Below are positions 1 through 64,000 of a stretch of DNA of 64,000 nt, piece by piece. Source of the stretch: Parcubacteria group bacterium Greene0714_7. GTDB taxonomy: Bacteria; Patescibacteriota; Minisyncoccia; Phycocordibacterales; Phycocordibacteraceae. The first letter of the stretch is position 1. The number at the start of each line of letters is the position of its first letter. The stretch covers positions 192,252 through 256,251 of the forward strand of contig VMHB01000001.1 in the NCBI GenBank assembly GCA_007378985.1. Direction: 5' to 3'. The notes under the pieces are model-generated. The model saw only the letters and a list, made by a program, of their open reading frames with translations. It had not been told where the DNA came from and searched no databases. A program made the position numbers and the translations under genes.

Positions 1-2
1 AC

Positions 3-995
3 ATGCGTCATCGTCCAGTAGGTTTGGGTGTAGGCGGATTCCAAGATGCTTTGTACCAACTCAACATTGATTTCGCATCTGAGGCATGTGTGCAGTTTGC
101 TGATGAAAGTATGGAAATTCTTTCCTACTACTCAATCCTCGCTTCTACTGATTTGGCTCGAGAAAGGGGGGCCTATGAATCTTTTGTTGGTTCAAAATGG
201 GATCGAGGGCTTTTGCCAGTAGATACTATTCGACTTCTTGAGGATGAGAGGGGTGAAACTATTGATGTTGCTCGTGACACAAGACTTGATTGGAATGCTG
301 TACGTGACGCGATAAAGAAATACGGTATGCGCAATTCTAACTGTATGGCAATTGCTCCAACTGCTTCAACTTCAAATATTGTTTCAGTAGTGCCATCCGT
401 TGAACCTGTCTACAAAAATATTTATGTTGAGTCCAACATCAGCGGAGACTTTACTGTAGTAAATCCTTACCTTGTTGAAGACTTAAAGAAATTAAATCTC
501 TGGAACGATGCGATGTTGAACGAGCTTAAATATCAAGATGGTTCACTAGGAAAAATTGCTGGTATTCCGCAAGCTCTCAAGGATAAATATAAAGAAACAT
601 TTGAAATAGATATGCGTTGGATAATCAAAGCAGCTGCGTATCGTGGAAAGTGGATTGACCAATCACAGTCATTGAACATTTTCTTCCGTGGTTCATCAGG
701 TAAGGAGCTTTCTGAAATCTACTTCTACGCATGGGAGATGGGCTTGAAAACAACGTATTATCTTCGTTCGCTTGCCGCAACACAGGTTGAAAAATCAACA
801 GTCTCAACTAAAGAATTTGGTTCCACTCATACTCGTGATCAAAATGCTGGTGTAGATGCTAATGATGCTATGTCTATGACTAAGCCTGCTTCAACGGTGA
901 CTCCCGCACAAGCACCTGTTGCTGCTCTCGAGACAGCCCCACGAACCTATGTGTTACATCGAGCTCTTGCTGCTGCGTGTGAGTCGTGTGAGTAA
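3..995 (+). CDS. nrdA: Ribonucleoside-diphosphate reductase (class I) alpha subunit, C-terminal part (5'-truncated by window edge)
   Basis: Translation shows the RNR large-subunit C-terminal region, including the cysteine-containing tail (…ACESCE). It is followed directly by the nrdB small subunit. Confidence 0.85.
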   Translation: MRHRPVGLGVGGFQDALYQLNIDFASEACVQFADESMEILSYYSILASTDLARERGAYESFVGSKWDRGLLPVDTIRLLEDERGETIDVARDTRLDWNAVRDAIKKYGMRNSNCMAIAPTASTSNIVSVVPSVEPVYKNIYVESNISGDFTVVNPYLVEDLKKLNLWNDAMLNELKYQDGSLGKIAGIPQALKDKYKETFEIDMRWIIKAAAYRGKWIDQSQSLNIFFRGSSGKELSEIYFYAWEMGLKTTYYLRSLAATQVEKSTVSTKEFGSTHTRDQNAGVDANDAMSMTKPASTVTPAQAPVAALETAPRTYVLHRALAAACESCE

Positions 996-1128
996 GTAAA
1001 TTGTTATGAGCGAAGCGAATTACAAGTTACTTACCCTGTTAAATAGCCGTCAGACGGCTCCTGGTAGCCAGGATTTAACAGGGTGTAAGGTTTTCTGAAC
1101 TCATTATTATTCGTTAACAAAACCTAAC

Positions 1129-2163
1129 ATGGCAATCCAGAGAAACGCAAAGCCCGTCGATATTAACCAGCGCCGTGTCATTAACGGTCTTGAAGCTGAT
1201 GTTATTCAGCTTTACCCAATGAAGCATAAGTTTGCGTGGGAGTACTACAACGCAGCAAACTCAAACCACTGGCTACCAACAGAAATTTCCATGCAGCTCG
1301 ACATTGAGCAGTGGAAATCACCAACTGCACTCTCGCAAGATGAACGACATGCCTTTGAAACCATTCTTGGATTTTTCACAACCGCTGATTCAATCGCCGC
1401 AAACAATATTGTCATCGGTTTCTACAAGCATGTGACCTCGCCTGAGATTCGTATGTACTTGCTTCGTCAGGCCTACGAAGAGGCGATTCATACCCATGCA
1501 TATCAATATATTGTTGAGTCTTTGGGAATGGATGAGTCAAAAATATTCAACATGTATCGTGAGGTTGATGCTCTCTACAACAAGGAAGCATTCATCCTTT
1601 CCTTCAATGAAGGTGTCTTTGATCCAGCATTTAAAACAGGAACGTTTGAAGCCGATCAAAAATTCTTGGAAAACTGGGCAGTATTTTCACTCATCTTGGA
1701 AGGTATCTTTTTCTATTCGTCATTTGCAGTTATGTTTGGTTTCCAACGCCAGCACAAGCTCACTGGCTCTGCAGAGCAAATTCAGTACATCATGCGTGAT
1801 GAATCAATGCACTTGAACTTCGGTCTTGAAATCATCAATGCAATTCGCGAAGAAAATCCAGAGCTCTGGACACAGAAGTTTCAAGATCGCATCATCGAGC
1901 TTGTACATCAAGCTGTGAAACTTGAATATGAGTATGCACGGGATGTGTTTCCAACAGGAATCTTTGGACTTAACGCTGATGGATTCAAGGAATACATTCA
2001 GTTTATTGCGGACAGGCGACTTGAGCGTGTAGGACTCCCTGCGCAGTTCCACTCACAAAATCCGTTCCCATGGATGAGTGAAGCTATCGACCTTGCTAAG
2101 AAAAAGAACTTCTTCGAGACTAGAGTTACTGAATACAAAACAGGTGGGGCTCTCAATTGGTAA
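1129..2163 (+). CDS. nrdB: Ribonucleoside-diphosphate reductase (class I) beta subunit
   Basis: 344 aa with di-iron/tyrosyl-radical R2 motifs (EEAIHTHAYQYI, ESMHLNFG) and typical R2 length and position after nrdA. Confidence 0.9.
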   Translation: MAIQRNAKPVDINQRRVINGLEADVIQLYPMKHKFAWEYYNAANSNHWLPTEISMQLDIEQWKSPTALSQDERHAFETILGFFTTADSIAANNIVIGFYKHVTSPEIRMYLLRQAYEEAIHTHAYQYIVESLGMDESKIFNMYREVDALYNKEAFILSFNEGVFDPAFKTGTFEADQKFLENWAVFSLILEGIFFYSSFAVMFGFQRQHKLTGSAEQIQYIMRDESMHLNFGLEIINAIREENPELWTQKFQDRIIELVHQAVKLEYEYARDVFPTGIFGLNADGFKEYIQFIADRRLERVGLPAQFHSQNPFPWMSEAIDLAKKKNFFETRVTEYKTGGALNW

Positions 2164-2194
2164 AGGGTCGCTCAGTTCCAGCATTGGAGAAACA

Positions 2195-2223
2195 AAAAGC
2201 CCCTCCTGCGGGGGCTTTTTTCG
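2195..2223 (+). terminator. Rho-independent terminator after nrdB
   Basis: GC hairpin agcccctcctgcgggggct followed by a T-run, immediately after the nrdB stop. Confidence 0.7.
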
Positions 2224-2368
2224 TCCTCAACTGGATTCTGCCTGAGGCAGGCAGACCAAGCAATCCAGTTTGCGAATGTTCTCCAATGCAGGAGCCTCGC
2301 TTAAATGGAAAAGAGTGCTGGTTTCTGCGTTCATTGACAAAATAGTTTATCTGTTGTACTATTAATCT

Positions 2369-2563
2369 ATGGCTATGGAAAAAACCTGTTCTGCTTGCTA
2401 CGGTGCTGGTGGAAAAAAATGCGGGCCGTGCAATGGCATGGGTAGAATTGGAGGTAATCCTTTTTATCGTGGAACTTCGAGTGACCTCTCGCCGTGCTCC
2501 AACTGCCATGGAGTAGGGCGAATTGGTCTTTGTTCATTGTGTGGTAAAAAAGCGAGTCCATAA
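2369..2563 (+). CDS. Small DnaJ-type zinc-finger protein (four CxxCxGxG repeats)
   Basis: 64 aa containing CSACYGAG, CGPCNGMG, CSNCHGVG and CSLCGKK, i.e. the DnaJ central cysteine-rich repeat pattern as a stand-alone domain. Confidence 0.5.
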   Translation: MAMEKTCSACYGAGGKKCGPCNGMGRIGGNPFYRGTSSDLSPCSNCHGVGRIGLCSLCGKKASP

Positions 2564-2572
2564 GATTGATTC

Positions 2573-2791
2573 TTGATTGTTATTCGAAAATTTGACAGGA
2601 AATTGTCGTATGTTTTTATGTTCTATATGCATATAAAAACGCCAGAAGTTAGGCATCTTTTCCCAGTACATGAATATCATCACGGCGCTGTGTTTAAAGA
2701 GCGTGGTGTGCTTATGCGTTACTGTGCTTTTTGTAAAATAAAAATGGCAGATGTGCTGTGGCGAGAGCACCTAAAAGAAATGAAGCATTAA
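2573..2791 (+). CDS. Hypothetical small protein
   Basis: 72-aa ORF between the Zn-finger gene and a palindromic terminator. No recognisable motif. Confidence 0.2.
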   Translation: MIVIRKFDRKLSYVFMFYMHIKTPEVRHLFPVHEYHHGAVFKERGVLMRYCAFCKIKMADVLWREHLKEMKH

Positions 2792-2821
2792 TTATGAAGA
2801 TTGTGGATGAAAACAGGGTCT

Positions 2822-2847
2822 AAAAACTCTCATGCATGAGAGTTTTT
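2822..2847. terminator. Perfect palindrome/bidirectional terminator-like hairpin
   Basis: aaaaactctcatgcatgagagttttt: 12-bp perfect stem with A/T runs on both sides. Confidence 0.5.
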
Positions 2848-2895
2848 GTTTATATGTCCCTAGCTCCTAAGCGTTAAACGCTATACACTGTTTAA

Positions 2896-4362
2896 ATGCT
2901 GGGATTTTTGAAAAAATCGACTGAACGATTACCTCTCTTTCTCTACAACACACTCTCTAAAACAAAAGAGGAATTTAAGACAATAAGTGGCAAAAAGGTA
3001 AAGATGTATACCTGTGGTCCCACGGTGTATGACTATGCACATATTGGAAATCTACGTGCCTACGTATTTGCTGATACGCTTCGGCGAACACTTGAATACG
3101 CTGGTCTCTCAGTGAAGCAGGTGATTAACATCACTGATGTTGGGCATCTGGCGCAGGATTCCGATGATGGAGAAGATAAGATGACCAATGCATTGAAGCG
3201 TGAAGGCAAAGAACTCACCATTCCGAACATGAAGCTTTTAGGAGAAAGCTACACTTCGCTTTTTATAGAAGACTTGAAGGCGCTCAATGTTGAAATGCCA
3301 TTCGTATTTCCACGAGCTACCGCACATATTCACGAGCAAATTGCATTTATTTCTTCGCTCTTTCAGAAAGGATATGCGTATAAAACCTCAGACGGCATAT
3401 ATTTTGATACAGCCAAGTTTCCGTCCTATGGTGCACTCGGTGTGTCTGACGGAGGACAGGCTTTGCCTTCTTTAGGTCAAGCACGCATAGTGGCAAACCC
3501 CGAAAAGCACGACCAGCGAGACTTCGCACTTTGGAAGTTTGATAGCTCTCTTGGTTTCGAAGCGCCGTGGGGAAAAGGGTTCCCCGGGTGGCACATTGAA
3601 TGTACTGCCATGGCAACCAAGTATCTTGGAAAAAGTTTTGATATACATACTGGTGGCGTTGATCACATTGCCATTCATCACAATAATGAAATTGCACAAG
3701 CAGAAGCAGTGTCGGGTAAAAGATTCGTGAACTATTGGATGCACGGGGAATTTATTACCATTGAAGGAAAACGCATTGGAAAGTCAGAAGGAAATGCGAT
3801 TCGCTTATATCAACTTCGTGAACGTAATGTAAGTCCAACTGCATATAGGTATTTATTGCTCACTGCTCATTACCGTTCGCTTTTGAATTTCACATGGGAA
3901 GCTGTACTTGGAGCGCAAACTGCACTTCAGAGGGCTCAACGCATGTTTGCGGATTTTCCAGCGGGTGGACATATTGCAACTCTCTATCGCACAAAGTTTG
4001 GGACGGCGATTAATGATGATTTGAATATACCAATCGCAATTGCGGTGATGTGGGAGCTTTTGAAAGATGATTCGGTTACACCTGCCGATAAGCGGGCGAC
4101 AATTCTCGATTTTGATCGTGTATTTGGGTTAGGCTTTGGTACAGGATCGCTTTCTGAGAGCTCTAAAGTTTCGGTCACTGCGTTATCTGATGTACCGACG
4201 GAGGTAGCGTCTTTGGTTAAAGAGCGTGAAGAGGCCAGGGGATCTAAGGATTGGGCACGCGCTGATGCACTAAGGCTTTCCATTGAAGAGCAAGGGTTTA
4301 CAGTTGAAGATGCCCCAGAAGGGCCGATCGTGCATAAAACGTCCGAAGGGTTTAAGGGATAG
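2896..4362 (+). CDS. cysS: Cysteinyl-tRNA synthetase
   Basis: Class I aaRS motifs: CGPTVYDYAHIGNLRAY (HIGH region) and a KMSKS-like GKSEGN. 488 aa is typical of CysRS. Confidence 0.9.
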   Translation: MLGFLKKSTERLPLFLYNTLSKTKEEFKTISGKKVKMYTCGPTVYDYAHIGNLRAYVFADTLRRTLEYAGLSVKQVINITDVGHLAQDSDDGEDKMTNALKREGKELTIPNMKLLGESYTSLFIEDLKALNVEMPFVFPRATAHIHEQIAFISSLFQKGYAYKTSDGIYFDTAKFPSYGALGVSDGGQALPSLGQARIVANPEKHDQRDFALWKFDSSLGFEAPWGKGFPGWHIECTAMATKYLGKSFDIHTGGVDHIAIHHNNEIAQAEAVSGKRFVNYWMHGEFITIEGKRIGKSEGNAIRLYQLRERNVSPTAYRYLLLTAHYRSLLNFTWEAVLGAQTALQRAQRMFADFPAGGHIATLYRTKFGTAINDDLNIPIAIAVMWELLKDDSVTPADKRATILDFDRVFGLGFGTGSLSESSKVSVTALSDVPTEVASLVKEREEARGSKDWARADALRLSIEEQGFTVEDAPEGPIVHKTSEGFKG

Positions 4363-4465
4363 TAGGTAGCCGCACAGGTGTTGAATTTTGTAGTTTTTTC
4401 CCTAAAACCTAGTCCCTAGCACCTACCTCTGTGGTATCCTGTTTTTATTAACTAAGCATTTTTTT

Positions 4466-4993
4466 ATGAACAGTAAAAACATCAACGTTATCATCATATT
4501 GGCAATTGCAGTTGTTGCTATTTTCATCGGACTTGGATTCTTTGGTTTCGGTGGACTTGGTACTACAGGTGCTCCAAAAACTGAACAAAATGGCGCGCAA
4601 GCAATTCTTGCTGAAATTCAACAGACAGGAACAGTTGCAGATCTTCGAGTTCAAGAAATTACTGACGGGGCCGGCGAAGTAGTTGCCCCCGGAGATACGC
4701 TCACCGTTCAATACATTGGCGTTTTACCTGATGGTACAGTTTTTGATTCAACTGATGCACATGGTGGTACGCCCTTCGTATTTACTATTGGAGCTGGAAA
4801 GGTTATTCAGGGGTGGGAAAGAGGTCTTCTTGGTATGAGAGAAGGGGGCCGTCGCTTACTTGCAGTGCCACCGGCGTTAGGATACGGCGCACAGGCAAAT
4901 GGTGTGATTCCTGCAAATTCCACGTTGATATTTGATGTGCAACTTTTGAAACGGGTTCCCGCAGGCACTCCTGTCGCACCAGCGATTCCATAA
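4466..4993 (+). CDS. FKBP-type peptidyl-prolyl cis-trans isomerase with N-terminal membrane anchor
   Basis: FKBP domain (DGTVFDSTD…PFVFTIGAGKVIQGWERGLLGM…IPANSTLIFDVQLL) preceded by a hydrophobic N-terminus. Confidence 0.85.
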   Translation: MNSKNINVIIILAIAVVAIFIGLGFFGFGGLGTTGAPKTEQNGAQAILAEIQQTGTVADLRVQEITDGAGEVVAPGDTLTVQYIGVLPDGTVFDSTDAHGGTPFVFTIGAGKVIQGWERGLLGMREGGRRLLAVPPALGYGAQANGVIPANSTLIFDVQLLKRVPAGTPVAPAIP

Positions 4994-6235
4994 GTGGTAA
5001 TGTCTGTAGGTCCTTTCTCGTTTAAGATAGAGCACGCGCTTCGAATTGGAGCGCGTGTTGGCATTGTAGAGACTCCCCATGGTTCGTTTGAAACTCCTGC
5101 GTTTGTGGTGGTGGGGACAAAAGCAACAGTGAAATCTGTGTTGCCTGATGATTTGCGTATGCATGCCGGTGTGGATGTTGCTCTTGCAAACACGTATCAT
5201 CTTTTTCTTCAGCCAGGCGAAGATATTGTAGCGTCCGCTGGAGGTCTGCATGCGTTTATGGGTTTCGATGGGCCACTCTTCACTGATTCGGGAGGGTTTC
5301 AAGTTTTTTCGTTGGGTGTAGGTTTTGGAAAAGGTGTTTCAAAACTTGTTCCACGTAAGGATGACGTGGAACCTACGAGCTCCCACATGCCGACAGTGTT
5401 TGATGAAGATGTTCGTTCACAACATGGGAAGCTGGCCATTGTTGATGATGAGGGAGTTTCCTTTACTTCCCACATTGATGGAACGCTCTATCGATTTACA
5501 CCTGAGCGATCAGTCGAAATTCAACACAAGCTCGGGGCTGATATCTTTTTTGCATTTGATGATTTTGTTTTACCGGACGCTCCTCGCGAAGAGCAAATAG
5601 CTTCAATGCGTCGAACGCATGCATGGGCAGAGCGATCTCTCGCGACGCATCGCGCAAATCTTGAAGCGAGAAAACGGCAAGCGATTTTTGGCATTGTGCA
5701 GGGTGGGCGATATGCTGATTTACGTGCAGAGAGTGCGAAGATAATTGGGGAAATGGAGTTTGACGGTTTTGGTATTGGTGGAACTTTTTCTAAGGCGGAT
5801 TTAGGAGAAACTCTTCGTGTTGCCATAGATAATCTTCCATTCCTAAAGCCCCGACATCTTTTGGGTATCGGAGAACCTGAGGATATTTTTGAAGCGGTGT
5901 CACAGGGTATAGATACTTTCGATTGTGTACAGCCAACACGGCTTGCACGAACTGGAATGATTTATACGGCTCGAGGCAAGGTTAATCTTTTGAATGAAAG
6001 ATACATTCGTGACTTCTCACTACTCGATGTAGAAACAGGAGGGTATGCTTCAGAGCACTTCTCAAAGGCGTATGTTGCACATCTCTTTCGTGCAAAAGAA
6101 ATGCTTGGCGCTACAATAGCCTCAATTCATAATTTATATTTTCTCACTTCTTTGATGAAAAATATCCGCAATTCAATCCTTGAAGATAGGTTTGATGCCT
6201 TTCGAGAAGATTTTCTAAAAAAATATCTGGCGTAA
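4994..6235 (+). CDS. tgt: Queuine tRNA-ribosyltransferase (tRNA-guanine transglycosylase)
   Basis: TGT motifs (FETPAFVVVGTKATVK, DSGGFQVFSLG) and a zinc-binding C-terminal region. GTG start at 4994, or ATG at 5000. Confidence 0.85.
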   Translation: MVMSVGPFSFKIEHALRIGARVGIVETPHGSFETPAFVVVGTKATVKSVLPDDLRMHAGVDVALANTYHLFLQPGEDIVASAGGLHAFMGFDGPLFTDSGGFQVFSLGVGFGKGVSKLVPRKDDVEPTSSHMPTVFDEDVRSQHGKLAIVDDEGVSFTSHIDGTLYRFTPERSVEIQHKLGADIFFAFDDFVLPDAPREEQIASMRRTHAWAERSLATHRANLEARKRQAIFGIVQGGRYADLRAESAKIIGEMEFDGFGIGGTFSKADLGETLRVAIDNLPFLKPRHLLGIGEPEDIFEAVSQGIDTFDCVQPTRLARTGMIYTARGKVNLLNERYIRDFSLLDVETGGYASEHFSKAYVAHLFRAKEMLGATIASIHNLYFLTSLMKNIRNSILEDRFDAFREDFLKKYLA

Positions 6236-6318
6236 TTTCTAAATTTCTACTCCTCTCGAATTTCTAACTCTTAGAAAGAACTGTGTGAGAAAATTTTTCC
6301 GCAATACCTTTATAAACT

Positions 6319-6360
6319 CATCCTCTAAACACTATCATATATGATAGTGTTTAGAGGATG
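6319..6360. promoter_or_regulatory. Perfect 42-bp palindrome overlapping the yerC-like start codon (putative operator)
   Basis: catcctctaaacactatcatatatgatagtgtttagaggatg is perfectly self-complementary. The ATG at 6358 lies inside its right arm. Confidence 0.6.
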
Positions 6361-6786
6361 AAGGTTAAACCAAAAAAACTCACAAAAGATCAAATTATTG
6401 AAACTCTTGATGCTTTATATACAGCGGCAGGGTCACTACGAGGGCGTGCCACTATGAAATTATTTCTTCGCGATCTTCTGACCGAAGGAGAGAGGGTGAT
6501 GCTTGGTAGACGCATTCTGATTGCAAGACATCTTTTACGGGGTGAAAGCTATATCAGTATTCAACGTACTCTTGGCACAAGTCCTGTAACAATACGAAAT
6601 GTAGAGAAATGGTTAGACGATCAAATGCCGGGGTACGAGACAGCGATTAAGGGTATGCAAGCAACTTTTGCAAAGCGAAAACAAAAAAGCGCATCCATTG
6701 GCACATTTGCTTACTTAAAGAAGCGTTACCCGTTGCACTTTCTCCTCTTTCCGTGGCCAAAAGGGTATCGTACGGAAGATCAGTAA
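6358..6786 (+). CDS. TrpR-like DNA-binding protein, YerC/YecD family
   Basis: 142 aa. Shares a signature with the paralog at 52390-52830 (LYTAAGS.RGR.TMKLFLRDLLTE.ER.MLGRRI.IAR.L…KRKYPLHFLLFP). Confidence 0.8.
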   Translation: MKVKPKKLTKDQIIETLDALYTAAGSLRGRATMKLFLRDLLTEGERVMLGRRILIARHLLRGESYISIQRTLGTSPVTIRNVEKWLDDQMPGYETAIKGMQATFAKRKQKSASIGTFAYLKKRYPLHFLLFPWPKGYRTEDQ

Positions 6787-6793
6787 TATAAAC

Positions 6794-6813
6794 CACTATC
6801 ATATATGATAGTG
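6794..6813. promoter_or_regulatory. Second copy of the CACTATCATATATGATAGTG palindrome, immediately downstream of the yerC-like gene and upstream of rarA
   Basis: Perfect 20-bp palindrome identical to the core of the 6319-6360 site. Confidence 0.55.
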
Positions 6814-6846
6814 ATAATGAACACAGAGTAGAAGTTTGTTAAGTAT

Positions 6847-8022
6847 GTGGAAGGGGTGTATGTGTCGCACATAAAAGATACAATGATACACATGGAACCT
6901 TTGGCAGCAAAAATCAGACCAAAAAATCTTGATGAATTCATTGGGCAGGAGCATTTAGTAGGAGCTGGAAAACCTTTCCGTGTTGCCATAGAAGGTAAAC
7001 ACCGATTTTCTTTTGTGCTCTGGGGACCACCAGGGGTAGGAAAGACAACTTTGGCACGCATTTATGCAGACTCATTAGACGCTACTTTTTTTGAACTTTC
7101 GGCTGTTGCGGTTGGAAAAGAAGATATTAGGAAAGTAATAGCTACTGACACAGGCGGAAAACCAAAAGTTTTATTTCTTGACGAGATTCATAGATTTAAT
7201 AAAGCTCAGCAAGATTTTCTTCTTCCTTTTGTAGAGAAAGGCGACCTAACATTAATTGGAGCAACTACTGAAAATCCTAGTTTTGAAGTTATTCCTGCTC
7301 TTTTGTCTCGCGCTCGGGTATTTGTATTGCAGTCCATATCGGCAGAAAATATGGAAAAGATAATTGGGCGCACTGGCATGAAGATTGATTCAGAAGCGAT
7401 TGAGTGGGTCGTTGCCTATGCGAACGGTGATGCTCGAGCTGGAATCACTATAATTGAGAATGCTGAGCGTTTGTATGGAGAGGTAACTCAAAAGACACTA
7501 CAAGAATCACTCCAATCAGGGCGTCTTCGTTATGACAAAAAAGGTGAGGAGCACTACGATACTATTTCCGCATTTATAAAAAGTATGCGCGCAAGTCAGC
7601 CTGACGCCGCGATGTATTATCTTGCCCGTATGCTTGAAGGTGGAGAAGATCCCGTGTTCATTGCACGGCGTATGGTGATTTTTGCAAGTGAGGATATCGG
7701 GCTCGCACAGCCAACAGCACTAGTGGTAGCAAATGCGGTGTTTGATGCTGTTCGCTCAATAGGAATGCCTGAGGCTGGAATAAATCTTGCTCATGGTGTT
7801 GCCTATCTCTCGAACTCAAAAAAAGACCGATCAGCCTATGATGCACTCCGAGGAGCTCAGGCGGATGTTCAGACAACAGGTAATCTGCCTATCCCTATGA
7901 ATGTGCGTAATGCACCAACAAAGCTTATGAAGGAGTTGGGATACGGCAAGGATTATACAAAATATGACACAGAGAGTTATTTGCCTGAAAAGTTAAAAAA
8001 GAAGAAATATTTTGATTCTTGA
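6847..8022 (+). CDS. rarA: Replication-associated recombination protein A (AAA+ ATPase)
   Basis: Walker [13 protein letters not shown], the AAA+ region and the MgsA/RarA C-terminal domain. The true start may be a few codons downstream. Confidence 0.85.
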
Positions 8023-8033
8023 CAGAATTTTTG
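8006..8033 (+). promoter_or_regulatory. Sigma70-like promoter (TTGACA-N16-TATTTT)
   Basis: Consensus -35 and a reasonable -10. The ATG at 8040 lies about 7 nt after the -10, consistent with a leaderless transcript. Confidence 0.4.
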
Positions 8034-8039
8034 AAAAGA

Positions 8040-8093
8040 GTATTTTGGATATATGGCAACTGTAGCTCAGAGCTTTGGCCTTCTTCTCGTCGT
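8040..8093 (+). CDS. Putative 17-aa hydrophobic peptide (MATVAQSFGLLLVVSLR), possible small toxin-like/membrane peptide or sRNA
   Basis: Compact unit of promoter, mini-ORF and strong terminator. The peptide is mostly hydrophobic. Confidence 0.3.
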
Positions 8094-8124
8094 CAGCCTA
8101 CGCTAACGGAGGGAATTTGAGTTA

Positions 8125-8150
8125 TATACAAAACAAACCCCTCCCTAAAA
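8125..8150 (+). terminator. Rho-independent terminator
   Basis: cccctcc-ctaaaac-ggagggg followed by ttttt. Confidence 0.7.
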
Positions 8151-8392
8151 CGGAGGGGTTTTTAAAAATAAATATCATGAGTATAGATAATGGGGAGAGG
8201 AGTCATCGCAGATTTTTAGGTTCACGACAGCATGTTGAACGCAAAACTGTACATCCTGGATGTTTTTGTCAAATGAAACTTTCATCTGAAAATTCTACCC
8301 CTACGCATAAGCGTTATGTGTGTATTTTTGAAGGATGTAATGAGGGTAGGTGGGAGCGGAAAATATAATTTTGAGTTTTTTGTTATAGTGCC

Positions 8393-8500
8393 ATGATGAG
8401 CGGATTTAAACTTAAATCAGAATATAGTCCTGCAGGGGACCCCAGTACCAGACGCTCTTGCGTCGGTACGGGGCAGGTCATCCTTCATATAAAAACATGA
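8393..8500 (+). CDS. Upstream ORF (35 codons) whose first 16 codons mimic the uvrB N-terminus. Its TGA stop overlaps the uvrB ATG (ATGA).
   Basis: uORF MMSGFKLKSEYSPAGD… vs UvrB MSGFNLKSDYKPAGD…: 9 synonymous and 3 non-synonymous codon differences. It contains the conserved 38-nt element. Confidence 0.45.
   Translation: MMSGFKLKSEYSPAGDPSTRRSCVGTGQVILHIKT
8440..8477 (+). repeat. Conserved 38-nt start-proximal element (CCCCAGT-N21-ACGGGGCAGG), copy 1 of 3
   Basis: ccccagtaccagacgctcttgcgtcggtacggggcagg. Strong hairpin potential (CCCAGTACC/GGTACGGG outer, GACGC/GCGTC inner). Confidence 0.65.
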
Positions 8501-10581
8501 GTGGTTTTAATCTCAAATCTGACTACAAACCAGCTGGCGATCAACCGCGAGCCATCGAGGCGTTGGTTAAGGGTGTGAAAGACGGGGAGTCACATCAGAC
8601 ACTTCTTGGGGTTACCGGCTCGGGTAAAACATTCACTGTTGCAAATGTTATACAGCAGATTCAAAAGCCAACCTTAGTCATTGCACACAATAAAACACTC
8701 GCAGCGCAACTTACACAAGAGTATCGAGAATTTTTCCCTGAAAATGCGGTGCACTATTTTGTTTCTTACTACGACTACTATCAGCCAGAGGCATACATGC
8801 CGATGACTGATACCTACATTGAAAAAGAGGCTCAAATTAACGCTGAAATTGATCGTTTGCGCCATGCTTCTACTCAGGCACTTTTAACTCGGAGTGATGT
8901 CATTATTGTGGCATCCGTTTCCGCTATCTACGGTCTTGGTTCTCCTGAGCAATATAAAAGAGTCCATAGGAATATTAGGGTGGGTGAAAAATTCGAGCGT
9001 GCAGAATTTGTACGTGCTCTCATTGGGCTCCAGTTTGAGCGTACAAACGCCGACTTAACTCCGGGGACATTTAGAGCGGTAGGTGCGAACGTTGAGCTTA
9101 TGCCAGTCAATGAAGTAGCGGTGTACCGTATTCATCCAGAGCAAGGAAGAATCGCACACATTAGTAAGCTCAATGCTGTTTCCCGGGCTCTTGTTGACGA
9201 GCCAAAAGAATTTTTTCTTTTTCCTGCAAAACATTATGTTACCGATGAAGCTGATAGAGGAAGGGCGGTAGCAGATATACAAAAAGAACTTGATGTTCGT
9301 TTGGTCCAGCTTGAAGCTGAAGGAAAAATGCTGGAGGCAGAACGCCTGCGGAGGCGTACTCGCTACGACCTCGCCCTCATTCGTGAAATTGGATACTGCA
9401 ACGGCATTGAAAATTATTCTCGCCACTTTGATGGACGCAAAGCTGGAGAGCCTCCGTATACGCTTCTTTCGTATTTTCCACACAAAGCAGATGGAACGCC
9501 AGATTTCCTTACGGTCATTGATGAGTCACACGTCACTATTCCTCAGCTCCGTGCCATGTATGCAGGAGACCAGTCACGAAAAAAGATGCTGGTTGATTAC
9601 GGGTTTCGTTTGCCATCTGCTGCGGACAATCGCCCTTTAACATTTGCGGAATTTGAGAAAAGAGTTGGAGAAAAAGTGTATACCAGTGCAACGCCAGGAG
9701 TGTATGAGTTTGAGCATTCGGGTACACCAATCGAGCAAGTCATTCGACCTACGGGACTCATTGACCCTGAAATAATAATTCGCCCCGTAACGGGCACCAG
9801 TTCATCGAGTAGTCAGGTAGTTGATTTCATACAGGAGACCGTCTCGGTAGTAAAAGGAGGAGGGCGAGTGCTTGTCACTACACTGACGAAGAAGATGGCG
9901 GAAGACTTGTCGGAATTCTTAAAAGAAAAAAATATAAAAGCTGAGTATATTCATAGTGATATTAAAACGATTGACCGCATTACTATTCTCACTGAATTTC
10001 GCAAAGGGACCTTTGATTGCTTGGTTGGTGTGAACCTACTTCGTGAAGGGCTCGACCTACCTGAAGTTGAGCTTGTGGGAATACTTGATGCCGATAAGGA
10101 GGGATTTCTTCGCTCCGATACATCACTCATTCAGACTATTGGTCGCGCAGCTCGAAATGTTAATGGTCGGGTTATTCTCTATGCCGATGGAATGACTGGC
10201 TCTATGGAGCGTGCCATTGGAGAGACTAATCGTAGGCGTGCGGTACAGCTTGCCTACAATACAAAGCACGGCATCACACCAAAAACCATTCATAAGAACA
10301 TTAAAGACATTACGGAAACACTGCAATCAGAGAGAGCTGCGGCTATTACTATGCTTTTGGCAGTTGATGAGGATCGTACGCATGATCCTAAAGCCTTGAA
10401 GGCTCTTATTAGCGAGAAACGCCAGCAAATGGAAGATGCGGTTGAGGTTCTTGATTTTGAGACTGCCGCACTGCTGCGAGATGAGGTCTATAAACTTGAA
10501 GAAAAACTACCCGTGCCGAAAAAGCCTAAGCGTAAACCCAAATGGCCCAAGAAAGGTATGGTAATTGATTTAGAAGATTAG
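8497..10581 (+). CDS. uvrB: Excinuclease ABC subunit B
   Basis: Helicase motifs (GVTGSGKTF), the beta-hairpin region and a C-terminal UVR domain, with a Lys/Pro-rich tail. The six-frame ORF starts at 8458 in the same frame, but homology begins at MSGFNL (8497). Confidence 0.9.
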   Translation: MSGFNLKSDYKPAGDQPRAIEALVKGVKDGESHQTLLGVTGSGKTFTVANVIQQIQKPTLVIAHNKTLAAQLTQEYREFFPENAVHYFVSYYDYYQPEAYMPMTDTYIEKEAQINAEIDRLRHASTQALLTRSDVIIVASVSAIYGLGSPEQYKRVHRNIRVGEKFERAEFVRALIGLQFERTNADLTPGTFRAVGANVELMPVNEVAVYRIHPEQGRIAHISKLNAVSRALVDEPKEFFLFPAKHYVTDEADRGRAVADIQKELDVRLVQLEAEGKMLEAERLRRRTRYDLALIREIGYCNGIENYSRHFDGRKAGEPPYTLLSYFPHKADGTPDFLTVIDESHVTIPQLRAMYAGDQSRKKMLVDYGFRLPSAADNRPLTFAEFEKRVGEKVYTSATPGVYEFEHSGTPIEQVIRPTGLIDPEIIIRPVTGTSSSSSQVVDFIQETVSVVKGGGRVLVTTLTKKMAEDLSEFLKEKNIKAEYIHSDIKTIDRITILTEFRKGTFDCLVGVNLLREGLDLPEVELVGILDADKEGFLRSDTSLIQTIGRAARNVNGRVILYADGMTGSMERAIGETNRRRAVQLAYNTKHGITPKTIHKNIKDITETLQSERAAAITMLLAVDEDRTHDPKALKALISEKRQQMEDAVEVLDFETAALLRDEVYKLEEKLPVPKKPKRKPKWPKKGMVIDLED

Positions 10582-10652
10582 AGGTCGTCTAGCGTTAGTC
10601 ATCGAGAGACGGTAGTATGAGGGTACCGCCGGTTCGGCGGTTATTCCTATAT

Positions 10653-13316
10653 ATGGCAAAAGAAAAATCGAAAGATATCCACGACTCTGATGTAGGTCTC
10701 GACAAGATTGTTGTTCGAGGTGCCAAGACACACAATTTGAAGAATGTCTCTTTAGAGATACCTCGAAACAAACTCGTGGTATTTACGGGACTTTCTGGCT
10801 CAGGAAAATCATCGCTCGCATTTGATACTATTTTTGCTGAAGGGCAGAGACGATATGTGGAATCGCTTTCCGCATACGCTCGGCAGTTTTTAAATCAGAT
10901 GGCAAAGCCTGATGTGGAGGAAATTACTGGCCTTTCGCCTGCAATTGCCATCGACCAGAAGAGTCGTTCCAACAACCCTCGTTCTACCGTTGCGACTATC
11001 ACTGAAATTTATGACTACATGCGTATTTTGTATGCCCGTGTAGGTCAGCCGTACTGTACACAAGACGACACTCCAATTCAGAAACTCTCAAAAGAGGAGA
11101 TTATGAAAATAATTCTTCGCACCGTTGAGGTTGTGGATTTGAAGGCAACTGCAAAGCGGGCAATGGGAGTCGCATATAACGATTTGAAAATTCGTATTTT
11201 GGCCCCTGTAGTTGTGGGCAGAAAAGGCGAATACTATCAGCTTCTGTACGATTTACTTGGTAAAGGATATGAAAAGGTAATTGTTGATGGAAAAGAACAC
11301 TCGCTTCGAGAAAGAATTACAATTGAAAAAAACAAAGCGCACGACATTGATGTTGTGGTGGATGAAATTTTTGTTACTGAATTTGATCCCATCGGAAACG
11401 CAAAGCGTTCCAAGGAGCTTGGAAAATCAAAGGTGAACGATGCGAGAGAGCGGTTAAGTGAAGCGATTGAGCTTGCCCTCAAAGAGTCAAATGGTCTTAT
11501 AAAGATTGAAAATCCACTCAAAGAAGTACGCATTCTTTCGGCAAAGTTTATCTGCCCGCTAGACGGTTCATCGTTTCCTGAGGTCGAACCTAGACTATTC
11601 TCATTCAATAGTCCCTATGGTGCATGTCCTGAATGTCATGGGCTCGGAACAGTAGGGTTCTTTAATCTCGATGTTTGTACAGTATGTGAAGGCAAGCGCC
11701 TTCGACCTGAAGCGCTTCGTGTATTTTTAGGAGGCACTGAAAACAAACTCGGTATTTCAATCGTGGACCTTACGAGACTTTCTATCATTGATGCTAAAGT
11801 ATTTATTGAAAATCTAAAGCTCACCAAAAAACAGGAAGAAATTTCAAGTGCAATACTCAAAGAAATTCTTGCACGCTTGCAATTTATGATTGATGTAGGT
11901 ATCGGGTACTTGACGCTCGACCGCACCGCCAACACGCTTTCTGGTGGTGAGGCACAGCGCATTAGGCTCGCATCACAGCTCGGAAGCGGTCTTGTGGGAG
12001 CACTCTACGTTCTCGACGAGCCTACTATCGGACTTCACCAAAAAGATAATGACCGCCTCGTTAAAACACTGCTGAGGCTTCGTGATTTAGGTAATAGCAT
12101 CATCGTAGTGGAACATGACGAAGATACAATTTTCTCTTCGGACTTTATTGTGGACATTGGTCCAGGAGCTGGTGTGCATGGTGGTGAGATCGTCGTGGCT
12201 GGCTGGCTCGACAAACTTCTCACCGCTAAACGAAATGACTCAGGCTCTTTGACCCTCTCGTATCTTCGTGGAGAAAAAAAGATTCCAATTCCCGATGAGC
12301 GACGCACTGAGCAAAAAGGTGCTTTGAAAGTAAGACAGGGAAATGTCTTTAACATCAAAAATATGGATGTTGATGTTCCGCTAGGAAGACTGATTTGTGT
12401 CACTGGCGTATCTGGTTCAGGTAAATCATCTTTCATGTATGAGCTTTTATATAAAAATCTTCGAGGGAAGTTGGAGCGAAATTACAGAACAACCAAGCTG
12501 TATAACTGCACTAGCTTTTCAGGCTCTGAATATTTGAGTCGTGTAATTCTTATTGACCAATCATCGATTGGGCGTACACCCCGCTCTAACCCTGCAACAT
12601 ACACCGGTGCGTTTTCACATATTCGAGATATGTTTGCTGCAACGACTGAGGCTCGTGCACGAGGATGGAAAGGTGGACGGTTTTCTTTCAATGTAAAGGG
12701 AGGGCGATGTGAAGCGTGTCAAGGAAACGGCACCATAGCGGTTGAAATGCATTTCTTGCCAACGGTGTATGTGACCTGCGATGTGTGTGATGGTAAGCGG
12801 TTTATGAAGGAAACCTTGGAAGTTGAGTATCGAAAGAAAAATATACATCAAGTACTTTCTATGACGGTGGAAGAGGGACTTGAGTTCTTTAATGATATTC
12901 CTGCGATTCATGACCGCTTAAAAACCCTTTCAGAAGTAGGCTTGGGTTACTTGAAGCTAGGGCAATCAGCAACAACGCTTTCAGGTGGAGAAGCACAGAG
13001 AGTCAAAATCTCCTCGGAGCTGTATCGAAGACATACTGAGAAGACCATCTATCTTTTAGATGAGCCAACCATAGGTCTTCACTACGAAGATGTTCGAAAG
13101 CTTATTGATATTTTGCAAACCCTTGTGAATAAGGGCAATACCGTCATGGTTATTGAACACAATATGGAGCTTATAAAGAGCTCTGACTTTGTGATTGACA
13201 TAGGTCCTGACGGGGGAGTCGATGGCGGAAAAATCGTCGCTAAAGGCACTCCAGAGGAAGTTGCTCGCACCAAAGGTTCATATACCGGCGAATATTTAAA
13301 GCCTCTTTTGAAATAA
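10653..13316 (+). CDS. uvrA: Excinuclease ABC subunit A
   Basis: Two ABC ATPase modules (GLSGSGKSS, GVSGSGKSS), LSGGE signatures and zinc-finger cysteines. There is an in-frame ATG at 10617, but homology starts at MAKEKS (10653). Confidence 0.9.
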   Translation: MAKEKSKDIHDSDVGLDKIVVRGAKTHNLKNVSLEIPRNKLVVFTGLSGSGKSSLAFDTIFAEGQRRYVESLSAYARQFLNQMAKPDVEEITGLSPAIAIDQKSRSNNPRSTVATITEIYDYMRILYARVGQPYCTQDDTPIQKLSKEEIMKIILRTVEVVDLKATAKRAMGVAYNDLKIRILAPVVVGRKGEYYQLLYDLLGKGYEKVIVDGKEHSLRERITIEKNKAHDIDVVVDEIFVTEFDPIGNAKRSKELGKSKVNDARERLSEAIELALKESNGLIKIENPLKEVRILSAKFICPLDGSSFPEVEPRLFSFNSPYGACPECHGLGTVGFFNLDVCTVCEGKRLRPEALRVFLGGTENKLGISIVDLTRLSIIDAKVFIENLKLTKKQEEISSAILKEILARLQFMIDVGIGYLTLDRTANTLSGGEAQRIRLASQLGSGLVGALYVLDEPTIGLHQKDNDRLVKTLLRLRDLGNSIIVVEHDEDTIFSSDFIVDIGPGAGVHGGEIVVAGWLDKLLTAKRNDSGSLTLSYLRGEKKIPIPDERRTEQKGALKVRQGNVFNIKNMDVDVPLGRLICVTGVSGSGKSSFMYELLYKNLRGKLERNYRTTKLYNCTSFSGSEYLSRVILIDQSSIGRTPRSNPATYTGAFSHIRDMFAATTEARARGWKGGRFSFNVKGGRCEACQGNGTIAVEMHFLPTVYVTCDVCDGKRFMKETLEVEYRKKNIHQVLSMTVEEGLEFFNDIPAIHDRLKTLSEVGLGYLKLGQSATTLSGGEAQRVKISSELYRRHTEKTIYLLDEPTIGLHYEDVRKLIDILQTLVNKGNTVMVIEHNMELIKSSDFVIDIGPDGGVDGGKIVAKGTPEEVARTKGSYTGEYLKPLLK

Positions 13317-13337
13317 TGATTTTGGTATAGTGATTCT

Positions 13338-14567
13338 GTGGAGAAGAAAGATCTAGATTTTTCAAAGATTCCTGATACGCCAGGCATTTATATTTTTCGA
13401 AAAGGAAAGAAGATTTTGTATATAGGTAAAGCAACCTCACTTAGAAGTAGGGTCCGTAGTTATTTTGTTGATGCTATAGCTGATATCCGCAGTCCCTTGA
13501 TTGCAAAGATTGTTGCGGACGCGGGAGTGGTTACTTGGGAAGAAACTGATTCAGTTTTAGAGGCATTCCTTTTGGAGTCCAAGCGAATAAAAGAATATCA
13601 GCCAGTAGGAAATACAGATGCTAAAGATAATAAGAGTTGGAATTATTTAGTGGTTACCAATGAAACCTTTCCTCGTTTTCTTGTTGTTCGTGAAAGAGAA
13701 CTTACTTCTAAATTTTCTCCATCTCTCATCAAGCATCTCTTCGGACCTTTTCCGAGTGGAGCAATGCTCAAGAGTGCTTTAAAAATAATTCGGAGAATTT
13801 TTCCTTTCTTTGATACCAAGTTTCCTTTAGACGGTCATTTAAGTCCTGCGAATGACAAGACGTTCCACTTTAATCAATCCATCGGGCTTTATCCGCGCGA
13901 GCTCAATGAAACTGAATATAAAAAAACAGTTCGGAATATCGTGCTTCTTTTTGAAGCAAAGAAATCAACTCTTTTGAAAACATTGGAGCGAGAAATGATG
14001 AGATCAGCAAAAGCTGAGGATTTTGAAGAAGCAGAAAAACTAAAACGACAAGTGTTTGCCTTAAAGCACATTCAAGACATTAGTTTAGTAAAAGAAGAGC
14101 TCCGTGCTCCTGATAGCTCCGAATTTCGTATCGAAGCCTATGACACGGCTCACATTCGTGGCAGTGCTCCGCGTGGGGTTATGTCGGTCATAGTGGATGG
14201 GGAAGCTGTTCCCGCTGAATATCGAATATTCACGATTCGAGATGCAAAGGCAGGTGATGATTTTGCAGCCCTTACAGAAATCATCACACGAAGAGCTAAT
14301 CATCCAGAATGGCCTTTCCCAAAATTAGTAGTTATTGATGGAGGAAAAACGCATCTGAATATGGCAAAGAAGGTGCTTGTGAAAGTGGGTATTGATGCGG
14401 ATGTTGTTTCTGTAGTGAAAGACGAACGACATCGTCCACGAGAAATTTTAGGCGGTACTGCGCTCGCTGTAACACATGAATCCAGCATTCTTCTTGCAAA
14501 TAGCGAGGCTCATCGTTTCGCTATTTCTCGCCATAGAAGGGCATTACGGAAGTCTCATATACAGTAA
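13338..14567 (+). CDS. uvrC: Excinuclease ABC subunit C, compact form (GIY-YIG + UVR + RNase H-like domain, apparently lacking the C-terminal HhH2)
   Basis: GIY-YIG N-terminus (GIYIFRKGKKILYIGKATSLRSR), a UVR-like helix (EEAEKLKRQVFALKHI) and the C-terminal endonuclease region (YDTAHIRG…YRIF…DDFAAL). At 409 aa it is shorter than the usual ~600 aa. Confidence 0.75.
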   Translation: MEKKDLDFSKIPDTPGIYIFRKGKKILYIGKATSLRSRVRSYFVDAIADIRSPLIAKIVADAGVVTWEETDSVLEAFLLESKRIKEYQPVGNTDAKDNKSWNYLVVTNETFPRFLVVRERELTSKFSPSLIKHLFGPFPSGAMLKSALKIIRRIFPFFDTKFPLDGHLSPANDKTFHFNQSIGLYPRELNETEYKKTVRNIVLLFEAKKSTLLKTLEREMMRSAKAEDFEEAEKLKRQVFALKHIQDISLVKEELRAPDSSEFRIEAYDTAHIRGSAPRGVMSVIVDGEAVPAEYRIFTIRDAKAGDDFAALTEIITRRANHPEWPFPKLVVIDGGKTHLNMAKKVLVKVGIDADVVSVVKDERHRPREILGGTALAVTHESSILLANSEAHRFAISRHRRALRKSHIQ

Positions 14568-14608
14568 CTTTGAAACCTATTTTCTGAAGGTGCGGTACAA
14601 TATTTAAC

Positions 14609-15574
14609 ATGATAACTGTTGCTGTACTTCGCGGAGGCCCTAGTAATGAACACGATGTCTCTTTAAAGTCGGGAGCCAATGTTTTAAGTCACTTACAAAG
14701 AGAGCCATATCGCGCGATAGATGTATTTATAGATAAGAAAGGCGTGTGGCATGTTCGTGGTGTTCCTATTGACCCTGAGAGGGCACTCAGCTCTGTGGAC
14801 GTGGCATTTAATGTCATTCATGGGCATTACGGAGAAGATGGCACCCTACAGAGGATATTAGACAGGATTGGCATTCCCTACACCGGAGCGAACGCTTTGT
14901 CAGCAGGTTTATCTATGAACAAAGTGCTAACGAAAGATATGCTTGCTTCTTCTGGTATCAAAATGGCACATCATGCAACTTTGAATGTGTCACCGACTTT
15001 GGATAAAGACATATTCGAGCTGTTCAGAAGATTCCCTCAGCCTTCGGTAATAAAACCAAATGCGTCTGGTTCGTCTGTGGGTGTTACTATTGCTCGCAGT
15101 TTTGATGATTTTAAGGAAGGTATTAAAAAAGCTTTTGCTCATTCCACTCAGGTATTAGTGGAGGAGTTTATACAAGGCAAAGAAGCGACCGTTGGTATTG
15201 TTGAAGGGCTCCGTGGCAAGAAACACTATGATCTTCTACCTGTTGAGATTGTGCCACCACCGGATGCTGATTTCTTTGATTACGAATTTAAGTACAATGG
15301 TCAAACGACTGAACGAGTTCCTGGAAATTTTACTCGGGATGAAACAGGTGAGCTTCAGCGACTTGCCGCGCTAGCGCATGAGAAGATTGGACTTCGTCAC
15401 TATTCCCGCTCTGACTTTATTGTGTCCCCTCGAGGTATCTATTTCCTTGAAGTAAACAGCGCTGCTGGTGTTGGATTAACCGAGCAGTCGCTTCTACCGA
15501 AAGCTCTTTCCGCAGTGGGTATTTCCATGGATGAATTTTTAGATCATGTTATTCAAGAAACATTAAAGAAGTAA
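14609..15574 (+). CDS. ddl: D-alanine--D-alanine ligase
   Basis: ATP-grasp Ddl N-terminus (VAVLRGGPSNEHDVSLKSG) and the C-terminal catalytic region. Confidence 0.9.
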   Translation: MITVAVLRGGPSNEHDVSLKSGANVLSHLQREPYRAIDVFIDKKGVWHVRGVPIDPERALSSVDVAFNVIHGHYGEDGTLQRILDRIGIPYTGANALSAGLSMNKVLTKDMLASSGIKMAHHATLNVSPTLDKDIFELFRRFPQPSVIKPNASGSSVGVTIARSFDDFKEGIKKAFAHSTQVLVEEFIQGKEATVGIVEGLRGKKHYDLLPVEIVPPPDADFFDYEFKYNGQTTERVPGNFTRDETGELQRLAALAHEKIGLRHYSRSDFIVSPRGIYFLEVNSAAGVGLTEQSLLPKALSAVGISMDEFLDHVIQETLKK

Positions 15575-15577
15575 TCT

Positions 15578-15997
15578 GTGAACATTCACCTTACCGATAA
15601 AAAGTGTGTTGCATGCGAGGGAGGTATTCCGCCACTTATGGAAGCGGAAATTTTAACTTTCAAACCTCAAGTGCCCGCTTGGAACATAACCAGAACTGCT
15701 TCTGGTTTGTTCCGGTCCGATGAAATCGGAACGACCGATGCTCGGGCTTCGGAGCAGGTCGTAGGAGGAATAGTGGAATCCATCCCTCAATCAATTTCAC
15801 GAAAATTTGTATTTAAAGATTTCAAAGAGGCTCTTGCTTTCGTGGATAAGGTTGGTGCCATAGCTGAAGAAGAAGGACATCACCCTGATATGAATTTGTT
15901 TGGTTTCAAGAATGTACTCATTACACTTTCCACCCACGCAATAGGAGGTCTCTCTGAGAATGATTTTATTGTCGCTGCAAAAATTGATTTACTGTAA
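15578..15997 (+). CDS. Pterin-4a-carbinolamine dehydratase (PCD/DCoH family) with an N-terminal extension
   Basis: PCD signature EEGHHPDM…THAIGGLSENDF. Longer than the usual ~100 aa. Confidence 0.7.
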   Translation: MNIHLTDKKCVACEGGIPPLMEAEILTFKPQVPAWNITRTASGLFRSDEIGTTDARASEQVVGGIVESIPQSISRKFVFKDFKEALAFVDKVGAIAEEEGHHPDMNLFGFKNVLITLSTHAIGGLSENDFIVAAKIDLL

Positions 15998-16007
15998 GAG
16001 TAAATCG

Positions 16008-16080
16008 TAAGTGTATGTGGACCGTGCCGGTTTCGAACCGGCTGCCTCCGCATTGCAAATGCGGCGCTCTACCAATTGAG
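16008..16080 (-). tRNA. tRNA-Ala (anticodon UGC)
   Basis: Reverse complement GGGCCGTTAGCTCAATTGGTAGAGCGCCGCATTTGCAATGCGGAGGCAGCCGGTTCGAAACCGGCACGGTCCA folds as a cloverleaf with a G3:U70 pair and anticodon loop TTTGCAA. Confidence 0.85.
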
Positions 16081-16084
16081 CTAA

Positions 16085-16335
16085 CGGCCCTCACTGAGAA
16101 AGAGAGTATCATACAACTCTTTGTATGTACTCTTTTCGAAGAGGGCGGCCGAAAACTTTGTTTACAGGCCCTCGACGAGAAAGAGGATAGCATACGAGAT
16201 TCTCATATGTACCTCTCTCAATGAAGAAGAGAATACCATGAGTGGGGAATCTATGCACCTCTCAGATAGGTCGAATATATAGGTTGAGGGTCATATTTCG
16301 ACATAAGGGCCTCGGTTGTTATACTAGCCGTATAC
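16085..16335. repeat. Degenerate ~55-nt hairpin-containing tandem repeats between tRNA-Ala and pdxS
   Basis: Repeated units gagaaagag(a/g)gtat(c/a)…catac…tct…tgtac…tct…, each with internal inverted repeats. Upstream of pdxS there is also ggtcgaatatata…catatttcgac. Confidence 0.4.
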
Positions 16336-16345
16336 GTATATTTAA

Positions 16346-17257
16346 ATGAAAAAAACACCTGCGCCTATTGTTGTGAAAGGAACTTTCAAACTCAAGTCGG
16401 GTTTGGCTGACATGCTAAAGGGCGGTGTCATTATGGATGTCGTAAATGTAGAGCATGCAAAGATTGCAGAAGATGCCGGGGCTGTTGCGGTGATGGCCCT
16501 CGAGCGGGTGCCGTCTGATATTCGTGCCATGGGTGGTGTAGCTCGTATGTCTGATCCAAAAATGATTAAAGGCATACAGTCTGCTGTTACCATTCCTGTA
16601 ATGGCAAAGTGCAGAATAGGGCACTTCGTGGAGGCACAGGTACTCGAAGCTCTGGCTGTGGATTTCATTGATGAAAGCGAAGTGCTTACTCCTGCAGACG
16701 AACAATTTCATATTTCAAAAGAAAATTTCACCGTGCCGTTTGTGTGTGGCGCCCGTGATTTAGGGGAGGCTCTCAGAAGAATCTCTGAAGGAGCCGCAAT
16801 GATACGAACAAAGGGTGAAGCGGGTAGTGGAAATATTGTGGAAGCAGTACGGCACATTCGTGCGATGCAAGCAGGTATTACTGAGCTTGTCGACCTTCTT
16901 AAGAAAAAGAATACAAAAAAATTACAAACGCTTGCTCGTGAGTATAGGGTTTCATATGAATTGGTTTTAAAAGTAGTGAAGCTGGGACGATTGCCGGTAG
17001 TTAATTTTGCAGCGGGAGGCATTGCAACTCCAGCGGACGCAGCGCTCTGTATGCAACTTGGTGTTGATGGTGTGTTTGTAGGTTCAGGGATATTTAAGAG
17101 TTCAAATCCTAAAAAAACAGCGAGGGCTATTGTTGACTCCGTTGCTCACTTTAATGATGCAAAAAAGATTGCACTAGCAAGTGAAGATGTAGGAGAGGCT
17201 ATGAAGGGGCAAGAAATTTCAGCTCTCCAAACTCGTTTAGCAAGTCGTGGTATTTAG
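16346..17257 (+). CDS. pdxS: Pyridoxal 5'-phosphate synthase, synthase subunit
   Basis: Highly conserved PdxS/Pdx1 sequence (GGVIMDVVN…[11 protein letters not shown]…[11 protein letters not shown]). Confidence 0.92.
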
Positions 17258-17867
17258 TGCTTCCATGCGCTCTCTCACGGTAGGTGTTCTCGCGCTTCAA
17301 GGCGATGTGAGTGAGCATATAGAAGCAACCAAATCGGCAGGGACTCTTTTAAAGATTCCAATCACCGTTATATCTGTTCGTATAGCGGGTGATTTGGAAA
17401 CACTTGACGCTCTTATTATTCCTGGGGGTGAAAGCACCACACTGCAAAAACTGTGCGAAAGGGAAGGAATGTTTCAGAAAATGAAAAAAGTGAAGAATAT
17501 ATTTGGCACCTGTGCTGGGGCAATTCTTCTAGCAAAAGAAGTTTTACATAAAACATCAGACCAAAAAACTCTAGCTCTTATGAATATAGAGGTGGATAGA
17601 AATGCCTATGGTCGCCAGAATGAATCTTTCGAAAGGGTAATTGAGACGGAATTTGGACAAATGAATGCGGTTTTTATTCGTGCTCCAAAAATACGAACCG
17701 TTGGAAAGAAACTAAAGGTACTTGCTAGAAATGGAACTGAAATAGTTGCCTGTGAGGAACGAGATGGAGGCAGATACTACTTAGCCACGTGTTTTCATCC
17801 AGAGTACACCTCTGGCGCTTTCCATAAATATTTTTTAGAGCAGACTTTGCGAGAGGTAGTTGGGTAG
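17247..17867 (+). CDS. pdxT: Pyridoxal 5'-phosphate synthase, glutaminase subunit
   Basis: Class I glutamine amidotransferase (GVLALQGD…, catalytic Cys in GTCAG). Overlaps the pdxS end as usual. Confidence 0.9.
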
Positions 17868-17868
17868 T

Positions 17869-18930
17869 TTATTTCCCCTGACCGTAATATTGCTTGAGAA
17901 GAGCAACGTGCTCCTTGTAGGTTGCGGTACAGTGGAAACCTCCTTTTTTATCGTGGAAGTAGAAAATGCAATTCGTTTTTTTAGGATTAAGTGCTGCAAT
18001 GACAGCGGCAACAGAGGGGTTTGCAATAGGGGTTGGTGGCAATCCAGGATTTAGGTATGTGTTGTAGCTTGATTTAATATATTTATCTTTTGGTGCAACT
18101 TTAGGCCACCATATATCGTTTTTCCCTTTGTTTGCAGAACTTTTTGCATATTGAAGTGTCGCGTCAATTTGGAGATTCATGTCATTCCAAATGCGATTCC
18201 AGATTATGCCTGAAATTATTCGCATTTCATCAGGGTCACTTGTCTCACGCTCTAAGAGTGATGCAATTGTTAGTGCTGTTTCGAGTGGCACGATTTGAGC
18301 AGTGGAAGTCGCATATCGAGAAAGTATTGTGTTATGAAAACGTTCATCCAAGGTGCGTTTGATAGCATCAATATCGTCGCCGGCATTGACTTCGTATGTC
18401 CCTGGAGCAAATTTCCCCTCACCTAAAGTTGGGGCTTCCGTATTTGTGTGTGTAAGAAACTCTGCACGTTCTTCCTTATTCCAATCTAGTGTTTTTCCAA
18501 AAGCTCGCGCAACTTCTTCTTGTCTATATCCTGGGTAAATAGTGACGAACTGCATTCCAGCAGCTCCGACAAGTGCATAGCCAGGCACGGAAGCGATAAT
18601 ACTAGCGATAGTGCCCAATATTCCTTTCGCCTTAATAGAGGCAGCAGATATTGAGGGGTTTTCATTGGTGAAGAAGGCATCAACTTCTGCATTTTCGTTG
18701 ATAGATCTTCCTTGAGGGTTAACGCTGACGGGGAACGGCTTAATTGTAGGGGTTACGATTTCTTGTTCTTGGTGTATTTGGAAAGAAAAAAATGAAGGAA
18801 ATGAAAGAACTGCACCACCTATAATTAGGGCAAATGCCACACCCCACAACACGAGTGATTTTTTATTTGGCATTTTTTTCTTACCTCTAATTTTTTGCAC
18901 CAAAGGTTTTGATGCTGAAGAACTTGCCAT
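17869..18930 (-). CDS. YceG/MltG-like endolytic transglycosylase (paralog 1)
   Basis: N-terminal TM segment plus the YceG signature YNTYLNPGLPPTPIANP. Confidence 0.7.
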   Translation of the reverse strand: MASSSASKPLVQKIRGKKKMPNKKSLVLWGVAFALIIGGAVLSFPSFFSFQIHQEQEIVTPTIKPFPVSVNPQGRSINENAEVDAFFTNENPSISAASIKAKGILGTIASIIASVPGYALVGAAGMQFVTIYPGYRQEEVARAFGKTLDWNKEERAEFLTHTNTEAPTLGEGKFAPGTYEVNAGDDIDAIKRTLDERFHNTILSRYATSTAQIVPLETALTIASLLERETSDPDEMRIISGIIWNRIWNDMNLQIDATLQYAKSSANKGKNDIWWPKVAPKDKYIKSSYNTYLNPGLPPTPIANPSVAAVIAALNPKKTNCIFYFHDKKGGFHCTATYKEHVALLKQYYGQGK

Positions 18931-18959
18931 ACGATATAGTATAACGCTAGGAATGCTCT

Positions 18960-19976
18960 CTAGTCAGTTTCAAAAAGCTCACTCAAAGATTCGCCATTAT
19001 TAAGGCGATTTATAGCATTGCCAAAAATTTCACCCACAGAAATAATTTCTATCTTTTGAGATAATGCTTGTGTTGGGAGAACGCTATCAGTTATGAATAT
19101 TTTTTTAACGGGCGAACGATCAATAGAGGCCATGGCATTTCCTGAAAGTATTCCGTGCGTTGCGGCAGCGTAGACTTCTTTTGCACCATTCTCCATAAGC
19201 AAAGCAGAGGCTTTTTCAAGAGTTCCGCAGGTATCAAACATGTCATCAATGATGAGTGCAATCTTTCCTTTTACATCACCGACAAGTTTCATGGCCGTTA
19301 CCTGATTTGGAATTTCTCGTTGCTTGTGAATAATTGCAAGATCCACATTTTTTGTTAGTCGTTTTGCGTATGATTGTGCACGACTTACACCGCCAACATC
19401 TGGGGAAACAACCACAAGCTCTTCTTTTGCTAATGCATCAGCAAAGAAGGATTGGAAGAAAGAAATAAATACAGGTCGTGCGTATAAATAATCAACATTT
19501 GTGTCTCTAAAGAATCCGCCGATGGCATCTGTATGTAAGTCCATTGCTAAAATTTTGTCAGTACCGAGCGTTTCAAGAAGCACCGCCACTACTCGAGCGG
19601 AAATTGGTTCACGAGGCTTTGCTTTCCTCTCCTGTCTGGCATATCCCATATACGGGAGTACGACTGTGATTTCCCTGGCAGATGCACCGCGTGCAGCTTC
19701 AACGGCGAGGAATAAGCGCATCCAATTTTCAGCAGGTGGGTTAGTGGACTGAACAAGAAATACACTCTTCCCACGAAGGTTCTCCATAAACTGCACATGC
19801 TGTTCGCCATCAGAGAATGTTTTCAGTTTTATTTTCCCCAAGGAGGTGCCGAGCTTTGATGCAATTTTTTCAGCAAGAGGGTCGTTCGAGCCGAGGCTGA
19901 AAATTGCGTAGTCCATCCGGTTGTGAGTTTTGGCGTCATGCCCGCAGTCGTCCGTAGAGATTGAAGTGTGCCCCAT
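18960..19976 (-). CDS. prs: Ribose-phosphate pyrophosphokinase
   Basis: PRPP synthetase motifs (FSDGE…, VVSPDVGGVSRA, PRPP-binding DDMFDTCGT). The start is probably the internal M of MDYAIF, around 19916. Confidence 0.9.
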   Translation of the reverse strand: MGHTSISTDDCGHDAKTHNRMDYAIFSLGSNDPLAEKIASKLGTSLGKIKLKTFSDGEQHVQFMENLRGKSVFLVQSTNPPAENWMRLFLAVEAARGASAREITVVLPYMGYARQERKAKPREPISARVVAVLLETLGTDKILAMDLHTDAIGGFFRDTNVDYLYARPVFISFFQSFFADALAKEELVVVSPDVGGVSRAQSYAKRLTKNVDLAIIHKQREIPNQVTAMKLVGDVKGKIALIIDDMFDTCGTLEKASALLMENGAKEVYAAATHGILSGNAMASIDRSPVKKIFITDSVLPTQALSQKIEIISVGEIFGNAINRLNNGESLSELFETD

Positions 19977-20180
19977 ATATTTAGATGAAGTGGACTATAC
20001 CACTGCCGTTATGGGCATAAAAGACCGCAACGCCAAAATCTACAACGGGATCCATTAGTGGGGAGTATATCAAGAACTGTGTCTAATGTGTAACATTTTC
20101 CTCCTTGCATGGGTTTATGTATTCAGCACTAGGATACATGCGTAAAGGAGTCCTGTGTCTTATACTGCTTTAATACACCA

Positions 20181-20609
20181 ATGATTAACGTAAACCAACT
20201 CACTGAGGCTTCAGAGCAAAACATACAGGAACTAGAGCTTCTCTCGGGTATGTTGCATGGCGATGAACGAAAATCATCGGCAGACGAAATTGCCCGTATA
20301 CTCAGTAACCCCTCTGTTATTTTTGTTGTTGCAAAAGATGGGGAACGTATTATTGGGATGGGTGCGCTCTATATACATCAGAAAGTTGGTAAAATAGGGT
20401 CATATATAGAAGATGTCATTGTTGATAGTGCGTACCGTGGGAAAGGATTAGGTAAAGAAATAGTACAAGCTCTCATTGATGGAGCACGCGAGCGGGGGGT
20501 AGTATCAGTTTCACTTACCTCACGACCAGAAAGAATTGCAGCGCATACTTTGTATGAAAAACTTGGTTTTAAAAAATATGACACAAATGTTTTTAGAATT
20601 ACCCTCTAA
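20181..20609 (+). CDS. GNAT family N-acetyltransferase
   Basis: Acetyl-CoA-binding motif A region RGKGLGKEIVQALIDGARERG in a 142-aa protein. Confidence 0.8.
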   Translation: MINVNQLTEASEQNIQELELLSGMLHGDERKSSADEIARILSNPSVIFVVAKDGERIIGMGALYIHQKVGKIGSYIEDVIVDSAYRGKGLGKEIVQALIDGARERGVVSVSLTSRPERIAAHTLYEKLGFKKYDTNVFRITL

Positions 20610-20621
20610 TAGATAGCTCTA

Positions 20622-21767
20622 ATGTCACGGGTAAAAATTACGGAGTATAGAGCTAAGAAACTTATACTTGGGGACGCATATGCGGGTCGTTCCTTGTCGG
20701 GTATTTCTGATGTTGGGTTTACGAAACCCAACATGGTGGTGAAGGTTGATCAAGGGATTAAGAAGCGTTTTAAGCAGGGGCTTGTTGCGGTCAATGTTTC
20801 TTCAAAGGAGGCAGGGCAGAAAGTAAGGGAATGGGAAAAGCGAGGTTTTTCTCATTTTCTTGTTGAGCCGTATGTATCGCATGAGGAGTCTGAAGAGCAG
20901 TACCTTTTTTTAGAGCGGGTACGCACGGGGATACGAGTTCTACATGCTTCTTCGGGTGGTATTGATATCGAGGCACACCCAGAACTAGTGAAAACATATC
21001 TCATAAACCCGGCACTATCATATATGGTAGTGCCGGGCATCCCAGAAAAATTCTTGAAACATCTTGTGGAGGTGTTTGAAAAAAACTTTTTCTCTTTTCT
21101 TGAAATTAATCCACTTGTTGTTCGGGGAGATGAGGTATATATCCTCGATGCAGCGGTGCTCGTCGACAGCGCGGGAATATTTTTCGTCAAAAATGGATGG
21201 AACGAAGAAGACGTTGTTGAGGGAAAGGTACGACATATTGCTGAAGAAAAAGTACAGGCACTTCAAAAAACTACCCCTGCCTCCCTGAAACTCACCATTT
21301 TGCACCCTGATGGAGGTTTGTTTTTTCTGCTTTCAGGTGGTGGTGGAAGTATTGTTATTGCAGATGAGGCAGAACTTAATGGTGTGGGTCGCTCCATTGG
21401 TAATTATGGAGAATATAGCGGTGGTCCAACTCGAGAAGAAACACATCTCTACGCACGAGAGGTGATTCAGCTATTACTTAATTCACCTGCAAAGAAGAAG
21501 GCGCTCGTGATTGCTGGAGGTATTGCAAATTTTACTGATGTTAAGTCAACATTTAAGGGTATTGTTGATGCCTTGTCAGAGTGCGCGAGCACTCTTCGAG
21601 GAAAAGGTGTAAAAGTATTTGTGCGTCGTGGCGGACCGAATGAAATTGAAGGGCTTCTTTTTATGGAAGAGTATTTAAAAAAAGAAAAATTATTTGGTTC
21701 AGTGTATGGTTCTGGTGCAGTAATTACGAGTGCAGTTGATGATGCCATTGCATTTATAAAAAAATGA
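20622..21767 (+). CDS. aclB: ATP-citrate lyase beta (ATP-grasp) subunit
   Basis: Block-by-block match to the N-terminal half of ATP-citrate lyase (MVVKVDQGIKKRFKQGLVAVN; LEINPLVV…VYILDAAVLVDS; SLKLTILHPDGG…GGGGSIV…NYGEYSGGP; IAGGIANFTDVKSTFKGIV; VFVRRGGPN). Confidence 0.85.
   Translation: MSRVKITEYRAKKLILGDAYAGRSLSGISDVGFTKPNMVVKVDQGIKKRFKQGLVAVNVSSKEAGQKVREWEKRGFSHFLVEPYVSHEESEEQYLFLERVRTGIRVLHASSGGIDIEAHPELVKTYLINPALSYMVVPGIPEKFLKHLVEVFEKNFFSFLEINPLVVRGDEVYILDAAVLVDSAGIFFVKNGWNEEDVVEGKVRHIAEEKVQALQKTTPASLKLTILHPDGGLFFLLSGGGGSIVIADEAELNGVGRSIGNYGEYSGGPTREETHLYAREVIQLLLNSPAKKKALVIAGGIANFTDVKSTFKGIVDALSECASTLRGKGVKVFVRRGGPNEIEGLLFMEEYLKKEKLFGSVYGSGAVITSAVDDAIAFIKK
21007..21036. promoter_or_regulatory. 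Near-palindrome cccggCACTATCATATATGGTAGTGccggg inside aclB, resembling the yerC-associated operator motif
   Basis: Shares CACTATCATATATG with the 6319/6794 sites and ATATGG with the 52354/52877 sites. One mismatch from a perfect palindrome. Confidence 0.3.
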
Positions 21768-21813
21768 ACCCCGTTAGAAATACCACCTGCACAGATTTCT
21801 AAAATATTTATAT

Positions 21814-23652
21814 ATGAAAAAGCGCATTGATAAAATTTCTAACGGGGTGAACATACTTGAATTAACACGGAGTGGAAGAGCAAGAGTTCTCGTCATAGGG
21901 AATCATTCAGGCATTATTCAGTCAATGCTCGATTTTGATTTTCTTTCAGGCAAGGAAATTCCTTCTGTATTGGGGATAGTTGCAGGGAATCGTAAGGCAG
22001 AAAAATATTTTTTTGGGACTAAAGAAATTTTGTTGCCATGCTATAAGAATATTCAAATTGCTTCGGAGGCCTTAGGTTCAAAGGTCGACTGGATGCTTAA
22101 TCTTCAGTCGGGACGGCGTACATTTGAATCAACGGTTTCCTTTTTTGATTTTTTCCCAAAATCGCTTGGGGCACACATATTTGCAGAAAATGTTCCAGAA
22201 AGTCACGCAACTGAGCTCATTTCTCGTTTTGGTAAGAAGTATTTTATCGTAGGGCCTTCAGGAGTTGGATTGTTGATACCAGGCGCTTTGAAGCTTGGCG
22301 CCATTGGTGGTGTTGATGCGGTTCAAATTAAATCTGGAGCACTGACAAACGCTGGAAATATTGCGGTTGGTTCAACTTCTGGAGGAATGACTAATGAGCT
22401 GATTCATGCAGTTGCGCGTGCTGGGAAAAGACTCTCGTTTGCAATAGCTATTGGCGGAGACAGGTTTCCTGTAGTTTCTTTGACGCAGATATTTGCGCTT
22501 GCTGAAGCAGATTCTCAAACAGAAGGATTTGTATATTTTGGAGAGCTTGGCGGTGTAGATGAATATGAAATTATTGAGCTCATTAAGGCAAAAAAGTTCA
22601 CCAAACCTCTTGTTGCGTATATTGCGGGAATTATAGATGAAGCATTTGATGAACATGTACAATTTGGGCATGCAAAGGCATTGGTGCAGACAATGGATGA
22701 AAGTGCTCGTGCAAAGCGTGAGGCACTTCGCGAGGCTGGTGTTATTGCTCCTGATACATTTCCTCAGTTTCTTGATGCGCTTCAAAAACTTCCCGGAGGC
22801 GCGTATACTGCTGAGGAAATGGATATAGAGCCGCTTCAAGGACGACAGAAAAGTATTCTTTCGACGAGAAAGGTTTCAGACATAGATGAAGGTCGTATTT
22901 TTGTAAAAGGAAAAAAACTTTCGAAAGGCAAAGAAAATGCATTTGTGGACGCTACGTTAGTTGCACTTCTTGGAAAGCCTGTACAGTCTCCAATAACACG
23001 AGCCTTTACCGAAGCTGTGTTTGAAATGCTTATAGACCACGGAGGAAATGTTTCAGGGGCAGTAAATACCATGATTACCGCTCGTGCTGGTAAAGATCTT
23101 GTTTCATCCCTTGCCTCAGGCCTTCTCACTGTTGGTCCCCGTTTTGGTGGAGCAATAAACGAAGCAGCTCGTTTGTGGATTTCGGGTGTTGTATCGCAAA
23201 AAACAGGTTTGGAATTTGTAGCTGAAAAAGCAAAGGCAGGTGAGTTGATTTTAGGCATTGGGCACAAGAAATACCGCGTTGGGCTCCCAGATCCTCGAGT
23301 GAAAGCTCTTGCTGAATTTGCAACGCTTCTTAAAGTACATCCACATTATGATTTCGCACGGAGCGTAGAGAAAGCAACAACTTCAAAAAACGGGAAATTG
23401 ATTTTAAATATCGACGGCGCTATTGCAGCGTTACTCTTAGACATCTTGAGTGAATGCGAAGGGATGAGTCAGCGCGAACTTCAAGAGCTTGCTGATGCTG
23501 AATTCTTTAATGCATTTTTTGTTATTCCTCGCTCTGTAGGTTTCATTGCACATTTCATGGAACAAAAGAAAAATGATGAAGGTTTGTTTCGTCTTCCTGA
23601 TGAACTACTGTTTGTGAGAGCAGAGACTCCAAAGAAAACTAAGAAGAAATAA
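21814..23652 (+). CDS. aclA: ATP-citrate lyase alpha subunit (CoA-binding/phosphohistidine domain + citrate-synthase-like domain)
   Basis: SucD-like part with VQFGHAKA (phospho-His loop). C-terminal part matches the ACL citryl-CoA lyase domain (HGGNVSGAVNTMITARAGKDLVSSLASGLLTVGPRFGGA; GIGHKKYRV…DPRV; VEKATTSKNGKLILNIDG). Confidence 0.85.
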   Translation: MKKRIDKISNGVNILELTRSGRARVLVIGNHSGIIQSMLDFDFLSGKEIPSVLGIVAGNRKAEKYFFGTKEILLPCYKNIQIASEALGSKVDWMLNLQSGRRTFESTVSFFDFFPKSLGAHIFAENVPESHATELISRFGKKYFIVGPSGVGLLIPGALKLGAIGGVDAVQIKSGALTNAGNIAVGSTSGGMTNELIHAVARAGKRLSFAIAIGGDRFPVVSLTQIFALAEADSQTEGFVYFGELGGVDEYEIIELIKAKKFTKPLVAYIAGIIDEAFDEHVQFGHAKALVQTMDESARAKREALREAGVIAPDTFPQFLDALQKLPGGAYTAEEMDIEPLQGRQKSILSTRKVSDIDEGRIFVKGKKLSKGKENAFVDATLVALLGKPVQSPITRAFTEAVFEMLIDHGGNVSGAVNTMITARAGKDLVSSLASGLLTVGPRFGGAINEAARLWISGVVSQKTGLEFVAEKAKAGELILGIGHKKYRVGLPDPRVKALAEFATLLKVHPHYDFARSVEKATTSKNGKLILNIDGAIAALLLDILSECEGMSQRELQELADAEFFNAFFVIPRSVGFIAHFMEQKKNDEGLFRLPDELLFVRAETPKKTKKK

Positions 23653-23702
23653 TTCCTGTTCCGTAGCCACTTGTTCTGAGTTATTATTGTCCCTACAGTA
23701 TC

Positions 23703-23775
23703 GGGCGGTTAGCTCAGTTGGTAGAGCGTTCCCTTCACACGGGAGAGGTCACAGGTTCGAATCCTGTACCGCCCA
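23703..23775 (+). tRNA. tRNA-Val (anticodon CAC)
   Basis: GGGCGGTTAGCTCAGTTGGTAGAGCGTTCCCTTCACACGGGAGAGGTCACAGGTTCGAATCCTGTACCGCCCA is a canonical cloverleaf with anticodon loop TTCACAC. Confidence 0.85.
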
Positions 23776-23798
23776 CACATGATTTATTATTGTTAGTT

Positions 23799-23869
23799 CG
23801 GGGCGGAGTATGCCGGTAGTACATACGATTCGGGTTCGTATAGACCGAGTTCGATTCTCGGCGCCCCGA
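23799..23869 (+). tRNA. tRNA-Pro (anticodon CGG)
   Basis: CGGGGCG acceptor (C1:G72, A73, typical of bacterial tRNA-Pro), a 3-bp D-stem, anticodon arm TACGA-TTCGGGT-TCGTA (CGG, G37) and T-arm CCGAG-TTCGATT-CTCGG. Confidence 0.7.
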
Positions 23870-24004
23870 CTGAACAAAGTGAAGGAGGAAGAACAGACCG
23901 ACTGCTCGGTCTGTGTCCGGAATCGAAAGTCGGAGTCATGCCGTTAGGCAGACGAGACCGGGTAGAAACCACTTAGCGAGTCCTCGAGCGGAGTTCGTTG
24001 ACGC

Positions 24005-24023
24005 CGATTCTCGGCGCCCCGAC
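24005..24023 (+). repeat. 19-nt direct repeat of the tRNA-Pro 3' end (cgattctcggcgccccgac), ~135 bp downstream of the tRNA
   Basis: Exact copy of 23852-23870. This att-site-like arrangement is typical of integrase-mediated insertion/excision at a tRNA 3' end. Confidence 0.6.
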
Positions 24024-24126
24024 CATAGAGGTCAAATATATTTTTTATTCATGGGCCTATAAGCAAAGCTTTTAGGCTCCTCTCTCGAAAAAAGTAGACA
24101 TACATGCCATACTTTCTTTCTCGTTC

Positions 24127-24197
24127 GGGCCTATAGTCTAGTGGTACGACGCTACATTCGCATTGTAGAGGCGCGAGTTCGATTCTCGCTAGGTCCA
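24127..24197 (+). tRNA. tRNA-Ala (anticodon CGC)
   Basis: GGGCCTATAGTCTAGTGGTACGACGCTACATTCGCATTGTAGAGGCGCGAGTTCGATTCTCGCTAGGTCCA with G3:U70, anticodon loop TTCGCAT and a standard T-arm. Confidence 0.8.
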
Positions 24198-24207
24198 CAG
24201 AAACAAG

Positions 24208-24257
24208 GATCTCCCTCCGAAGGAGAAAATCCAGGTTCGACTCCTGGTGAGAGCACC
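24208..24257 (+). pseudogene. Orphan tRNA 3' half (anticodon arm with CCG, T-arm, 3' acceptor strand) lacking the 5' acceptor and D-arm
   Basis: TCTCC-CTCCGAA-GGAGA anticodon arm, CCAGG-TTCGACT-CCTGG T-arm and TGAGAGC-A-CC 3' end. No complementary GCTCTCA 5' strand upstream. Confidence 0.5.
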
Positions 24258-24323
24258 TTTCGACTCCATGACTCACTCAGAGCAAGCACCCGTGGACTAT
24301 TTTTCTAAACACTACAAAAGAGC

Positions 24324-24365
24324 CAGTATAGTATAAGTTAACGACCGTTAAATTATACTATACTG
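24324..24365. repeat. Palindromic element of the TGTATAGTATAA family (copy 1)
   Basis: cagtatagtataagttaacgaccgttaaattatactatactg: 13-nt perfect outer arms around a taacgaccgttaa core. Confidence 0.6.
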
Positions 24366-24409
24366 ATTGAAACTGCTTTTATTTTAGAATTAATTTTTTA
24401 CTCAATTTT

Positions 24410-24721
24410 TTATTTGGCCTTTTTTAAAAATTTGACGCTCAAAGGTGAAATGTTTGGATAGAGGCGTGCTAATTCTGTCGGGTCAGATTTATACGGTGTG
24501 AATGCTTCAATAGTTGCATCTGATGCGGTGCCTGGTCCAAGCCATACAGTATCCCCACCTTCATCAGTATGTCTTTCAATGTGAAATACTCGGTAGACAA
24601 TGCCGGGGAAAAAATGAGGAGCAAGAGAAATAAAGTCTTGCGCTGAGAGGGCTCGTAGTTTCACCCGATCTCCTTTTTGAAGAAAGAGATGTTCAGGTTT
24701 TCGGTGGTCTTTTTCTGACAT
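24410..24721 (-). CDS. Hypothetical protein (103 aa)
   Basis: ORF bracketed by two copies of the palindromic element. No recognised motif. Confidence 0.45.
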   Translation of the reverse strand: MSEKDHRKPEHLFLQKGDRVKLRALSAQDFISLAPHFFPGIVYRVFHIERHTDEGGDTVWLGPGTASDATIEAFTPYKSDPTELARLYPNISPLSVKFLKKAK

Positions 24722-24797
24722 AGATGCCGTTTATTATATCATTTTGATTTTTTAACTCTTCAGTAATGTAATTTTTAAGTATTATTAACCAATTGCC

Positions 24798-24837
24798 TGT
24801 ATAGTATAATTTAACGACCGTTAAATTATACTATACA
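24798..24837. repeat. Palindromic element of the TGTATAGTATAA family (copy 2), between divergent genes
   Basis: tgtatagtataatttaacgaccgttaaattatactataca: perfect 19-nt arms with the same taacgaccgttaa core as copy 1. Confidence 0.6.
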
Positions 24838-24876
24838 CCTTAATACTACTTAGCTTAGGCGGTATATAATAAAAAA

Positions 24877-25455
24877 ATGAAAGACCGATCGTACAGAAAA
24901 CCTCTGATGCCTGAAAATGCGAAGCGTGTTTTTGAAGGTGAGATTTTTGACATGTATCAGTGGGAACAAGAGCTCTACGATGGAACTTCTGCAACTTTTG
25001 AAAAAGGTTCTCGTCCCGACACTGCTATCGTGTTTCCAATTACTGAGACTGGAGAGATTCTTATAATCGAAGATTCACAACCTCATAGAGAAACTGTTTT
25101 GACTTCAGTGAGTGGGCGAATAGAGTCAGGCGAGACTCCCGAAGAAGGAGCGAGACGGGAACTCTTGGAAGAGACAGGCTATGAAGCAAATACATGGGAA
25201 TCTTTTTACACCAGTACACCAGTAGAGAAACTCGATTGGGTTAATTATGTTTTTATTGCAAAAGGATGCAAGAAAATAAAAGACGCCAAGCCTGACGCAG
25301 GAGAAAAAATAGTTATCCGTTCGGTCACGTTTGATGAACTTATTTTACTTGCTTCAGAAGGGAAGTTACGAGGAAAGGATTTCAGCATCATGGTGCTTCA
25401 GGCGATGCTGAATCCTGAAAAAATGAAAGATTTACGAAAGAAGTTTACGCCCTAG
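24877..25455 (+). CDS. NUDIX hydrolase
   Basis: Nudix box GRIESGETPEEGARRELLEETG. Confidence 0.85.
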   Translation: MKDRSYRKPLMPENAKRVFEGEIFDMYQWEQELYDGTSATFEKGSRPDTAIVFPITETGEILIIEDSQPHRETVLTSVSGRIESGETPEEGARRELLEETGYEANTWESFYTSTPVEKLDWVNYVFIAKGCKKIKDAKPDAGEKIVIRSVTFDELILLASEGKLRGKDFSIMVLQAMLNPEKMKDLRKKFTP

Positions 25456-25484
25456 TAGAAATTCGCTTTATTTTATAAATATTT

Positions 25485-25988
25485 TCACCACACCCATTTT
25501 ACTGATACAAAAGCAATTGCGAGAACACTAAGAAGTGTGATTCCTTGTAGTGCCATTAATATATATTTATGTGAACGTGCGACATGTGATTTTCTTTTAA
25601 GATATGCACGCCAACCTTGATGAATTAAAATTATATTCCCAGTTAGTGCAAAAATAAGTATTAATGCAGAGGTGTTGGTGGTGAACGCTAATGCGTCAAA
25701 CCCGTAGAGAGCTACACTCGCCCCCACTCCAACAAATAGTATGTCCAGTAGTGCATTTTCTGCATCCTCTACGAGGCCAGCCCCAAACTCAAGAGCTTCG
25801 TAGAGTACTGCTCCACCAGTGATTGCTATAAAAGCGTAGAGAGTGGACACCTCTAGAAACCACGCGAATGCTCCGAATGTTAATCCAGAAAATAGGTGCA
25901 CGAGCGACCAGAAATCAGCATAGCGACCATGCGCCCACCCGAAGTTTACGAGTTTTGAAGCTGTGCGTTCAAAGTTTAATTTCAGCAT
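25485..25988 (-). CDS. Hypothetical integral membrane protein
   Basis: Multiple hydrophobic helices. Start assumed at the internal M (MLKLNF…) to avoid overlap with the divergent gene; the six-frame ORF extends to 26156. Confidence 0.45.
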   Translation of the reverse strand: MLKLNFERTASKLVNFGWAHGRYADFWSLVHLFSGLTFGAFAWFLEVSTLYAFIAITGGAVLYEALEFGAGLVEDAENALLDILFVGVGASVALYGFDALAFTTNTSALILIFALTGNIILIHQGWRAYLKRKSHVARSHKYILMALQGITLLSVLAIAFVSVKWVW

Positions 25989-26061
25989 CTTCTCCCTAGT
26001 ATACCTTTCCATCTTAAAATATCGTGGTATTCTTTGCGCGTATTCTAAAGAAGAAATACCT

Positions 26062-26580
26062 ATGGACGAAAAACAATTGAACGGGGAGATACGCACTGAA
26101 AAGACTCCACGCACGGTGTATTTTTTTGAGTACCTGACGCGTTGGACGGGTTCCATCCCATCATTGATTGTTCACACAATTCTTTTCGGTGGTGCTTTTG
26201 CTCTTGGGTTCTTTCATGTAGCTCCGTGGGATTCTGTGCTTTTGGTATTGACGACATTAGTTTCTTTAGAAGCAATCTATCTTTCTTTGCTCATACAAAT
26301 GACTGTCAATAGACACTCAGAAAGCTTGAAGGAGGTTGGAGAAGACGTTGAGGGGATTCAGGAAGACATTGAAGAAATTACCGAAGACGTTGAGGGAATT
26401 CAGGAAGACATTGAAGAAATTACCGAAGACGTTGAGGGAATTCAGGAGGATGTTGAAGAAATGACCGAAGAAGATGCTGAAGACGCAGAATTAGAAAAGC
26501 GTCATCTCGTGAGCCTAGAGCAGTTAACAAAAGATGTACAACGGGTTTTACAGGACTTGGAGAAATTCAAGAAACAGTGA
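26062..26580 (+). CDS. Membrane protein (DUF1003-like) with acidic tandem-repeat C-terminus
   Basis: Two TM helices then (EDVEGIQEDIEEIT)x3 and a coiled-coil tail. Start assumed at MDEKQ. Confidence 0.55.
   Translation: MDEKQLNGEIRTEKTPRTVYFFEYLTRWTGSIPSLIVHTILFGGAFALGFFHVAPWDSVLLVLTTLVSLEAIYLSLLIQMTVNRHSESLKEVGEDVEGIQEDIEEITEDVEGIQEDIEEITEDVEGIQEDVEEMTEEDAEDAELEKRHLVSLEQLTKDVQRVLQDLEKFKKQ
26341..26466 (+). repeat. 3 x 42-bp near-perfect tandem repeat (in-frame, inside the CDS)
   Basis: gaagacgttgagggRattcaggaagacattgaagaaattacc repeated three times with 1-5 substitutions, plus a partial fourth unit. Confidence 0.9.
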
Positions 26581-26707
26581 GCTATAGATTAGTGTATAGC
26601 GTTTAGTGGTTAGGGGAATTCAATTCAAGAAAACTAAACCCTAAACGCTAGACCCTAAACCCTATTTAAGCTAGCCCCGAGAGGTTCGAAGTGTTAAAGT
26701 ATTTGCG

Positions 26708-27460
26708 ATGGAATCTAAAATTCATATCTCGCTGAAAGCGGATTCGTTTGGAACTTTGTGGGGTATGCCCATCACGAGCAGTCTGCTTATGACATGGCTG
26801 GCAATGGGAATTCTCTTCCTTTTCGTGTTTCTGTTTAGGCGCTCCATTGCACTCATACCGGGAAAGCTGCAAGCAATGCTTGAGTGGGCTATTGAAGGCG
26901 CCCTGTCGTACATGACCGAGACCCTTGAGGATGCGAAGCTTGCTCGACGTTTTTTCCCACTCATAGCAACGCTCTTTCTCTTTATTCTGACTATCAACGA
27001 ACTCGCGTTCTTCCCTGGTGTAGGAAGCGTAGGGTTCTTTACTGAGCACGGATTCGCGCCACTACTCCGCCCTTCAACTGCCGACCTCAATACAACGCTC
27101 GCTCTTACCCTCATCTCAGTTATTATTGTTGAAATCACCGGTGTGGTAGCGTTGGGATTTTTCCGTTATACAGGGAAATTCATAAATTTCTCGTCACCAC
27201 TTAATTTTGTTGTTGGTTTAATTGAGTTAGTGAGCGAACTGGGACGCTTGGTATCGTTGTCGTTTCGTCTTTTCGGTAACATATTTGCGGGTGAGGTTTT
27301 GATCGCGGTGATTGCGCTGTTCGTGCCGTATATTATGCCTATCCCATTTATGCTCTTCGAAATTTTTGTTGGCTTTGTTCAAGCTGTTATTTTCTCTCTA
27401 CTGACTTTGTTTTTCATCAAACTTGCGGTTACGCCTCCTCATGCGAGCGAAGCTCATTAA
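26708..27460 (+). CDS. atpB: F0F1 ATP synthase subunit a
   Basis: Subunit-a signature LSFRLFGNIFAGE with the essential Arg, and multiple TM helices. Confidence 0.9.
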   Translation: MESKIHISLKADSFGTLWGMPITSSLLMTWLAMGILFLFVFLFRRSIALIPGKLQAMLEWAIEGALSYMTETLEDAKLARRFFPLIATLFLFILTINELAFFPGVGSVGFFTEHGFAPLLRPSTADLNTTLALTLISVIIVEITGVVALGFFRYTGKFINFSSPLNFVVGLIELVSELGRLVSLSFRLFGNIFAGEVLIAVIALFVPYIMPIPFMLFEIFVGFVQAVIFSLLTLFFIKLAVTPPHASEAH

Positions 27461-27568
27461 AACTGAGGAAAAACAGCCTCAATTGCTAGCCTAGTGAGGG
27501 GAAATTGGTGTATACTAGCGAGGTAATTATCAAGCCGTAAGGCATTATTTTGTATTAATTAACTATAT

Positions 27569-27774
27569 ATGGACATTGATTCTGCAAAACTGATTGGTAT
27601 GGCACTCGCCGCAGGTTTGGGTGTGCTTGGACCTGGTATTGGTATTGGTCTTATTGGAGGACGAGCCCTGATGCATCAGGCAAGATTATTCCAAACATGA
27701 TCCTTGCTATTGTTTTCACCGAAGCCTTGGGTATTCTCGCTTTGGTTGTGGCCTTTATCATCAAGTTCGTCTAA
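27569..27774 (+). CDS. atpE: F0F1 ATP synthase subunit c, reading frame interrupted by an apparent 1-nt frameshift
   Basis: N-terminal helix MDIDSAKLIGMALAAGLGVLGPGIGIGLIGGRAL is in one frame (stop at 27698-27700). The C-terminal helix GKIIPNMILAIVFTEALGILALVVAFIIKFV with the conserved Glu is in the -1 frame. The shift maps near the CCC run at 27666-27668. Confidence 0.6.
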
Positions 27775-27802
27775 TTGAGTTGATTTAGAAGGAATCTAAA
27801 AT

Positions 27803-28249
27803 ATGGGAGAGCTATTTGCTACATTCGGTCTTGATGTACGACTGCTTGGTATACAGGCAGTCAACTTTGGGATTACACTCGTTGTACTCTGGTACTTTTT
27901 GTATCGACCACTTCTTCGCATAATTAGCGAGCGAAAAGAGAAGATTGCGAAAGGTGTCCGTGATGCCGAAGCAGCAGCTCTCGCTGTTACAGAAATTGAA
28001 GAAAAGCGCACTTCAATGCTTTCTGCCACAGAGCGTGAGGCACAAGGCTTGGTTGAGCGTGCAACTCTCGAAGGTAAGGATGAGCGTGCAAAAATCATAA
28101 AAACTGCACAAGAAAGAAGCGACGCAATACTTGCCGATGCTAAAGCGGAGGCTGTGGAAATGCAACGCCGTGCTCTTGCTGAGTCTGAAAAGGAAATGAC
28201 TCGTTTGGCAGTGCTTGCTGCAGAAAAAATTCTTCGAAAACAATCATAA
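27803..28249 (+). CDS. atpF: F0F1 ATP synthase subunit b
   Basis: N-terminal TM helix followed by a long charged helix, in operon position. Confidence 0.85.
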   Translation: MGELFATFGLDVRLLGIQAVNFGITLVVLWYFLYRPLLRIISERKEKIAKGVRDAEAAALAVTEIEEKRTSMLSATEREAQGLVERATLEGKDERAKIIKTAQERSDAILADAKAEAVEMQRRALAESEKEMTRLAVLAAEKILRKQS

Positions 28250-28255
28250 ACCACC

Positions 28256-28639
28256 ATGTCACTTGCTAATGCCTATGCTTCAGTTATCAATGAAACTCCA
28301 CAAGAGCTTCAAAATGCTGATTTTACTCTGAAGTTGCTTGCGTTTATGCGTGCACGAGGACATATGTCACTTCTTTCTGAGATTGTGCAAATACTGGAAA
28401 ATAAACCAAAAGAGGCTGACGCAGTAGTGACTGTCGCTCACGGGGCAGATTTGAAAGAATTTGCATCTGAAATAAAATCCGCTCTCTCTACATTAGGGGC
28501 GGATGCAAAAATACACCGCACCATCGTTGATGCTCGTGCTGTGGGTGGCTATTCAGTGCGTGCAGGTTCTCAGATAATTGATAACACTTTCAGAACAGCG
28601 CTTGTCGACATTTATCAAAAAACGGTAGGTAGTAGATAA
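28256..28639 (+). CDS. atpH: F0F1 ATP synthase subunit delta (OSCP), short form
   Basis: Position between atpF and atpA. 127 aa, shorter than the typical ~180. Confidence 0.65.
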   Translation: MSLANAYASVINETPQELQNADFTLKLLAFMRARGHMSLLSEIVQILENKPKEADAVVTVAHGADLKEFASEIKSALSTLGADAKIHRTIVDARAVGGYSVRAGSQIIDNTFRTALVDIYQKTVGSR

Positions 28640-28714
28640 TCGGTAGCGCACTTTAAGCTCGTTACTTACCATTTACTACGTACTTTAAACTTGTTACTAA
28701 CTTACTAATCTCAT

Positions 28715-30274
28715 ATGGACATCAGCATCATTGAACGCCTCAAGAAAGAAATTGAATCCTTTGCACCAAATGCAAAACCAACTGAAACGGGCATCGTGCG
28801 CAAGGTGGGTGATGGCATTGTTGAGATAGAAGGTTTGGATGAAGTGTCGATGGCCGAGATGGTTCGTTTTGACGAGGGTTCGGTATCTGATGTGAAAGCA
28901 ACTATTGCACATGAGGATACACTCTATGGTGTTGTATTGAACTTGGAAGAGAATACCGTAAAGGCAATCATCCTCGGGGATTCGTCACGCATTAAAGAGG
29001 GAATGCTTGTGCATCGCACAAAGAAACTTCTTTCAATTCCTGTAGGAGACGCGGTTATTGGTCGCATTGTTGATGCACTCGGAGTTCCTATAGATGGGAA
29101 AGGGCCAATCAAAGCAGATGCCACAAGTCCTATTGAGCGCGAAGCGTACGGCGTTATCGATAGAGGCCCAGTAAATGTACCAATGCACACCGGCATTAAA
29201 GCAATTGATTCATTAATTCCTATTGGTCGTGGACAGCGTGAACTCATCATTGGCGACAGAGGCACTGGTAAAACAACAGTTGCTATCGATGCAATTTTGA
29301 ACCAACTTAATGAACCAAAGGAGACACGCCCTATTTGTGTATATGTTGCTATTGGTCAAAAAGAATCAAAGACTGCCCGCATTGCAGCGATGCTTAAAGA
29401 GCGCGGTGCGATGGATTACACCATTGTGGTATCGGCTCCAGCATCAGCTTCAGCAGCATTCCAATTCTTGGCACCGTACGCTGGCGTAACTTTGGGTGAG
29501 TATTTCATGGACAAAGGCAGAGATGTTTTGGTTATCTACGATGATCTTTCCAAGCAAGCTGTTGCGTACCGACAACTTTCGCTCCTCCTTCGTCGTCCCC
29601 CTGGACGCGAGGCATATCCTGGAGACATTTTCTATCTCCACTCAAGACTTTTGGAACGAGCCGCAAAACTTTCTCCTGAAAAAGGAGGAGGCTCTCTTAC
29701 GGCGCTTCCTATTATTGAAACGCAAGAAGGCGACATCTCGGCGTACATTCCAACCAATGTTATTTCCATTACTGACGGTCAAATGTTCCTCGAGGCTGAT
29801 CTCTTCAATAAAGGAACACGCCCTGCAATCAATGTAGGTATTTCAGTTTCTCGTGTCGGTTCTGCCGCTCAAACAAAAGCTATGAAGAAGGTGTCGGGAC
29901 GCATCAAGCTCGACCTCGCACAGTTCCGTGAACTTGAAGCATTCATGCAATTCTCACAAGATCTCGATGCTGAAACGAAGAAGACCATTGATGGAGGTCG
30001 TCGTCTTTCGGCAATTCTGAACCAAAACAAAAACGCCCCAATTCCATTTGAGCGACAGGTTGTTGTTATGTATGCAGTCACTAACGGCTTCTTCGATACA
30101 TTTGGTGCTGAACAGATGAGTGAAATAGAAGCAAAGTTCCTCGCGTATTTGGATAGGGAAGCTAAAGGCGTTCTTGACGCTATTCGTACATCAAAAGAAA
30201 TAGCTAAAGACACGGAGGAGAAACTTAAGACTGCCATTCAGTCGTTTGTTTCAACTGTAGATGTGAAAAGCTAA
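28715..30274 (+). CDS. atpA: F0F1 ATP synthase subunit alpha
   Basis: Walker A GDRGTGKT and overall highly conserved alpha sequence. Confidence 0.95.
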   Translation: MDISIIERLKKEIESFAPNAKPTETGIVRKVGDGIVEIEGLDEVSMAEMVRFDEGSVSDVKATIAHEDTLYGVVLNLEENTVKAIILGDSSRIKEGMLVHRTKKLLSIPVGDAVIGRIVDALGVPIDGKGPIKADATSPIEREAYGVIDRGPVNVPMHTGIKAIDSLIPIGRGQRELIIGDRGTGKTTVAIDAILNQLNEPKETRPICVYVAIGQKESKTARIAAMLKERGAMDYTIVVSAPASASAAFQFLAPYAGVTLGEYFMDKGRDVLVIYDDLSKQAVAYRQLSLLLRRPPGREAYPGDIFYLHSRLLERAAKLSPEKGGGSLTALPIIETQEGDISAYIPTNVISITDGQMFLEADLFNKGTRPAINVGISVSRVGSAAQTKAMKKVSGRIKLDLAQFRELEAFMQFSQDLDAETKKTIDGGRRLSAILNQNKNAPIPFERQVVVMYAVTNGFFDTFGAEQMSEIEAKFLAYLDREAKGVLDAIRTSKEIAKDTEEKLKTAIQSFVSTVDVKS

Positions 30275-30308
30275 AACCTGATACCTGAAAGTTGACACCT
30301 AAAACCCC

Positions 30309-30413
30309 ATGTCTCTCAAAGATATCAAACTCAAAATAAAATCTGTTGACCCCAGTCGTAGAGCTGGAACAGCTCACAACGGGGCAGGCCGTACTCACAT
30401 ACTATGTCGTTAA
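30309..30413 (+). CDS. Upstream ORF (34 codons) whose first 14 codons are a synonymously recoded copy of the atpG N-terminus. Its stop lies 3 codons inside atpG.
   Basis: MSLKDIKLKIKSVD (identical peptide to AtpG 1-14, 9/42 nt differ) then PSRRAGTAHNGAGRTHILCR. Contains the conserved element. Confidence 0.45.
   Translation: MSLKDIKLKIKSVDPSRRAGTAHNGAGRTHILCR
30350..30388 (+). repeat. Conserved 39-nt start-proximal element (CCCCAGT-N22-ACGGGGCAGG), copy 2 of 3
   Basis: ccccagtcgtagagctggaacagctcacaacggggcagg with an internal GAGCTG/CAGCTC hairpin. Confidence 0.65.
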
Positions 30414-31321
30414 AGGATATTAAATTGAAAATAAAGTCCGTGGACAGAACACGGAAAGTTACGAAGGCAATGGAATCTGTTTCTGCGGTGAAGATGCGCA
30501 AAAGTCAGATACGCGCAATTACCTCGAGGCCCTACGCTTCTTCCGCGCTCTCCATTCTGGAGCGCATGAGTGTTTCTCTCGCGTCTCTTAAACATCCGTT
30601 AACTGTTGTGCGACCTGTCAAAAAAGCAGCAATAGTTGTGGTTACCAGCGACAAGGGACTCTGCGGCATATTAAATGCAGCTGTTGTGAAATCTGCCTAC
30701 ACTCTTGCAGAATCATTGGAACTCCCTCGTGAAGCAATTTCTATCTACGCTTTTGGACGCAAAGGGGCTGAGTTTTTTGATCGCCGTGGATATCAAATTT
30801 TAGGAAAGTTTGAAAACGTTTCTGACGATGTTTCTGTTGCTGACCTAGCTCTTGTCTCAAATGATATCGCCCGTGCATTTCTAAATAAAGAATTTGACCG
30901 TGTTGATGTTGTATATACCAACTTTAAATCTACGTTTGAGCAAAGTGCTATTGCCCATAAAGTACTTCCACTCTCCATTGAAACAGTATCTGAAATAGTG
31001 AGCGGTATTGTGCCAGTAAAAGGAAAGTTTGCTGTGGTAGAGCGAGTGAAAGGTCCTGCATCATACACGGCAGAGCCATCTACTGAAGTTGTCGTAGACG
31101 CCCTCATTCCACGCCTTGTCAGTGTACTTTTCTTCCACGCACTTTTGGAGTCAAAAGCGTCAGAGCATTCAGCTCGTATGGTTGCCATGAAGAATGCGTC
31201 AGATAAATCTCGAGATCTTTCTAAGCTACTGACAAGAAAATACAACAAAGCTCGTCAGGCGCTTATTACCAGAGAAGTTTCCGAGATTGTTGGAGGTATC
31301 GAGGCCATGGCAACGAGTTAG
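30404..31321 (+). CDS. atpG: F0F1 ATP synthase subunit gamma
   Basis: Gamma N- and C-terminal coiled-coil helices (…ARMVAMKNASD…ITREVSEIVGG). Confidence 0.9.
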   Translation: MSLKDIKLKIKSVDRTRKVTKAMESVSAVKMRKSQIRAITSRPYASSALSILERMSVSLASLKHPLTVVRPVKKAAIVVVTSDKGLCGILNAAVVKSAYTLAESLELPREAISIYAFGRKGAEFFDRRGYQILGKFENVSDDVSVADLALVSNDIARAFLNKEFDRVDVVYTNFKSTFEQSAIAHKVLPLSIETVSEIVSGIVPVKGKFAVVERVKGPASYTAEPSTEVVVDALIPRLVSVLFFHALLESKASEHSARMVAMKNASDKSRDLSKLLTRKYNKARQALITREVSEIVGGIEAMATS

Positions 31322-31354
31322 AAAGAATAGAAGAATTAAGGTAAAATCAAAAAC

Positions 31355-31530
31355 ATGACACTTCTAGCTGAAAGAGTACATAGAAAAAATTCTGACAAAG
31401 GATTGAAAACAGTGGTGGAAACTGACGGAGTTCGAAAAAGTTCGTGGCGTCTTACTGAGGCTGAGCAGGCTATCTTAAGGGTATTAAATGGCGAGGCAAC
31501 TGTAGGGCCTGTTTGGGATATAAAATAAAA
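31355..31530 (+). CDS. Hypothetical 58-aa protein inserted between atpG and atpD
   Basis: ORF MTLLAERVHRKNSDKGLKTVVETDGVRKSSWRLTEAEQAILRVLNGEATVGPVWDIK. Not in the supplied ORF track, which has a 60-aa cutoff. Confidence 0.3.
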
Positions 31531-31532
31531 AT

Positions 31533-31724
31533 ATGGCATCACCAGAAAGAAAGGGAAGATTAGACATTAGTGAGGTTCCATTTCGTGGGCGCCTTGCTTC
31601 CGCTGGTGGTTTTGATGGGAGAGGTCGAGGTGGCGGAGGTAGACTTGAGGATGAGAAATTTAGACCTCGCCTCCTTCAAGGAGGATTAAGTTCATCTTCA
31701 GATCCGGAAAATCAAAAAGAATAA
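31533..31724 (+). CDS. Hypothetical Gly/Arg-rich 63-aa protein inserted between atpG and atpD
   Basis: Low-complexity RGRGGGGR segment. Could be non-coding. Confidence 0.25.
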   Translation: MASPERKGRLDISEVPFRGRLASAGGFDGRGRGGGGRLEDEKFRPRLLQGGLSSSSDPENQKE

Positions 31725-31770
31725 AAGAAATTAATATATTAAAAGTTGCAACCTATAACCTGACACCTAA

Positions 31771-33156
<1,386 letters not shown>

Positions 33157-33316
33157 CTTCCTATGGCTTTACTCAATCAGGCAGAAAGTTTGCGGGCTCC
33201 TCAAAAGCACACGGGGGGTGGTAACTGGCTAGAGGCATATCTAAATATGTTGTTTAAGGTGTCAGGACCGATGATGGATTTTCTCTTACTAACTACTCCA
33301 AAAAAGAATTAGGCTT

Positions 33317-33547
33317 ATGTTGGTTGTTATTGCAAAAGTTCATGAGAATCTTTTTTCAGGGGAAGCACTCTCGCTTTCTGCTATGACCACAGAAGGGAAG
33401 CTCACTATACTCCCCAAGCACGAGCCCTTTGTGGCGAATTTGAAGGCGGGAGAGGTGACAGTAAAGACAACATCAGGAGAGCAAAAATTTGATATTACTG
33501 GTGGTGTTCTTGAAGTTTCCAACAATCAGGTAACGGTGCTTTTGTAA
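33317..33547 (+). CDS. atpC: F0F1 ATP synthase subunit epsilon, N-terminal beta-sandwich only (76 aa)
   Basis: Epsilon N-domain pattern (…FSGEA…LTILPKHEPF…L.AGEV…). The C-terminal helical hairpin is absent. Confidence 0.75.
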   Translation: MLVVIAKVHENLFSGEALSLSAMTTEGKLTILPKHEPFVANLKAGEVTVKTTSGEQKFDITGGVLEVSNNQVTVLL

Positions 33548-33548
33548 T

Positions 33549-33740
33549 ATGGCTAAGCGTGCAACTGCTGTAGAGGCAAATTTGGCGGATTTTTGGAGTG
33601 TAGTTAGCCATCCTCTCAATTTCGAAAATCCAGCTACACGAGACACTGTTCGAAAAATTGCTTTCAGTGCCATGAAGAAATGTAATAGAGAAGATGCTCT
33701 AAAAATACAAGCTTTTTTGGATGAGTATAACTGTGGTTGA
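33549..33740 (+). CDS. Hypothetical small protein
   Basis: 63-aa ORF directly after atpC. No motif. Confidence 0.25.
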   Translation: MAKRATAVEANLADFWSVVSHPLNFENPATRDTVRKIAFSAMKKCNREDALKIQAFLDEYNCG

Positions 33741-33765
33741 CAAAATTGTATTTTGGAGTATAAAT
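33737..33765 (+). promoter_or_regulatory. Sigma70-like promoter (TTGACA-N16-TATAAAT) driving an apparently leaderless small ORF
   Basis: Consensus elements. The ATG at 33771 is 6-7 nt after the -10. Confidence 0.4.
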
Positions 33766-33770
33766 AAGAA

Positions 33771-33935
33771 ATGGCAAGTAAGAAACCAAGAGAAGCTCGG
33801 GAAAAAATATCCTGGTGTGCACAGCTATATTGTCTGCTTCCGGGTCAAGTAGTTTGTATTCATTGCAGAGATATATACTGTTTCTTTCATTATGCTATTC
33901 ACCGAGCAATCAGTAGTTGTTCAGTAAAATTCTAA
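33771..33935 (+). CDS. Hypothetical Cys/His-rich 54-aa protein
   Basis: MASKKPREAREKISWCAQLYCLLPGQVVCIHCRDIYCFFHYAIHRAISSCSVKF, bracketed by a promoter and a terminator. Confidence 0.3.
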   Translation: MASKKPREAREKISWCAQLYCLLPGQVVCIHCRDIYCFFHYAIHRAISSCSVKF

Positions 33936-33953
33936 GATGAGGCATTGCTAGTA

Positions 33954-33981
33954 CGACATCACTGATGTGATGTCGTTTTTT
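33954..33981 (+). terminator. Rho-independent terminator
   Basis: cgacatcac-tgat-gtgatgtcg followed by tttttt. Confidence 0.65.
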
Positions 33982-34078
33982 AATTATTTTTTTGAAACAC
34001 TAACCTTCGTTATTAAGAAGGATTCCAGAATTGTTTGTAGTGCGAGGGGAGTCCTCATGCTACATAAGTGTAAGTTTT

Positions 34079-37000
34079 TTAGAGAGGGGAAGAAGGGTTC
34101 CAGAATTGTTTCCCCGGGTTTCGGTAGACGAGGATTGGTGTGAGTACGAGTGTCAGAATCATTGCAAATGAGAGACCAAACATAATAGCGAAGGCAAGAG
34201 GTCCCCATAGTGCAGATGCGCCAGCGAGAGGAATCATACCAATGACGGTAGTGATGGTAGTGAGAACAATTGGTCGAAGCCTGCTTGCTGAACCGTCAAC
34301 AACTACCTCCTCCAGTGTCTTTCCTTCGGGATTCTTCATGCGGATTATGATTGAGTCCACAAGAATTATGGCGTGGTTGATTATGACACCAGCAAGTGCA
34401 ATGACACCTAAGAGAGATGAGAACGAGAGCGGTTGTCCCGTAAGTGCAAGGCCACCTAATACTCCAATGAGAGAAAGAATGACGAGCATGAGGAGATAGA
34501 ACGAATAGCGGAATGAATTGAATTCGAGTACTAGAACTGCAAGCATAAGCACCAAACCAGCGAGGAAGGCAATTCCCATTTCGCTGAATGACTTATTTAC
34601 ATCTTCCGTTTCGCCTCCGATTTTCATTACGACACCAGTAGGCAAAGTTTCTTTTTCAATAGCTTTTTTGAATGCGGTAGATACCTCAACAGCTGTTGCT
34701 CCTCCTGCAGTGTAGCTAGAGACAGTAGCAATGTTTTTTTGGTCTTGGCGCCTAATAACTGCGTTTGATTTTTCAATAGAAGGGGAGAGAATTGAGCCTA
34801 ACAGTACTGTGCCTCGAGGCGTTTTTACAGAGAGGTTTAAGAGCGTATTGATATCTGCTTTTGTAGTATCTTCCGGTTCTTGCCAAGAAGGGTTGAGGTT
34901 TGTGGAGACAAGAACGTCGATGTCCTCGGTGTCATTTTTTATAGTGGTTGCAACAACACCTGAGACTGCAGTTCGGAGAATGCTTGCTACCTGTAGAGGA
35001 GAGAGCCCCACTTGTGATGCCTTGGCGCGGTCAATAGTGAGGGCAAACTGTGTTCCATCGTCCTTAATAGATGTAGCTACTTCAGCAGTACCTTTAATGG
35101 AGCGCATTATTTTTTCGCCTGTAGCTACTGAGCGCTCTAAGTCATCAAGATTGTCTCCAGAGAAGGTTATAAGAACTGGGGCGCCTGAAGGTGGTCCGCC
35201 AGCTGGCTCGAATGCATTTACAGAAAATTCATGGAAAACAGAAACTTTGTTTCTGAGCTCTTCAGTAATTTGTGTTGAAGTTTGTTTTCGATCTTCTTTC
35301 GGTACAAGCTTGATGGTGATGTTTGCGTATTTGGCACCGCTGGATTGATTTTGACTTAATCCTGATGAGGCACCAACAGTTGTTACAAATGAGCTGATAC
35401 GCGAATCGTTATAAAGAAGCTCTTCTACACCTCGGGTGGCAAGATCAGTCACTTCAAGTGGTGTGCCTTGCTTTGCTTCTACTTCAAGATATACATAATC
35501 GGCATCCTCTGATGGGAAAAAGAGCACTTTCACAATGCCTGACACTGGTAAGAGAATTGCTACGACGAGAGCGAGACCCAATCCAAGCATGAATCTATTT
35601 TGGAATTTTCTATTTTTCAAAACTCCCGTAAGAAAGCTTCGGTACCATACTTGCGCTTTGTTGTTCCACTCTTCTTGTATGATTTGAAGTTTGCCAGTGC
35701 TTCGCTTGGTGAGATTTATTGCAATTAATGGCACTAAACCGAGTGCTACAAAAATCGAAGCAATAAGAACGGTAATGATTGTAAAGGGGATTGATTGAAT
35801 GTATTGACCTACAATACCTGAAATAAAGAAGAGTGGCGCAAACATAACGACAGTCGTCATAGTGCCTGCGGTTAGGGGCCTGGCATATTCGCGAATCGCT
35901 TCTTTTGCTGCACGAATTGGATCCCCAAATTTCTGATAGCGCGTGTGAATTGCTTCCGTCACCACGATGCCAGAATCAACAAGAATGCCGATTGCAAGAA
36001 TGAGTGCAAAGAGGGAGACGAAATTTATGGTGTTACCTGAAGCGTTCAGTCCTATGAATGCAATAACGAAAGAAAGAGGAATTGAAAGTCCTGCAACGAG
36101 AGATTCTCGCCAGCCAATTGTTAACACAAGACAGATCATGACGAGAGCGATTGTTTCTAAGCCAACTTTAGTAAGTTCGCTCAAACTTTTCTGAACTTCT
36201 TCTCCAAGGTCAATCGAGATATCGGTAGTAATACCCAAAAGCATTGTTCCCGAGAGCGAGTTTAGTTTTTCTTTTGCTGCTGATGCTGTTTTGAAAATAT
36301 TTCCTCCAGCTTTTTTATATACTGAAAGGGTAATTGCAGGCTCTGCTGGAGCGCCTTTAGTAGAAACGCGAGATACACTTTTTGCTTTCTCAAGACCGTT
36401 AACGATGTCCGCTACATCGCGAAGATAAATTGGGTTGCCATCTAAATTCCCGATACTTGTTTGCGCGAGTTCTTCTGGATCATTCAAATCGCCCTTAAAG
36501 GCAACAGAATACTCAATGGCATCGACAGTTATAGTGCCAACAGGTAAAGAACTATTGGACGCACTTAGGGCAGATACTACGTCCGTAAGTGATAGTCCGT
36601 ATGATTGTAAAGCTTCTTTGCGAACTATTATGTTCGCTTCTCGTTCGCGGGTACCGCTGATTTCCACTCTGGACACACCAGATACTTGTTCAAGTTCATC
36701 CTGCACATCTTTGGCAAGACGAGTAAATTCTGTTGGTGGAAGTCCGCCAGAAAGAGACACTATAAAAATTGGTTGATCGTTCGCTGTGATGCGGAGTACT
36801 ACAGGTTCGTCTGCATCTTTAGGAAGTTTTGGTTTTGCACGGTCAACCGCATCTTTAACATCCTGAATTGATTTATCAATATTTGCCGATGCTTCAAATT
36901 CAGCACTCACTACAGAGACTCCCTCGCGAGAAGAGGAAGTGAGTTTGTGAAGGTTCTCAACAGTGCCAACCTCTTTCTCTATTTCCTTTGTTATGAGTTT

Positions 37001-37183
37001 TTCAGTGTCTGCCGCGGAGGCACCACGAAGCGTTGTTTGAATAATGGCAATAGGAATTGTTACCTCTGGGGCATTCTCTTTTGGTATTGCTAAAACGGCT
37101 ACAAATCCCGCCACCACAAGAGCGATTATCACTAGAATAGTGAACTGCCTGCGTTCAATGAAAAAGTTCCAAAATTTATGCAT
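34079..37183 (-). CDS. RND family efflux transporter permease (AcrB/HAE-like)
   Basis: 1034 aa, 12-TM architecture with two large periplasmic loops and conserved RND blocks. Confidence 0.9.
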   Translation of the reverse strand: MHKFWNFFIERRQFTILVIIALVVAGFVAVLAIPKENAPEVTIPIAIIQTTLRGASAADTEKLITKEIEKEVGTVENLHKLTSSSREGVSVVSAEFEASANIDKSIQDVKDAVDRAKPKLPKDADEPVVLRITANDQPIFIVSLSGGLPPTEFTRLAKDVQDELEQVSGVSRVEISGTREREANIIVRKEALQSYGLSLTDVVSALSASNSSLPVGTITVDAIEYSVAFKGDLNDPEELAQTSIGNLDGNPIYLRDVADIVNGLEKAKSVSRVSTKGAPAEPAITLSVYKKAGGNIFKTASAAKEKLNSLSGTMLLGITTDISIDLGEEVQKSLSELTKVGLETIALVMICLVLTIGWRESLVAGLSIPLSFVIAFIGLNASGNTINFVSLFALILAIGILVDSGIVVTEAIHTRYQKFGDPIRAAKEAIREYARPLTAGTMTTVVMFAPLFFISGIVGQYIQSIPFTIITVLIASIFVALGLVPLIAINLTKRSTGKLQIIQEEWNNKAQVWYRSFLTGVLKNRKFQNRFMLGLGLALVVAILLPVSGIVKVLFFPSEDADYVYLEVEAKQGTPLEVTDLATRGVEELLYNDSRISSFVTTVGASSGLSQNQSSGAKYANITIKLVPKEDRKQTSTQITEELRNKVSVFHEFSVNAFEPAGGPPSGAPVLITFSGDNLDDLERSVATGEKIMRSIKGTAEVATSIKDDGTQFALTIDRAKASQVGLSPLQVASILRTAVSGVVATTIKNDTEDIDVLVSTNLNPSWQEPEDTTKADINTLLNLSVKTPRGTVLLGSILSPSIEKSNAVIRRQDQKNIATVSSYTAGGATAVEVSTAFKKAIEKETLPTGVVMKIGGETEDVNKSFSEMGIAFLAGLVLMLAVLVLEFNSFRYSFYLLMLVILSLIGVLGGLALTGQPLSFSSLLGVIALAGVIINHAIILVDSIIIRMKNPEGKTLEEVVVDGSASRLRPIVLTTITTVIGMIPLAGASALWGPLAFAIMFGLSFAMILTLVLTPILVYRNPGKQFWNPSSPL

Positions 37184-37213
37184 AAGAGTTAGCTAATGGC
37201 TATACCCTAAAAC

Positions 37214-38815
37214 CTATTGGCTAATAATTACTTCTTCACCATCCTTCAGGCCTCGTGCATCTTTAACTATTCTCATGTCGGAAGTTATTCCTGAAGTTAC
37301 TGCAATTCTAGAACCTGCAAGCGTTCCGACGATCACAGGGTGAGGGACAAGGATTCCATTTTCACTAACAGTGAAAACAATTGTCCCTTCAGGGGTAATT
37401 TTGAGTGCAGATAAAGGCAGAGTGAGGAGGGTATCTTTTACGGATGTTTTAGTTGTTCGCGCAATGGAGACAGATGCACTTGATCCAGAAACTAGCGAAG
37501 TGTTTTGAGGAATAGAGATACGAACTTCAGCCTTTTTTGTTATAGGATCAAGGGCGTTTGCCAGTCTTGCAACTTTTCCTGTGACGGATTTTCCAACCAC
37601 TACAGTTGCTCCAACGGAAATATCAGCAATATCACGCTCAGAAACGAATACGACAACTTCAAGGCCTCGCGCGTTCGTTATATACACAACAGGCACTGAC
37701 GCGTTCACGAAAGACCCCACCTCAAGATCAAGGCGGTTGATAGTGCCTCCAATTGGTGCGCGGATGATAGTTTTTTCTAAGTTAGCTTTCGCCACTTGAA
37801 GATTAGCCTCTGCTCCGCGTACATCTGAATTTTGTGATGTGCCCCCAGAAAGATTTTCTGTTGATACTTGCACTGCGGCAGTTTTTGCCTTTAGATTTTC
37901 AATCGCACTGTTAACTGCGGACGCAGCACCGTTTACGTTTGAAAGTGCTAGAGATACATCGGCACGATATCCTGCAATTGCAGCATCAGTAACTGAGCCA
38001 GACGCAATTGCTTTATTGAGAGCTGAAACCGTTGCAGAGAGAAGGTCGCGAACTTTATTGATGTCACTTCTGAGAGTCTCAAGCTCAGCCAAGGCGCTTG
38101 TGGCATCAGTTGGAGTTTCTGCTTTTTCTTCTCGTGCTAAAACTGTCTGTATTGCAAGGCGTTTACTTTCAACAGTGAGAACAGCCTGAGAATTTGAAGT
38201 TGATACTATAAATTTAGGTTGTGAGCCGTTTGGATTAGAAAATACCCCATCTAATTTTTTACTCACTGCATCATCGAGTGTCGCATACGTTCCGAGGATA
38301 GTATTTTTCGCTGAATTAATTGCTGAAGTGAGACTGTCTTCTGCGGACCCAAGACCGATACCGGTTATTGTTGCACCTGTCTTTGCTTTATCGAGGGCTG
38401 CTTCCGCTTGAGCTACTCCTGCGCGTTGTGAATCATTCTTTAGGTCTGCAATGACTGCTCCAGCACCAACTGTGTCACCGAGTGATCGGTAGACGTGAGC
38501 GACGGTGCCCGATACGTCAGGAGCTACATTGGCTTCGCTTACGGAGCGAACTTCACCAATTAGAGATATAGGTTCTGGTGCGGAAAGATCACTGGCTGAA
38601 AGCAAGGTCACTTGTCGTCTTCCATCTGTAGCACCTTCAAGTTTTGATTTAAAAAAATAAGATATACCCACACTCCCTGCAATAAGGGCAACAATAATAC
38701 CAAGGGAAATGAGTTTATGTGCTTTTGCTACGATAAAAAATTCTTGTGAAGCTTTCCAAATAAATATCAATCCTCCCCGAAGAAAAGTGAGTGCACGTAT
38801 AAGATGTTCATTCAT
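37214..38815 (-). CDS. Efflux RND transporter periplasmic adaptor (membrane fusion protein, HlyD family)
   Basis: N-terminal TM, long alpha-helical hairpin region and C-terminal beta-barrel domain. Upstream of the RND permease on the same strand. Confidence 0.8.
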   Translation of the reverse strand: MNEHLIRALTFLRGGLIFIWKASQEFFIVAKAHKLISLGIIVALIAGSVGISYFFKSKLEGATDGRRQVTLLSASDLSAPEPISLIGEVRSVSEANVAPDVSGTVAHVYRSLGDTVGAGAVIADLKNDSQRAGVAQAEAALDKAKTGATITGIGLGSAEDSLTSAINSAKNTILGTYATLDDAVSKKLDGVFSNPNGSQPKFIVSTSNSQAVLTVESKRLAIQTVLAREEKAETPTDATSALAELETLRSDINKVRDLLSATVSALNKAIASGSVTDAAIAGYRADVSLALSNVNGAASAVNSAIENLKAKTAAVQVSTENLSGGTSQNSDVRGAEANLQVAKANLEKTIIRAPIGGTINRLDLEVGSFVNASVPVVYITNARGLEVVVFVSERDIADISVGATVVVGKSVTGKVARLANALDPITKKAEVRISIPQNTSLVSGSSASVSIARTTKTSVKDTLLTLPLSALKITPEGTIVFTVSENGILVPHPVIVGTLAGSRIAVTSGITSDMRIVKDARGLKDGEEVIISQ

Positions 38816-38818
38816 ATG

Positions 38819-39070
38819 TTACGACCGTTCAGTTTTTTTAAGTACCGAGCGAATATTTTTTAAATTGCCTGCTAAATGCGCTGCGAATTTTTCAACATTG
38901 GCAAGCTTAGTAAATGCAATCATATCGCATCCCATACCAAAAACGAGTAATTTTTCACCGTCTTTAAGGTTCATTGCTTTGCGTGCTTCGGCGGGAATTA
39001 CAACCTGCCCTTTAGCGCCCACTGTGGTGGCGCCATAAAACTCTTTTTGAGTAGTGTGTGGTTTTATCAT
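38819..39070 (-). CDS. AbrB/MazE/SpoVT-family DNA-binding protein (putative regulator of the efflux operon)
   Basis: SpoVT/AbrB swapped-hairpin motif GQVVIPAEARKAMNLKDGEKLLV. Start taken at an internal Met. Confidence 0.55.
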   Translation of the reverse strand: MIKPHTTQKEFYGATTVGAKGQVVIPAEARKAMNLKDGEKLLVFGMGCDMIAFTKLANVEKFAAHLAGNLKNIRSVLKKTERS

Positions 39071-39181
39071 AAGCATTCGGAATCGTATCATGAATATCCT
39101 AATACATACAAGTATGAAATGTAAGAATATCAGCAAGCTCGTCCACATACATCTTTAGATAAAAAATAAAGGAAAGATTGT

Positions 39182-39790
39182 ATGTCTGCTAGAATAGGCG
39201 ACATGACTTCGAGCAAGAAAAAAATATTTATCCTCATGGGAAATCCCGACAGCGATTCTCGTACAGGACACCTTGCTGATGCATATGAACTCGGAGCTCT
39301 TGAGGCGGGGCATGAAGTGAGGCGCCAAAATGTAGGCGAAATGCATTTTGACCCAATACTCCATAAGGGATATAAGGTTATTCAGGAATTAGAGCCTGAT
39401 TTAAAAACATTTCAGGAGAATGTACGCTGGGCAGATCATTTGGTGGTGCTATATCCAAACTGGTGGTCTACGATGCCCGCACTTCTAAAAGGACTCATTG
39501 ATCGAGCGTGGCTTCCGGGGTTTGCGTTTCGTTTTCATAAAACCGATGTCTGGTGGGACGGTCTCCTCAAAGGTAAAAGTGCACGAATCATAATTCTAGC
39601 CAATACACACCCATGGTTTGCGTGGCTTATGTTTGGCGAGTTCACCAATGAACTTGCTCGCGCAACGCTGGCATTTTCAGGTATAGCCCCAATTTTTATA
39701 AATGTACTTACTCCATCTGAAAAAGTTTCTGAAACCAAATGGAAAAAATGGGTGCAGATGGTGCAAGAGATGGGTTCCCGTGCTACTTGA
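39182..39790 (+). CDS. Flavodoxin-like NAD(P)H-dependent oxidoreductase (NAD(P)H:quinone oxidoreductase/KefF-like)
   Basis: KIFILMGNPDSDSRTGHLADAY…GHEV… matches the Flavodoxin_2 fold family. Confidence 0.7.
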   Translation: MSARIGDMTSSKKKIFILMGNPDSDSRTGHLADAYELGALEAGHEVRRQNVGEMHFDPILHKGYKVIQELEPDLKTFQENVRWADHLVVLYPNWWSTMPALLKGLIDRAWLPGFAFRFHKTDVWWDGLLKGKSARIIILANTHPWFAWLMFGEFTNELARATLAFSGIAPIFINVLTPSEKVSETKWKKWVQMVQEMGSRAT

Positions 39791-39837
39791 CAAAAATAGT
39801 TACATGGTATATAATATGCAGTACATTAAAAAATTAT

Positions 39838-40011
39838 ATGAGCGAAGAATCACTAAAACAAATTGGACTTACTCCTGATCAGCGGGCAATTATACAACAA
39901 TTCAGAGAAAGAGGTATTATTCCAAATGCAGCACTTAAGATGCTTGAGCGACTGATGATAGACGCTAAACTCGATGCTGAGGCTACAGTTAGACACTTTA
40001 AGAGGGGTTGA
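39838..40011 (+). CDS. Hypothetical small protein
   Basis: 57 aa counted from MSEES. The six-frame ORF starts earlier, at 39739. Confidence 0.25.
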   Translation: MSEESLKQIGLTPDQRAIIQQFRERGIIPNAALKMLERLMIDAKLDAEATVRHFKRG

Positions 40012-40184
40012 GAATTGCTGATTGAAGTCGAGTGTTTCATACACTAACTAGCCAATTTTTTATTTAGGAGATATTAGAAAAAAGAAAAATGGAAACAGTG
40101 GGTTGATATAGTTCAACAAATAGGAAGTAGGGCAAAATAAATTAGGACCCTCTAATAATTAATGCCCCGTGTCTCCGAAAAACA

Positions 40185-40228
40185 CCTGTATAGTATAAAA
40201 TCACGGTCGTGATTTTATACTATACAGG
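40185..40228. repeat. Palindromic element of the TGTATAGTATAA family (copy 3), followed by a T-run, so likely also a terminator
   Basis: cctgtatagtataaaatcacggtcgtgattttatactatacagg is a perfect 44-nt palindrome. Core cacggtcgtg is the reverse complement of the cgaccg-type core in copies 1-2. It is followed by ttttaaatttttttttt. Confidence 0.6.
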
Positions 40229-40287
40229 GTTTTAAATTTTTTTTTTAGGCTAGCCACTAAAGCCTAAACCCTATACACTGCTCCTTT

Positions 40288-41385
40288 ATGGGTTTATCTA
40301 TTGGAATTGTTGGACTGCCAAATGTCGGGAAATCCACGCTTTTTAATGCGCTCACCGCAAAAGGTGTTCCTGCAGAGAATTATCCGTTTTGTACCATCGA
40401 TCCATCGGTGGGTATTGTGCCCGTGCCTGATCCTCGTCTTCAAAAACTCGCAACGCTTTCGAGCTGTTTTAAGATTATTCCTGCGGTTATCGAATTCGTT
40501 GATATTGCAGGCTTGGTAAAGGGTGCCTCTGAAGGCGCAGGTTTAGGAAATCAGTTTCTCCAACATATTCGCGAGACCGATGCGATTTTGGAAGTGGTCC
40601 GTATTTTTGATGACGCCGATATTACACACGTTGAGGGGGAGGTTGATCCTGTTCATGATATTGAAGTCATCAATTTAGAGCTTGTCCTTACCGACCTTTC
40701 TGCGGTAGCGAAGAGACTTCAGAGTGTTGAACGTGATGCTAAACGAGGTGTAAAGGAGGCAATTTTAGAGCAAGCAACATTACAGAAAGTTGACCAAACT
40801 CTTTCGGAAGGGAAACTCGCTTCAACAACACCTCTGACAAGTGAAGAGCGCCACGCAATACGCGCGTTGCAACTTCTAACCATGAAGCCAATTATGTACG
40901 CCCTCAATAAAAAAGCGGGAGGACACAATCTTGATGAGATGAATGATGGCAGGTATCAGAAACTGATTGAATTTTTAGATGGTATGGGTGCTGAATACGC
41001 CACTGTGGATGCAGGCATTGAAGGGGAGCTTCGTGATGTGGCAGGTGAAGACAAAGAAACACTTAGACGAGAGTTTGGGGTTTTAGACGATGGGCTGGAC
41101 GGGCTTATTCGTGCAGGATATCGATTACTTGGATTAATGACATTTCTTACCACTGGTGAAGTTGAAACAAGAGCTTGGACAGTGAAGATTGGTTCAACGG
41201 CACCTGAGGCGGGAGCTGCTATTCATACTGATTTCAGGGATACATTTATTAGGGCGGAGGTGGTTGCCTATGACAAACTCATTGAAGCTGGTTCATACGC
41301 TACAGCTCGCGAAAAAGGGTGGGTTCGGACAGAAGGCAAGGAGTATATTGTTAAAGACGGGGATGTTATTGAGTTTAAGGTTTGA
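40288..41385 (+). CDS. ychF: Ribosome-binding ATPase YchF (Obg-family GTPase)
   Basis: G1 GIVGLPNVGKSTLFNALT, the coiled-coil insert and a TGS domain. 365 aa. Confidence 0.9.
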   Translation: MGLSIGIVGLPNVGKSTLFNALTAKGVPAENYPFCTIDPSVGIVPVPDPRLQKLATLSSCFKIIPAVIEFVDIAGLVKGASEGAGLGNQFLQHIRETDAILEVVRIFDDADITHVEGEVDPVHDIEVINLELVLTDLSAVAKRLQSVERDAKRGVKEAILEQATLQKVDQTLSEGKLASTTPLTSEERHAIRALQLLTMKPIMYALNKKAGGHNLDEMNDGRYQKLIEFLDGMGAEYATVDAGIEGELRDVAGEDKETLRREFGVLDDGLDGLIRAGYRLLGLMTFLTTGEVETRAWTVKIGSTAPEAGAAIHTDFRDTFIRAEVVAYDKLIEAGSYATAREKGWVRTEGKEYIVKDGDVIEFKV

Positions 41386-41399
41386 GTTACTGTGTGCCA

Positions 41400-41427
41400 T
41401 TGACACTATTCAAAAATTCTATATAAT
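41400..41427 (+). promoter_or_regulatory. Sigma70-like promoter (TTGACA-N16-TATAAT)
   Basis: Consensus -35 and -10 hexamers. Confidence 0.45.
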
Positions 41428-41456
41428 TTTTTCTTAGTAAAAATAACACTAAATAT

Positions 41457-41597
41457 ATGGGTAACATAGAAGGTTCAGGTGCCCTTGCTCTTCTGGGCGT
41501 ATTGAATACTAGAAAACCAAAACCAGACTCCCTTCCGCCGTATTGTTCAGAATGTGAGCGCAGGCATGTAGGGTCTTGTCGCAAGTTGTGGGGTTAG
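41457..41597 (+). CDS. Hypothetical 46-aa peptide with C-terminal CxxC…C
   Basis: MGNIEGSGALALLGVLNTRKPKPDSLPPYCSECERRHVGSCRKLWG. Lies behind a consensus promoter and upstream of a membrane protein. Confidence 0.25.
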   Translation: MGNIEGSGALALLGVLNTRKPKPDSLPPYCSECERRHVGSCRKLWG

Positions 41598-41663
41598 TTT
41601 TTGACTCCCATTGTTTTATCCATGTTAGGCTGAAGTAAGCATTATTGTCTTATATTTTTTCCT

Positions 41664-42617
41664 ATGGATACAACAACTCAAGTTAAAGCCAAAGTTACTG
41701 CAAAAGACTTCTTTTTGTGGCTTGGCGCGATGGTCGCGCTGTATGTTTCAGCAACATCGCTCATTCTTTTAGTGCATCAGTATATAAATGTATTTTTTCC
41801 TAATGCCCTAGACTACGCAGCTTCGTACTCCAGTTCGATGCGATTCGCGATAGCGTCTCTCGTTGTGTTTTTCCCGCTCTATGTGTGGCTTACACGGATG
41901 CTCCACGAAGACATTCGGCACACACCTTTGAAGCAAGAACTCTGGGTTCGCAAATGGCTCATCTTTCTCACGCTCTTTGTTGCAGGTATAACCATGGCAA
42001 TCGATTTAGTGATGCTCGTCAATACATTCTTAAATGGTGATATAACAACTCGCTTCATCCTCAAGGCGCTCACAATACTCGTCGTTATTGGTGGTGGTTT
42101 TTGGTACTACCTTAATGAATTGAAAGGAAAGTGGGAGGAAAAGAAAAAAGAATCTACTGTTGTCGCTTTTGTTGTTTCTGGCATTGTCCTCGCAACGATA
42201 GTTAGCGCTTTCTTCATAATAGGCTCTCCACAAACGGAGCGTTTGGCACGCTTTGATGAGCAGAAAACTTATGATTTGCAGAGCATTCAGTGGCAGATAG
42301 TAAGTTACTGGCAACAAAAAGAAAAATTACCAGTAGGTATTTCAGATCTTGAAGATCCATTAACCGGCTTTGTTGCTCCGAAAGATCCTCAAACTGGAGC
42401 TTCATACACTTATGAGTCAACAGGCGCAATGTCATTTAAGCTTTGTGCCGATTTTAACGCACCAAGTCGCGACATGGTCGTGGATGGGAAAAGTAGACCT
42501 GCTGTTCCTCAGCCAGTAGGAAGTGAACTCGCTAATGAAAATTGGAAACACGACAAAGGCACTGTTTGTTTTGACCGAACCATTGATCCAGAGCGTTTTC
42601 CTGTTTTCAAGAAATAG
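41664..42617 (+). CDS. Hypothetical integral membrane protein
   Basis: About 5 TM helices N-terminally, then a soluble C-terminal domain. Confidence 0.5.
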   Translation: MDTTTQVKAKVTAKDFFLWLGAMVALYVSATSLILLVHQYINVFFPNALDYAASYSSSMRFAIASLVVFFPLYVWLTRMLHEDIRHTPLKQELWVRKWLIFLTLFVAGITMAIDLVMLVNTFLNGDITTRFILKALTILVVIGGGFWYYLNELKGKWEEKKKESTVVAFVVSGIVLATIVSAFFIIGSPQTERLARFDEQKTYDLQSIQWQIVSYWQQKEKLPVGISDLEDPLTGFVAPKDPQTGASYTYESTGAMSFKLCADFNAPSRDMVVDGKSRPAVPQPVGSELANENWKHDKGTVCFDRTIDPERFPVFKK

Positions 42618-42653
42618 CTTTCAGCTTGGAGTTTTCAGTCGTATAATCCCTAC

Positions 42654-42755
42654 ATGGGAAGTTACGACCGCCCCAGTACCACCGGGCTCCGCATGGCTAC
42701 GGGGCAGGAAGTGGTTCGATATATAATCGTGTTTTTGACATTTTCAGTACCCTAA
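42654..42755 (+). CDS. Upstream ORF (33 codons) beginning MGSYDR, a recoded copy of the LeuS N-terminus MQSYDH. Its stop is 6 nt before the leuS ATG.
   Basis: Ser encoded AGT vs TCA (a codon-family switch) and Tyr-Asp identical. Contains the conserved element. Confidence 0.4.
   Translation: MGSYDRPSTTGLRMATGQEVVRYIIVFLTFSVP
42671..42708 (+). repeat. Conserved 38-nt start-proximal element (CCCCAGT-N21-ACGGGGCAGG), copy 3 of 3
   Basis: ccccagtaccaccgggctccgcatggctacggggcagg. Its first 10 nt are identical to copy 1. Confidence 0.65.
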
Positions 42756-42761
42756 ATCTGC

Positions 42762-45173
42762 ATGCAATCATACGACCACAAAAAAATAGAGAAAAAATGG
42801 CGAAAGCTTTGGGAAGAGTCAGGTATTTACAAGACTAGTGAAAATTCATCAAAGCCAAAGCACTATGTTCTGGACATGTTTCCGTACCCATCGGCGTTAG
42901 GTCTTCACACTGGTCATGTTGAAGGGTATGCGGCGACCGATATTTACAGTCGTTTTAAACGAATGAAGGGGTTCAGTGTGCTCCATCCTATGGGATGGGA
43001 TGCGTTCGGTCTCCCTGCAGAAAACTATGCAATAAAAACAAATACGCCACCTCGAGAAACTACAAATAAGGCAATTGATAACTTCCGCAATCAAATCCAA
43101 CGCTTAGGCCTTTCGTATGACTGGTCACGAGAAATAGGCACTCACAATCCTGACTATTATAAGTGGACACAGTGGTTGTTTTTGTTCTTGTTTGAAAATG
43201 GTCTTGCGGAAAAACGCATGGGTAAGGTGAATTGGTGTCCCACCGACCAAACAGTGCTCGCCAATGAACAAACAGTGAGTGAGAGTGGAGAAAAGGGTGT
43301 GTGTGTTCGTTGCGGTACAAAAATAATTCAACGCGAACTTTCACAGTGGTTTTTCAAAATTACTGATTTTGCTGATGTATTAATTGATGATTTGAATGGT
43401 GTTGATTGGCCAGAGTCTACAAAAATAAATCAACGAAATTGGATTGGTAGAAAAGAAGGAGTCATTGTTACTCATAAAGTGAAAGGGCTGGATGTATCGC
43501 TCGACACGTTTAGTGCCTATCCTGCATGGCTTTTTGCGGATACCTATATGGTACTTGCTCCTGAGCACCCAATAGTAAAAACTCTTGTGGAAGGTACTGA
43601 AGTACAAAAGAGTGTTGAGGATTTTGTGAAGTGTATGCAGGAGGTCACAACGATTGATCGCACAAACGCAACAACGGAGAAAGAGGGTATTTTTACAGGA
43701 CGCTTCGCTATTGACTCTCTCTCCGGTAAAGAATTTCCTATTTGGATTGCTAACTTTGCTTTGATGGATTTTGGAACAGGTATTATTCGTTGCTCTTCAC
43801 ACGATATCCGCGACCTTACATTTGCTAAAAAATACGGAATCCCTTTGAGTGAGGTAGTCGAGAGAGAAAGTCCTGATATGCCCGTTGATGCCCATGCTAA
43901 TAAGGGTGTTTTGAAAGACTCGGGTCCGTTCACTGGTCGCACTATTAATAATGAGTTAATTCAAGAAATAATTGCGTGGATAGAAAGTAATGGATATGGG
44001 CATGCACAGACTACATACCGTCTTCGTGATTGGCTTATTTCTCGTCAACGATATTGGGGGGCGCCTATTCCAGTAGTGTATGACCCAGAAGGGAAAGCGC
44101 ATGGAGTTCCCAAAGAGCACTTGCCGTGGCTCCTTCCTGAAGATGTAGAGTATTTACCGAAGGGAACTTCACCGCTCGGAACCTCAAAGGAACTTTTGGA
44201 ACGAACAGAGAAAATATTTGGGAAAGGGTGGAAGCCAGAGATCGACACTATGGACACTTTCGTGTGTTCTTCGTGGTATTTTCTTCGATTTGCCGATCCA
44301 CATAATGAGATTGAGTTTGCGTCGAAAGAAGTAGTAAAAAAATGGCTTCCCGTTGACCTCTACATGGGAGGTGCTGAACATACAGTTTTGCATCTTATGT
44401 ACGCCCGCTTTATTACCAAGGCCCTGCAGAAGTTTGGATACATAGAGTTTGGTGAGCCATTCTCCAAGCTCCGTCACCAAGGGATGATTCTTGCTGAAGA
44501 TGGAACCAAGATGTCTAAGTCGAAAGGTAATGTCATAAACCCTGACGAAATTAGTGAACTCTACGGTGCGGACACGCTACGAATTTATGAAATGTTCATG
44601 GGTCCTCTTGAAGCTATGAAGCCATGGAGCACCAAAAATATTATTGGCTCACGGAGATTTTTGGAGCGTGTCTGGAGGGTACAAGAAAAGGTGAGTCAAG
44701 GTGCAACTTTGAGTGCAAGCGCTGATGCCACTCTACAGCAAACAATTAAAAAAGTAGCTGAAGATATCGAGCTCCTTAGTTTAAACACGGCAGTGAGTCA
44801 GATGATGATTTGTGTTAATGCTTTTGAAAAAGAAGAAAAAATACCTGCTGAAAGCTATGAGAGCATGCTGTTGGTACTTGCCCCGTTTGCACCTCATATG
44901 ACAGAAGAATTATGGGAAACTTTGGGTCATACTTCTTCAATTCATCAAGAAAATTGGCCAGTGTTTGATGAAAGTAAGCTCGAAAAAAATGAAGTAGTAA
45001 TGGCTGTTCAGGTTGGTGGGAAAGTAAAGGGCACCATTGTCATTCCTCGCGGAGCTACAGAAGAAGAAGTAATTGAGTTAGTACGAAAAGACGTCAAACT
45101 TGGTGGGGTAGTTCCTCAAAACCCATCCCGCATGATATTCGTTCCCAATAGGGTCGTTAACTTCATACCCTAG
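42762..45173 (+). CDS. leuS: Leucyl-tRNA synthetase
   Basis: HIGH region (LGLHTGHVEGY), KMSKS and the CP1 editing and anticodon-binding domains. 803 aa. Confidence 0.95.
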   Translation: MQSYDHKKIEKKWRKLWEESGIYKTSENSSKPKHYVLDMFPYPSALGLHTGHVEGYAATDIYSRFKRMKGFSVLHPMGWDAFGLPAENYAIKTNTPPRETTNKAIDNFRNQIQRLGLSYDWSREIGTHNPDYYKWTQWLFLFLFENGLAEKRMGKVNWCPTDQTVLANEQTVSESGEKGVCVRCGTKIIQRELSQWFFKITDFADVLIDDLNGVDWPESTKINQRNWIGRKEGVIVTHKVKGLDVSLDTFSAYPAWLFADTYMVLAPEHPIVKTLVEGTEVQKSVEDFVKCMQEVTTIDRTNATTEKEGIFTGRFAIDSLSGKEFPIWIANFALMDFGTGIIRCSSHDIRDLTFAKKYGIPLSEVVERESPDMPVDAHANKGVLKDSGPFTGRTINNELIQEIIAWIESNGYGHAQTTYRLRDWLISRQRYWGAPIPVVYDPEGKAHGVPKEHLPWLLPEDVEYLPKGTSPLGTSKELLERTEKIFGKGWKPEIDTMDTFVCSSWYFLRFADPHNEIEFASKEVVKKWLPVDLYMGGAEHTVLHLMYARFITKALQKFGYIEFGEPFSKLRHQGMILAEDGTKMSKSKGNVINPDEISELYGADTLRIYEMFMGPLEAMKPWSTKNIIGSRRFLERVWRVQEKVSQGATLSASADATLQQTIKKVAEDIELLSLNTAVSQMMICVNAFEKEEKIPAESYESMLLVLAPFAPHMTEELWETLGHTSSIHQENWPVFDESKLEKNEVVMAVQVGGKVKGTIVIPRGATEEEVIELVRKDVKLGGVVPQNPSRMIFVPNRVVNFIP

Positions 45174-45176
45174 AGC

Positions 45177-45212
45177 ATGTGGGACCTCGGAGGTCCCACA
45201 TGGGGGTGGCCC
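45177..45212 (+). terminator. Tandem GC-rich hairpins after leuS (terminator-like, no U-tract)
   Basis: catgtgggacctc-g-gaggtcccacatg (13-bp stem) followed by gggggtggccccc. Confidence 0.4.
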
Positions 45213-45440
45213 CCGCACTAAAACTTGGCGTTATAGCTTGCTGTACTGATATATGAGATTATTTATACTACTGTTGCCACTATTGCACTCCGTGTAATGC
45301 GTTATACTCACGCTTCGCTATGAGGTACGACGCCAAGTTCTAGTGACGGGGTGGGGATAAGTATTTGACGGTTTGACGGGATTTAAAATATGTGCTATAA
45401 GAAGTGGACACAGTAATCAATAAAAATACGGCTCATATTT

Positions 45441-46469
45441 ATGATCAAACTTCCTTTCAAGCCTGTTCAAGTGAGCAAACGACTTGTTGCAGTACTACCT
45501 GAGCGTTCACGCGATGTTGTAGTGAGCCGTTATGGCTTAGGTTCAAAAGCTCGCGGAGAAACTCTTGATGCTATTGGAAAGCGATATGGCATTACACGAG
45601 AACGCGTTCGCCAAATTGAAAACCACGCAACAAAACTCATACAAGATTCTCCAGCACTTACAAAAGAAGCTTCTTCTTTTGTCTGGCTTGAGAATGCTAT
45701 TCGTGAATTAGGGGGCGTACTGTCAGAGAGTATGTTGCTTGATGAGTTTGCAAAGGACACTGAAACACGAAACCATCTTTATTTTTTACTCGTTGTTGGA
45801 CAGCCATTTATTTCTGCAAAAGAAACTCCTGACTTTAAAGCTCGCTGGTCTGTTGATCCAGAGCTCACCAAGGCAGTTGAATCTGCTTTGAAGCAAGTTC
45901 ATGGAACCGTTAAACACTCTGATGTTTTATCTGAAGATAAACTTGTTGAGCATGTCATGAGTTGCCTCACTAAGGTCAACACTAAATATCGCTCTAAAGA
46001 TACTGTCCGTAGATGGCTAGAGCTTTCAAACTGTATTATGCGAAATCCTTTAGGTGATTGGGGACGCGCATCGGCACCAGGAATTAGAGTAAAAAATATT
46101 CGCGACCATGCGTATCTTGCCTTGAAGCGTCATGGCTCACCAATGCATTTTCGTGAAGTCGCAAAATCAATCGAGAAACTTTTTGGAAAGAAAGCTCACG
46201 AAGCAACAACGCATAATGAGCTTATTAAAGATGGCCGTTTTGTGTTAGTGGGTAGAGGTATCTACGCTCTCAAGGAGTGGGGATATCGAATTGGTCCAGT
46301 GGTTGAAATAATTAAACACATTCTGAAGGAATCAGGACCTTTAACTCGTGAGGAAATCATGAAGCGTGTTTCTAAAGAGCGTTATGTGAAGCCAAACACT
46401 ATCATTGTGAACTTGCAAAATTCATCATTCACAAAAAAAGACGGGAAGTATTCATTGAAGGGAACATAA
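45441..46469 (+). CDS. Putative DNA-binding protein: sigma-70 region-4-like HTH followed by a HARE-HTH-like winged-helix region
   Basis: N-terminus LGSKARGETLDAIGKRYGITRERVRQIENHA matches the sigma70 region-4 pattern. C-terminal …SPMHFREVAKSIEKLFGKK…GRGIYALKEWGY resembles HARE-HTH. Confidence 0.45.
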   Translation: MIKLPFKPVQVSKRLVAVLPERSRDVVVSRYGLGSKARGETLDAIGKRYGITRERVRQIENHATKLIQDSPALTKEASSFVWLENAIRELGGVLSESMLLDEFAKDTETRNHLYFLLVVGQPFISAKETPDFKARWSVDPELTKAVESALKQVHGTVKHSDVLSEDKLVEHVMSCLTKVNTKYRSKDTVRRWLELSNCIMRNPLGDWGRASAPGIRVKNIRDHAYLALKRHGSPMHFREVAKSIEKLFGKKAHEATTHNELIKDGRFVLVGRGIYALKEWGYRIGPVVEIIKHILKESGPLTREEIMKRVSKERYVKPNTIIVNLQNSSFTKKDGKYSLKGT

Positions 46470-46480
46470 TATACATATGT

Positions 46481-46681
46481 ATGCCTAGGCATGAAAAACC
46501 TCAATTGAAGCTCATTCAAGGGGGATTAGCAGAAGCTCCATTCCCTCCCACTTCTAAGTTTTTTACTAGACCACCTCAGTCTTCTCCGTTTTCACTCACT
46601 GATTTTAAACTCCCTGACGACGAATTTGTTCTCTCGATAGAAATTCTCAACGGCCTAAGAGAAAGATTTGATCTAGATTGA
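46481..46681 (+). CDS. Hypothetical small protein
   Basis: 66-aa ORF. No motif. Confidence 0.2.
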   Translation: MPRHEKPQLKLIQGGLAEAPFPPTSKFFTRPPQSSPFSLTDFKLPDDEFVLSIEILNGLRERFDLD

Positions 46682-46726
46682 GAGATAAGAGTATCGGCCT
46701 TAGGTTGGGTCTTATTGTGATATATT

Positions 46727-47959
46727 TTGATAATGTCTCGTCGCTACACAGTGCAATTTCTCGTTATTTTTGCACTCCTTGCGGTTCCAGTTCTCATTTA
46801 TTTTGCTCCATCTTTTGTAGCTTTTCTTTATCACACTCTTACTTTTTTAGCCCCTCTATGGCTCCCTGTCGCACTTCTAGCGATTGCTTGGCCTCTCTGG
46901 CTCAATGTCATTCGCTCTAGATTCGTTGATTCAATTTCTTATGTCACGCTCGAATTAAAGCCGGGTGATGAAACGCCTTCTACTGCAAAAGCAATGGAGC
47001 TTGTTTTTTATTCTCTGTATCATCGGACAAACATTTCTCGAATAGATGCCTATTTCCATGGCAAAGTTCGTTCATCTTGGTCGTTTGAAGTATATGCACA
47101 CAATGGTCGTGTACGATTTTTTGCCCATGTGCCAGAAAGTTATCGTGTATTACTCGAAGGACGAATCCAAGCGGAATATCGCGATATTGATATTCATGAA
47201 GTGCGTGATTATTCAAGAGAACTTCACTTCGATCCCCTCCATATGCGACTTTCTGCACGCGAATACACTCTCGCAAAACCAGATCCGTATCCACTAAAAA
47301 CCTACGTCTCATATGAAGGTGGGCAGGGGAAACGAGATGTCTTTGGTGAAATTGTAGAAGGGTTAGCGCATACCAATACACATGAACATGTGTTTCTTTC
47401 AATAATAATGCGACCGCATCAACGGGATCGTTACAATATTTTTGAAAATCCACGAGACACGCTTCATGAGGCAGCACACATTGAAATTAAAAAATTAGTT
47501 GGTGCACAAGGTGAAATGAGTAAGCTTGCACCAACAACTAAAACTATAGTGAGTGCTATAGAGTCAGCGTTAAACAAGCCTTCTTTCGATTGTGGCATAC
47601 GGTCTCTTTATATTGCAGACAGAGATCATTTTGATGAATCATATGAACAAAAACTCACACGTTTGCTCGACCCTTTAAACGACAATGATTTGAACAGCTT
47701 TGTTGCGTATGACCCCAATCACCGTCCTGGTTTTGTATTGTCTGAGATCTTTGGTGCAGTACCCATACTCGCCTCATCGCACCTTCTAAATTTATATCGT
47801 CGTCGAGCATTTTTTGCCCCACCGTACTATGGGAAAGCATTTGTGCTTAATACTGAAGAATTAGCAACATTATTTCACTTACCACACGCAAGCAGAGGTA
47901 GTGCACTGGCCCGTATGCGTGGTCTTACGCTGGAACCGCCTGAGAATTTGCCAGTTTAG
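46727..47959 (+). CDS. Hypothetical membrane-anchored protein
   Basis: Two N-terminal TM helices and a ~330-aa soluble domain. No motif recognised. Confidence 0.45.
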   Translation: MIMSRRYTVQFLVIFALLAVPVLIYFAPSFVAFLYHTLTFLAPLWLPVALLAIAWPLWLNVIRSRFVDSISYVTLELKPGDETPSTAKAMELVFYSLYHRTNISRIDAYFHGKVRSSWSFEVYAHNGRVRFFAHVPESYRVLLEGRIQAEYRDIDIHEVRDYSRELHFDPLHMRLSAREYTLAKPDPYPLKTYVSYEGGQGKRDVFGEIVEGLAHTNTHEHVFLSIIMRPHQRDRYNIFENPRDTLHEAAHIEIKKLVGAQGEMSKLAPTTKTIVSAIESALNKPSFDCGIRSLYIADRDHFDESYEQKLTRLLDPLNDNDLNSFVAYDPNHRPGFVLSEIFGAVPILASSHLLNLYRRRAFFAPPYYGKAFVLNTEELATLFHLPHASRGSALARMRGLTLEPPENLPV

Positions 47960-47979
47960 AAGAAGGTTCTAGTTTTTAG

Positions 47980-48948
47980 GTGCTAGCTTTTAAAATGGAA
48001 AAAAATACTAAAAAAATAATCTATAGCATTTCGGGAGTTCTGATTGTTTTTCTTTTTGCTACCTACGGTGCATTTTTTGCACCTCCACTTAGTTTTCAGA
48101 AAGATTCCATTGTCACAATTTCCTCAGGGACGGGCGTACAAGAGGCTGGGGAATTGTTGAAAGCAAAGAGTGTTATTCAATCTCCATTCGTGTTTTCAAT
48201 ACTTGTTCGATTTATCTACCCCTCAGGTATTATCGCTAACCACTATTCGTTTTCTAAGCCCCAGTCAGTATTGACTGTTGCGTACCGTCTTGCAAAAGGG
48301 AAAACAGATTTGGTGCCCCTTAAAGTAACTATCCCAGAAGGCTCTAGTTCTTTCGAGATTTCAAACATCCTTGAGGGCACACTTAAGGATTTTGATTCGG
48401 TAACTTTCAAGGCACTCGCAAAATCACAAGAGGGATACTTGTTTCCTGACACCTACTTTTTCTTACCAGGAACCACACCCGACGTAGTGATTGATACGAT
48501 GCGTAAAAACTTTGATGAAAAAATAAAACCACTTGAGAGCGATATTGTTATATTTGGGAAACCAATGAGTGAGATACTCACAATGGCTTCTATTCTTGAA
48601 AGGGAAGCACGTCAGAGTGAAACTAGGAGAATGGTCGCGGGAATATTGTGGAAGCGAATATCTATTGGCATGCCACTTCAGGTTGACGCAGTGTTTGGCT
48701 ATATTTTTCAAAAGAGTGGCTATGCTCCAACGCTCACTGATTTACAAACTGATTCTCTCTACAATACATATTTACATAGAGGACTTCCACCAATGCCCAT
48801 TGGTAACCCTGGTCTTGAGGCAATACAGGACGCCGTCACGCCTACAAAAAATCCTTACCTCTATTACTTAACTGATACAGATGGGAATATATACTATGCA
48901 AAGACATTTGCGGAACATCGGCTCAACAAACTAAAAGCCAGAAACTAA
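47980..48948 (+). CDS. mltG: YceG/MltG-like endolytic transglycosylase (paralog 2)
   Basis: N-terminal TM plus the signature SLYNTYLHRGLPPMPIGNPGLEAI. Confidence 0.8.
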   Translation: MLAFKMEKNTKKIIYSISGVLIVFLFATYGAFFAPPLSFQKDSIVTISSGTGVQEAGELLKAKSVIQSPFVFSILVRFIYPSGIIANHYSFSKPQSVLTVAYRLAKGKTDLVPLKVTIPEGSSSFEISNILEGTLKDFDSVTFKALAKSQEGYLFPDTYFFLPGTTPDVVIDTMRKNFDEKIKPLESDIVIFGKPMSEILTMASILEREARQSETRRMVAGILWKRISIGMPLQVDAVFGYIFQKSGYAPTLTDLQTDSLYNTYLHRGLPPMPIGNPGLEAIQDAVTPTKNPYLYYLTDTDGNIYYAKTFAEHRLNKLKARN

Positions 48949-48960
48949 CAAGAAATTTCC

Positions 48961-49000
48961 CCATTTCTTATATATCGATTAATCGATATATAAGAAATGG
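48961..49000. promoter_or_regulatory. Perfect 40-bp palindrome immediately upstream of a consensus promoter
   Basis: ccatttcttatatatcgattaatcgatatataagaaatgg. Confidence 0.5.
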
Positions 49001-49007
49001 ACATGGG

Positions 49008-49036
49008 TTGACAAAATATGATTAAGCTAGTATATT
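49008..49036 (+). promoter_or_regulatory. Sigma70-like promoter (TTGACA-N17-TATATT); downstream ORF appears leaderless
   Basis: The ATG at 49043 is 6-7 nt after the -10. Confidence 0.45.
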
Positions 49037-49042
49037 ACACAG

Positions 49043-49315
49043 ATGGCAGGAGAAGATTATATAGGAGATCGGGTTCGTAGGGGAATCCCTGTTTTAAAGG
49101 CAACTGAGGCTTTGGCAGTAGTTGCTGGTGTTTCTGTACCTGTAGCAGTGGGGCACTTACTTATAGCAGGATTACTTACTCCACCTCTCGGAGCTATTGC
49201 TGCCGGTACTTTTGCGACTTCAGCACTTGTTTTTTGGTTAGCACGAGGATACAGAAAAGGTAGAGAGAGCGTTCTTGATCATTGGAACAAATGGCCAGTC
49301 AGACCCGGTAAATGA
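49043..49315 (+). CDS. Hypothetical small membrane protein (90 aa)
   Basis: Two hydrophobic helices (…VVAGVSVPVAVGHLLIAGLLTPPLGAIAAGTFATSALVFWLA…). Confidence 0.4.
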   Translation: MAGEDYIGDRVRRGIPVLKATEALAVVAGVSVPVAVGHLLIAGLLTPPLGAIAAGTFATSALVFWLARGYRKGRESVLDHWNKWPVRPGK

Positions 49316-49344
49316 TACTAAAATCGACTTTAAAGTAATATTTT

Positions 49345-49533
49345 ATGTCTTCAGGAAAAAGAGAAACACTTCGAATACAAGGTGAGCGCAATTTTGCGAG
49401 ACTTGTAGATAACATAAGAAGCGCAACTAGTAGAGCTCTGGAGCAGATGACCGAAGACTGGAGTTGCACTGTCTGTGGGCTTGCAGGAATACCTGAAGGT
49501 AGTAGATGTCCAACTTGTAATCCATATAAATAA
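49345..49533 (+). CDS. Hypothetical small zinc-ribbon protein
   Basis: C-terminal CTVCG…CPTC pair of CxxC motifs. Confidence 0.35.
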   Translation: MSSGKRETLRIQGERNFARLVDNIRSATSRALEQMTEDWSCTVCGLAGIPEGSRCPTCNPYK

Positions 49534-49581
49534 TTTTTCTTAAAACTGGAAGACTGGGGCTTGAGGCTATAGACTGTCTTC

Positions 49582-50610
49582 ATGGATACTGTTTTTGTAG
49601 GACTCTCTGGAGGTGTTGATTCTGCAGTTTCCGCGTATCTTTTGAAGAAGCAAGGATACAAAGTAGTGGGCGCTTTTATAAAGGGCTGGGAACCTGATTT
49701 TTTGCCATGCACCGGTGTTCGTGATCGTTTGGAAGCAATGAGGGTGGCAGCTCACCTCGGCATTCCATTCGTTACTTACGACTTGTCAGAAGAATATAAG
49801 CGGGGAGTCGTTGATTATTTTGTTAGTGAATACAAGCTCGGTAGGACACCTAATCCTGATGTCATGTGTAATCGAGTTATAAAATTTGGTGCATTTTGGG
49901 AAAAAGCAAAAGCAGATGGAGCCAATCTAATTGCAACCGGCCATTACGTCCAAAAGAAGATGGCAGATGGCAGTTTTCAGATGGCAGTCTCGGAAGATAT
50001 GGAGAAAGATCAAACATATTTTTTGTGGACATTGACACAAGAGGATCTTAGTCATTCTTTCTTTCCAGTAGGTGGACTTGAAAAAAGTGAAGTCAGGCGA
50101 CTTGCACTTGAAGCAAATCTACCAAATGCCTCACGCGCCGACTCGCAAGGGCTTTGTTTTTTAGGGCATGTTGATATGCACGCATTTTTAAAGCGATATC
50201 TACCAACTGAAATAGGTGTTGTGCGAGATGAAAATGGAAAGTCTATTGGTAGTCATGATGGAATTTGGTTTTATACTCTTGGTCAACGGCACGGCTTCGG
50301 TTCTCTTGGAGGTGAACGTTTGTATGTGGTAGCAAAAGATCGTACGAAAAACGAATTAATTGTTTCTACAAGTCCTCTTGGAGAAAATGCGGAGAAATCA
50401 TTTGCATTAACTAATGAGAGTTCGGTAGATGGCTCTCCACTAGTAGGGAAATATTTGGGTCGCTATCGGTATCGTCAGACATTATTGCCTGTGGAAATTC
50501 ATGACGGACAGGCTTCTTTTGACACTCCGCAACGGATAGCCTCTGGGCAGTCGCTCGTGGTGTATGACGAGAGAGGGGAAATAATGCATGGTGGTGCTAT
50601 TATTGAGTAA
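49582..50610 (+). CDS. mnmA: tRNA-specific 2-thiouridylase
   Basis: PP-loop SGGVDSAV and conserved catalytic cysteines. 342 aa. Confidence 0.9.
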   Translation: MDTVFVGLSGGVDSAVSAYLLKKQGYKVVGAFIKGWEPDFLPCTGVRDRLEAMRVAAHLGIPFVTYDLSEEYKRGVVDYFVSEYKLGRTPNPDVMCNRVIKFGAFWEKAKADGANLIATGHYVQKKMADGSFQMAVSEDMEKDQTYFLWTLTQEDLSHSFFPVGGLEKSEVRRLALEANLPNASRADSQGLCFLGHVDMHAFLKRYLPTEIGVVRDENGKSIGSHDGIWFYTLGQRHGFGSLGGERLYVVAKDRTKNELIVSTSPLGENAEKSFALTNESSVDGSPLVGKYLGRYRYRQTLLPVEIHDGQASFDTPQRIASGQSLVVYDERGEIMHGGAIIE

Positions 50611-50612
50611 CT

Positions 50613-51446
50613 ATGTCGTTGCCTATTATTATAAAAGGAGATGGAAACAAAGAGTCTTTTGCAATAGAAAAACTTACCGAATCTCTGCGTCGCTCAGGAA
50701 CAGATGAGCATTTAGCAGAAGCTGTAGCAAAGCGCGTTGGTGCGACCGTTAAAGACGGTATGACTACTACCGCTATTTACCAAGAAGCTTTCAAAGTACT
50801 CCGCAAGGAGGAGCGTGTTTCAGCAGCCCGATATTCAATGCGCCGAGCTATTCTTGATTTAGGGCCTACTGGTTTTCCATTTGAGAAATTTGTTGCCGCG
50901 CTCATGCATGCAAAAGGATACGAAACTTCGTATGGCATCACGGTGCAGGGAAGATGTATTGATCATGAAGTTGATGTAGTAATGCGAAAAGATGGAAAGG
51001 CAATTGGCGCTGAATTAAAATTTCATAATACCCCCGGATTTAAAACAGATCTAAAGACCGCACTCTATGTGCGTGCAAGATATTGGGATATTCAATGGGG
51101 GGCTGAAGACAGGGAAGAGAAGGCTGGTATTGACGAAGGATGGCTTGTGACGAATACAAAGTTTACTTCGAAAGCTATCCAATATTCAAATTGTTCGGGC
51201 ATTAAACTTCTTGGGTGGAGTTATCCTGATGGCGCCAGTCTTTCTGACTTTATTCGAGAGACGGGTGTCTATCCCATAACGATCTTAACGACACTCTCAC
51301 AAGCAGAAAAAAATCGACTTCTTCAGTCTGGCGTAACAATGTGTCACATGGTAATGAGTGATCCCGATTCACTAAAGCGAATTGGTATTCCAGCAAAAAA
51401 ACAAAGTGAGGTAGTTGCAGAGAGTAAGGCAATTTGTCAGCTGTAA
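50613..51446 (+). CDS. ATP-cone domain fused to a restriction-endonuclease-like (Mrr catalytic, PD-(D/E)xK) domain
   Basis: N-terminus IIKGDGNKESFAIEKLTESLRRSG…AVAKRV…AARYSMRR fits an ATP-cone. Middle …GRCIDHEVDVVMRKDGKAIGAELKFHN fits the Mrr_cat D…(D/E)xK core. Confidence 0.6.
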   Translation: MSLPIIIKGDGNKESFAIEKLTESLRRSGTDEHLAEAVAKRVGATVKDGMTTTAIYQEAFKVLRKEERVSAARYSMRRAILDLGPTGFPFEKFVAALMHAKGYETSYGITVQGRCIDHEVDVVMRKDGKAIGAELKFHNTPGFKTDLKTALYVRARYWDIQWGAEDREEKAGIDEGWLVTNTKFTSKAIQYSNCSGIKLLGWSYPDGASLSDFIRETGVYPITILTTLSQAEKNRLLQSGVTMCHMVMSDPDSLKRIGIPAKKQSEVVAESKAICQL

Positions 51447-51470
51447 CATTGTATTTTTTCACAAAGCATT

Positions 51471-52307
51471 ATGTCGCAATACTATAAGCCACACCGTAAA
51501 GTTGATTGGAATTATGGAGGGCCTAGGTGGCGTCTGTCGCGTTCAAAAATAGATCTCTTCATTCAGTGTCCTCGTTGTTTTTATATTGATAATAAGCTTG
51601 GTACTGCACGACCTCCTGGATTTCCATTCAATTTGAACTCAGCCGTCGACAAACTTTTAAAAAAAGAGTTTGATATTCACCGAAATTCAAAAAGTACTCA
51701 TCCATTAATGAGTAAGTATGGTGTTGATGCTATCCCCTTTGAGCATAAAAAGATGGATACATGGAGAGAAAATTTTAAAGGGATTGATTGCTTCCATGCA
51801 CCTACTGGATTCACTGTTTCGGGCGCCATAGATGATGTATGGGTTAGTCCAAAAGGTGAGTTACACATTGTTGATTACAAGGCTACGAGTAAAGATGAGG
51901 AAGTAACCCTTGATGCCGAGTGGCAGGATGGATACAAGCGTCAAATGGAAGTGTACCAATGGCTATTTCGTCAAAACGAGTTCACTGTCTCTGACATGGG
52001 GTATTTTGTGTATGCGAACGGAAGAACAGATACCGAGGCATTCGATGGCAAGCTTGAGTTCGATGTAAAGGTAATCCCGTACGTCGGCAAAGCGGATTGG
52101 ATTGACGGGACTCTTTTGGAAATTAAAGCGTGCCTAGATGCCGATGTAATTCCAAAAACAGGCGAAGCGTGCGATTACTGTACGTACCGCAAAGCAGTTG
52201 GGGAAGTTCTTCAGCCATTTATAAAAAAAGATGTAGGCAGTTCAAAAATAAGTAAGGCAAAATCAAAAGATAGTGAAGATTCACATGAGCAATCCCTTTT
52301 TAGATAA
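51471..52307 (+). CDS. Cas4-like PD-(D/E)xK nuclease with 4-Cys Fe-S cluster signature (stand-alone)
   Basis: N-terminal CPRCF, core IVDYKAT (D-x-K), QMEVYQWLF (QxxxY) and C-terminal CDYCTYR: the RecB/Cas4-family arrangement. Confidence 0.6.
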   Translation: MSQYYKPHRKVDWNYGGPRWRLSRSKIDLFIQCPRCFYIDNKLGTARPPGFPFNLNSAVDKLLKKEFDIHRNSKSTHPLMSKYGVDAIPFEHKKMDTWRENFKGIDCFHAPTGFTVSGAIDDVWVSPKGELHIVDYKATSKDEEVTLDAEWQDGYKRQMEVYQWLFRQNEFTVSDMGYFVYANGRTDTEAFDGKLEFDVKVIPYVGKADWIDGTLLEIKACLDADVIPKTGEACDYCTYRKAVGEVLQPFIKKDVGSSKISKAKSKDSEDSHEQSLFR

Positions 52308-52353
52308 TTTTTTAAATTAACGACTAGTGTCTACAAATTTCTTTTTTGCATGA

Positions 52354-52393
52354 CTGAGAAACTTATTTCCATATATGGAAATAAGTTTCTCAG
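52354..52393. promoter_or_regulatory. Perfect 40-bp palindrome overlapping the 3' end of the second yerC-like gene
   Basis: ctgagaaacttatttccatatatggaaataagtttctcag, with a CCATATATGG core. Confidence 0.55.
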
Positions 52394-52830
52394 TCTAATT
52401 TTTTCTTTTTTGGTTCTGGAAATAGAAGAAAATGCAACGGGTATTTGCGTTTAAGTGCTCTGAAAGAAAATGGACCATAGTTCGCCTCAAAAAGGTTTTC
52501 CCTCTTTTTGAATTCTTTATCCATGCTTTTGATTGCTTCCTCGAATCCAGGAAATTGATCTTGAAGCCATCGTTCTACTCGGTATATGGTTGCCAATCCA
52601 ACGCGTAGTTTTGTGGCGATGTCATTAGCTCGTTCGCCTTGGATAAGGAGTCGAGCTATCCAAATTCGCCTTCCAAGCATGATTCTCTCGCTTTCAGTGA
52701 GAAGATCGCGCAGGAAGAGTTTCATTGTGCTTCGTCCGCGAACTGATCCCGCTGCAGTGTAGAGAATATCTAGTGTTTTCATTTTCTCCTCCTTTCCAAG
52801 GTCGCTAGATTTTCTTTTCATACTGAACAT
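52390..52830 (-). CDS. TrpR-like DNA-binding protein, YerC/YecD family (paralog 2)
   Basis: 146 aa. Clear paralog of the 6358-6786 protein (LDILYTAAGSVRGRSTMKLFLRDLLTESERIMLGRRIWIARLL…KRKYPLHFLLFP). Confidence 0.8.
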   Translation of the reverse strand: MFSMKRKSSDLGKEEKMKTLDILYTAAGSVRGRSTMKLFLRDLLTESERIMLGRRIWIARLLIQGERANDIATKLRVGLATIYRVERWLQDQFPGFEEAIKSMDKEFKKRENLFEANYGPFSFRALKRKYPLHFLLFPEPKKKKLD

Positions 52831-52832
52831 AT

Positions 52833-52850
52833 TTTCATATATGGAAATAT
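52833..52850. promoter_or_regulatory. Near-palindromic TTTTCATATATGGAAA site immediately upstream of the yerC paralog-2 start
   Basis: Half-sites TTTTCATAT and ATATGGAAA, 3-8 bp from the start codon (minus strand). Confidence 0.5.
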
Positions 52851-52874
52851 CTGCACGAAAACATGGTGTATAAC

Positions 52875-52918
52875 TTCACTCACATGTATTTCCATATATG
52901 GAAATACATGTGAGTGAA
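52875..52918. promoter_or_regulatory. Perfect 44-bp palindrome with CCATATATGG core upstream of yerC paralog 2
   Basis: ttcactcacatgtatttccatatatggaaatacatgtgagtgaa. Confidence 0.55.
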
Positions 52919-52969
52919 CAGATTTGGGCGTGCAAGATGAGCTAGGCAAAAGGGTGGTATATTTGATAA

Positions 52970-53257
52970 ATGGTGCAGGTATTTTCAAAGAAGTTCAAAG
53001 ATGATTTCAGGGCTCGAGTGGTGGCGGTGGTAAAGAAAATACCGCGCGGAAAAACTATGAGTTATGGGCAGGTTGCTCTGGCAGCTGGGCGTCCAAATGC
53101 AGGAAGGGCAGTTGGAACTATTATGGCGGGAAATCAGGATAAGGGCGTGCCGTGTCACCGAGTGATTCGCTCTGATGGGAAAATTGGGGGCTACAACGGT
53201 CTTCGAGATGGTTTGAGTAAGGAAGAACTTTTAAGAAAGGAAGGGGCGATTAAATAG
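52970..53257 (+). CDS. ogt: Methylated-DNA--protein-cysteine methyltransferase (DNA-binding/active-site domain only)
   Basis: Active-site motif VPCHRVIRSDGKIGGY. At 95 aa it is the C-terminal domain alone. Confidence 0.8.
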   Translation: MVQVFSKKFKDDFRARVVAVVKKIPRGKTMSYGQVALAAGRPNAGRAVGTIMAGNQDKGVPCHRVIRSDGKIGGYNGLRDGLSKEELLRKEGAIK

Positions 53258-53325
53258 ATTCAAGGTACAGGATTCAAGAAGCAAGAATTAAAAAACCTTT
53301 ACTCCTGAATCGCGAATCTTACTTC

Positions 53326-54009
53326 TTGAATGCAAGGCATATGGAAATACGCATTGAGCAATCTTGGAAAGAAAAATTGAAAGAGGAATTTGAAAAGCCA
53401 TATTTCAAAACACTGATTTCATTTGTTAAAGATGCCTATACAAAAGGTTCGGTATACCCACATCCAAAAAATATCTTCCGTGCGTTTGATTTATGTCCAT
53501 TTGGTGCGGTTAAGGTAGTTATCTTGGGTCAGGATCCGTATCACGGAGAAGGCCAGGCAAATGGCCTTTCGTTTGCAGTAGAGGAAGGAGTACGACCACC
53601 GCCATCGCTTCAAAATATTTTCAAAGAAATTCAATCAGATATTGGTAAGCCTCTTGTTCATACGAACGGTGACTTATCAAGGTGGGCAACGCAGGGAGTA
53701 CTACTTTTAAACGCAACGCTCACTGTGCAAGCGAATACGGCAGGCTCGCATCAGGGTAAAGGTTGGGAAGAGTTTACTGATGCGGCAATTAAATTACTTT
53801 CAGAAGAACGTGAACACCTAGTGTTTATTCTTTGGGGTAATTATGCCAAAGCAAAAGGTGCGCATATTGATCGCACTAAACATCTTGTTATTGAATCGCC
53901 ACACCCATCACCTTTCTCGGCCTTTAGTGGATTTTTTGGAAGTAAACCTTTCAGTAAAACAAACACGTATCTTATGGTTAAGGGACACGCTCCTATTGAT
54001 TGGCTCTGA
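53326..54009 (+). CDS. ung: Uracil-DNA glycosylase (family 1)
   Basis: VVILGQDPYHGEGQANGLSF water-activating loop, HPSPFS and C-terminal motifs. Confidence 0.9.
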   Translation: MNARHMEIRIEQSWKEKLKEEFEKPYFKTLISFVKDAYTKGSVYPHPKNIFRAFDLCPFGAVKVVILGQDPYHGEGQANGLSFAVEEGVRPPPSLQNIFKEIQSDIGKPLVHTNGDLSRWATQGVLLLNATLTVQANTAGSHQGKGWEEFTDAAIKLLSEEREHLVFILWGNYAKAKGAHIDRTKHLVIESPHPSPFSAFSGFFGSKPFSKTNTYLMVKGHAPIDWL

Positions 54010-54079
54010 ATGTTATCCACTTATGTTCTACTTGTACCCGTAATCAATTTATGTGGGTGATACAAATAAAAAGTAAGTT

Positions 54080-54301
54080 ATGGGTGCACACTGTTCAGAA
54101 CGTCATCTGGTGGATAAATTGAGAGATTTAGGATTTGAAGGGCCTGTCCCCGGTGGCCATCATAAGAAAATGACGAGAGATGGAAAAACAGTTGCAATAC
54201 CGAACACACATGGGAGCGGTCAACTCGACATTTGCGCAAAACTTCTTTTTAAAATTTTACGAGAGGGAGGGGTTACAAAAGATGAGTGGCGTCAGAATTA
54301 A
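54080..54301 (+). CDS. HicA/YcfA-like mRNA interferase family protein (no adjacent HicB)
   Basis: …GGHHKKMTRDGKTVAIPNTHGSGQLDICAKLLFKILREGGV… fits the HicA fold pattern (GSHH…, …PVH…, …ILKQAG). Confidence 0.5.
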   Translation: MGAHCSERHLVDKLRDLGFEGPVPGGHHKKMTRDGKTVAIPNTHGSGQLDICAKLLFKILREGGVTKDEWRQN

Positions 54302-54318
54302 TTCCTTAATTAATACCT

Positions 54319-56298
54319 TCACCAAACTTTTGCACGTTTGTTTTTAGGACGATACAAAGCATCCTCTTTTTGGACTTTAAATGCAGAGTAGAACTCTTCA
54401 AAATTTGAAACGGGACCATTTACACGGCATGGCGCTGGAGAATGGGGGTCAGTGAGTGCTGCCATTTTCAAAAATTCTGGACGCGCAATTTCTCGCTCTG
54501 CCTGAGCAAACCCTAAGAAAAACCGTTGTTCAGGAGTGAGTCCATCAATATTTTTTCTGCCAGTTACTCTGAGACGTTTTTGATACGCATCGTATGCGAT
54601 GGAGAGTCCTCCAAGGTCGGCTATGTTTTCTCCCAAGGTTAATTTTCCATTTACCTGCACACCCGCTGCCGCTTCGTACTGGTCGAATTGTTTAGCAATA
54701 AGCGATGCTCTTTTAGCAAATTGCTTTTCATCCTTTTTTGTCCACCAACTTTTCATGTTGCCGTTTCCATCAAACTTTGAACCCTGATCATCAAAACCAT
54801 GTGTCATTTCATGCCCTATGACCGCGCCAATGCCCGCATAGTTTATTGCGTCATCTGCATTTTCATCAAAAAATGGTGCCTGAAGAATGGCAGCAGGGAA
54901 AACAATTTCATTTAAATTAAAACTGCAGTATGCGTTTACTGTCTGCGGAGTCATAAACCATTCTTTACGGTCAACGGGGCGACTCAGCTTCCGTACTTCA
55001 CGATTATGAGCTTGTTCATGAGCGCGAATAATGTTTCCAAAGTAGTCGGTCGGGTCTACTTTGAGTCCTCTATACGTTCTGAAACGTTTTGGGTACCCAA
55101 TTTTGCGGTTCATTTTTCGAAGTTTCAGAATTGCTTTCTTTTTTGTTTGTGCACTCATCCAATCAAGGGCACGAATTCTGTCTTCATATACAATAAAAAG
55201 ATCGCTAACGAGTGCATACATTCTTTTCTTTGCCGATTGTGGAAAATAGCGCTCAACATAGAGTTTCCCGAGCGCTTCTCCAATTGTTCCATTCACAGTG
55301 CCGAGCGCACGGCGCCAGAGTGGTTTCATTTTCTTTGCTCCACTGAGTACTGTGCCGTAGAAAGCAAAGTTCTCTTTCACAAATTTTTCTGAAAGTAGTG
55401 ACGCCGTATCGTTTATGAGGTGCCACGAGAAGTATGTTTTCCAGTCATCTATAGAGATAGTTTCAAGCATTCGAGAAATTTCTTTAAAGAAGTTTGGTGT
55501 GGCCACAATAACTGTCGAAACATTTTTAATGCCTGAATTTTTAAAGTAATGCTTCCAATTAATGCTCGGAGAGAGATAACCGAGAGAGGAAAGGTTCATT
55601 TTGTTGTAGGTCTTTTCAACATCACGGGTATCTTCTTTATTCATTGATGCGCGCGCGAGACGAGTTTCTATTTCTAGTACCACACGAGAAATATGAGCTC
55701 GTTCTTCAGCTGTTTTTCCATGAAGCTTTAGAAGGGCATCAATGTGTGCAAGATATGCACCCCGAACACGCTTCTGCTCCGCTTCATTTTTAAGGTAATA
55801 ATCACGCTCAGGCATACCCAAGCCTCCTTGATACAAATGCAGTATGTATGAGTCACTCTTTTTTGAATCCTGATCTACCGAGCTATTCCATAGAGCTGAA
55901 ATACCGACGCGGTGTGCTTTGGTAATGTAATTGAGTAAATCTTTAGTATTGGAGATATCTTCAACTACTCTCTGCCATTTGATTATTGGTGTGGTGTCGA
56001 GCTTGTTTCGGAGTGGCATATCAACGGCTGACCTATATAGGTCCCTGACAAGCTTTTCTGGACCCTCCTTAATTCTTGATGCTTTCAGAAGTTCATTTAG
56101 GAGCGTGTGCTGTTGATAGTCTGTTTTATGTCGAAGCATAATAAAACTTCCCCAACGAGATTCATCGGAGGGGAGTTTTGTCTTTTTTATCCATCCACCG
56201 TTCGCAAACAAAAAGAAATCATCCTGAGGACGCACTGAAGAATCAATTGTCTTAGGGTTAAAACCCCAGCCAGTCTTTTTTCCCTTTACGGTGTTCAT
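54319..56298 (-). CDS. M13 family zinc metallopeptidase (PepO/neprilysin-like)
   Basis: HExxH (VIGHEMTHGFD), downstream ExxxD and NAYY motifs. 659 aa. Confidence 0.9.
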   Translation of the reverse strand: MNTVKGKKTGWGFNPKTIDSSVRPQDDFFLFANGGWIKKTKLPSDESRWGSFIMLRHKTDYQQHTLLNELLKASRIKEGPEKLVRDLYRSAVDMPLRNKLDTTPIIKWQRVVEDISNTKDLLNYITKAHRVGISALWNSSVDQDSKKSDSYILHLYQGGLGMPERDYYLKNEAEQKRVRGAYLAHIDALLKLHGKTAEERAHISRVVLEIETRLARASMNKEDTRDVEKTYNKMNLSSLGYLSPSINWKHYFKNSGIKNVSTVIVATPNFFKEISRMLETISIDDWKTYFSWHLINDTASLLSEKFVKENFAFYGTVLSGAKKMKPLWRRALGTVNGTIGEALGKLYVERYFPQSAKKRMYALVSDLFIVYEDRIRALDWMSAQTKKKAILKLRKMNRKIGYPKRFRTYRGLKVDPTDYFGNIIRAHEQAHNREVRKLSRPVDRKEWFMTPQTVNAYCSFNLNEIVFPAAILQAPFFDENADDAINYAGIGAVIGHEMTHGFDDQGSKFDGNGNMKSWWTKKDEKQFAKRASLIAKQFDQYEAAAGVQVNGKLTLGENIADLGGLSIAYDAYQKRLRVTGRKNIDGLTPEQRFFLGFAQAEREIARPEFLKMAALTDPHSPAPCRVNGPVSNFEEFYSAFKVQKEDALYRPKNKRAKVW

Positions 56299-56345
56299 TC
56301 AGAGGATGATACCGTACCCTTAAGAAAATTGGTAAGATACCACCT

Positions 56346-58253
56346 ATGACCGTAAACGAACTGCGATCCAAATATCTTGAATTTTTTAGGCAAAGAGGGC
56401 ACCGGGTAATTCCTTCGGTTTCACTAGTGCCTGAGAATGACCCAACCACCCTGTTCGTTTCTTCGGGTATGCAACCTTTGTTGCCGTACTTTTTGGGAAT
56501 TCCACATCCGATGGGTAGCCGTGTTACTAACTCGCAGAAATCTCTCCGCACACAAGACATTGAAGAGGTAGGCGACAACCGCCATACGACGTTTTTTGAG
56601 ATGCTCGGTAATTGGTCTTTTGGAGATTACTTCAAGGCAGAACAATTGCCATGGTTTTTTGAATTTTTAACTGATGTGGTGGGGCTCGACCCGGCACGTT
56701 TGTATGTAACTACATTCATCGGAGACGAAAGTTTAGGAATCCCACGGGATACCGGGTCGGCAGAGATTTGGAAGAAACTTTTTAGCTCGAAGGGGGTAGA
56801 GGCAAAAGATGTTGCTTTAGGCTCCGAAGAAAACGGTGGAACCAAAGGTATGCAGGGTGGGCGTATTTTTTACTACGACGCAAAGAAAAACTGGTGGAGC
56901 CGCGCCGGAGCCCCGTCTCTCATGCCAGCGGGCGAGCCTGGTGGTCCTGACTCTGAAGTCTTTTATGACTTTGATCCAACAGGGGTAATGCACGACGTGA
57001 AATTTGGGAAAGAGTGTCACCCTAATTGTGATTGCGGAAGATTCATGGAAATAGGCAATTCTGTTTTCATGGAGTACATCAAGAAAGAGGATGGCAGTTT
57101 CGAACCTCTTCCCAATAAAAATGTGGATTTTGGTGGGGGGTTAGAACGCATTGCAGCAGCTCGTGAAGGGGGTGGTGACGTGTTTCTTTTGGATGCGTTT
57201 ACTCCGCTTATTTCCGTCCTTGAAAAAGCAGGCACAAAAAAATACAAAGAGGCAACAAAATCATTTCGTGTCGTGTTAGATCACATTCGTGCTGCGACAT
57301 TCATGCTTGGCGATGGAGTCACCCCTTCAAATACTGAGCGAGGGTACATTGCACGCCGGCTCATTCGTCGTGCGGTGCGTCATGTTGATGTACTCGGCGC
57401 ACCACAGGGAACCCTCGCTCTACTCGCTACTGCCGTTATTGAGTATTTCAAAGAGCATTATCCCGAACTCAAATCAGCTGAAACGATAATCCAAGAAAAT
57501 ATTAATATCGAGGAAGATAAATTCCGGAAAACTTTAACGCAAGGCATGCGAGAATTTGAGAAACTCTCGAAAGAGGGACCACTTCGTGGAGAAGATGCAT
57601 TTACACTCTTTACAACCTTCGGATTTCCTTTTGAAGTTACAGAAGAACTAGCAAAAGAGAGAGGTCTAGCTTTTGATAGTGCTGGTTTCAAGCAAAAAAT
57701 GGAGGAACATCAAAAACTTTCTCGTGCTGGTGCGGCACAAAAATTTGCAGGAGGTTTGGCGGATCATTCAGAGCAAACAGTTCGTTATCACACCACGCAT
57801 CACATCCTTCTAAAAGCTTTGCAAGTAGTCCTGGGTCCTGAAGTGCATCAGCGAGGATCAAATATCACCTCCGAGAGACTCCGTATCGACTTTTCGTACC
57901 CAACCAAAATGACACCAGAGCAAAAAGCGGAAGTGGAAAAAATTGTGAACGAAAAAATAGCAGAAAAGCTTCCTGTTATGCGTACCGTTATGCCAAAGGG
58001 AGAAGCTGAGAAATTTGGAGCGGAGCACGAGTTTGGCGTGAAATATCCTGAAATGGTATCTGTTTACTCTGTAGGACCAAAGGGAGCGGTTGAAGGTAAT
58101 CCGCAAATTGAGAGCGCATTCTCAATAGAGTTTTGCGGAGGTCCTCATGTAAACAACACACAAGAAATTGGCGACAACGGCAGAATCTTTAAAATTCAAA
58201 AAGAAGAAGCGGTAGCATCAGGAGTTCGAAGAATAAAAGCGGTGTTAGTGTAA
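56346..58253 (+). CDS. alaS: Alanyl-tRNA synthetase, short form (catalytic + tRNA-recognition + editing domains, no C-terminal C-Ala/DHHA1 region)
   Basis: Class II AlaRS N-terminus (FFRQRGHRVIPSVSLVP…FVSSGM), the editing-site HxxxH (HTTHHILL) and the CGGPHV zinc motif. 635 aa vs the usual ~870. Confidence 0.85.
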   Translation: MTVNELRSKYLEFFRQRGHRVIPSVSLVPENDPTTLFVSSGMQPLLPYFLGIPHPMGSRVTNSQKSLRTQDIEEVGDNRHTTFFEMLGNWSFGDYFKAEQLPWFFEFLTDVVGLDPARLYVTTFIGDESLGIPRDTGSAEIWKKLFSSKGVEAKDVALGSEENGGTKGMQGGRIFYYDAKKNWWSRAGAPSLMPAGEPGGPDSEVFYDFDPTGVMHDVKFGKECHPNCDCGRFMEIGNSVFMEYIKKEDGSFEPLPNKNVDFGGGLERIAAAREGGGDVFLLDAFTPLISVLEKAGTKKYKEATKSFRVVLDHIRAATFMLGDGVTPSNTERGYIARRLIRRAVRHVDVLGAPQGTLALLATAVIEYFKEHYPELKSAETIIQENINIEEDKFRKTLTQGMREFEKLSKEGPLRGEDAFTLFTTFGFPFEVTEELAKERGLAFDSAGFKQKMEEHQKLSRAGAAQKFAGGLADHSEQTVRYHTTHHILLKALQVVLGPEVHQRGSNITSERLRIDFSYPTKMTPEQKAEVEKIVNEKIAEKLPVMRTVMPKGEAEKFGAEHEFGVKYPEMVSVYSVGPKGAVEGNPQIESAFSIEFCGGPHVNNTQEIGDNGRIFKIQKEEAVASGVRRIKAVLV

Positions 58254-58258
58254 GGGGA

Positions 58259-58287
58259 TTGACTTACTGTATCAACTAATGTATAAT
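58259..58287 (+). promoter_or_regulatory. Sigma70-like promoter (TTGACT-N17-TATAAT); downstream ORF appears leaderless
   Basis: Consensus hexamers. The ATG at 58294 is 7 nt after the -10. Confidence 0.45.
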
Positions 58288-58293
58288 ATATCT

Positions 58294-58464
58294 ATGAGTG
58301 AAAGACCAGCGAGCGCATCAAGACAAGAAACTCAAAGAGCTCTGAGAGAAGACTCGCTATTTGAGGAGTTTTTGCAAGATATAGGAGTTACTGATTGGAA
58401 TAGAATTCTTAAAATCGATGCCGAGAAATTAGTTGACCGACTTTTTGGTGTTGATAAAAAATAG
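58294..58464 (+). CDS. Hypothetical small protein (56 aa)
   Basis: MSERPASASRQETQRALREDSLFEEFLQDIGVTDWNRILKIDAEKLVDRLFGVDKK. The six-frame ORF starts 5 codons earlier at 58279, but promoter geometry favours 58294. Confidence 0.35.
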   Translation: MSERPASASRQETQRALREDSLFEEFLQDIGVTDWNRILKIDAEKLVDRLFGVDKK

Positions 58465-58514
58465 AAGTTTTTTTAAGCTAAGGCTTCATTTCATAGGTTA
58501 CAATAATCTGTGAA

Positions 58515-59630
58515 ATGAAAAAGAGTAGAACTGAGTTAATTTTAGATATCGGCAGTGCTTCTGTTGGAGCATGTGTGGCAACTTTTACAAAAGGCGAAAA
58601 AATAGTAATGCACCACTCTGAGAGGGTTGCCATTCAAAATGATTCAGGAGATGCAGTTGGTGGTATTCAAACACTAACTCTTCAGGCATTAAAGAAAGCT
58701 CTTGACACGGTGGCACGTACTACGCACCTAGATCTAGTGCATGTTGTTTTTGCTGCTCCTTGGTATGCGTCAGAGATAAAGGTTGTACTCTCAGAATCTA
58801 AAAAACCTTTAAAAATTACACAGGCAACAGTGTCGCATGCTTTGAAAACAGAGCGTTTAGAAAATTCAAGAAATCGTCGCACAGGGCGTCATCCACTTGA
58901 GTCGGTGGTTAGTCAAATATATGTTAATGGATACCTCACCACTTTGGATTCTGCAGTTCAAGGGACTGAACTAAAAGTGCATTTGTACGAAAGTGAAGCC
59001 GATTCTGCTTTTGTACAAGGAGTCACCGAGCTTATTAAGAGTGCTTTCCCGCACATTCACATTAGTTTTCAAACGTTCCCTTTTATAGCATTTTCCATGC
59101 TCCAAGCCACCCGCGAAGAAGAAAATTTTATGGTTCTCGATATCGGAGGTGAAATAACTGATTGTCTCATTGGTGATAGGGGGGCTCTTTCTTTTATGAG
59201 TTCATTCCCAAAAGGTACACGCTCATTTGTTCGTGAGATTGCAGGTGCAGGAAGTATTACCGACGCACTGTCCAGGCTTACATTATTCGCACGAGGAGAG
59301 CTGAGTCCGGAGCAGACAGAAGCTTTTTCAAAGGTTTTTAGAGATGCGAGTGCTTCATGGATTAAAGGCTACGAGCGTGTTATTGAATTAGCTCGTGAGA
59401 GTACCCCAGTTCCTCGGACGATATTCTTAATGGCCGATAAAGAGGCGTTGCCGTGGTTTGAGAAGATTTTTTCACTGGGGATTCCGAATTCTGTAGTAAA
59501 TACAATCTTAGTCACACCTAATTTTTTTGAAAAATATATCACACTTGGAAAAGATACAATTCACGACCCATTTCTTTCTGTCGAGGCTCTTTTTGCAAGT
59601 GTGAATGATGGCGAGATATCCAAAATCTAG
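58515..59630 (+). CDS. Actin-like ATPase domain protein (PilM/FtsA-like)
   Basis: LILDIGSASVG (phosphate-1-like) and MVLDIGGEITD (phosphate-2-like) motifs of the ASKHA fold. Confidence 0.5.
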   Translation: MKKSRTELILDIGSASVGACVATFTKGEKIVMHHSERVAIQNDSGDAVGGIQTLTLQALKKALDTVARTTHLDLVHVVFAAPWYASEIKVVLSESKKPLKITQATVSHALKTERLENSRNRRTGRHPLESVVSQIYVNGYLTTLDSAVQGTELKVHLYESEADSAFVQGVTELIKSAFPHIHISFQTFPFIAFSMLQATREEENFMVLDIGGEITDCLIGDRGALSFMSSFPKGTRSFVREIAGAGSITDALSRLTLFARGELSPEQTEAFSKVFRDASASWIKGYERVIELARESTPVPRTIFLMADKEALPWFEKIFSLGIPNSVVNTILVTPNFFEKYITLGKDTIHDPFLSVEALFASVNDGEISKI

Positions 59631-59706
59631 TTCCTGCTCATTTTGTACACAGGTATAGCAATAAGGGGAGATTGGGTTTGCGTGAAAGAGGGGTATACTT
59701 TACGGA

Positions 59707-60984
59707 ATGGATCAGCATCGCAGCATTCAAGATATTATTCCACCTGCCCGTTCAAAGCCTATAAGAAGTTCTATGCCTGGAACTTCAGAAACTACACCAC
59801 CACCACGATCAACACCACCAAAAAGCATGCCTGTTAATCCTAAACGACCAAGTGGCTTCTTCGGATTCGCTGTCGTGGCGGGAATTGTTGCGGTACTGCT
59901 CGTTGTCGGTGTTGTAGTCATTAGTACGGTTTTCTACCGAGCATATATTACTGTGACCCCAGTCTCTTTCAGCGTCCCTGTACAAGCTTCTTTCGAGGCA
60001 TCTCTTACGAGTACAGAACTTCCATATCAAAAAATTGCCGTTTCTGATACCGCGTCTAAGAGTGTGCCTGCTACAGGAACACAGCATGTTGAAAATCATT
60101 CTTCGGGAACGATTACTATCTACAATGCGTATACTGCGACACCCCAGCGTCTCATTACAAATACTCGTTTTGCAACAAAAGATGGGCTAGTTTTCCGAGT
60201 GCATGCGCCAGTTGTAATCCCTGGTTACACAATGAAGGCCGGTATTAAGGTACCAGGCTCTGTAGATGTCCTTGTATATGCTGATGAAGCAGGAGAGAAA
60301 TACAATATCAGTCCTACCGACTTCACTATCCCCGGCCTTAAGGCATCTAAGCAATACACTCTTATATATGCGAAATCAAAAGGATCTACAACGGGAGGAT
60401 TTATAGGCGAACAGGCCGTTGTAGACTCAACTGTTCGTTCGGAAACTGTTGCAGGTTTAAAGGCAGAAGTTGAACGCTCTCTTCGTGCAAAGATGCTCGT
60501 GGCACTGCCCGCAGGGACATTGGTTTTTAATGACTCTGTTTCCATCATCTATGTAGAAGCTCCTGACGCTGTTGATGGTAGTAATGCAGTAATCTCTATT
60601 TCTGGCACGGCTTCGGCACCGGCGGTCAATGAAAATGCACTGGCTCGTTCAATCGCCACTACAGGGCAAGTTTCGTACGATGGGTTATTGGGCATTGCAA
60701 ATCCTAATGATTTCCGTGTTGTAGTGGATGTTCCTGAGTCGTTAGGCACAGATACGCCTATACACCTGAATGTTTCTGGGACGGCAAAATTGGTTGCACT
60801 TTTCGATATTAACGCTCTAACTAAAGATCTTACGGGTATACAAAAAAAGGACATAAAGGTTGTTTTGCCTAACTATCCATCGATTTCAAACATCGATGTC
60901 AAGGTATATCCTTTCTGGAGAGGGGGCATGCCTAATGACCCAAAGAAGCTCAAAATAACAGTGTCCGAGACATCCACAAACTAA
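59707..60984 (+). CDS. Hypothetical membrane-anchored protein with Pro-rich cytoplasmic N-terminus and large extracytoplasmic domain
   Basis: Single TM (FGFAVVAGIVAVLLVVGVVVI) after a Pro/Ser/Thr-rich segment. Follows the PilM/FtsA-like gene. Confidence 0.4.
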   Translation: MDQHRSIQDIIPPARSKPIRSSMPGTSETTPPPRSTPPKSMPVNPKRPSGFFGFAVVAGIVAVLLVVGVVVISTVFYRAYITVTPVSFSVPVQASFEASLTSTELPYQKIAVSDTASKSVPATGTQHVENHSSGTITIYNAYTATPQRLITNTRFATKDGLVFRVHAPVVIPGYTMKAGIKVPGSVDVLVYADEAGEKYNISPTDFTIPGLKASKQYTLIYAKSKGSTTGGFIGEQAVVDSTVRSETVAGLKAEVERSLRAKMLVALPAGTLVFNDSVSIIYVEAPDAVDGSNAVISISGTASAPAVNENALARSIATTGQVSYDGLLGIANPNDFRVVVDVPESLGTDTPIHLNVSGTAKLVALFDINALTKDLTGIQKKDIKVVLPNYPSISNIDVKVYPFWRGGMPNDPKKLKITVSETSTN

Positions 60985-61195
60985 CCTGTGAGTTCTTCTT
61001 GACCCCGTTGTAGATGTTGGTGATATTCAATTAATGATTTAAAAAACGTTGAAAAACATGATTAAAATGAACTCGCTCACTTTGCAAAAACTATCTCAAG
61101 TGGATAACTTTTCACCAACATTCACAACGGGGTTGACGTCTGATACTTATTTCTGGTACTATAGCTAAGTCCAATTCAGATACTGATTCGCTCAA

Positions 61196-61414
61196 ATGGT
61201 ACGCACGAAAGACACTGAGGAAAAGCTTGGTACAGTTACCGAGTCACTCCCAAATGCTCTATTTCGAGTAATCCTTGAAGGCGGAGAGGAAGAGATGCTT
61301 GCATATCTTGCAGGTAAAATGAGACTCCATCGCATTCGCGTGTTGGTGGGGGATCGCGTTTCTCTTGTTCTGGATCCGTACGGCGGACGTGCACGAATAG
61401 TGCGACGTCTATAA
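61196..61414 (+). CDS. infA: Translation initiation factor IF-1
   Basis: 72-aa S1-like OB fold: [31 protein letters not shown]…IRVLVGDRV. Confidence 0.9.
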
Positions 61415-61428
61415 TTTTTTACACACAC

Positions 61429-61545
61429 ATGAAGGTTCTAGCATCCGTAAAGAAGCAGCAAGCAGGCGATATTCTCGTCCGCAGGCGTGGTCGCTTGTAC
61501 CGGATCAACAAGAAGAACCCTCGTCGTAAAGCTCGCCAAGGATAA
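61429..61545 (+). CDS. rpmJ: 50S ribosomal protein L36, cysteine-less (zinc-independent) form
   Basis: 38 aa, [38 protein letters not shown], at the canonical position between infA and rpsM. Not in the ORF track because it is under 60 aa. Confidence 0.8.
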
Positions 61546-61591
61546 GCGTTTCAAAATAAATTCAATCTACTAAAAATATTCTCTATTAATT

Positions 61592-61972
61592 ATGCGTGTC
61601 GCTGGTATTACCATCCCTGATAACAAACATCTTTCTATCGCTCTTACTGCGGTGTATGGAGTTGGTCGGGTACGTGCAAGCACAATACTTGCAAGGGTTG
61701 GTGTTTCTGGCACAACGGTCGCAAAAGATCTTTCTCCTGAAAAAGAGTTAGAAATAAGAACACTCATTGAATCGTTTACTATTGAAGGAGATCTCAGAAG
61801 AGAAATTGGCGGTAACGTAAAACGCCTAAAAGATATCAAGGCATTTCGCGGTATTCGTCATCTTAAAAGCCTTCCTGCTCGAGGACAGCGCACCAAGACA
61901 AACTCACGAACTGTTCGTGGCAATGTCAGAAAGACCATGGGTTCAGGCCGTCGTAAACTAGAAAAAACATAA
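61592..61972 (+). CDS. rpsM: 30S ribosomal protein S13
   Basis: MRVAGITIPDNKHLSIALTAVYGVGR… and a basic C-terminus. Confidence 0.95.
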   Translation: MRVAGITIPDNKHLSIALTAVYGVGRVRASTILARVGVSGTTVAKDLSPEKELEIRTLIESFTIEGDLRREIGGNVKRLKDIKAFRGIRHLKSLPARGQRTKTNSRTVRGNVRKTMGSGRRKLEKT

Positions 61973-61978
61973 AATATC

Positions 61979-62413
61979 ATGGGTAAAAGACGAATATTAA
62001 AGAAACAAGGTAGTGGTGTTGATTCCGGAAAGCGGGATCGCACTCTTTCAAAGATCTCGAAAAGACATATTGATCGAGCTATTTTGCATATTGAGTCAAC
62101 ATTCAATAACACTCGTGTCAGTCTTACTGATAAGGAGGGTGGCATGCTTATGTGGTCATCATCGGGATCTATGGGATTCACTGGGAATCGTAAATCAACT
62201 CCATTCGCTGCTGCAAAAGTCGGCGAAGTCATAGGAGAAAAATCTGTAACCATTGGTGTTAAGGAAGTAGAAGTGTTCATTAAGGGGGTTGGTTCTGGTC
62301 GCGAATCAGCACTCCGTGCTTTTGCTGGCAAAGGTATCCAGATCCTTGCTATCCACGACATAACGCCAGTTCCTCATAATGGTCCACGACCTTGTAAGCC
62401 TCGTCGCGTATAA
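61979..62413 (+). CDS. rpsK: 30S ribosomal protein S11
   Basis: Conserved S11 sequence (…HIESTFNNT…SSSGSMGF…GNRKSTPFAA…). Confidence 0.95.
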   Translation: MGKRRILKKQGSGVDSGKRDRTLSKISKRHIDRAILHIESTFNNTRVSLTDKEGGMLMWSSSGSMGFTGNRKSTPFAAAKVGEVIGEKSVTIGVKEVEVFIKGVGSGRESALRAFAGKGIQILAIHDITPVPHNGPRPCKPRRV

Positions 62414-62429
62414 TCAATAAATAATTTTT

Positions 62430-63038
62430 ATGATACTCGGACCTAGATACAAAATCTGTAAACGCCTTGGCTCTTCCATTTTTGAGAAGTGTCAGACACA
62501 AAGCTTCGCTCTTTCAAAGCAACGCTCTGATGCAAATAAGAAGAAGGGACGCCGAAATGTTTCTGACTATAATCGTCAGCTCATCGAGAAGCAGAAGCTT
62601 CGTCTTTTGTATGGTCTTACTGAAAAACAATTTTCTACGTATGTAGAAAAAGCGCTTGAAAGTAAAGCGAATCCACAGGCAACACTTTTCGGTTTCCTTG
62701 AAAGCAGGCTCGATTCGGTTGCGTATCGCATGGGTCTTGCTTCAACGCACCGCATGGCACGCCAAATGGTCTCTCATGGCCACCTCGTAGTGAATGGCAA
62801 GCGCGTTACCGTACCTTCATACCGTGTCTCTCCGGGAGACAGTATTACTATCCGCGTAGGAAGTAAGGATAGTGGTTTGTTCCAAACACTTGGCGAAAAA
62901 TTGAAAGAGGCTCGCACACCATCATGGATTTCTTTTGATCCAAGCGTTATGGAAGGGAAGTTGAAAACTACTCCGGTATTTTCTGATCAGGATACAGCCG
63001 TTGACATTGGTGCTGTGTTTGAATATTACACACGTTAA
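62430..63038 (+). CDS. rpsD: 30S ribosomal protein S4
   Basis: S4 N-terminus and S4 RNA-binding domain (…RLDSVAYRMGLASTHRMARQMVSHGH…VNGKRV…). Confidence 0.95.
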   Translation: MILGPRYKICKRLGSSIFEKCQTQSFALSKQRSDANKKKGRRNVSDYNRQLIEKQKLRLLYGLTEKQFSTYVEKALESKANPQATLFGFLESRLDSVAYRMGLASTHRMARQMVSHGHLVVNGKRVTVPSYRVSPGDSITIRVGSKDSGLFQTLGEKLKEARTPSWISFDPSVMEGKLKTTPVFSDQDTAVDIGAVFEYYTR

Positions 63039-63065
63039 TAATTAGCCAATAATCACTTAATCACT

Positions 63066-64000
63066 ATGGATTACTCCATTACATTGCCATCAAAGCCACG
63101 AATCGTTTCTGAGGAAGGAACTACCGGTATCTATGAAATCGATGGCTTGTACCCTGGCTACGGACATACACTCGGCAATTCACTTCGCCGAATTATTCTT
63201 TCTTCTATCCCAGGAGCTGCAATCACATCAGTGAAAATTGAGGGTGCATCGCATGAGTTTTCAACTATGGCAGGTGTCAAAGAGGACACTATTGGTGTTA
63301 TTTTGAACCTTAAAAAAGTTCGTATTCGCATCTTCGATAATCAACCACATACTCTCTCTATCAATGTAAAGGGTATAAAAACACTTACAGCAAAAGACAT
63401 CACTGTTCCTGGTCAGGTTGAAATATTAAATCCTGATCAACACATTGCTGAGCTCACTGATAAAAATGCACATTTTGAGTCTGAATTGATAGTAGACACA
63501 GGACTTGGTTACGTACCAAAAGAAATTACTCAGAAAGACCGAGTAGACATTGGCATGATTGCACTTGATGCAATATTTACACCAATTCGTCGTGTTAACT
63601 ACGAAGTTGAGAACATGCGTGTTGGTGATCGTACCGATTTCAATCGTTTGCGTATTGTTATTGAAACAGACGGCACTCTTTCACCAAGAGAAGCATTGGA
63701 GCGCTCTGTTGCAACAATGATTCAGCAGTTGAAAGCTGTCGTTGGTTTTAAAGAAGATGCTCCAGTACCTTCAGAGGCTGAGTCTGTTGCAATGGGTGAC
63801 GAAGCGAGAGAGGATGTCATGAAGACTCGTATTGAGTCACTTGAACTTTCAACAAGAACTGCAAACGCGCTTACTGGTGCTGGTATTCGTACACTTGGAG
63901 GACTCGCTCGAAAGACTCCTGAAGATATTCTTGCACTTGAAGGTATCGGAGAAAAAGCAGTTGAGGAAATAAAAGAAGCTCTCTCACATTTCGGTATTTC
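63066..64000 (+). CDS. rpoA: DNA-directed RNA polymerase alpha subunit (3'-truncated by window edge)
   Basis: The ORF from ATG 63066 translates to MDYSITLPSKPRIVSEEGTTGIYEIDGLYPGYGHTLGNSLRRIILSSIPGAAITSVKIEGASHEF…, the alpha N-terminal domain. It continues to the window end. Confidence 0.9.
   Translation, partial: MDYSITLPSKPRIVSEEGTTGIYEIDGLYPGYGHTLGNSLRRIILSSIPGAAITSVKIEGASHEFSTMAGVKEDTIGVILNLKKVRIRIFDNQPHTLSINVKGIKTLTAKDITVPGQVEILNPDQHIAELTDKNAHFESELIVDTGLGYVPKEITQKDRVDIGMIALDAIFTPIRRVNYEVENMRVGDRTDFNRLRIVIETDGTLSPREALERSVATMIQQLKAVVGFKEDAPVPSEAESVAMGDEAREDVMKTRIESLELSTRTANALTGAGIRTLGGLARKTPEDILALEGIGEKAVEEIKEALSHFGI

Follow-up and report, generated by a model that had tools for sequence, protein, structure and literature searches.

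Comparative analysis of Patescibacteria revealed a family of genes coding for small TrpR-like helix-turn-helix proteins, most of which lie between two copies of a 20-bp palindrome whose arms are specific to the locus and change together with the predicted DNA-contact residues of the protein encoded between them. We regard it as probable that these palindromes are the cognate operators of the proteins, that each protein represses its own gene, that the downstream copy is kept by selection and that the paralogues have private specificities.

Two such genes, here called A and B, are present in the 64-kb stretch of DNA analysed in this work (the window; Table 1). The product of gene A shares 100% identity with a protein from Parcubacteria group bacterium Greene0714_7, and the source is an uncultured groundwater bacterium. 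Gene A has genes coding for TGT and RarA/MgsA as neighbours and is flanked by two exact copies of the 20-mer CACTATCATATATGATAGTG. A third copy with one mismatch occurs at 21013-21032. At three mismatches or fewer, only 0.01 match is expected by chance, and three matches were reached in none of 100 shuffles. The initial annotation had described a perfect palindrome of 42 bp (6319-6360) spanning the start codon of a yerC-like gene. The palindrome does cover the ATG (6358-6360), but it is 44 bp long and extends from 6318 to 6361. The second copy of its core, which had been placed between the stop codon and rarA, is an exact match to the same 20-mer that begins 8 nt past the end of the stop codon (6786) and lies approximately 70-90 nt 5′ of the likely rarA start.

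Table 1. Coordinates of the TrpR-family genes and of their putative operators in the window.
Feature	Position	Strand	Description
Putative upstream operator of gene A	6318-6361		44-bp perfect palindrome, 20-bp core 6330-6349 (CACTATCATATATGATAGTG)
Gene A	6358-6786	+	142-aa TrpR-family HTH protein with a ~40-aa C-terminal extension, motif KRYPLHFLLFPWPK
Putative downstream operator copy of gene A	6794-6813		Exact 20-bp palindrome
Distal A-type site	21008-21037		30-bp near-palindrome CCCGG-CACTATCATATATGGTAGTG-CCGGG, one mismatched pair
Putative downstream operator of gene B	52352-52395		44-bp perfect palindrome, core 52364-52383 (TATTTCCATATATGGAAATA)
Gene B	52390-52830	-	Paralogue with 58% identity to A; translation probably begins at the second ATG, 52821 (MKRK...)
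Putative start-proximal operator of gene B	52830-52849		Palindromic at 9 of 10 pairs
Putative second upstream operator of gene B	52875-52918		44-bp perfect palindrome, core 52887-52906

The paralogue had been reported to show the same arrangement with another flank specificity, and gene B indeed carries a core of its own, TATTTCCATATATGGAAATA, at both ends. On the stop side, the palindrome extends over the stop codon of gene B, precedes a T-rich stretch on the + strand and may act as the terminator of the convergent PD-(D/E)XK gene. On the start side, the centre of the proximal site lies 18.5 nt upstream of the family-consensus start ATG at 52821, and no clear TAnnnT hexamer was found at the expected place in this region. 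The second palindrome occupies the divergent intergenic gap toward a gene at 52970 coding for an MGMT DNA-binding domain. The distal A-type site is located inside an ATP-citrate-lyase-like ORF (20622-21767), in which it encodes ALSYMVV. The motif CATATATG occurs six times in the window and every occurrence falls within the sites of gene A, those of gene B or the distal site. In total the window contains six sites, five of which adjoin genes A and B. It also contains an unrelated perfect palindrome of the form A5-stem-T5 at 2822-2847.

Both proteins are members of the Pfam TrpR family that fall outside the curated YerC/HisR and TrpR subfamilies. With 41.2 bits for the product of gene A and 48.7 bits for that of gene B, they pass the gathering threshold of Trp_repressor (PF01371, 27 bits), and they miss the cutoffs of the NCBIfam models for YerC/YecD (TIGR02531; 27.9 and 26.3 bits, cutoff 42.2) and for the TrpR equivalog (TIGR01321; 19.2 and 27.7 bits, cutoff 67.25). 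The Pfam search returned no nuclease, transposase or recombinase domain, the only matches besides Trp_repressor being weak ones to HTH_23, HTH_28 and HTH_7. An AlphaFold2 model of protein A (pLDDT 83.7) comprises the six TrpR helices (10-26, 30-40, 43-60, 65-72, 76-87 and 91-110) and two short C-terminal helices. Foldseek aligned this model to 3frw with a TM score of 0.83 (normalised to target length; rmsd 2.0 Å) and to 1tro with a TM score of 0.59. A profile built from 121 family members likewise found its nearest solved structures in the YerC/HisR-type entries 3frw, 3kor and 3g1c (E-values of 1e-11 to 1e-8), with a weak similarity to E. coli TrpR (E-value of 4e-4). Nothing in the solved relatives corresponds to the last ~40 residues, in which the conserved motif KKYPLHFLLFPWPK is found. 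T42 and R52 are invariant or nearly so in the family and align with T44 and R54 of TrpR, which belong to the Trp pocket, a correspondence that is compatible with a small-molecule co-repressor. Homologues are numerous: a word-indexed search returned 903, and an exhaustive profile search yielded 555 clusters at 50% identity (E-value ≤1e-10).

To follow the palindromes through the family, we examined 84 genes, namely those of 80 fetched loci from different Patescibacteria genomes, the two genes of the window and two second copies. Each locus was searched for zero-spacer palindromes, a site being defined as a near-perfect 20-bp N7-ATATAT-N7 at most 130 bp from a gene end. The initial annotation had suggested looking for conservation of the sites with the genes in related genomes, and had seen in the bracket the geometry of an autoregulatory operator pair. 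Both points were supported, as a site is present at one gene end or the other in 75 of the 84 genes and at both ends in 63, the core is specific to the locus, and the upstream copy overlies the predicted core promoter. Upstream sites mostly have their centre 16-18 nt or 28-32 nt 5′ of the start codon, and downstream sites 8-45 nt past the stop. The two copies of one locus share an identical core, and between loci we counted 46 distinct 7-nt cores among the 75 genes. The ATATAT centre is thus invariant and the arms hypervariable. Paralogues of one genome carry different cores (e.g. at L002, L010, L058 and L079).

Orthologue groups retain their neighbouring genes. The order tgt-A-rarA is common to the window and locus L001, and the order MGMT-like/B/PD-(D/E)XK is common to the window, L052 and L079. 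In 9-10 genomes the family gene sits between obg and secA and codes for proteins 55-65% identical, with cores that are nonetheless different. The neighbours of all 84 loci fall into 111 clusters, mostly of housekeeping genes. No his genes were found among the recurrent neighbours of these loci and no restriction-modification genes were consistently adjacent to them. The family gene is on the strand opposite to both neighbours in 38 of the 84 loci.

The earlier suggestion that the two genes of the window form a natural protein/operator covariation pair was extended to the whole family, across which the site bases track residues 66, 76, 77 and 80. The strongest covariation links residue 77 to base -4 (z = 15.7), Asp being accompanied by G in 37 of 38 cases and the remaining residues by C. 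Arg66 is found with G at -9 in 21 of 21 cases, Arg76 with G at -8 in 9 of 10, and Trp or Gly at position 80 with T at -6 in 19 of 23, all of these counts being inflated by shared ancestry. On a neighbour-joining tree built without the HTH columns, which is a noisy one, each covarying character was estimated to have changed independently 8-15 times, so the covariation does not reflect one ancestral split. In a profile alignment, residues 66, 76, 77 and 80 correspond to R69, I79, A80 and T83 of E. coli TrpR, which are among the six residues of TrpR that contact DNA (PMC9413887). The recognition residues are I66, P76, V77 and R80 in protein A and N66, L76, A77 and Y80 in protein B. Both fit the code, since neither has Asp77 and both sites have C at -4. 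The site of gene A further has C at -8, paired with P76, and A at -6, paired with R80. Metagenome loci served as an independent check, and the three non-redundant genes that passed the filters were all consistent with the code. We therefore propose that the palindromes would be DNA operators bound by the TrpR-family dimer whose gene they flank. The helix-turn-helix would read each half-site (N7 then ATA), with residues 66, 76, 77 and 80 setting the bases at -9, -8, -4 and -6, respectively. Paralogues and operators having diverged together, each paralogue would read only its own sites.

The position of the upstream copy suggests how such binding could control the gene. In 48 of 83 family genes, compared to 4.4% in the background, a TAnnnT hexamer is found with its 3′ end 5-8 nt upstream of the start codon, a T occupies position -1 in 66 of 83, and a Shine-Dalgarno-like motif precedes only 5 of 83. 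Together, the hexamer, the T at -1 and the rarity of Shine-Dalgarno motifs suggest that the family mRNAs are leaderless. The combination of a -10-like hexamer near the ATG and no Shine-Dalgarno motif is also common among other ORFs of the window and in the genome to which it belongs. In the main class of loci, the outer portion of the operator's right arm constitutes the hexamer, and the operator of a second class lies over the -35/spacer region. Gene A belongs to the main class: its -10-like hexamer TAGTGT (6345-6350) lies in the right arm of the palindrome, 7 nt 5′ of the ATG at 6358, and the 18.5 nt separating centre and ATG fall in the most frequent distance class of the family. Inspection by eye of about eight loci indicated that the upstream copies tend to have A at +10, giving TAGTAT, where G is retained in the downstream ones. 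In either class, the bound repressor would thus occlude the core promoter, from which a monocistronic and leaderless mRNA would be made, and shut off its own transcription.

Palindromes of this kind are not confined to the family genes. Scanning metagenomes for ACTATCATATATGATAGT gave 80 loci, with 22 sites adjoining a family gene, 48 lacking one despite at least 650 bp of sequence on both sides and 28 too near a contig end, so that 48 of the 70 assessable sites are gene-less. Most of these are intergenic and lie beside housekeeping genes such as gyrB, tig, pgk and dnaG. In the fetched Patescibacteria loci and the window, we roughly count one distal site per 50-90 kb. Several positions are conserved between diverged species: 49-50 bp after pgk (proteins 65% identical), ~150 bp after tig (59%) and inside mutY (58%). 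At the pgk and tig sites, changes in one outer arm are mirrored in the other. About one quarter of the gene-less sites are located in ORFs, where they are read as TIIYDS or LSYMIV, as in purD, murC, argS, a prmC-like gene and mutY. For the in-frame copies in purD and murC, alignment to solved homologues revealed a length difference at the site of at most 1-2 residues, indicating that they arose by substitution, and an origin by insertion of an element was thus ruled out for these two genes. We also rejected the possibility that distal copies are promoter operators of leaderless genes, as an ORF starts within 90 nt in only ~10 of 48 and the distances show no preference for 17.5 or 29.5 nt. With so few distal copies at gene starts, there is no clear sign of a classical regulon. 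Exact core copies without the regulator nevertheless suggest that the regulator has further targets, and the few extra sites per genome, after or inside housekeeping genes, would be such targets.

The existence of gene-less copies bears on the idea that the unit of palindrome, gene and palindrome is a small cassette, mobile or selfish, of the kind formed by RAYT genes and their flanking REP sequences, the gene-less copies being scars or spread elements. The initial annotation had named as grounds for abandoning the operator reading that the palindromes be terminal inverted repeats of such a cassette, found at many loci without the regulator. The gene-less copies do exist (48 of 70), but they are single sites, located at the ends of genes or within them, and not terminal repeats, and the regulator gene is syntenically stable. 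The identical palindromes on both sides of the gene, its orientation against both neighbours in the 38 loci mentioned above, the recurrence of the same 18-mer at 48 loci without the gene, some of them in ORFs, and the fast change of the palindrome arms would all suit a cassette. Such an element does not agree with the retained gene orders (tgt-A-rarA, MGMT-like/B/PD-(D/E)XK and obg-gene-secA), with paralogues that are diverged (58% identity) instead of being recent copies, with Pfam matches devoid of nuclease, transposase or recombinase domains, with copies in purD and murC made by substitution, or with a window in which only six sites are found, five of them beside the genes. A search for relatives in viral contigs found none. 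Given the conserved synteny, the lack of a catalytic domain and the lack of viral-contig relatives, we rejected the cassette, which we hold to be very improbable.

The same distal sites raise another possibility, namely that the family consists of roadblock, boundary or chromosome-organising DNA proteins (cf. Reb1/TTF-I, mTERF and MatP/ParB) and not of metabolic repressors, with the flanking sites of their own genes providing dosage feedback. Sites that stay at the same place in diverged species (pgk, tig and mutY), that are selected even within conserved enzymes and that are seldom at gene starts are compatible with such a role, as is the conserved C-terminal extension, which TrpR and HisR lack. 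The small number of sites per genome does not favour it, and the correspondence of T42/R52 to the ligand-pocket residues T44/R54 of TrpR better fits a repressor with a small-molecule co-repressor. We consider this alternative unlikely. Somewhat less so, though still doubtful in our view, is that the proteins could be Patescibacteria-specific roadblock or boundary factors with private sites for each paralogue at gene ends and in enzyme genes, dosed by the sites flanking their own genes. Auto-repression through cognate operators remains the reading that we prefer.

The core of the downstream copy is preserved in nearly ideal form, implying that this copy is under selection for the same protein, and, as it lies between convergent genes at most loci, it is not a promoter operator. 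It could raise local occupancy or close a loop of ~460-480 bp across the gene, it could be a roadblock to transcription entering or leaving the gene, or it could form an RNA hairpin at the gene end once transcribed. Most likely, it serves one or more of these functions. The spacings between upstream and downstream sites (63 spacings, 441-586 bp) showed no helical phasing (Rayleigh test, P ~0.2 at 10.5 bp), a result that is weak evidence against looping given that loops of ~470 bp tolerate any phase. Looping is, for its part, unsupported here.

The hairpin option can be carried further, to a reading in which the palindromes act mainly at the RNA level as bidirectional intrinsic-terminator or insulator hairpins closing a small gene, their link with the protein being secondary. 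In a milder form, one sequence would serve both as DNA operator and as terminator hairpin. Sites do favour gene 3′ ends, the intergenic distal copies being found in 10 convergent, 20 tandem and 3 divergent gaps. Runs of at least three T at +11 to +18 follow 32% of the sites compared to 12% in the background, yet two thirds of the sites have no such run. Symmetric A-tract/T-tract flanks resembling bidirectional terminators accompany 24% of the sites, and downstream palindromes are somewhat longer than upstream ones (median of 22 bp compared to 20 bp; 30 bp or more in 19 of 70 compared to 11 of 74). Within the window, the A5-stem-T5 palindrome and the T-rich + strand tail behind the stop-side palindrome of gene B would also suit hairpins, whereas no T-run occurs 3′ of the downstream copy of gene A on the + strand, the direction of transcription, and the sole terminator-like call is on the minus strand. 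Moreover, the upstream copy would lie outside the transcript initiated at the leaderless promoter of the gene, the copies inside ORFs cannot terminate the genes that contain them, and a hairpin leaves the covariation with residues aligned to the major-groove contacts of TrpR unaccounted for. Mismatch types past the first symmetry break, compared for RNA-level against DNA-level selection, provided too few cases to be informative. On balance, a mainly RNA-level function seems improbable to us, and we regard that of a DNA operator as the more probable primary function of the palindromes.

We infer that the system works like an auto-repressor of the TrpR/HisR type. The operators of TrpR and HisR are 20-bp palindromes, and about half of the genomes surveyed have a HisR site upstream of hisR itself, a gene that is usually single-copy (PMC9413887). 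HisR (YerC/YecD) of Firmicutes resembles the proteins described here as the nearest relative by profile and fold and by its 20-bp palindromic operator, and the outer cac...gtg of its consensus cacTTTAnnnnnnTAAAgtg is also found in the A-type site. In contrast to HisR, the proteins described here score below the YerC/YecD cutoff and bear the ~40-aa C-terminal extension, several paralogues occur per genome, the site is present on both sides of the gene, his genes are not neighbours, and an invariant ATATAT centre is combined with hypervariable arms (46 cores in 75 genes). Likewise, whereas HisR controls his genes, the neighbours of the distal sites are gyrB, tig, pgk, mutY and dnaG. The likeness to E. 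coli TrpR lies in the fold, the helix-turn-helix and a palindromic operator that overlaps promoters including that of the repressor itself, binding being predicted in our case. The sequence similarity is weak, the operator sequence is different, and E. coli has one TrpR, whose gene is not bracketed.

Other known arrangements share parts of this geometry. The operator pairs lac O1-O2, gal OE-OI and lambda OL-OR also comprise two cognate sites several hundred base pairs apart with one beyond the promoter, and the lambda repressor gene cI is located between the OL and OR regions. Unlike these looping pairs, the sites of the family show no helical phasing, and the second one is tight behind the stop codon, often between convergent genes. 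RAYT genes are flanked by lineage-specific REP/REPIN palindromes with extra intergenic copies near gene 3′ ends, and several RAYT/REP lineages with different palindromes can share one genome. The family genes are similarly flanked by their own palindrome and accompanied by extra intergenic copies, but the proteins have no HUH/Y1 nuclease domain, copy number is low, synteny is stable and the copies in purD and murC were not inserted. Controller (C) proteins of restriction-modification systems are small HTH dimers with C-boxes over the promoter of their own leaderless mRNA and with specificity groups that avoid cross-talk. Here too a small HTH protein has a putative palindromic operator over its own predicted promoter, probably with a leaderless mRNA. 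C proteins belong to another HTH family, their C-boxes are upstream only, and the family described here has no consistent restriction-modification neighbours.

Patescibacteria cannot be cultured on their own, and to our knowledge very little has been learned about how they control transcription. In the literature on the candidate phyla radiation, we found only an incidental reference to a trp repressor gene beside a TrpRS operon. Relative to the literature found, the two-sided sites, the ATATAT centre with fast-diverging arms and the private paralogues are new, and so are the C-terminal extension and the selected sites at gene ends and inside genes. A multi-paralogue family of 555 clusters provides a concrete regulator-site system for Patescibacteria. 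With at least 46 natural protein/operator variants and a simple residue-base code, it offers a series for studying the evolution of HTH specificity, and the variants could also be used to build orthogonal repressor/operator pairs. Operator copies within conserved enzymes point to unusually strong selection for sites outside promoters.

Perfect symmetry continues well past the 20-bp core, up to 62 bp, with arms that are specific to the locus. Although three palindromes of 44 bp are present in the window, this is not a special length, as lengths range from 16 to 62 bp with no peak at 44. Comparison of the window with L001, which carries an orthologue 89% identical, revealed an 11-nt insertion in the window, CATCCTCTAAA, which reads as the right flank TTTAGAGGATG when reverse-complemented. 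Judged from this alignment, the outer arms of the upstream palindrome of gene A are recent and lineage-specific. The overlap with the start codon is thus a by-product of this 11-nt arm growth and not a conserved feature. Long arms would grow when one flank is copied onto the other by a mechanism of the hairpin or template-switch type, outside the recognition site, and the 11-nt flank duplication is a clean natural case of a palindrome that has lengthened by duplication of its own arm. In L001, the flank past the downstream copy mirrors the last codons of the gene.

Copies of the predicted operator with no family gene nearby (gene-less copies) are conserved downstream of housekeeping genes. One such copy lies 49-50 bp 3′ of pgk and is shared by the Patescibacteria or metagenome loci L114 (position 12935) and L129 (position 883), and another, located about 150 bp 3′ of the trigger-factor gene, is shared by loci L098 (2588) and L127 (4389). 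The species sharing these copies are just 59-65% identical, and changes in the outer arms are mirrored, with symmetry kept.

Operator copies also occur inside coding sequences. The near-palindrome of gene A's type listed in the table falls within an ATP-citrate-lyase-like ORF (20622-21767) and translates as ALSYMVV. Exact 18-bp operator cores are found in frame in purD, murC, argS, mutY and a gene for a prmC-like methyltransferase, where they are read as TIIYDS. The mutY copy occupies an identical position in two species with 58% identity between them, and alignment of purD and murC with solved homologues revealed a length difference of at most 1-2 residues at the core site.

Sites of variant sequence were observed at other loci. 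In L010, an ORF whose N-terminus resembles a tryptophanyl-tRNA synthetase, as judged by eye only, is preceded at a distance of 16 bp by the palindrome CGGTTTGATATATCAAACCG (305-324), which is of another type than that of the regulator encoded at this locus. Palindromes centred on CTTATAAG flank one paralogue on both sides in L052 (2971-2996 and 3487-3506). A distal site in L072 (4069-4090) keeps the regulator's arms around the centre GCTATAGC, while the site centre in L080 (5999-6016) is 2 bp shorter and reads CATATG.

The three long palindromes of the window (6318-6361, 52352-52395 and 52875-52918) each measure exactly 44 bp, and their outer arms are mutually unrelated. Palindromes outside the window are between 16 and 62 bp long, without a peak at 44 bp; the shared length may be a coincidence. 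Two further perfect zero-spacer palindromes are present in the window, of which the one with an A5-stem-T5 structure looks like a bidirectional terminator.

Predicted operators, other palindromes and members of the gene B cluster
Feature	Location	Description
A-type predicted operator, 30-bp near-palindrome	window 21008-21037	CCCGG-CACTATCATATATGGTAGTG-CCGGG, 1 mismatched pair
In-frame 18-bp core copies	L157:9368, L152:6953, L149:13288, L155:3768, L099:3549, L118:2016	
40-bp perfect zero-spacer palindrome	window 48961-49000	centre TCGATTAATCGA; directly past gene end at 48948
Perfect zero-spacer palindrome	window 2822-2847	A5-CTCTCATGCATGAGAG-T5
Gene B cluster members	window 50613-54009	ATP-cone/Mrr-like nuclease; PD-(D/E)XK nuclease
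Gene B cluster member	window 50613-54009	95-aa protein, MGMT DNA-binding domain alone
Gene B cluster member	window 50613-54009	likely uracil-DNA glycosylase (putative)

The C-terminus of the family carries the conserved motif KKYPLHFLLFPWPK (gene A residues ~105-135), in which K121 and P125 never vary, while conservation is 90% or higher for Y124, H127 and F128-F131. This motif is present in the Patescibacteria family but absent from the TrpR and HisR structures.

Gene B resides within a DNA-repair-type gene cluster. Gene A adjoins rarA, and a likely uvrB, recognized from translation only, lies farther downstream.

Start-codon context was surveyed across the whole window, which contains 42 ORFs of 150 aa or more, 40 of them assessable. 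A Shine-Dalgarno-like motif was found for 2 of the 40 assessable ORFs, while 16 of them had a TAnnnT hexamer ending 5-8 nt 5′ of the first ATG. Judging from these sequences, expression from leaderless or near-leaderless mRNAs may be widespread in the Greene0714_7 genome.

Follow-up and report, generated by a model that had tools for sequence, protein, structure and literature searches.

Probable REP/MITE-like hairpin insertions and an unusual duplication of gene starts in Patescibacteria

Results

Three genes are preceded by an interrupted copy of their own start

The window analysed here is a 64,000-nt stretch of contig VMHB01000001.1 from Parcubacteria group bacterium Greene0714_7, and all coordinates below refer to this stretch and to its forward strand. 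The window contains intact copies of uvrB (8497..10581, 694 aa), atpG (30404..31321, 305 aa) and leuS (42762..45173, 803 aa), and upstream of each lies a 5' stub of the same gene (F) that is interrupted by a short hairpin-forming sequence, henceforth referred to as E. A sequence-only reading of the window had described this arrangement as a functional module in which an upstream open reading frame (ORF) mimics the N-terminus of the downstream protein. The pattern proved to be real, with one architecture at three loci, whereas the functional-module reading was not supported; the observation was confirmed in part and its interpretation supported in part.

At uvrB, the stub (8393..8439) is the original gene start behind its native leader, broken after nucleotide 47, and is followed by E copy 1 (8440..8477). 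The upstream copy had been thought to stop at E, but the gene resumes past it with a stub continuation of ~7 nt, TCATCCT, where the native sequence of the sister L002 is TCAGCCT. A 12-nt spacer completes this segment (8478..8496) and may be a diverged copy of the leader, a weak likeness seen by inspection. The stub ORF (8393..8500, 35 codons) begins at the original start, passes through E and shares an ATGA with the start of the true uvrB gene, 104 nt downstream of the first ATG, and its peptide reads MMSGFKLKSEYSPAGD, compared to MSGFNLKSDYKPAGD for the gene. The downstream UvrB copy begins MSGFNLK.

At atpG, the stub (30309..30349) follows the native atpA-atpG intergenic leader and is interrupted by E copy 2 (30350..30388). 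Here, too, the gene resumes past E: the continuation (30389..30403) begins with CCGTACTC, which is identical to the native sequence, the next 7 nt have decayed, and 11 of the 15 positions are identical to L214. The stub ORF (30309..30413, 34 codons) overlaps the true atpG ORF and stops 7 nt into it, and the two ATGs are 95 nt apart. The stub differs from the gene at 10 of 41 nt (9 of 42 in the sequence-only reading) without a single amino acid change, leaving 14 aa identical, an outcome reached in none of 200,000 random simulations. In the NCBI record of this genome AtpG starts at an internal GTG. Elsewhere, a short annotated AtpG (P0163) turned out to be a miscalled start at an ordinary, empty site, and the locus of an atpG homologue annotated from 'MDRTRK' (P0139) was not found.

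At leuS, the stub (42654..42670, MGSYD..) lies behind the native leader (42626-42653) and is followed by E copy 3 (42671..42708) and by what appears by inspection, on a weak likeness, to be a decayed stub remainder (42709..42734). Within the latter, AAGTGG may correspond to native positions +36..+41, implying an internal deletion, and this likeness by inspection is equally weak. The stub ORF (42654..42755, 33 codons) has its stop starting 9 nt 5' of the true leuS start, with a gap of 6 nt; the ATG-to-ATG offset is 108 nt and the peptides read MGSYD in the stub and MQSYD in the gene. The upstream ORFs and peptide matches are as originally described at all three loci. However, the duplication does not always begin at the ATG, as had been claimed: at leuS, ~27 nt of promoter/leader are present as a diverged second copy (42735..42761, TTGACATTTTCAGTACCCTAAATCTGC compared to native TTGGAGTTTTCAGTCGTATAATCCCTAC at 42626-42653), and ~12 nt of leader are possibly duplicated at uvrB.

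E is a folded palindrome with a conserved foot

A pattern search for CCCAGT-N15-30-ACGGGGCAGG returned three matches in the window, all on the forward strand (8441-8477, 30351-30388 and 42672-42708), and none in 100 shuffles of the window, in agreement with the original observation that each of three exact CCCCAGT elements follows a copy of the downstream N-terminus. The copies read CCCCAGT-N21/22-ACGGGGCAGG (chance expectation 0), measure 38 nt (uvrB), 39 nt (atpG) and 38 nt (leuS) and lie just 5' of their respective genes. A covariance model trained on copies from outside this genome matched the window only at 8440-8477, 30350-30388 and 42671-42708 (E-values 1e-10 to 1e-12; 51.6 bits at uvrB). 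All three copies fold as CCCC-A(bulge)-GU...AC-GGGG followed by CAGG, with free energies of -18 to -24 kcal/mol (-24.3 kcal/mol and z = -4.5 at uvrB). In contrast to this common foot, the upper stems differ strongly among the three copies. A hairpin that sequesters a Shine-Dalgarno sequence was considered and rejected because the distance from E to the ATG is too variable (7 to 78 nt).

When the whole window was searched against Rfam 15 at the gathering threshold, tRNAs alone passed, and relaxing the threshold to E <= 10 around the uvrB locus gave nothing meaningful and no ribozyme or intron match. Promoter and terminator consensus scans at the uvrB and leuS loci detected no terminator-like site at E, and no T-run lies 3' of E. 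A literature search yielded no description of E or of the stub-E-gene architecture and surfaced general papers on REP and IS200/IS605 elements.

Relatives have empty sites and use the stub sequence as their gene start

The sequence-only reading had proposed comparing relatives for empty sites, and these were found at all three loci. In the nearest relatives (94-98% identical) the native gene start matches the upstream copy of the window, and E is missing from L002, L003 and L004 at uvrB, from L209-L212 and L214-L216 at atpG and from L213 at leuS. The covariance model detected no E over 147 kb of syntenic sister DNA. The uvrB stub differs from the functional uvrB start of L002 at 3 of 47 nt (upstream 300 nt 95% identical), the atpG stub from the functional start of L214/L215 at 3 of 41 nt, with a leader motif common to both, and the leuS stub from the leuS start of L213, ATGGGTAGTTACGACCA (MGSYDH..), at 2 of 17 nt (upstream 300 nt 96% identical). 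Because the sites are empty in the sisters and their native start corresponds to the upstream copy, E represents an insertion polymorphism. A scan of metagenomes for further uvrB relatives returned only distant loci (<= 67% identity), none with E.

These comparisons bear directly on the view that the upstream ORF is a leader-peptide or N-terminal-mimic module, in which the peptide and the hairpin sense or titrate a factor and so control the downstream gene. The retention of peptide likeness despite nucleotide divergence speaks for such a module, as do the stub ORFs, which cross E without a stop codon and terminate at the true start. The sisters, however, lack the module at three of three loci and use the upstream copy as their ordinary gene start; hence the likeness reflects descent, not selection on a uORF peptide. 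In addition, the frame in which E is read varies by locus, the stub decays after E, no terminator-like feature is present, and further copies of E are found between genes, on the antisense strand of genes, within tRNA genes and in frame within proteins. We consider the leader-peptide reading very unlikely and largely refuted by the empty sites.

The intact copies differ from the sisters in a contrasting manner. The first 18 codons of uvrB (8497..8550) form a diverged patch with 18/51 mismatches to L002 compared to 8/300 in the following 300 nt (35% vs 2.7%; Fisher p = 3e-11). Against the more distant relative L003 the same patch has only 8/51 mismatches, i.e. it is nearer to L003 than to L002. 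Similarly, the 5' patch of leuS (42762..42847) has 28/86 mismatches to L213 and 10/300 afterwards (33% vs 3.3%; p = 9e-13), and its amino acid changes fall at variable residues. The corresponding patch in atpG (codons 1-18, 30404..30457), from which the stub differs at synonymous positions exclusively, has 13/54 differences to L214 and 43/300 afterwards, which is not significant alone (p = 0.10). At uvrB and leuS, therefore, divergence of the kind seen between orthologues is confined to an island with sharp borders at the 5' end of the downstream copy. The mostly synonymous differences between copies had been noted correctly, but the argument built on them, that the arrangement is not a scar, has two faults: the leuS leader is partly duplicated, and the apparent 'synonymous recoding' is accounted for by the two copies being different orthologous alleles. 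No donor sequence for the patch was found, and at its left boundary no stretch of homology is apparent that could have anchored ordinary homologous recombination. In the ~660 kb examined, no N-terminal duplication occurs without E.

We also considered an assembly artefact, since de Bruijn assemblers may be misled by palindromes and by mixed strains and the two copies resemble two alleles, as would be expected if strain-variant bubbles around a palindrome had been serialised into a false tandem duplication. Yet the atpG cassette, with an identical E copy, is present in four independent assemblies, L217-L220: one is an NCBI metagenome-assembled genome (MAG) of a separate project, and the other three are Logan assemblies, each of a different run. 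Three contigs carry the uvrB protein and locus, and the architecture recurs in 10 or more further MAGs that come from unrelated studies, which makes an artefact vanishingly improbable.

Stub ORFs end beside the true start

Genes in the window are without Shine-Dalgarno sequences, and -10-like boxes precede their ATG by 5-8 nt. Relative to the true start, the ends of the stub ORFs lie at +1 (uvrB), +7 (atpG) and -9 nt (leuS), as the sequence-only reading had observed, and across this genome and others 12 of 12 end between -20 and +10 nt from it. This clustering has a probability of ~1e-4 under a frame-randomised null, a value to be read with the window of distances having been picked post hoc. 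It upholds the proposed translational coupling and suggests that coupling is selected in an organism devoid of Shine-Dalgarno sequences.

Another reading of the junction is that the protein is made from the upstream ATG and skips E and the second copy, either through removal of the insert from the RNA or through programmed bypass, which the sequence-only reading, in which the copy ended at an Asp GAC codon, had placed between matching Asp codons. A GC-rich hairpin does follow the junction directly, matching codons (GAC/GAT) lie on both sides, and at uvrB the stub and the main ORF share one frame once E alone is removed. The frame is not restored at atpG or leuS, however, the downstream copies have their own ATG and a full-length conserved N-terminus, and Rfam shows no ribozyme or intron match. 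Moreover, the junction is defined at the nucleotide level (mostly ...A|CCCCAGT), the last C of GAC being the first base of E, and it is out of codon phase elsewhere, e.g. in gatB, rnhA and an epimerase gene. Bypass or insert removal is thus extremely unlikely.

E is widespread and found in diverse contexts

E is present in many genomes of Patescibacteria, Desulfobacterota, Cloacimonadota and Planctomycetota. In species-representative genomes we obtained 124 pattern matches in 120 loci, 91 of which give a stable hairpin. E is 36-41 nt long across genomes and has the form CCCC-A-GU...stem...AC-GGGG-CAGG(C), with conservation of the foot, of the 3' CAGG(C) tail and of two bulged bases, A5 and A11. 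Covariation is seen in the upper stem, where 8 pairs have changed on both sides, and the 15 stem pairs are 92.6% paired compared to 34-43% when the structure is slid. Such covariation could stem from arm-to-arm templated repair instead of selection.

The stub architecture is found elsewhere at rplX (twice), typA (three different sites), uvrA, gatB, rnhA, an epimerase gene and tRNA-Leu. Nearly identical duplications, which are therefore young, occur in non-coding or antisense contexts in L088 and L079. The expectation that E is preceded by an N-terminal copy was borne out at many genes, but plain insertions exist too (L012, L016, L028 and L079); in L012 and L016, E lies in frame inside long ORFs, and further copies are located in tRNA genes, antisense to genes or in intergenic DNA. 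The base before E is A in 54% of copies, with no further motif. It had also been suggested that E might be the end of a known insertion sequence or MITE with ordinary target-site duplications, but no fixed-length duplication was found at the four plain insertions. Copies in phyla outside the candidate phyla radiation (CPR) are associated with 6-9 nt direct repeats, and those in the CPR with 20-110 nt duplications in which E lies inside the first copy. Other genomes contain several copies of E each, and the present one three per 64 kb.

A search for an associated enzyme by clustering the ORFs within 3 kb of the 91 hairpin copies recovered only target genes (translational GTPases) as recurrent families and neither a transposase nor any other enzyme, and ORFs between the paired E copies in L106 are not transposase-like. 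Four matches in a scan of viral contigs were dismissed as chance since none forms the hairpin, and BLAST of two E consensus sequences gave only partial chance matches to plasmids and phages. A bacterial SECIS element was also rejected: many E copies follow TGA, yet their contexts are intergenic and low-complexity.

Discussion

Overall, the results lead us to regard E as a hairpin element of REP/MITE-like type that has not been described before and whose target is duplicated in an unusual way. The explanation that we favour as a whole, with a probability of roughly 0.7, is that E was inserted into the 5' end of a gene, that the gene start was duplicated, that the stub is coupled to the gene and that the two copies are orthologous alleles. 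E would be a non-autonomous palindromic DNA element, representing a new family in Patescibacteria and several other uncultured phyla, and by analogy to REP/RAYT or IS200/IS605 ends an enzyme acting in trans probably recognises E in its folded, single-stranded form. Since no transposase adjoins any copy, we infer the mobility of E from its distribution and polymorphism only. The target segment, extending from 0-30 nt 5' of the ATG to 7-20 nt past E, would be present twice in tandem: the first copy as a dead stub carrying E, the second intact and providing the real start and N-terminus. The suggestion in the sequence-only reading of a miniature mobile element rescued by re-creation of the N-terminus thus appears essentially right. 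A gene would stay functional only if E were inserted near enough to its start for the duplicated unit to include that start, and selection for such cases would account for the pile-up of the architecture where conserved genes begin.

How the duplication would have arisen is best captured by two leading guesses, hairpin-induced template switching and flap retention. That E lies inside the first copy, and not between the copies, fits no standard transposition product. An RNA-derived second copy was discarded because the second copy at leuS contains promoter sequence, as was Campbell-type integration of a small circle, which predicts a foreign tract ending before the junction that was not observed. 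In the favoured explanation the stub would be the lineage's own allele and the first 54-86 nt of the intact copy a short patch with a different ancestry. Mosaic recombination is seen in the population, and the patch would come from its recombination in short tracts. Identical tandem copies would recombine fast and delete E, and surviving insertions would for this reason be those with diverged copies. The stub would retain the native promoter and probably a leaderless start and be translated through E, and termination at or beside the true ATG would let ribosomes re-initiate on the real gene.

An alternative is that E alone is immobile and that E, the continuation and the diverged gene start move together by homologous recombination into the orthologous gene. 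Several observations are consistent with this. Divergence is restricted to the duplicated segment, and the atpG cassette hardly differs between the window and L217-L220 even though the flanks alternate between 100% and 82-90% identity. Furthermore, the upper stems of the three window copies are so unlike each other that they argue against recent transposition within the genome, as if the copies had arrived separately. On the other hand, both flanks of E carry variants of the recipient lineage (CCGTACTC at atpG and CCT at uvrB), and E therefore looks inserted into native DNA and not imported with the patch; plain insertions and near-identical in-situ duplications exist (L012, L016, L028, L079 and L088), and no nuclease or guide for homing was identified. 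We hold joint movement to be unlikely. In its extended form, E and the recoded second start would constitute a natural 'insert-and-rescue' selfish cassette in Patescibacteria, spreading by short-patch homologous recombination, and we regard this as similarly doubtful. Were it true, the real gene of an essential locus would depend on translation of the stub through a hairpin, the recoded rescue copy would bar deletion by repeat recombination or imprecise excision, and the cassette would work like a home-and-rescue gene drive that needs no protein of its own.

Returning to E as an inserted element with a duplicated target, its closest counterparts are REP/RAYT systems and REPINs, which like E are imperfect palindromes of 20-40 nt with many copies per genome, a conserved foot, unpaired bases and a single-stranded extension, and which are non-autonomous. 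REPs, however, are extragenic and species-specific, whereas E is found inside coding sequences and tRNA genes with a 17-nt foot common to several phyla and, unlike REPs, is tied to target duplications of 20-110 nt; no RAYT was seen in the 64 kb of this genome or the 8-kb loci of others. At the ends of IS608, the foot of the hairpin is CCCC...GGGG and one base lies outside the helix. IS200/IS605 ends and PATEs share with E this type of foot, a short single-stranded 3' tail and the lack of a fixed target duplication, but PATEs carry a different hairpin at each end (LE and RE) and target the 3' side of a defined 4-5 nt motif, whereas E has a single hairpin and a weak preference for A upstream (54%), and TnpA was not found. 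With MITEs, E shares multiple copies, insertion polymorphism and hairpin arms that amount to terminal inverted repeats, the 3' CAGG(C) tail being unpartnered; the fixed-length target-site duplication of MITEs is absent.

Selfish palindromes tolerated within genes, as E is in L012 and L016, are known from the Rickettsia palindromic elements (RPE) and the mitochondrial GC-cluster or 'byp' hairpins. RPEs, however, are 100-150 bp long and translated in frame, and byps are bypassed by ribosomes, whereas E at gene starts is neutralised by the duplicated start. A displaced stub with a synonymously diverged replacement end is also left by end-replacing islands and phages (dusA-, icd- and tRNA-targeting integrases), but these are of kilobase scale, encode their own integrase and use one fixed target, in contrast to the ~55-90 nt of non-coding DNA between the copies at E loci and the many genes affected. 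Synthetic home-and-rescue and cleave-and-rescue drives have the same layout of an essential-gene insertion with a recoded copy of the disrupted part, which restores function and is safe from loss by recombination; this is an analogy only, as such drives are engineered with a nuclease or guide and none is known at E loci. Integron attC sites are at least ~55 nt long with the R''/R' core sites RYYYAAC ... GTTRRRY; E, at 36-41 nt with CCCCAGT...ACGGGGCAGG, lacks these and was rejected as such a site. A diversity-generating retroelement was likewise rejected, as the differences between copies hit all four bases and are synonymous, not adenine-specific.

At 38 nt, E would rank among the smallest mobile-like DNA elements known, and the conservation of its 17-nt foot across Patescibacteria, Desulfobacterota, Cloacimonadota and Planctomycetota points to a widely shared enzyme that recognises folded single-stranded DNA. 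E cassettes mislead gene callers, as exemplified by the internal GTG start of AtpG, and give rise to apparent 'uORFs' for which a regulatory reading is unwarranted. The sharply bounded patches, putatively of other ancestry, are handy markers for short-tract recombination in uncultivated bacteria. Finally, an insertion into an essential gene can survive when the gene is rescued by a second, tandem copy of its start, and stop-start coupling would keep the interrupted gene expressed in organisms without Shine-Dalgarno sequences.

The hairpin element and its insertion sites

The pattern CCCAGT-N15-30-ACGGGGCAGG matched the 64-kb window exactly three times, all on the + strand and one each upstream of uvrB, atpG and leuS, and gave no match in shuffled window sequence. 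The element at each locus (~38 nt; henceforth referred to as E) has the form CCCCAGT...ACGGGGCAGG, often with C next, and folds (-18 to -24 kcal/mol for the three copies) into a hairpin with a common foot of CCCC, a bulged A, GU...AC, GGGG and an unpaired CAGG. Translation yielded upstream ORFs of 35 (uvrB), 34 (atpG) and 33 (leuS) codons with N-termini resembling UvrB, AtpG and LeuS, respectively, and so pattern match, folding and translation confirmed the architecture of upstream ORF, N-terminal likeness and element that the sequence-only reading had described. We built a covariance model of E from 33 copies from the Candidate Phyla Radiation (CPR), of which the source of the window is a member, and the three window copies were its only matches. 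The window has four tRNA genes, at positions 23703-24197 and 16018-16090, three of which form a cluster, and none of them carries E.

At the uvrB locus of the sister L002 (UvrB 97% identical), the leader is identical to that of the window and is followed by ATGGTGAGCGGATTTAAACTTAAATCAGAATATAGTTCTGCAGGAGAT|CAGCCT; the upstream copy of the window here runs directly into the gene, with neither E nor a second copy. The uvrB sites of L003 and L004 are empty too, as are the atpG sites of L214/L215 (97%) and L209-L212 and the leuS site of L213 (94%). The L214 atpG start agrees with the window's upstream copy, including the 8 nt 3' of E, and the L213 leuS start, MGSYDH, is the sequence of the window's upstream copy. 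The interrupted upstream copy carrying E (henceforth referred to as the stub) differs from the functional alleles of the sisters at 3/47 (uvrB), 3/41 (atpG) and 2/17 nt (leuS). Since the sister sites are empty and the E model found no match in the syntenic DNA of the sisters (147 kb), the three-locus module is an insertion polymorphism, and what was taken for a mimic is the start that the gene originally had in this lineage. The earlier suggestion of a miniature mobile element rescued by re-creation of the N-terminus was essentially correct. Independent assemblies excluded an assembly artefact.

The gene sequence resumes 3' of E (TCATCCT at uvrB, where TCAGCCT is native; CCGTACTC, equal to native sequence, at atpG), and its match to the native gene in other genomes was 13/17, 10/14 and 14/18. 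A target segment a..b with an insertion junction J is partially duplicated in tandem, giving the layout [a..J][E][J+1..b][a*..b*][rest of gene], in which the left edge falls 0-30 nt 5' of the ATG and the right edge 7-20 nt beyond E; in the second copy of leuS, ~27 nt of leader are also duplicated, in diverged form. The Asp GAC codon at which the copy was said to end is present, but arises from target ...GA and the first C of E. Translational bypass, which had been proposed from these codons, failed a frame test at 2/3 loci, and all three genes have starts of their own.

Occurrence of E in other genomes

In other CPR genomes, E with a 5' stub was found upstream of rplX, typA, uvrA, gatB, rnhA, an epimerase gene and a tRNA-Leu gene. 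Two genomes share one common site at rplX, with different compensated stems, typA carries E and stub at three different sites, and the acceptor stem of the tRNA-Leu stub differs from that of the intact tRNA. Stub/E junctions are frequently not in codon phase. Duplications in non-coding/antisense contexts at L088 (31-nt unit) and L079 (46/46 identical) are young, because their copies are near-identical. No N-terminal duplication without E was found in ~660 kb, where the only other matches were internal repeats of repetitive proteins. E is also open in frame within long ORFs (stop-to-stop) of L012 (- strand, 599; 1722 nt), which encodes a DnaG-like, primase-like protein, and L016 (+ strand, 3145; 1368 nt), and therefore can be tolerated as an insertion of 13-14 aa within a protein. 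The proposal that the upstream ORF is a regulatory mimic is contradicted by the empty sister sites, by the differing frames of E and by the finding of E within tRNA genes, in antisense contexts and inside proteins.

E was also seen as a plain insertion at L028 (- strand, 4661) and L079 (+ strand, 410), where truncated tRNA-like repeat units adjoining intact tRNA genes carry it in their D-loop or T-loop; mini tRNA-like repeats, ggcggaattggtagacgc...ttcaccccgcac, form a series in L028. In non-CPR phyla, E lies amid short tandem repeats, with 6-9 nt direct repeats on its flanks. These repeats are degenerate at L019, L023, L032, L034, L058, L064, L094, L113 and L124 (units such as CACGGAT, CAAAGCT, AATATCCAA and TGAAGAA), and may stem from successive rounds of local duplication beside the hairpin. 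At L017 (- strand), a 78-nt spacer 3' of E holds sequences in both orientations that look like pieces of a second E (..GGGGCCTGCCC..CCCCAGTCAGC..), which suggests that insertions here are nested or have decayed.

Scanning a single genome for each species gave at least 124 matches to the E pattern in at least 120 loci, with more than one copy in several genomes. A stable hairpin is formed by 91 among the 124 matches listed, and the hairpin-forming copies among these come from many Patescibacteria classes and also from Desulfobacterota, Cloacimonadota, Neomarinimicrobiota and Planctomycetota MAGs; pattern matches in GC-rich cultured genera, e.g. Streptomyces, fold poorly and look like chance. 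Among the CPR copies there is little or no variation in the foot, the two bulged A's or the tail, and eight upper-stem pairs have changed on both sides, with 92.6% stem pairing versus 34-43% in slid controls, in a covariation set pre-filtered for the foot and for hairpin stability. Arm-to-arm templated repair could be an alternative source of the compensatory changes. Conserved asymmetries (bulges, 3' tail) are typical of hairpins that proteins recognise as folded single strands, such as those of IS608, REP and attC, and the asymmetries of E appear to be of this kind.

In its working E is most like REP, IS200/IS605-type single-strand hairpin elements and Rickettsia palindromic elements, and the outcome of its insertion is similar to that of islands that, on integrating, replace one end of the gene they target. 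E fails defining tests of each family compared: unlike REP it is not extragenic, unlike IS200/IS605-type elements it has no LE/RE pair, and it makes no fixed target duplication. We found no partner enzyme, no gene family recurring near E apart from its target genes, and no description of E in Rfam, plasmid and phage collections, or the literature searched.

Expression of interrupted genes

None of the 36 window gene starts listed is preceded by a Shine-Dalgarno-like sequence, and most window genes have a -10-like box 5-8 nt 5' of the ATG, TATAAT/TATACT-like at many starts, a sequence pattern which suggests that window mRNAs are mostly leaderless or very short-leader. The stub retains the native start. 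In 12/12 stub architectures the stub ORF is open through E and stops at -20 to +10 nt from the true start, with ATGA overlaps at uvrB and L068; for a random frame entering the spacer, the chance of this clustering within an interval chosen post hoc is ~1e-4. The stop positions back the claimed coupling of the upstream ORF to the main gene, but as a feature for which selection has acted among the insertions that survive. Terminator-like character of E was not found.

The true AtpG ORF spans window positions 30404-31321. NCBI records of the window genome and a close relative (P0129, P0130) give AtpG as 293 aa from an internal GTG (MDRTRK...), a miscall likely caused by the overlap of the stub ORF with the true start. 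The UvrB homologues P0018, P0037, P0079, P0086, P0117 and P0120 have annotated N-terminal extensions that are unrelated to, or weak repeats of, the true N-terminus (for example MNFGMNFSLNTKKGRISFVSVFNLKSEY) and may reflect upstream stubs being read through in other genomes. The motif TGACACCTAAAA, which may be an operon-internal signal, has 4 matches (0.35 expected), at 30293-30304 (5' of the atpG stub), 31761-31772 (5' of atpD) and, with 1 mismatch, 33253-33264 (- strand) and 34402-34413.

Origin of the second gene start

Almost all differences between stub and intact copy are synonymous, a bias that random substitution never reached in 200,000 trials for atpG or typA (L110). Because the stub is equal to the allele of the sister, the peptide constraint acted while each copy was the real gene start in some lineage, rather than on a peptide made from a uORF. 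The downstream copy begins with a divergence island with sharp bounds (henceforth referred to as the patch): mismatches are 18/51 to L002 and then 8/300 at uvrB (p = 3e-11) and 28/86 to L213 and then 10/300 at leuS (p = 9e-13), while at atpG, with its noisier background, 13/54 versus 43/300 is not significant. With 8/51 mismatches to L003, a more distant relative, the uvrB patch is nearer to it than to L002.

Between the window and L217, 100% and 82-90% identity alternate in blocks of 50 to ~350 nt (50-nt windows). Window positions 29300-31400 show a fine mosaic of 100% and 82-90% identical blocks against L217, L214 and L209, which indicates that short-tract recombination is very frequent in the population. 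It is possible that the cassette of E, the short stretch of gene 3' of it and the second gene start is itself the mobile unit, spread by recombination, given that the atpG cassette is common to the window and L217, essentially identical despite mosaic flanks, and that the three window E copies are dissimilar; against this, the sequence flanking E is native on both sides and plain E insertions exist. The first 54-86 nt of the intact copy are probably an allele of other ancestry, and insertions with two copies that stay identical would collapse by repeat recombination and vanish from view.

Follow-up and report, generated by a model that had tools for sequence, protein, structure and literature searches.

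A short hairpin beside a duplicated atpG start in a Patescibacteria genome, a probable gene-end replacement cassette

Introduction

Integrative elements that carry a substitute gene end, such as the prophages and islands that target tRNA genes, or SXT, which enters the 5' end of prfC, keep their target intact by means of an element-borne copy of the lost gene end. These elements are 10–100 kb long, encode an integrase and have a defined att core. The REP/RAYT elements and the IS200/IS605 PATEs belong to a different kind; they are short, imperfect and bulged hairpins with a conserved foot and tail, which have no ORF, are present in multiple copies and insert precisely, without target duplication. 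Rickettsia palindromic elements (RPE) and gene-invading MITEs are small palindromic selfish DNAs found in protein and RNA genes of reduced genomes; the RPEs stay in frame and are translated within the protein. In fungal mitochondria, Paquin, Laforest and Lang reportedly described in 1994 that atp6 of Allomyces is a hybrid gene, in which the insertion of a free-standing homing endonuclease brought in a foreign gene terminus.

The locus presented here is part of a stretch of 64 kb, referred to as the window, from a Patescibacteria (Parcubacteria/Paceibacteria) bacterium. In this window the gene atpG is preceded by a copy of its own start and by a short hairpin, that we call E. We consider it probable that an ORF-less mobile hairpin, associated with a gene-end replacement cassette, displaced the ancestral start of atpG, and that the unit was acquired laterally. 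The anatomy of the locus, the precise insertion of the hairpin, the ancestral nature of the upstream copy, the recurrence and polarity of the arrangement, its absence from close relatives and, at uvrB and leuS, the different ancestry and the sharp end of the patch are directly shown by the sequences.

Anatomy of the atpG locus

The components of the locus are the following (x is the ancestral sequence, of which x1 and x2 are the parts at either side of E):

28715–30274, + strand: atpA (ATP synthase alpha), the upstream gene, from the ORF list; Pfam-annotated orthologues occupy the same position in relatives
30309–30349, + strand: x1, the displaced ancestral 5' end of atpG (ATG to GTTGA, codons 1–14), with the ancestral leader upstream, from the comparison with the relative L142
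30350–30388, + strand: E, a 39-nt hairpin CCCCAGT-N22-ACGGGGCAGG, a precise insertion without target duplication, from the pattern, the fold, the covariation and the empty site
30389–30396, + strand: x2, 8 nt CCGTACTC, where the ancestral atpG frame (D-R-T) is resumed 3' of E, identical to GAC CGT ACT C of L142
30397–30403, + strand: linker ACATACT, from the pseudo-fragment to the functional start, without counterpart in relatives
30404–30454, + strand: patch, the first 51 nt of the functional atpG, recoded relative to x, from the comparison with x and L142
30404–31321, + strand: functional atpG, 305 aa, from the ORF list and protein homologues
30309–30413, + strand: uORF of 34 aa, from the ancestral ATG and in frame through E, with its TAA at 30411–30413, 7 nt past the first base of the real ATG

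A leader of 34 nt separates atpA from the upstream copy of the atpG start (copy 1, ATGTCTCTCAAAGATATCAAACTCAAAATAAAATCTGTTGAC, 30309–30350), and a GC-rich hairpin followed by 15 nt separates copy 1 from the start of atpG, ATGTCGTTAAAGGATATTAAATTGAAAATAAAGTCCGTGGAC. Both copies (30309–30350 and 30404–30445, with an offset of 95 nt) are translated to MSLKDIKLKIKSVD, which confirms the identity of the two peptides that had been noticed from the sequence alone. The number of nucleotide differences had been given as 9 of 42 and is actually 10 of 42; all of them are synonymous, as had been stated. Over the 50 bases that can be compared between x and the patch (which has the sequence ACATACTATGTCGTTAAAGGATATTAAATTGAAAATAAAGTCCGTGGACAGAACACGG) there are 13 differences, again all synonymous, and these include two-step changes, i.e., CGT to AGA and CTC to TTA or TTG. 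The pair of MSLKDIKLKIKSVD segments is unique in the 64-kb window when non-tandem pairs are scanned in six frames (at least seven identical residues, within 400 nt, more than two base differences and no tandem repeat), and a looser scan revealed a second such pair, at uvrB. The position of the uORF stop just inside atpG (start at 30404) and the resemblance of the start context of copy 1 to that of atpD, both pointed out in the sequence-only reading, are present. Full-length AtpG homologues begin with MSLKD. The aligned part of AtpG from the window (96% of the query) shows 100% identity to the protein of Parcubacteria group bacterium Greene0714_7, whose record is annotated with 293 aa. Shorter annotated AtpG proteins (283 aa) were considered as a sign of insertions that had not been rescued, and this was ruled out given that only the start calls differ.

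The 39-nt element that had been recognized between the two copies is indeed there; however, it begins one base earlier than had been given, and it was placed between atpA and atpG, whereas the hairpin lies inside the atpG coding sequence, where it splits codon 14 after GTTGA. It folds as a bulged hairpin with -17.1 kcal/mol (z = -3.7). The exact 39-mer and its core occur a single time in the window, and the relatives of this hairpin are found only through the pattern of its two invariant ends.

The atpG module is found base for base, with the same E, linker and patch, in three independent assemblies from other samples (L268–L270), therefore it is not an assembly artefact, a possibility that had already been judged remote; the strain that shares it shows approx. 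95% ANI to the window. An assembly or binning chimera that joined the atpG starts of two strains would explain why the two copies resemble two alleles, but it is hardly conceivable given these assemblies, and given that the same architecture and the same element are present at three loci of the window and in dozens of unrelated assemblies.

Empty sites in relatives

Junctions of atpA and atpG free of the module were found in the relatives L142, L143, L001–L003 and L144, in which 13–85 nt join the two genes without E (AtpG is 78–98% identical). In L142, the closest of them, the junction is ...tgacacctaaaacccc ATGTCTCTCAAGGATATAAAAATCAAAATAAAATCTGTTGACCGTACTCG..., that is, x1 plus x2 of the window minus E. 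Read at the atpG start, L142 shows ...tgacacctaaaacccc ATGTCTCTCAAGGATATAAAAATCAAAATAAAATCTGTTGACCGTACTCGTAAAGTT, and the window without positions 30350–30388 shows ...tgacacctaaaacccc ATGTCTCTCAAAGATATCAAACTCAAAATAAAATCTGTTGA/CCGTACTC followed by ACATACT and the ATG; hence the removal of E restores the ancestral GTTGA/CCGTACTC (here and below a slash marks the insertion point). The window and L142 have the proximal leader tgacacctaaaacccc in common without a single difference, and x1 plus x2 differ from the native atpG start of L142 in 4 of 50 nt. For the functional atpG, the first 50 nt differ from L142 in 12 positions and the rest of the gene by 14%.

The suggestion that copy 1 sits at the ancestral start position is well supported by L142, where the leader and the first 50 nt are the same and no element is present. 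The interpretation of copy 1 as an N-terminal mimic did not hold; according to the relatives without E, it is a displaced pseudo-start and not an evolved decoy. The perfect amino acid match of copy 1 is due to its ancestry, and the differences are all synonymous because the functional start is a copy that evolved separately. The divergence of the atpG patch is 18–24% from the three nearest relatives and up to 28% from L003, with no lineage clearly closest. Since the rest of atpG is already approx. 14% diverged from the nearest relatives, uvrB and leuS show the foreign origin of the patch and its boundary more clearly than atpG does. E was absent from about 141 kb of the relatives' DNA, and the 64-kb window has three copies.

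Identity to L142 falls from 92–97% to 84–90% in the region from approx. 30000 to 33900 (3' end of atpA, atpG, atpD and atpC), which suggests that this divergent block may be a recombinant tract with its right edge near a duplication at 34015–34111. This duplication consists of a 22-nt direct repeat, AAACAATTCTGGAAYCCTTCTT, that flanks a unique spacer of 53 nt at the 3' end of a gene for an RND pump (34079–37183, - strand). The repeat copy joined to the gene has no stop codon, which adds the residues SPL to the protein, and the original ...KQFWNPS ending with its stop codon is kept in the distal copy. The 75-nt insertion is absent from L142 and from the strain L268 with approx. 95% ANI, and the 53-nt spacer, which is not an E element, has no match in any of the fetched loci.

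The E hairpin family

The consensus of E is CCCCAGT-N(20-28)-ACGGGGCAGG, with a length of 35–46 nt and no ORF. In the structure CCCC pairs with GGGG, an A is bulged and GU is paired to AC, while the inner part of the stem varies. The stem covaries: in 27 distinct members of 39 nt, 93.8% of the cells are paired and 8 of the 15 pairs show compensatory changes, and the covariation score was 0.446 versus 0.115 in shuffled sequences, with none of 500 shuffles as high. Likewise, the E copies of atpG and uvrB fold far better than shuffled sequence. The view that the element belongs to a family was correct, since three copies were found in the window, at uvrB, atpG and leuS. The length of E is 38, 39 or 41 nt; it is 38 nt, and hence out of frame, at uvrB and leuS, and 39 nt, in frame, at atpG. 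Given this variable length the reading frame is not conserved, and it is the nucleic-acid structure that is conserved rather than a peptide.

At gathering thresholds, Rfam detected only four tRNAs in the window. For the region 30200–30500, only two matches at chance level appeared with an E-value of up to 10, and 18 E-bearing loci gave tRNAs only. The pattern of the two ends is found at more than 120 loci of species-representative genomes, many of which are chance matches in GC-rich genomes. Well-folded E loci are present in many lineages of Patescibacteria and also in Cloacimonadota, Desulfobacterota, Planctomycetota and others. A stricter pattern, made for the subfamilies of the Patescibacteria type, is found in more than 120 metagenome contigs and, among viral contigs, in only one; other E subfamilies occur on a few viral contigs. 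The E family is widespread and unannotated, mainly in Patescibacteria but also in other phyla. In the literature searched, which included searches with the motif strings, there is no description of the E motif or of this architecture.

Regarding the E loci outside Patescibacteria (L040, L057, L013, L031, L044, L056 and L123), all are intergenic, and E is typically followed by heptamer iterons (CACGGAT/CGCGGAT/CGCAGAT, with approx. 10-nt spacing) or by tandem GGGGCAGG units. In L041 there are two tandem copies of E, and in L044 an inverted pair separated by approx. 320 nt.

A target-site duplication is absent; in 143 of 192 copies E is not flanked by a repeat, and the target sequence itself explains the cases with 2–3 nt. 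Evidence of precise insertion comes from the empty sites of L142 and, for uvrB, of L145.

Sister modules at uvrB and leuS

The other two modules of the window are:

8393–8550, + strand: uvrB module, with x1 8393/8396–8439, E 8440–8477, x2 8478–8484, linker 8485–8496 and patch 8497–8550
42654–42846, + strand: leuS module, with x1 42654–42670, E 42671–42708, linker 42709–42761 and patch at about 42762–42846

According to the two-end pattern, the three E copies of the window are all on the + strand, each just within the 5' end of a + strand gene, and each is preceded by a short ORF that starts like the downstream gene. At uvrB the start peptides are MSGFKLKSEYSPAGD for the short ORF and MSGFNLKSDYKPAGD for the gene, and at leuS these are MGSYD and MQSYD, respectively. 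For UvrB and LeuRS, the window proteins show 100% identity to their counterparts in Parcubacteria group bacterium Greene0714_7. Relatives that are 85–98% identical in nucleotide sequence around the three loci have neither the duplication nor E, and in all three modules copy 1 matches the closest relative without E.

The E-less relative L145 is 97–98% identical to the window around uvrB, and copy 1 with its flank up to E is 97% identical. In contrast, the functional gene differs from L145 in approx. 19 of its first 54 nt, and then in only 8 of the next 306. At sites of nt 4–54 where L145 and the distant relative L146 differ, the window has the base of L146 at 10 of 11, whereas within nt 55–600 it has the base of L145 at 110 of 120 informative sites. 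Two of the three differences between copy 1 and L145 are those nearest to E, and both are in the state of L146. At leuS, x1 ATGGGAAGTTACGACC matches the native start of L267 (ATGGGTAGTTACGACC) in 15 of 16 bases, and the functional LeuRS differs from that of L267 in 9 of the first 28 residues and then in none of the following 100. The patch thus ends sharply at both genes and its ancestry is different from that of the gene body; as judged from these comparisons, the functional start of uvrB and leuS is a short patch with a history of its own, and copy 1 is the resident sequence. Each copy would have had its own past as a real gene start in a different lineage, and only recently would the two have come to lie next to each other. 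With such separate histories, the synonymous-only pattern is explained even if the uORF peptide is not under selection.

At atpG (GAC/GAC) and at uvrB (GAC/GAT) the last codon of each copy is one for Asp. These codons, together with the 39 nt of E that are in frame at atpG, could favor the idea that E is removed or skipped at the level of RNA or of the ribosome (a mini-intron, or a GAC-to-GAC hop like that of T4 gene 60), copy 1 being the real N-terminus. This is very improbable: at uvrB and leuS the 38 nt of E break the frame, E corresponds to no ribozyme or intron model, there is no stop codon at the take-off site, the same architecture is present at tRNA genes and antisense to genes, and after the removal of E alone the frame still ends at 30413. 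Bypassing of the gene-60 type (byp) was also rejected as a candidate system because, in spite of the matching GAC/GAC codons, there is no stop after the take-off, the downstream copy begins with an ATG of its own and is complete at the N-terminus, and there are cases in tRNA genes.

Recurrence, targets and polarity

Recurrence of the arrangement was evaluated in 192 analysable E copies by removing E, comparing the flanks with the nearby DNA and scoring a significant second copy. At least 27 of the 192 are located in a truncated gene or tRNA end with an intact copy on the 3' side of E; this second copy lies 6–190 nt downstream of E and spans the insertion point. For the mirror image, i.e., the intact copy 5' of E, no clear case was found among the 192 copies and there are three weak candidates. 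Four of the modules are at the 3' ends of long genes of the opposite strand; therefore, the rule is geometric, and the intact copy is always on the ACGGGGCAGG side of E. The logic of a peptide mimic or a uORF does not account for the modules in which the same architecture involves a tRNA gene or the 3' end of a gene on the other strand.

The targets of E are strongly conserved motifs near gene ends. These include the motif IIAH/IDHGK of translational GTPases in four genomes, MKxKKGD/KV of rplX in two, PAGD/QP of uvrB, and motifs of MetRS, AlaRS and MiaB. In tRNA genes, the targets are D-loops when E is in sense orientation, and T-loops or anticodon arms when it is antisense. In locus L167 (6169–6209), a paralogue without E of the same 72-nt sequence is located approx. 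1.4 kb upstream on the same contig, with 94% identity across the insertion point, and constitutes an internal 'empty site'. Full-length versions bearing an ORF were sought as duplicates at 0.4–5 kb from E, and none were found.

Some of the pairs are 100% identical, such as a 54-nt segment of tRNA-Val (L029), 46 nt of tRNA-Ile (L122), L133 and L174; others are 70–80% identical, like the modules of the window. The identical pairs indicate that duplication in situ also occurs, so that lateral import is not the sole route. At atpG, an old tandem duplication in situ of the gene start, with a later insertion of E and purifying selection on both copies for a functional uORF peptide, would be in line with such pairs and with the 10–13 differences between the copies being all synonymous. 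Nevertheless, we regard it as unlikely, since the relatives with 85–98% identity have neither the duplication nor E, copy 1 is nearly identical to the relatives and the patch is not, and the uvrB patch carries alleles of a distant lineage and ends abruptly. Moreover, the sequence 3' of E decays within 2–5 codons into unrelated residues, therefore the uORF product is not a conserved protein.

Other repeats in the window

Several repeats different from E were observed. Two TrpR-like ORFs (6358–6786, + strand, and 52390–52830, - strand) are each bracketed by their own palindrome of approx. 23 nt, CACTATCATATATGATAGTG and TATTTCCATATATGGAAATA; the sites are 6327–6349, 6791–6813 and 21010–21032 for the first, and 52360–52383, 52826–52849 and 52883–52906 for the second. 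These palindromes could be autoregulatory operators or make up a small cassette. Another palindrome of 40–57 nt, GCCWGTATAGTATAA...TTATACTATAC, has three copies (24322–24378, 24795–24851 and 40184–40240), two of which are around the ORF 24410–24721; a related sequence is present in relatives. Finally, a 21/42-nt tandem repeat at 26320–26476 encodes acidic repeats of the EDVEGIQEDIEEIT type within the ORF 25963–26580.

Restart of translation

Only 2 of 42 genes in the window have Shine-Dalgarno sites, and many ATG codons have a TATAAT-like box 3–7 nt upstream (for instance 42740–42761, 8380–8395 and 24860–24876), one of which is contained in the uvrB linker. The position of these boxes suggests that leaderless mRNAs may be common here. 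In 8 of 10 N-terminal modules, including the three of the window, the stop of the ORF that begins at the old start is within -9 to +7 nt of the real ATG; it overlaps the ATG as ATGA at uvrB, and is at +7 nt at atpG and at -9 nt at leuS. In the reading favored here, atpG would be translated from the ATG of the patch. Ribosomes or transcripts that use the old start would traverse E, and those ribosomes would finish at the uORF stop that overlaps the new ATG and restart there, which is probable in an organism without Shine-Dalgarno sites. Coupling of termination and reinitiation through the uORF, which the sequence-only reading had raised, is then plausible; given that AT-rich linkers by themselves also give early stops, this step is an inference.

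The sequence-only reading went further and viewed the locus as a dedicated regulatory leader, in which a uORF-encoded N-terminal mimic and a hairpin RNA switch control atpG by translational coupling. The scarcity of Shine-Dalgarno sites, the distance of the uORF stops to the ATG in those 8 of 10 modules and a stable and conserved hairpin all agree with it. However, close relatives express the same genes without the module, and the same element and architecture are present at tRNA genes, antisense to genes, at the 3' side of genes and, in other phyla, in intergenic DNA. Besides, the frame through E is not conserved (38, 39 or 41 nt), no Rfam family matches, and copy 1 is a plain ancestral start. 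A role as a dedicated leader seems therefore improbable.

Origin and spread of the modules

On the basis of these results, we favor the reading that a mobile hairpin and a replacement gene end account for the locus. E would have entered a conserved motif in the first codons of atpG by a precise insertion, and the patch would be a second copy of the first 51 nt, placed 3' of E behind a 7-nt linker and in frame with an untouched gene body; atpG would survive the insertion because the patch restores its start. The upstream 'mimic' would then be the resident gene start, now displaced, and the patch would have an evolutionary history of its own. Most likely, the unit (E, a few target bases, the linker and the patch) was already present in another lineage and was received from it by recombination; this would have been a gene conversion around the conserved target motif, either homing-like or mediated by transformation. 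E itself may be a non-autonomous mobile hairpin that inserts precisely, as REP or the single-strand elements of the IS200/IS605 type do. When it hits a tRNA gene, or the first or last codons of a gene that is essential, survival would require a spare gene end beside it. The lateral transfer of the whole unit, the mechanism of recombination, an enzyme acting in trans and the translational coupling are what we infer from the observations described above.

The three modules of the window look like recent imports of pre-existing cassettes, in view of the empty sites, the resident copy 1, the foreign patch with sharp ends near the insertion site and the location of the targets in conserved motifs. 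The short conversion tracts around the site fit the repair of a break in the target, as in homing; alternatively, DNA taken up by the cell may have recombined in the ordinary way, within the limits of the conserved motif. At atpG and uvrB the divergent patch ends near the same gene coordinate as x2, which would not be expected from simple random crossovers and counts against our reading. Filled and empty alleles exist at atpG, uvrB and leuS, a presence/absence polymorphism of the homing type; at uvrB, a short co-conversion is indicated by the two copy 1 differences nearest to E and by the 54-nt patch with bases of a distant lineage, and the same insertion site is used in rplX and GTPase genes of different genomes. 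We put forward, as a tentative and still doubtful proposal, that the E modules are a new class of ORF-less homing elements, in which a hairpin of approx. 40 nt invades conserved motifs in the end regions of essential protein and tRNA genes across bacterial phyla, the host is spared by a spare gene end on the 3' side instead of by splicing, and the element spreads between lineages as a gene-specific cassette by means of a putative trans-acting nuclease or recombinase that recognizes the invariant foot of the hairpin. A Campbell-type single crossover of a small circle was ruled out, since the functional copy at uvrB is non-resident over the whole 54 nt, and a reading of the module as attC was also rejected.

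No transposase, integrase, reverse transcriptase or nuclease linked to E was found in the window, where 20 ORFs were annotated with Pfam, or near 88 E loci, nor was there a candidate homing nuclease in cis to E. Within approx. 4 kb of these 88 loci no relevant protein family is shared; the only recurrent cluster, an arsenic-resistance operon, corresponds to GC-rich chance matches. In the window, two adjacent nuclease-like genes at 50613–52307, one with ATP-cone and Mrr_cat domains (Mrr-like) and the other of the PD-(D/E)XK type, have no evident link to E. A pattern specific for the atpG module gave no matches in the JGI metagenomes, and a donor with this module was not found.

If this reading is correct, the E modules would represent a third way for selfish DNA to reside inside essential genes, besides RNA splicing (introns) and protein splicing (inteins), and one in which a gene end is replaced by an element without coding capacity. 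It would also explain why Patescibacteria genomes show odd duplicated starts, short ORFs that are spurious and start calls in the wrong place, and would point to an enzyme with a conserved hairpin, of DNA or RNA, as its substrate. The signature CCCCAGT…ACGGGGCAGG could serve to find recent recombination between uncultured bacterial lineages, and the modules would offer natural test cases for the restart of translation in bacteria without Shine-Dalgarno sites. These results are of interest for research on mobile DNA and on Patescibacteria genomes.

Comparison with described systems

None of the Rfam families (ribozymes, introns, riboswitches and leaders) has a covariance model that matches E. 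The possibility of a diversity-generating retroelement was discarded, because the 13 differences between x and the patch are found at T, C and A alike, only two of them at A, and there is no reverse transcriptase nearby. E is not a classical MITE either, since it is a single hairpin of 35–46 nt without terminal inverted repeats and target-site duplication, nor is the module an integrase island, given that no integrase was found, there is no identical core at both junctions and the insert is approx. 100 nt.

The REP/RAYT elements and the IS200/IS605 PATEs share with E the short, imperfect and bulged hairpin, the conserved foot and tail, the lack of an ORF, the multiple copies and the precise insertion without target duplication. 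In addition, the E copies of the window are on the G-rich strand, the expected lagging-strand template, as for elements of these types. E differs from them in its consensus, in being a single hairpin instead of a pair of left and right ends, and in its location inside coding sequences and tRNA genes with a restored gene end on the 3' side; a Y1 (HUH) transposase was found neither in the window nor within approx. 4 kb of 88 loci. With RPEs and gene-invading MITEs, E has in common the invasion of protein and RNA genes of reduced genomes by a small palindrome; nevertheless, the RPEs are kept within the translated protein, and an E module cuts the old gene end short and provides another in its place.

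The arrangement around the hairpin is similar to other systems. As with integrative elements, the resident gene end persists as a pseudo-fragment across the element from the intact gene, but the insert of the E module is about 100–190 nt and carries no gene. The homing insertions of fungal mitochondria show the same combination of a hybrid gene, a foreign gene end, a displaced pseudo-fragment and conserved sites of conserved genes; in contrast with those elements, which encode the endonuclease that drives them, the E modules are ORF-less. The stop of the uORF that overlaps or abuts the real start resembles the overlapping stop and start of termination-reinitiation, although the upstream ORF, unlike that of usual coupled cistrons, is here a relic of the same gene. 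Hairpin mobile elements and insertions that replace gene ends are known kinds, and we rate the E module as a variant that combines both and that is undescribed in the literature searched.
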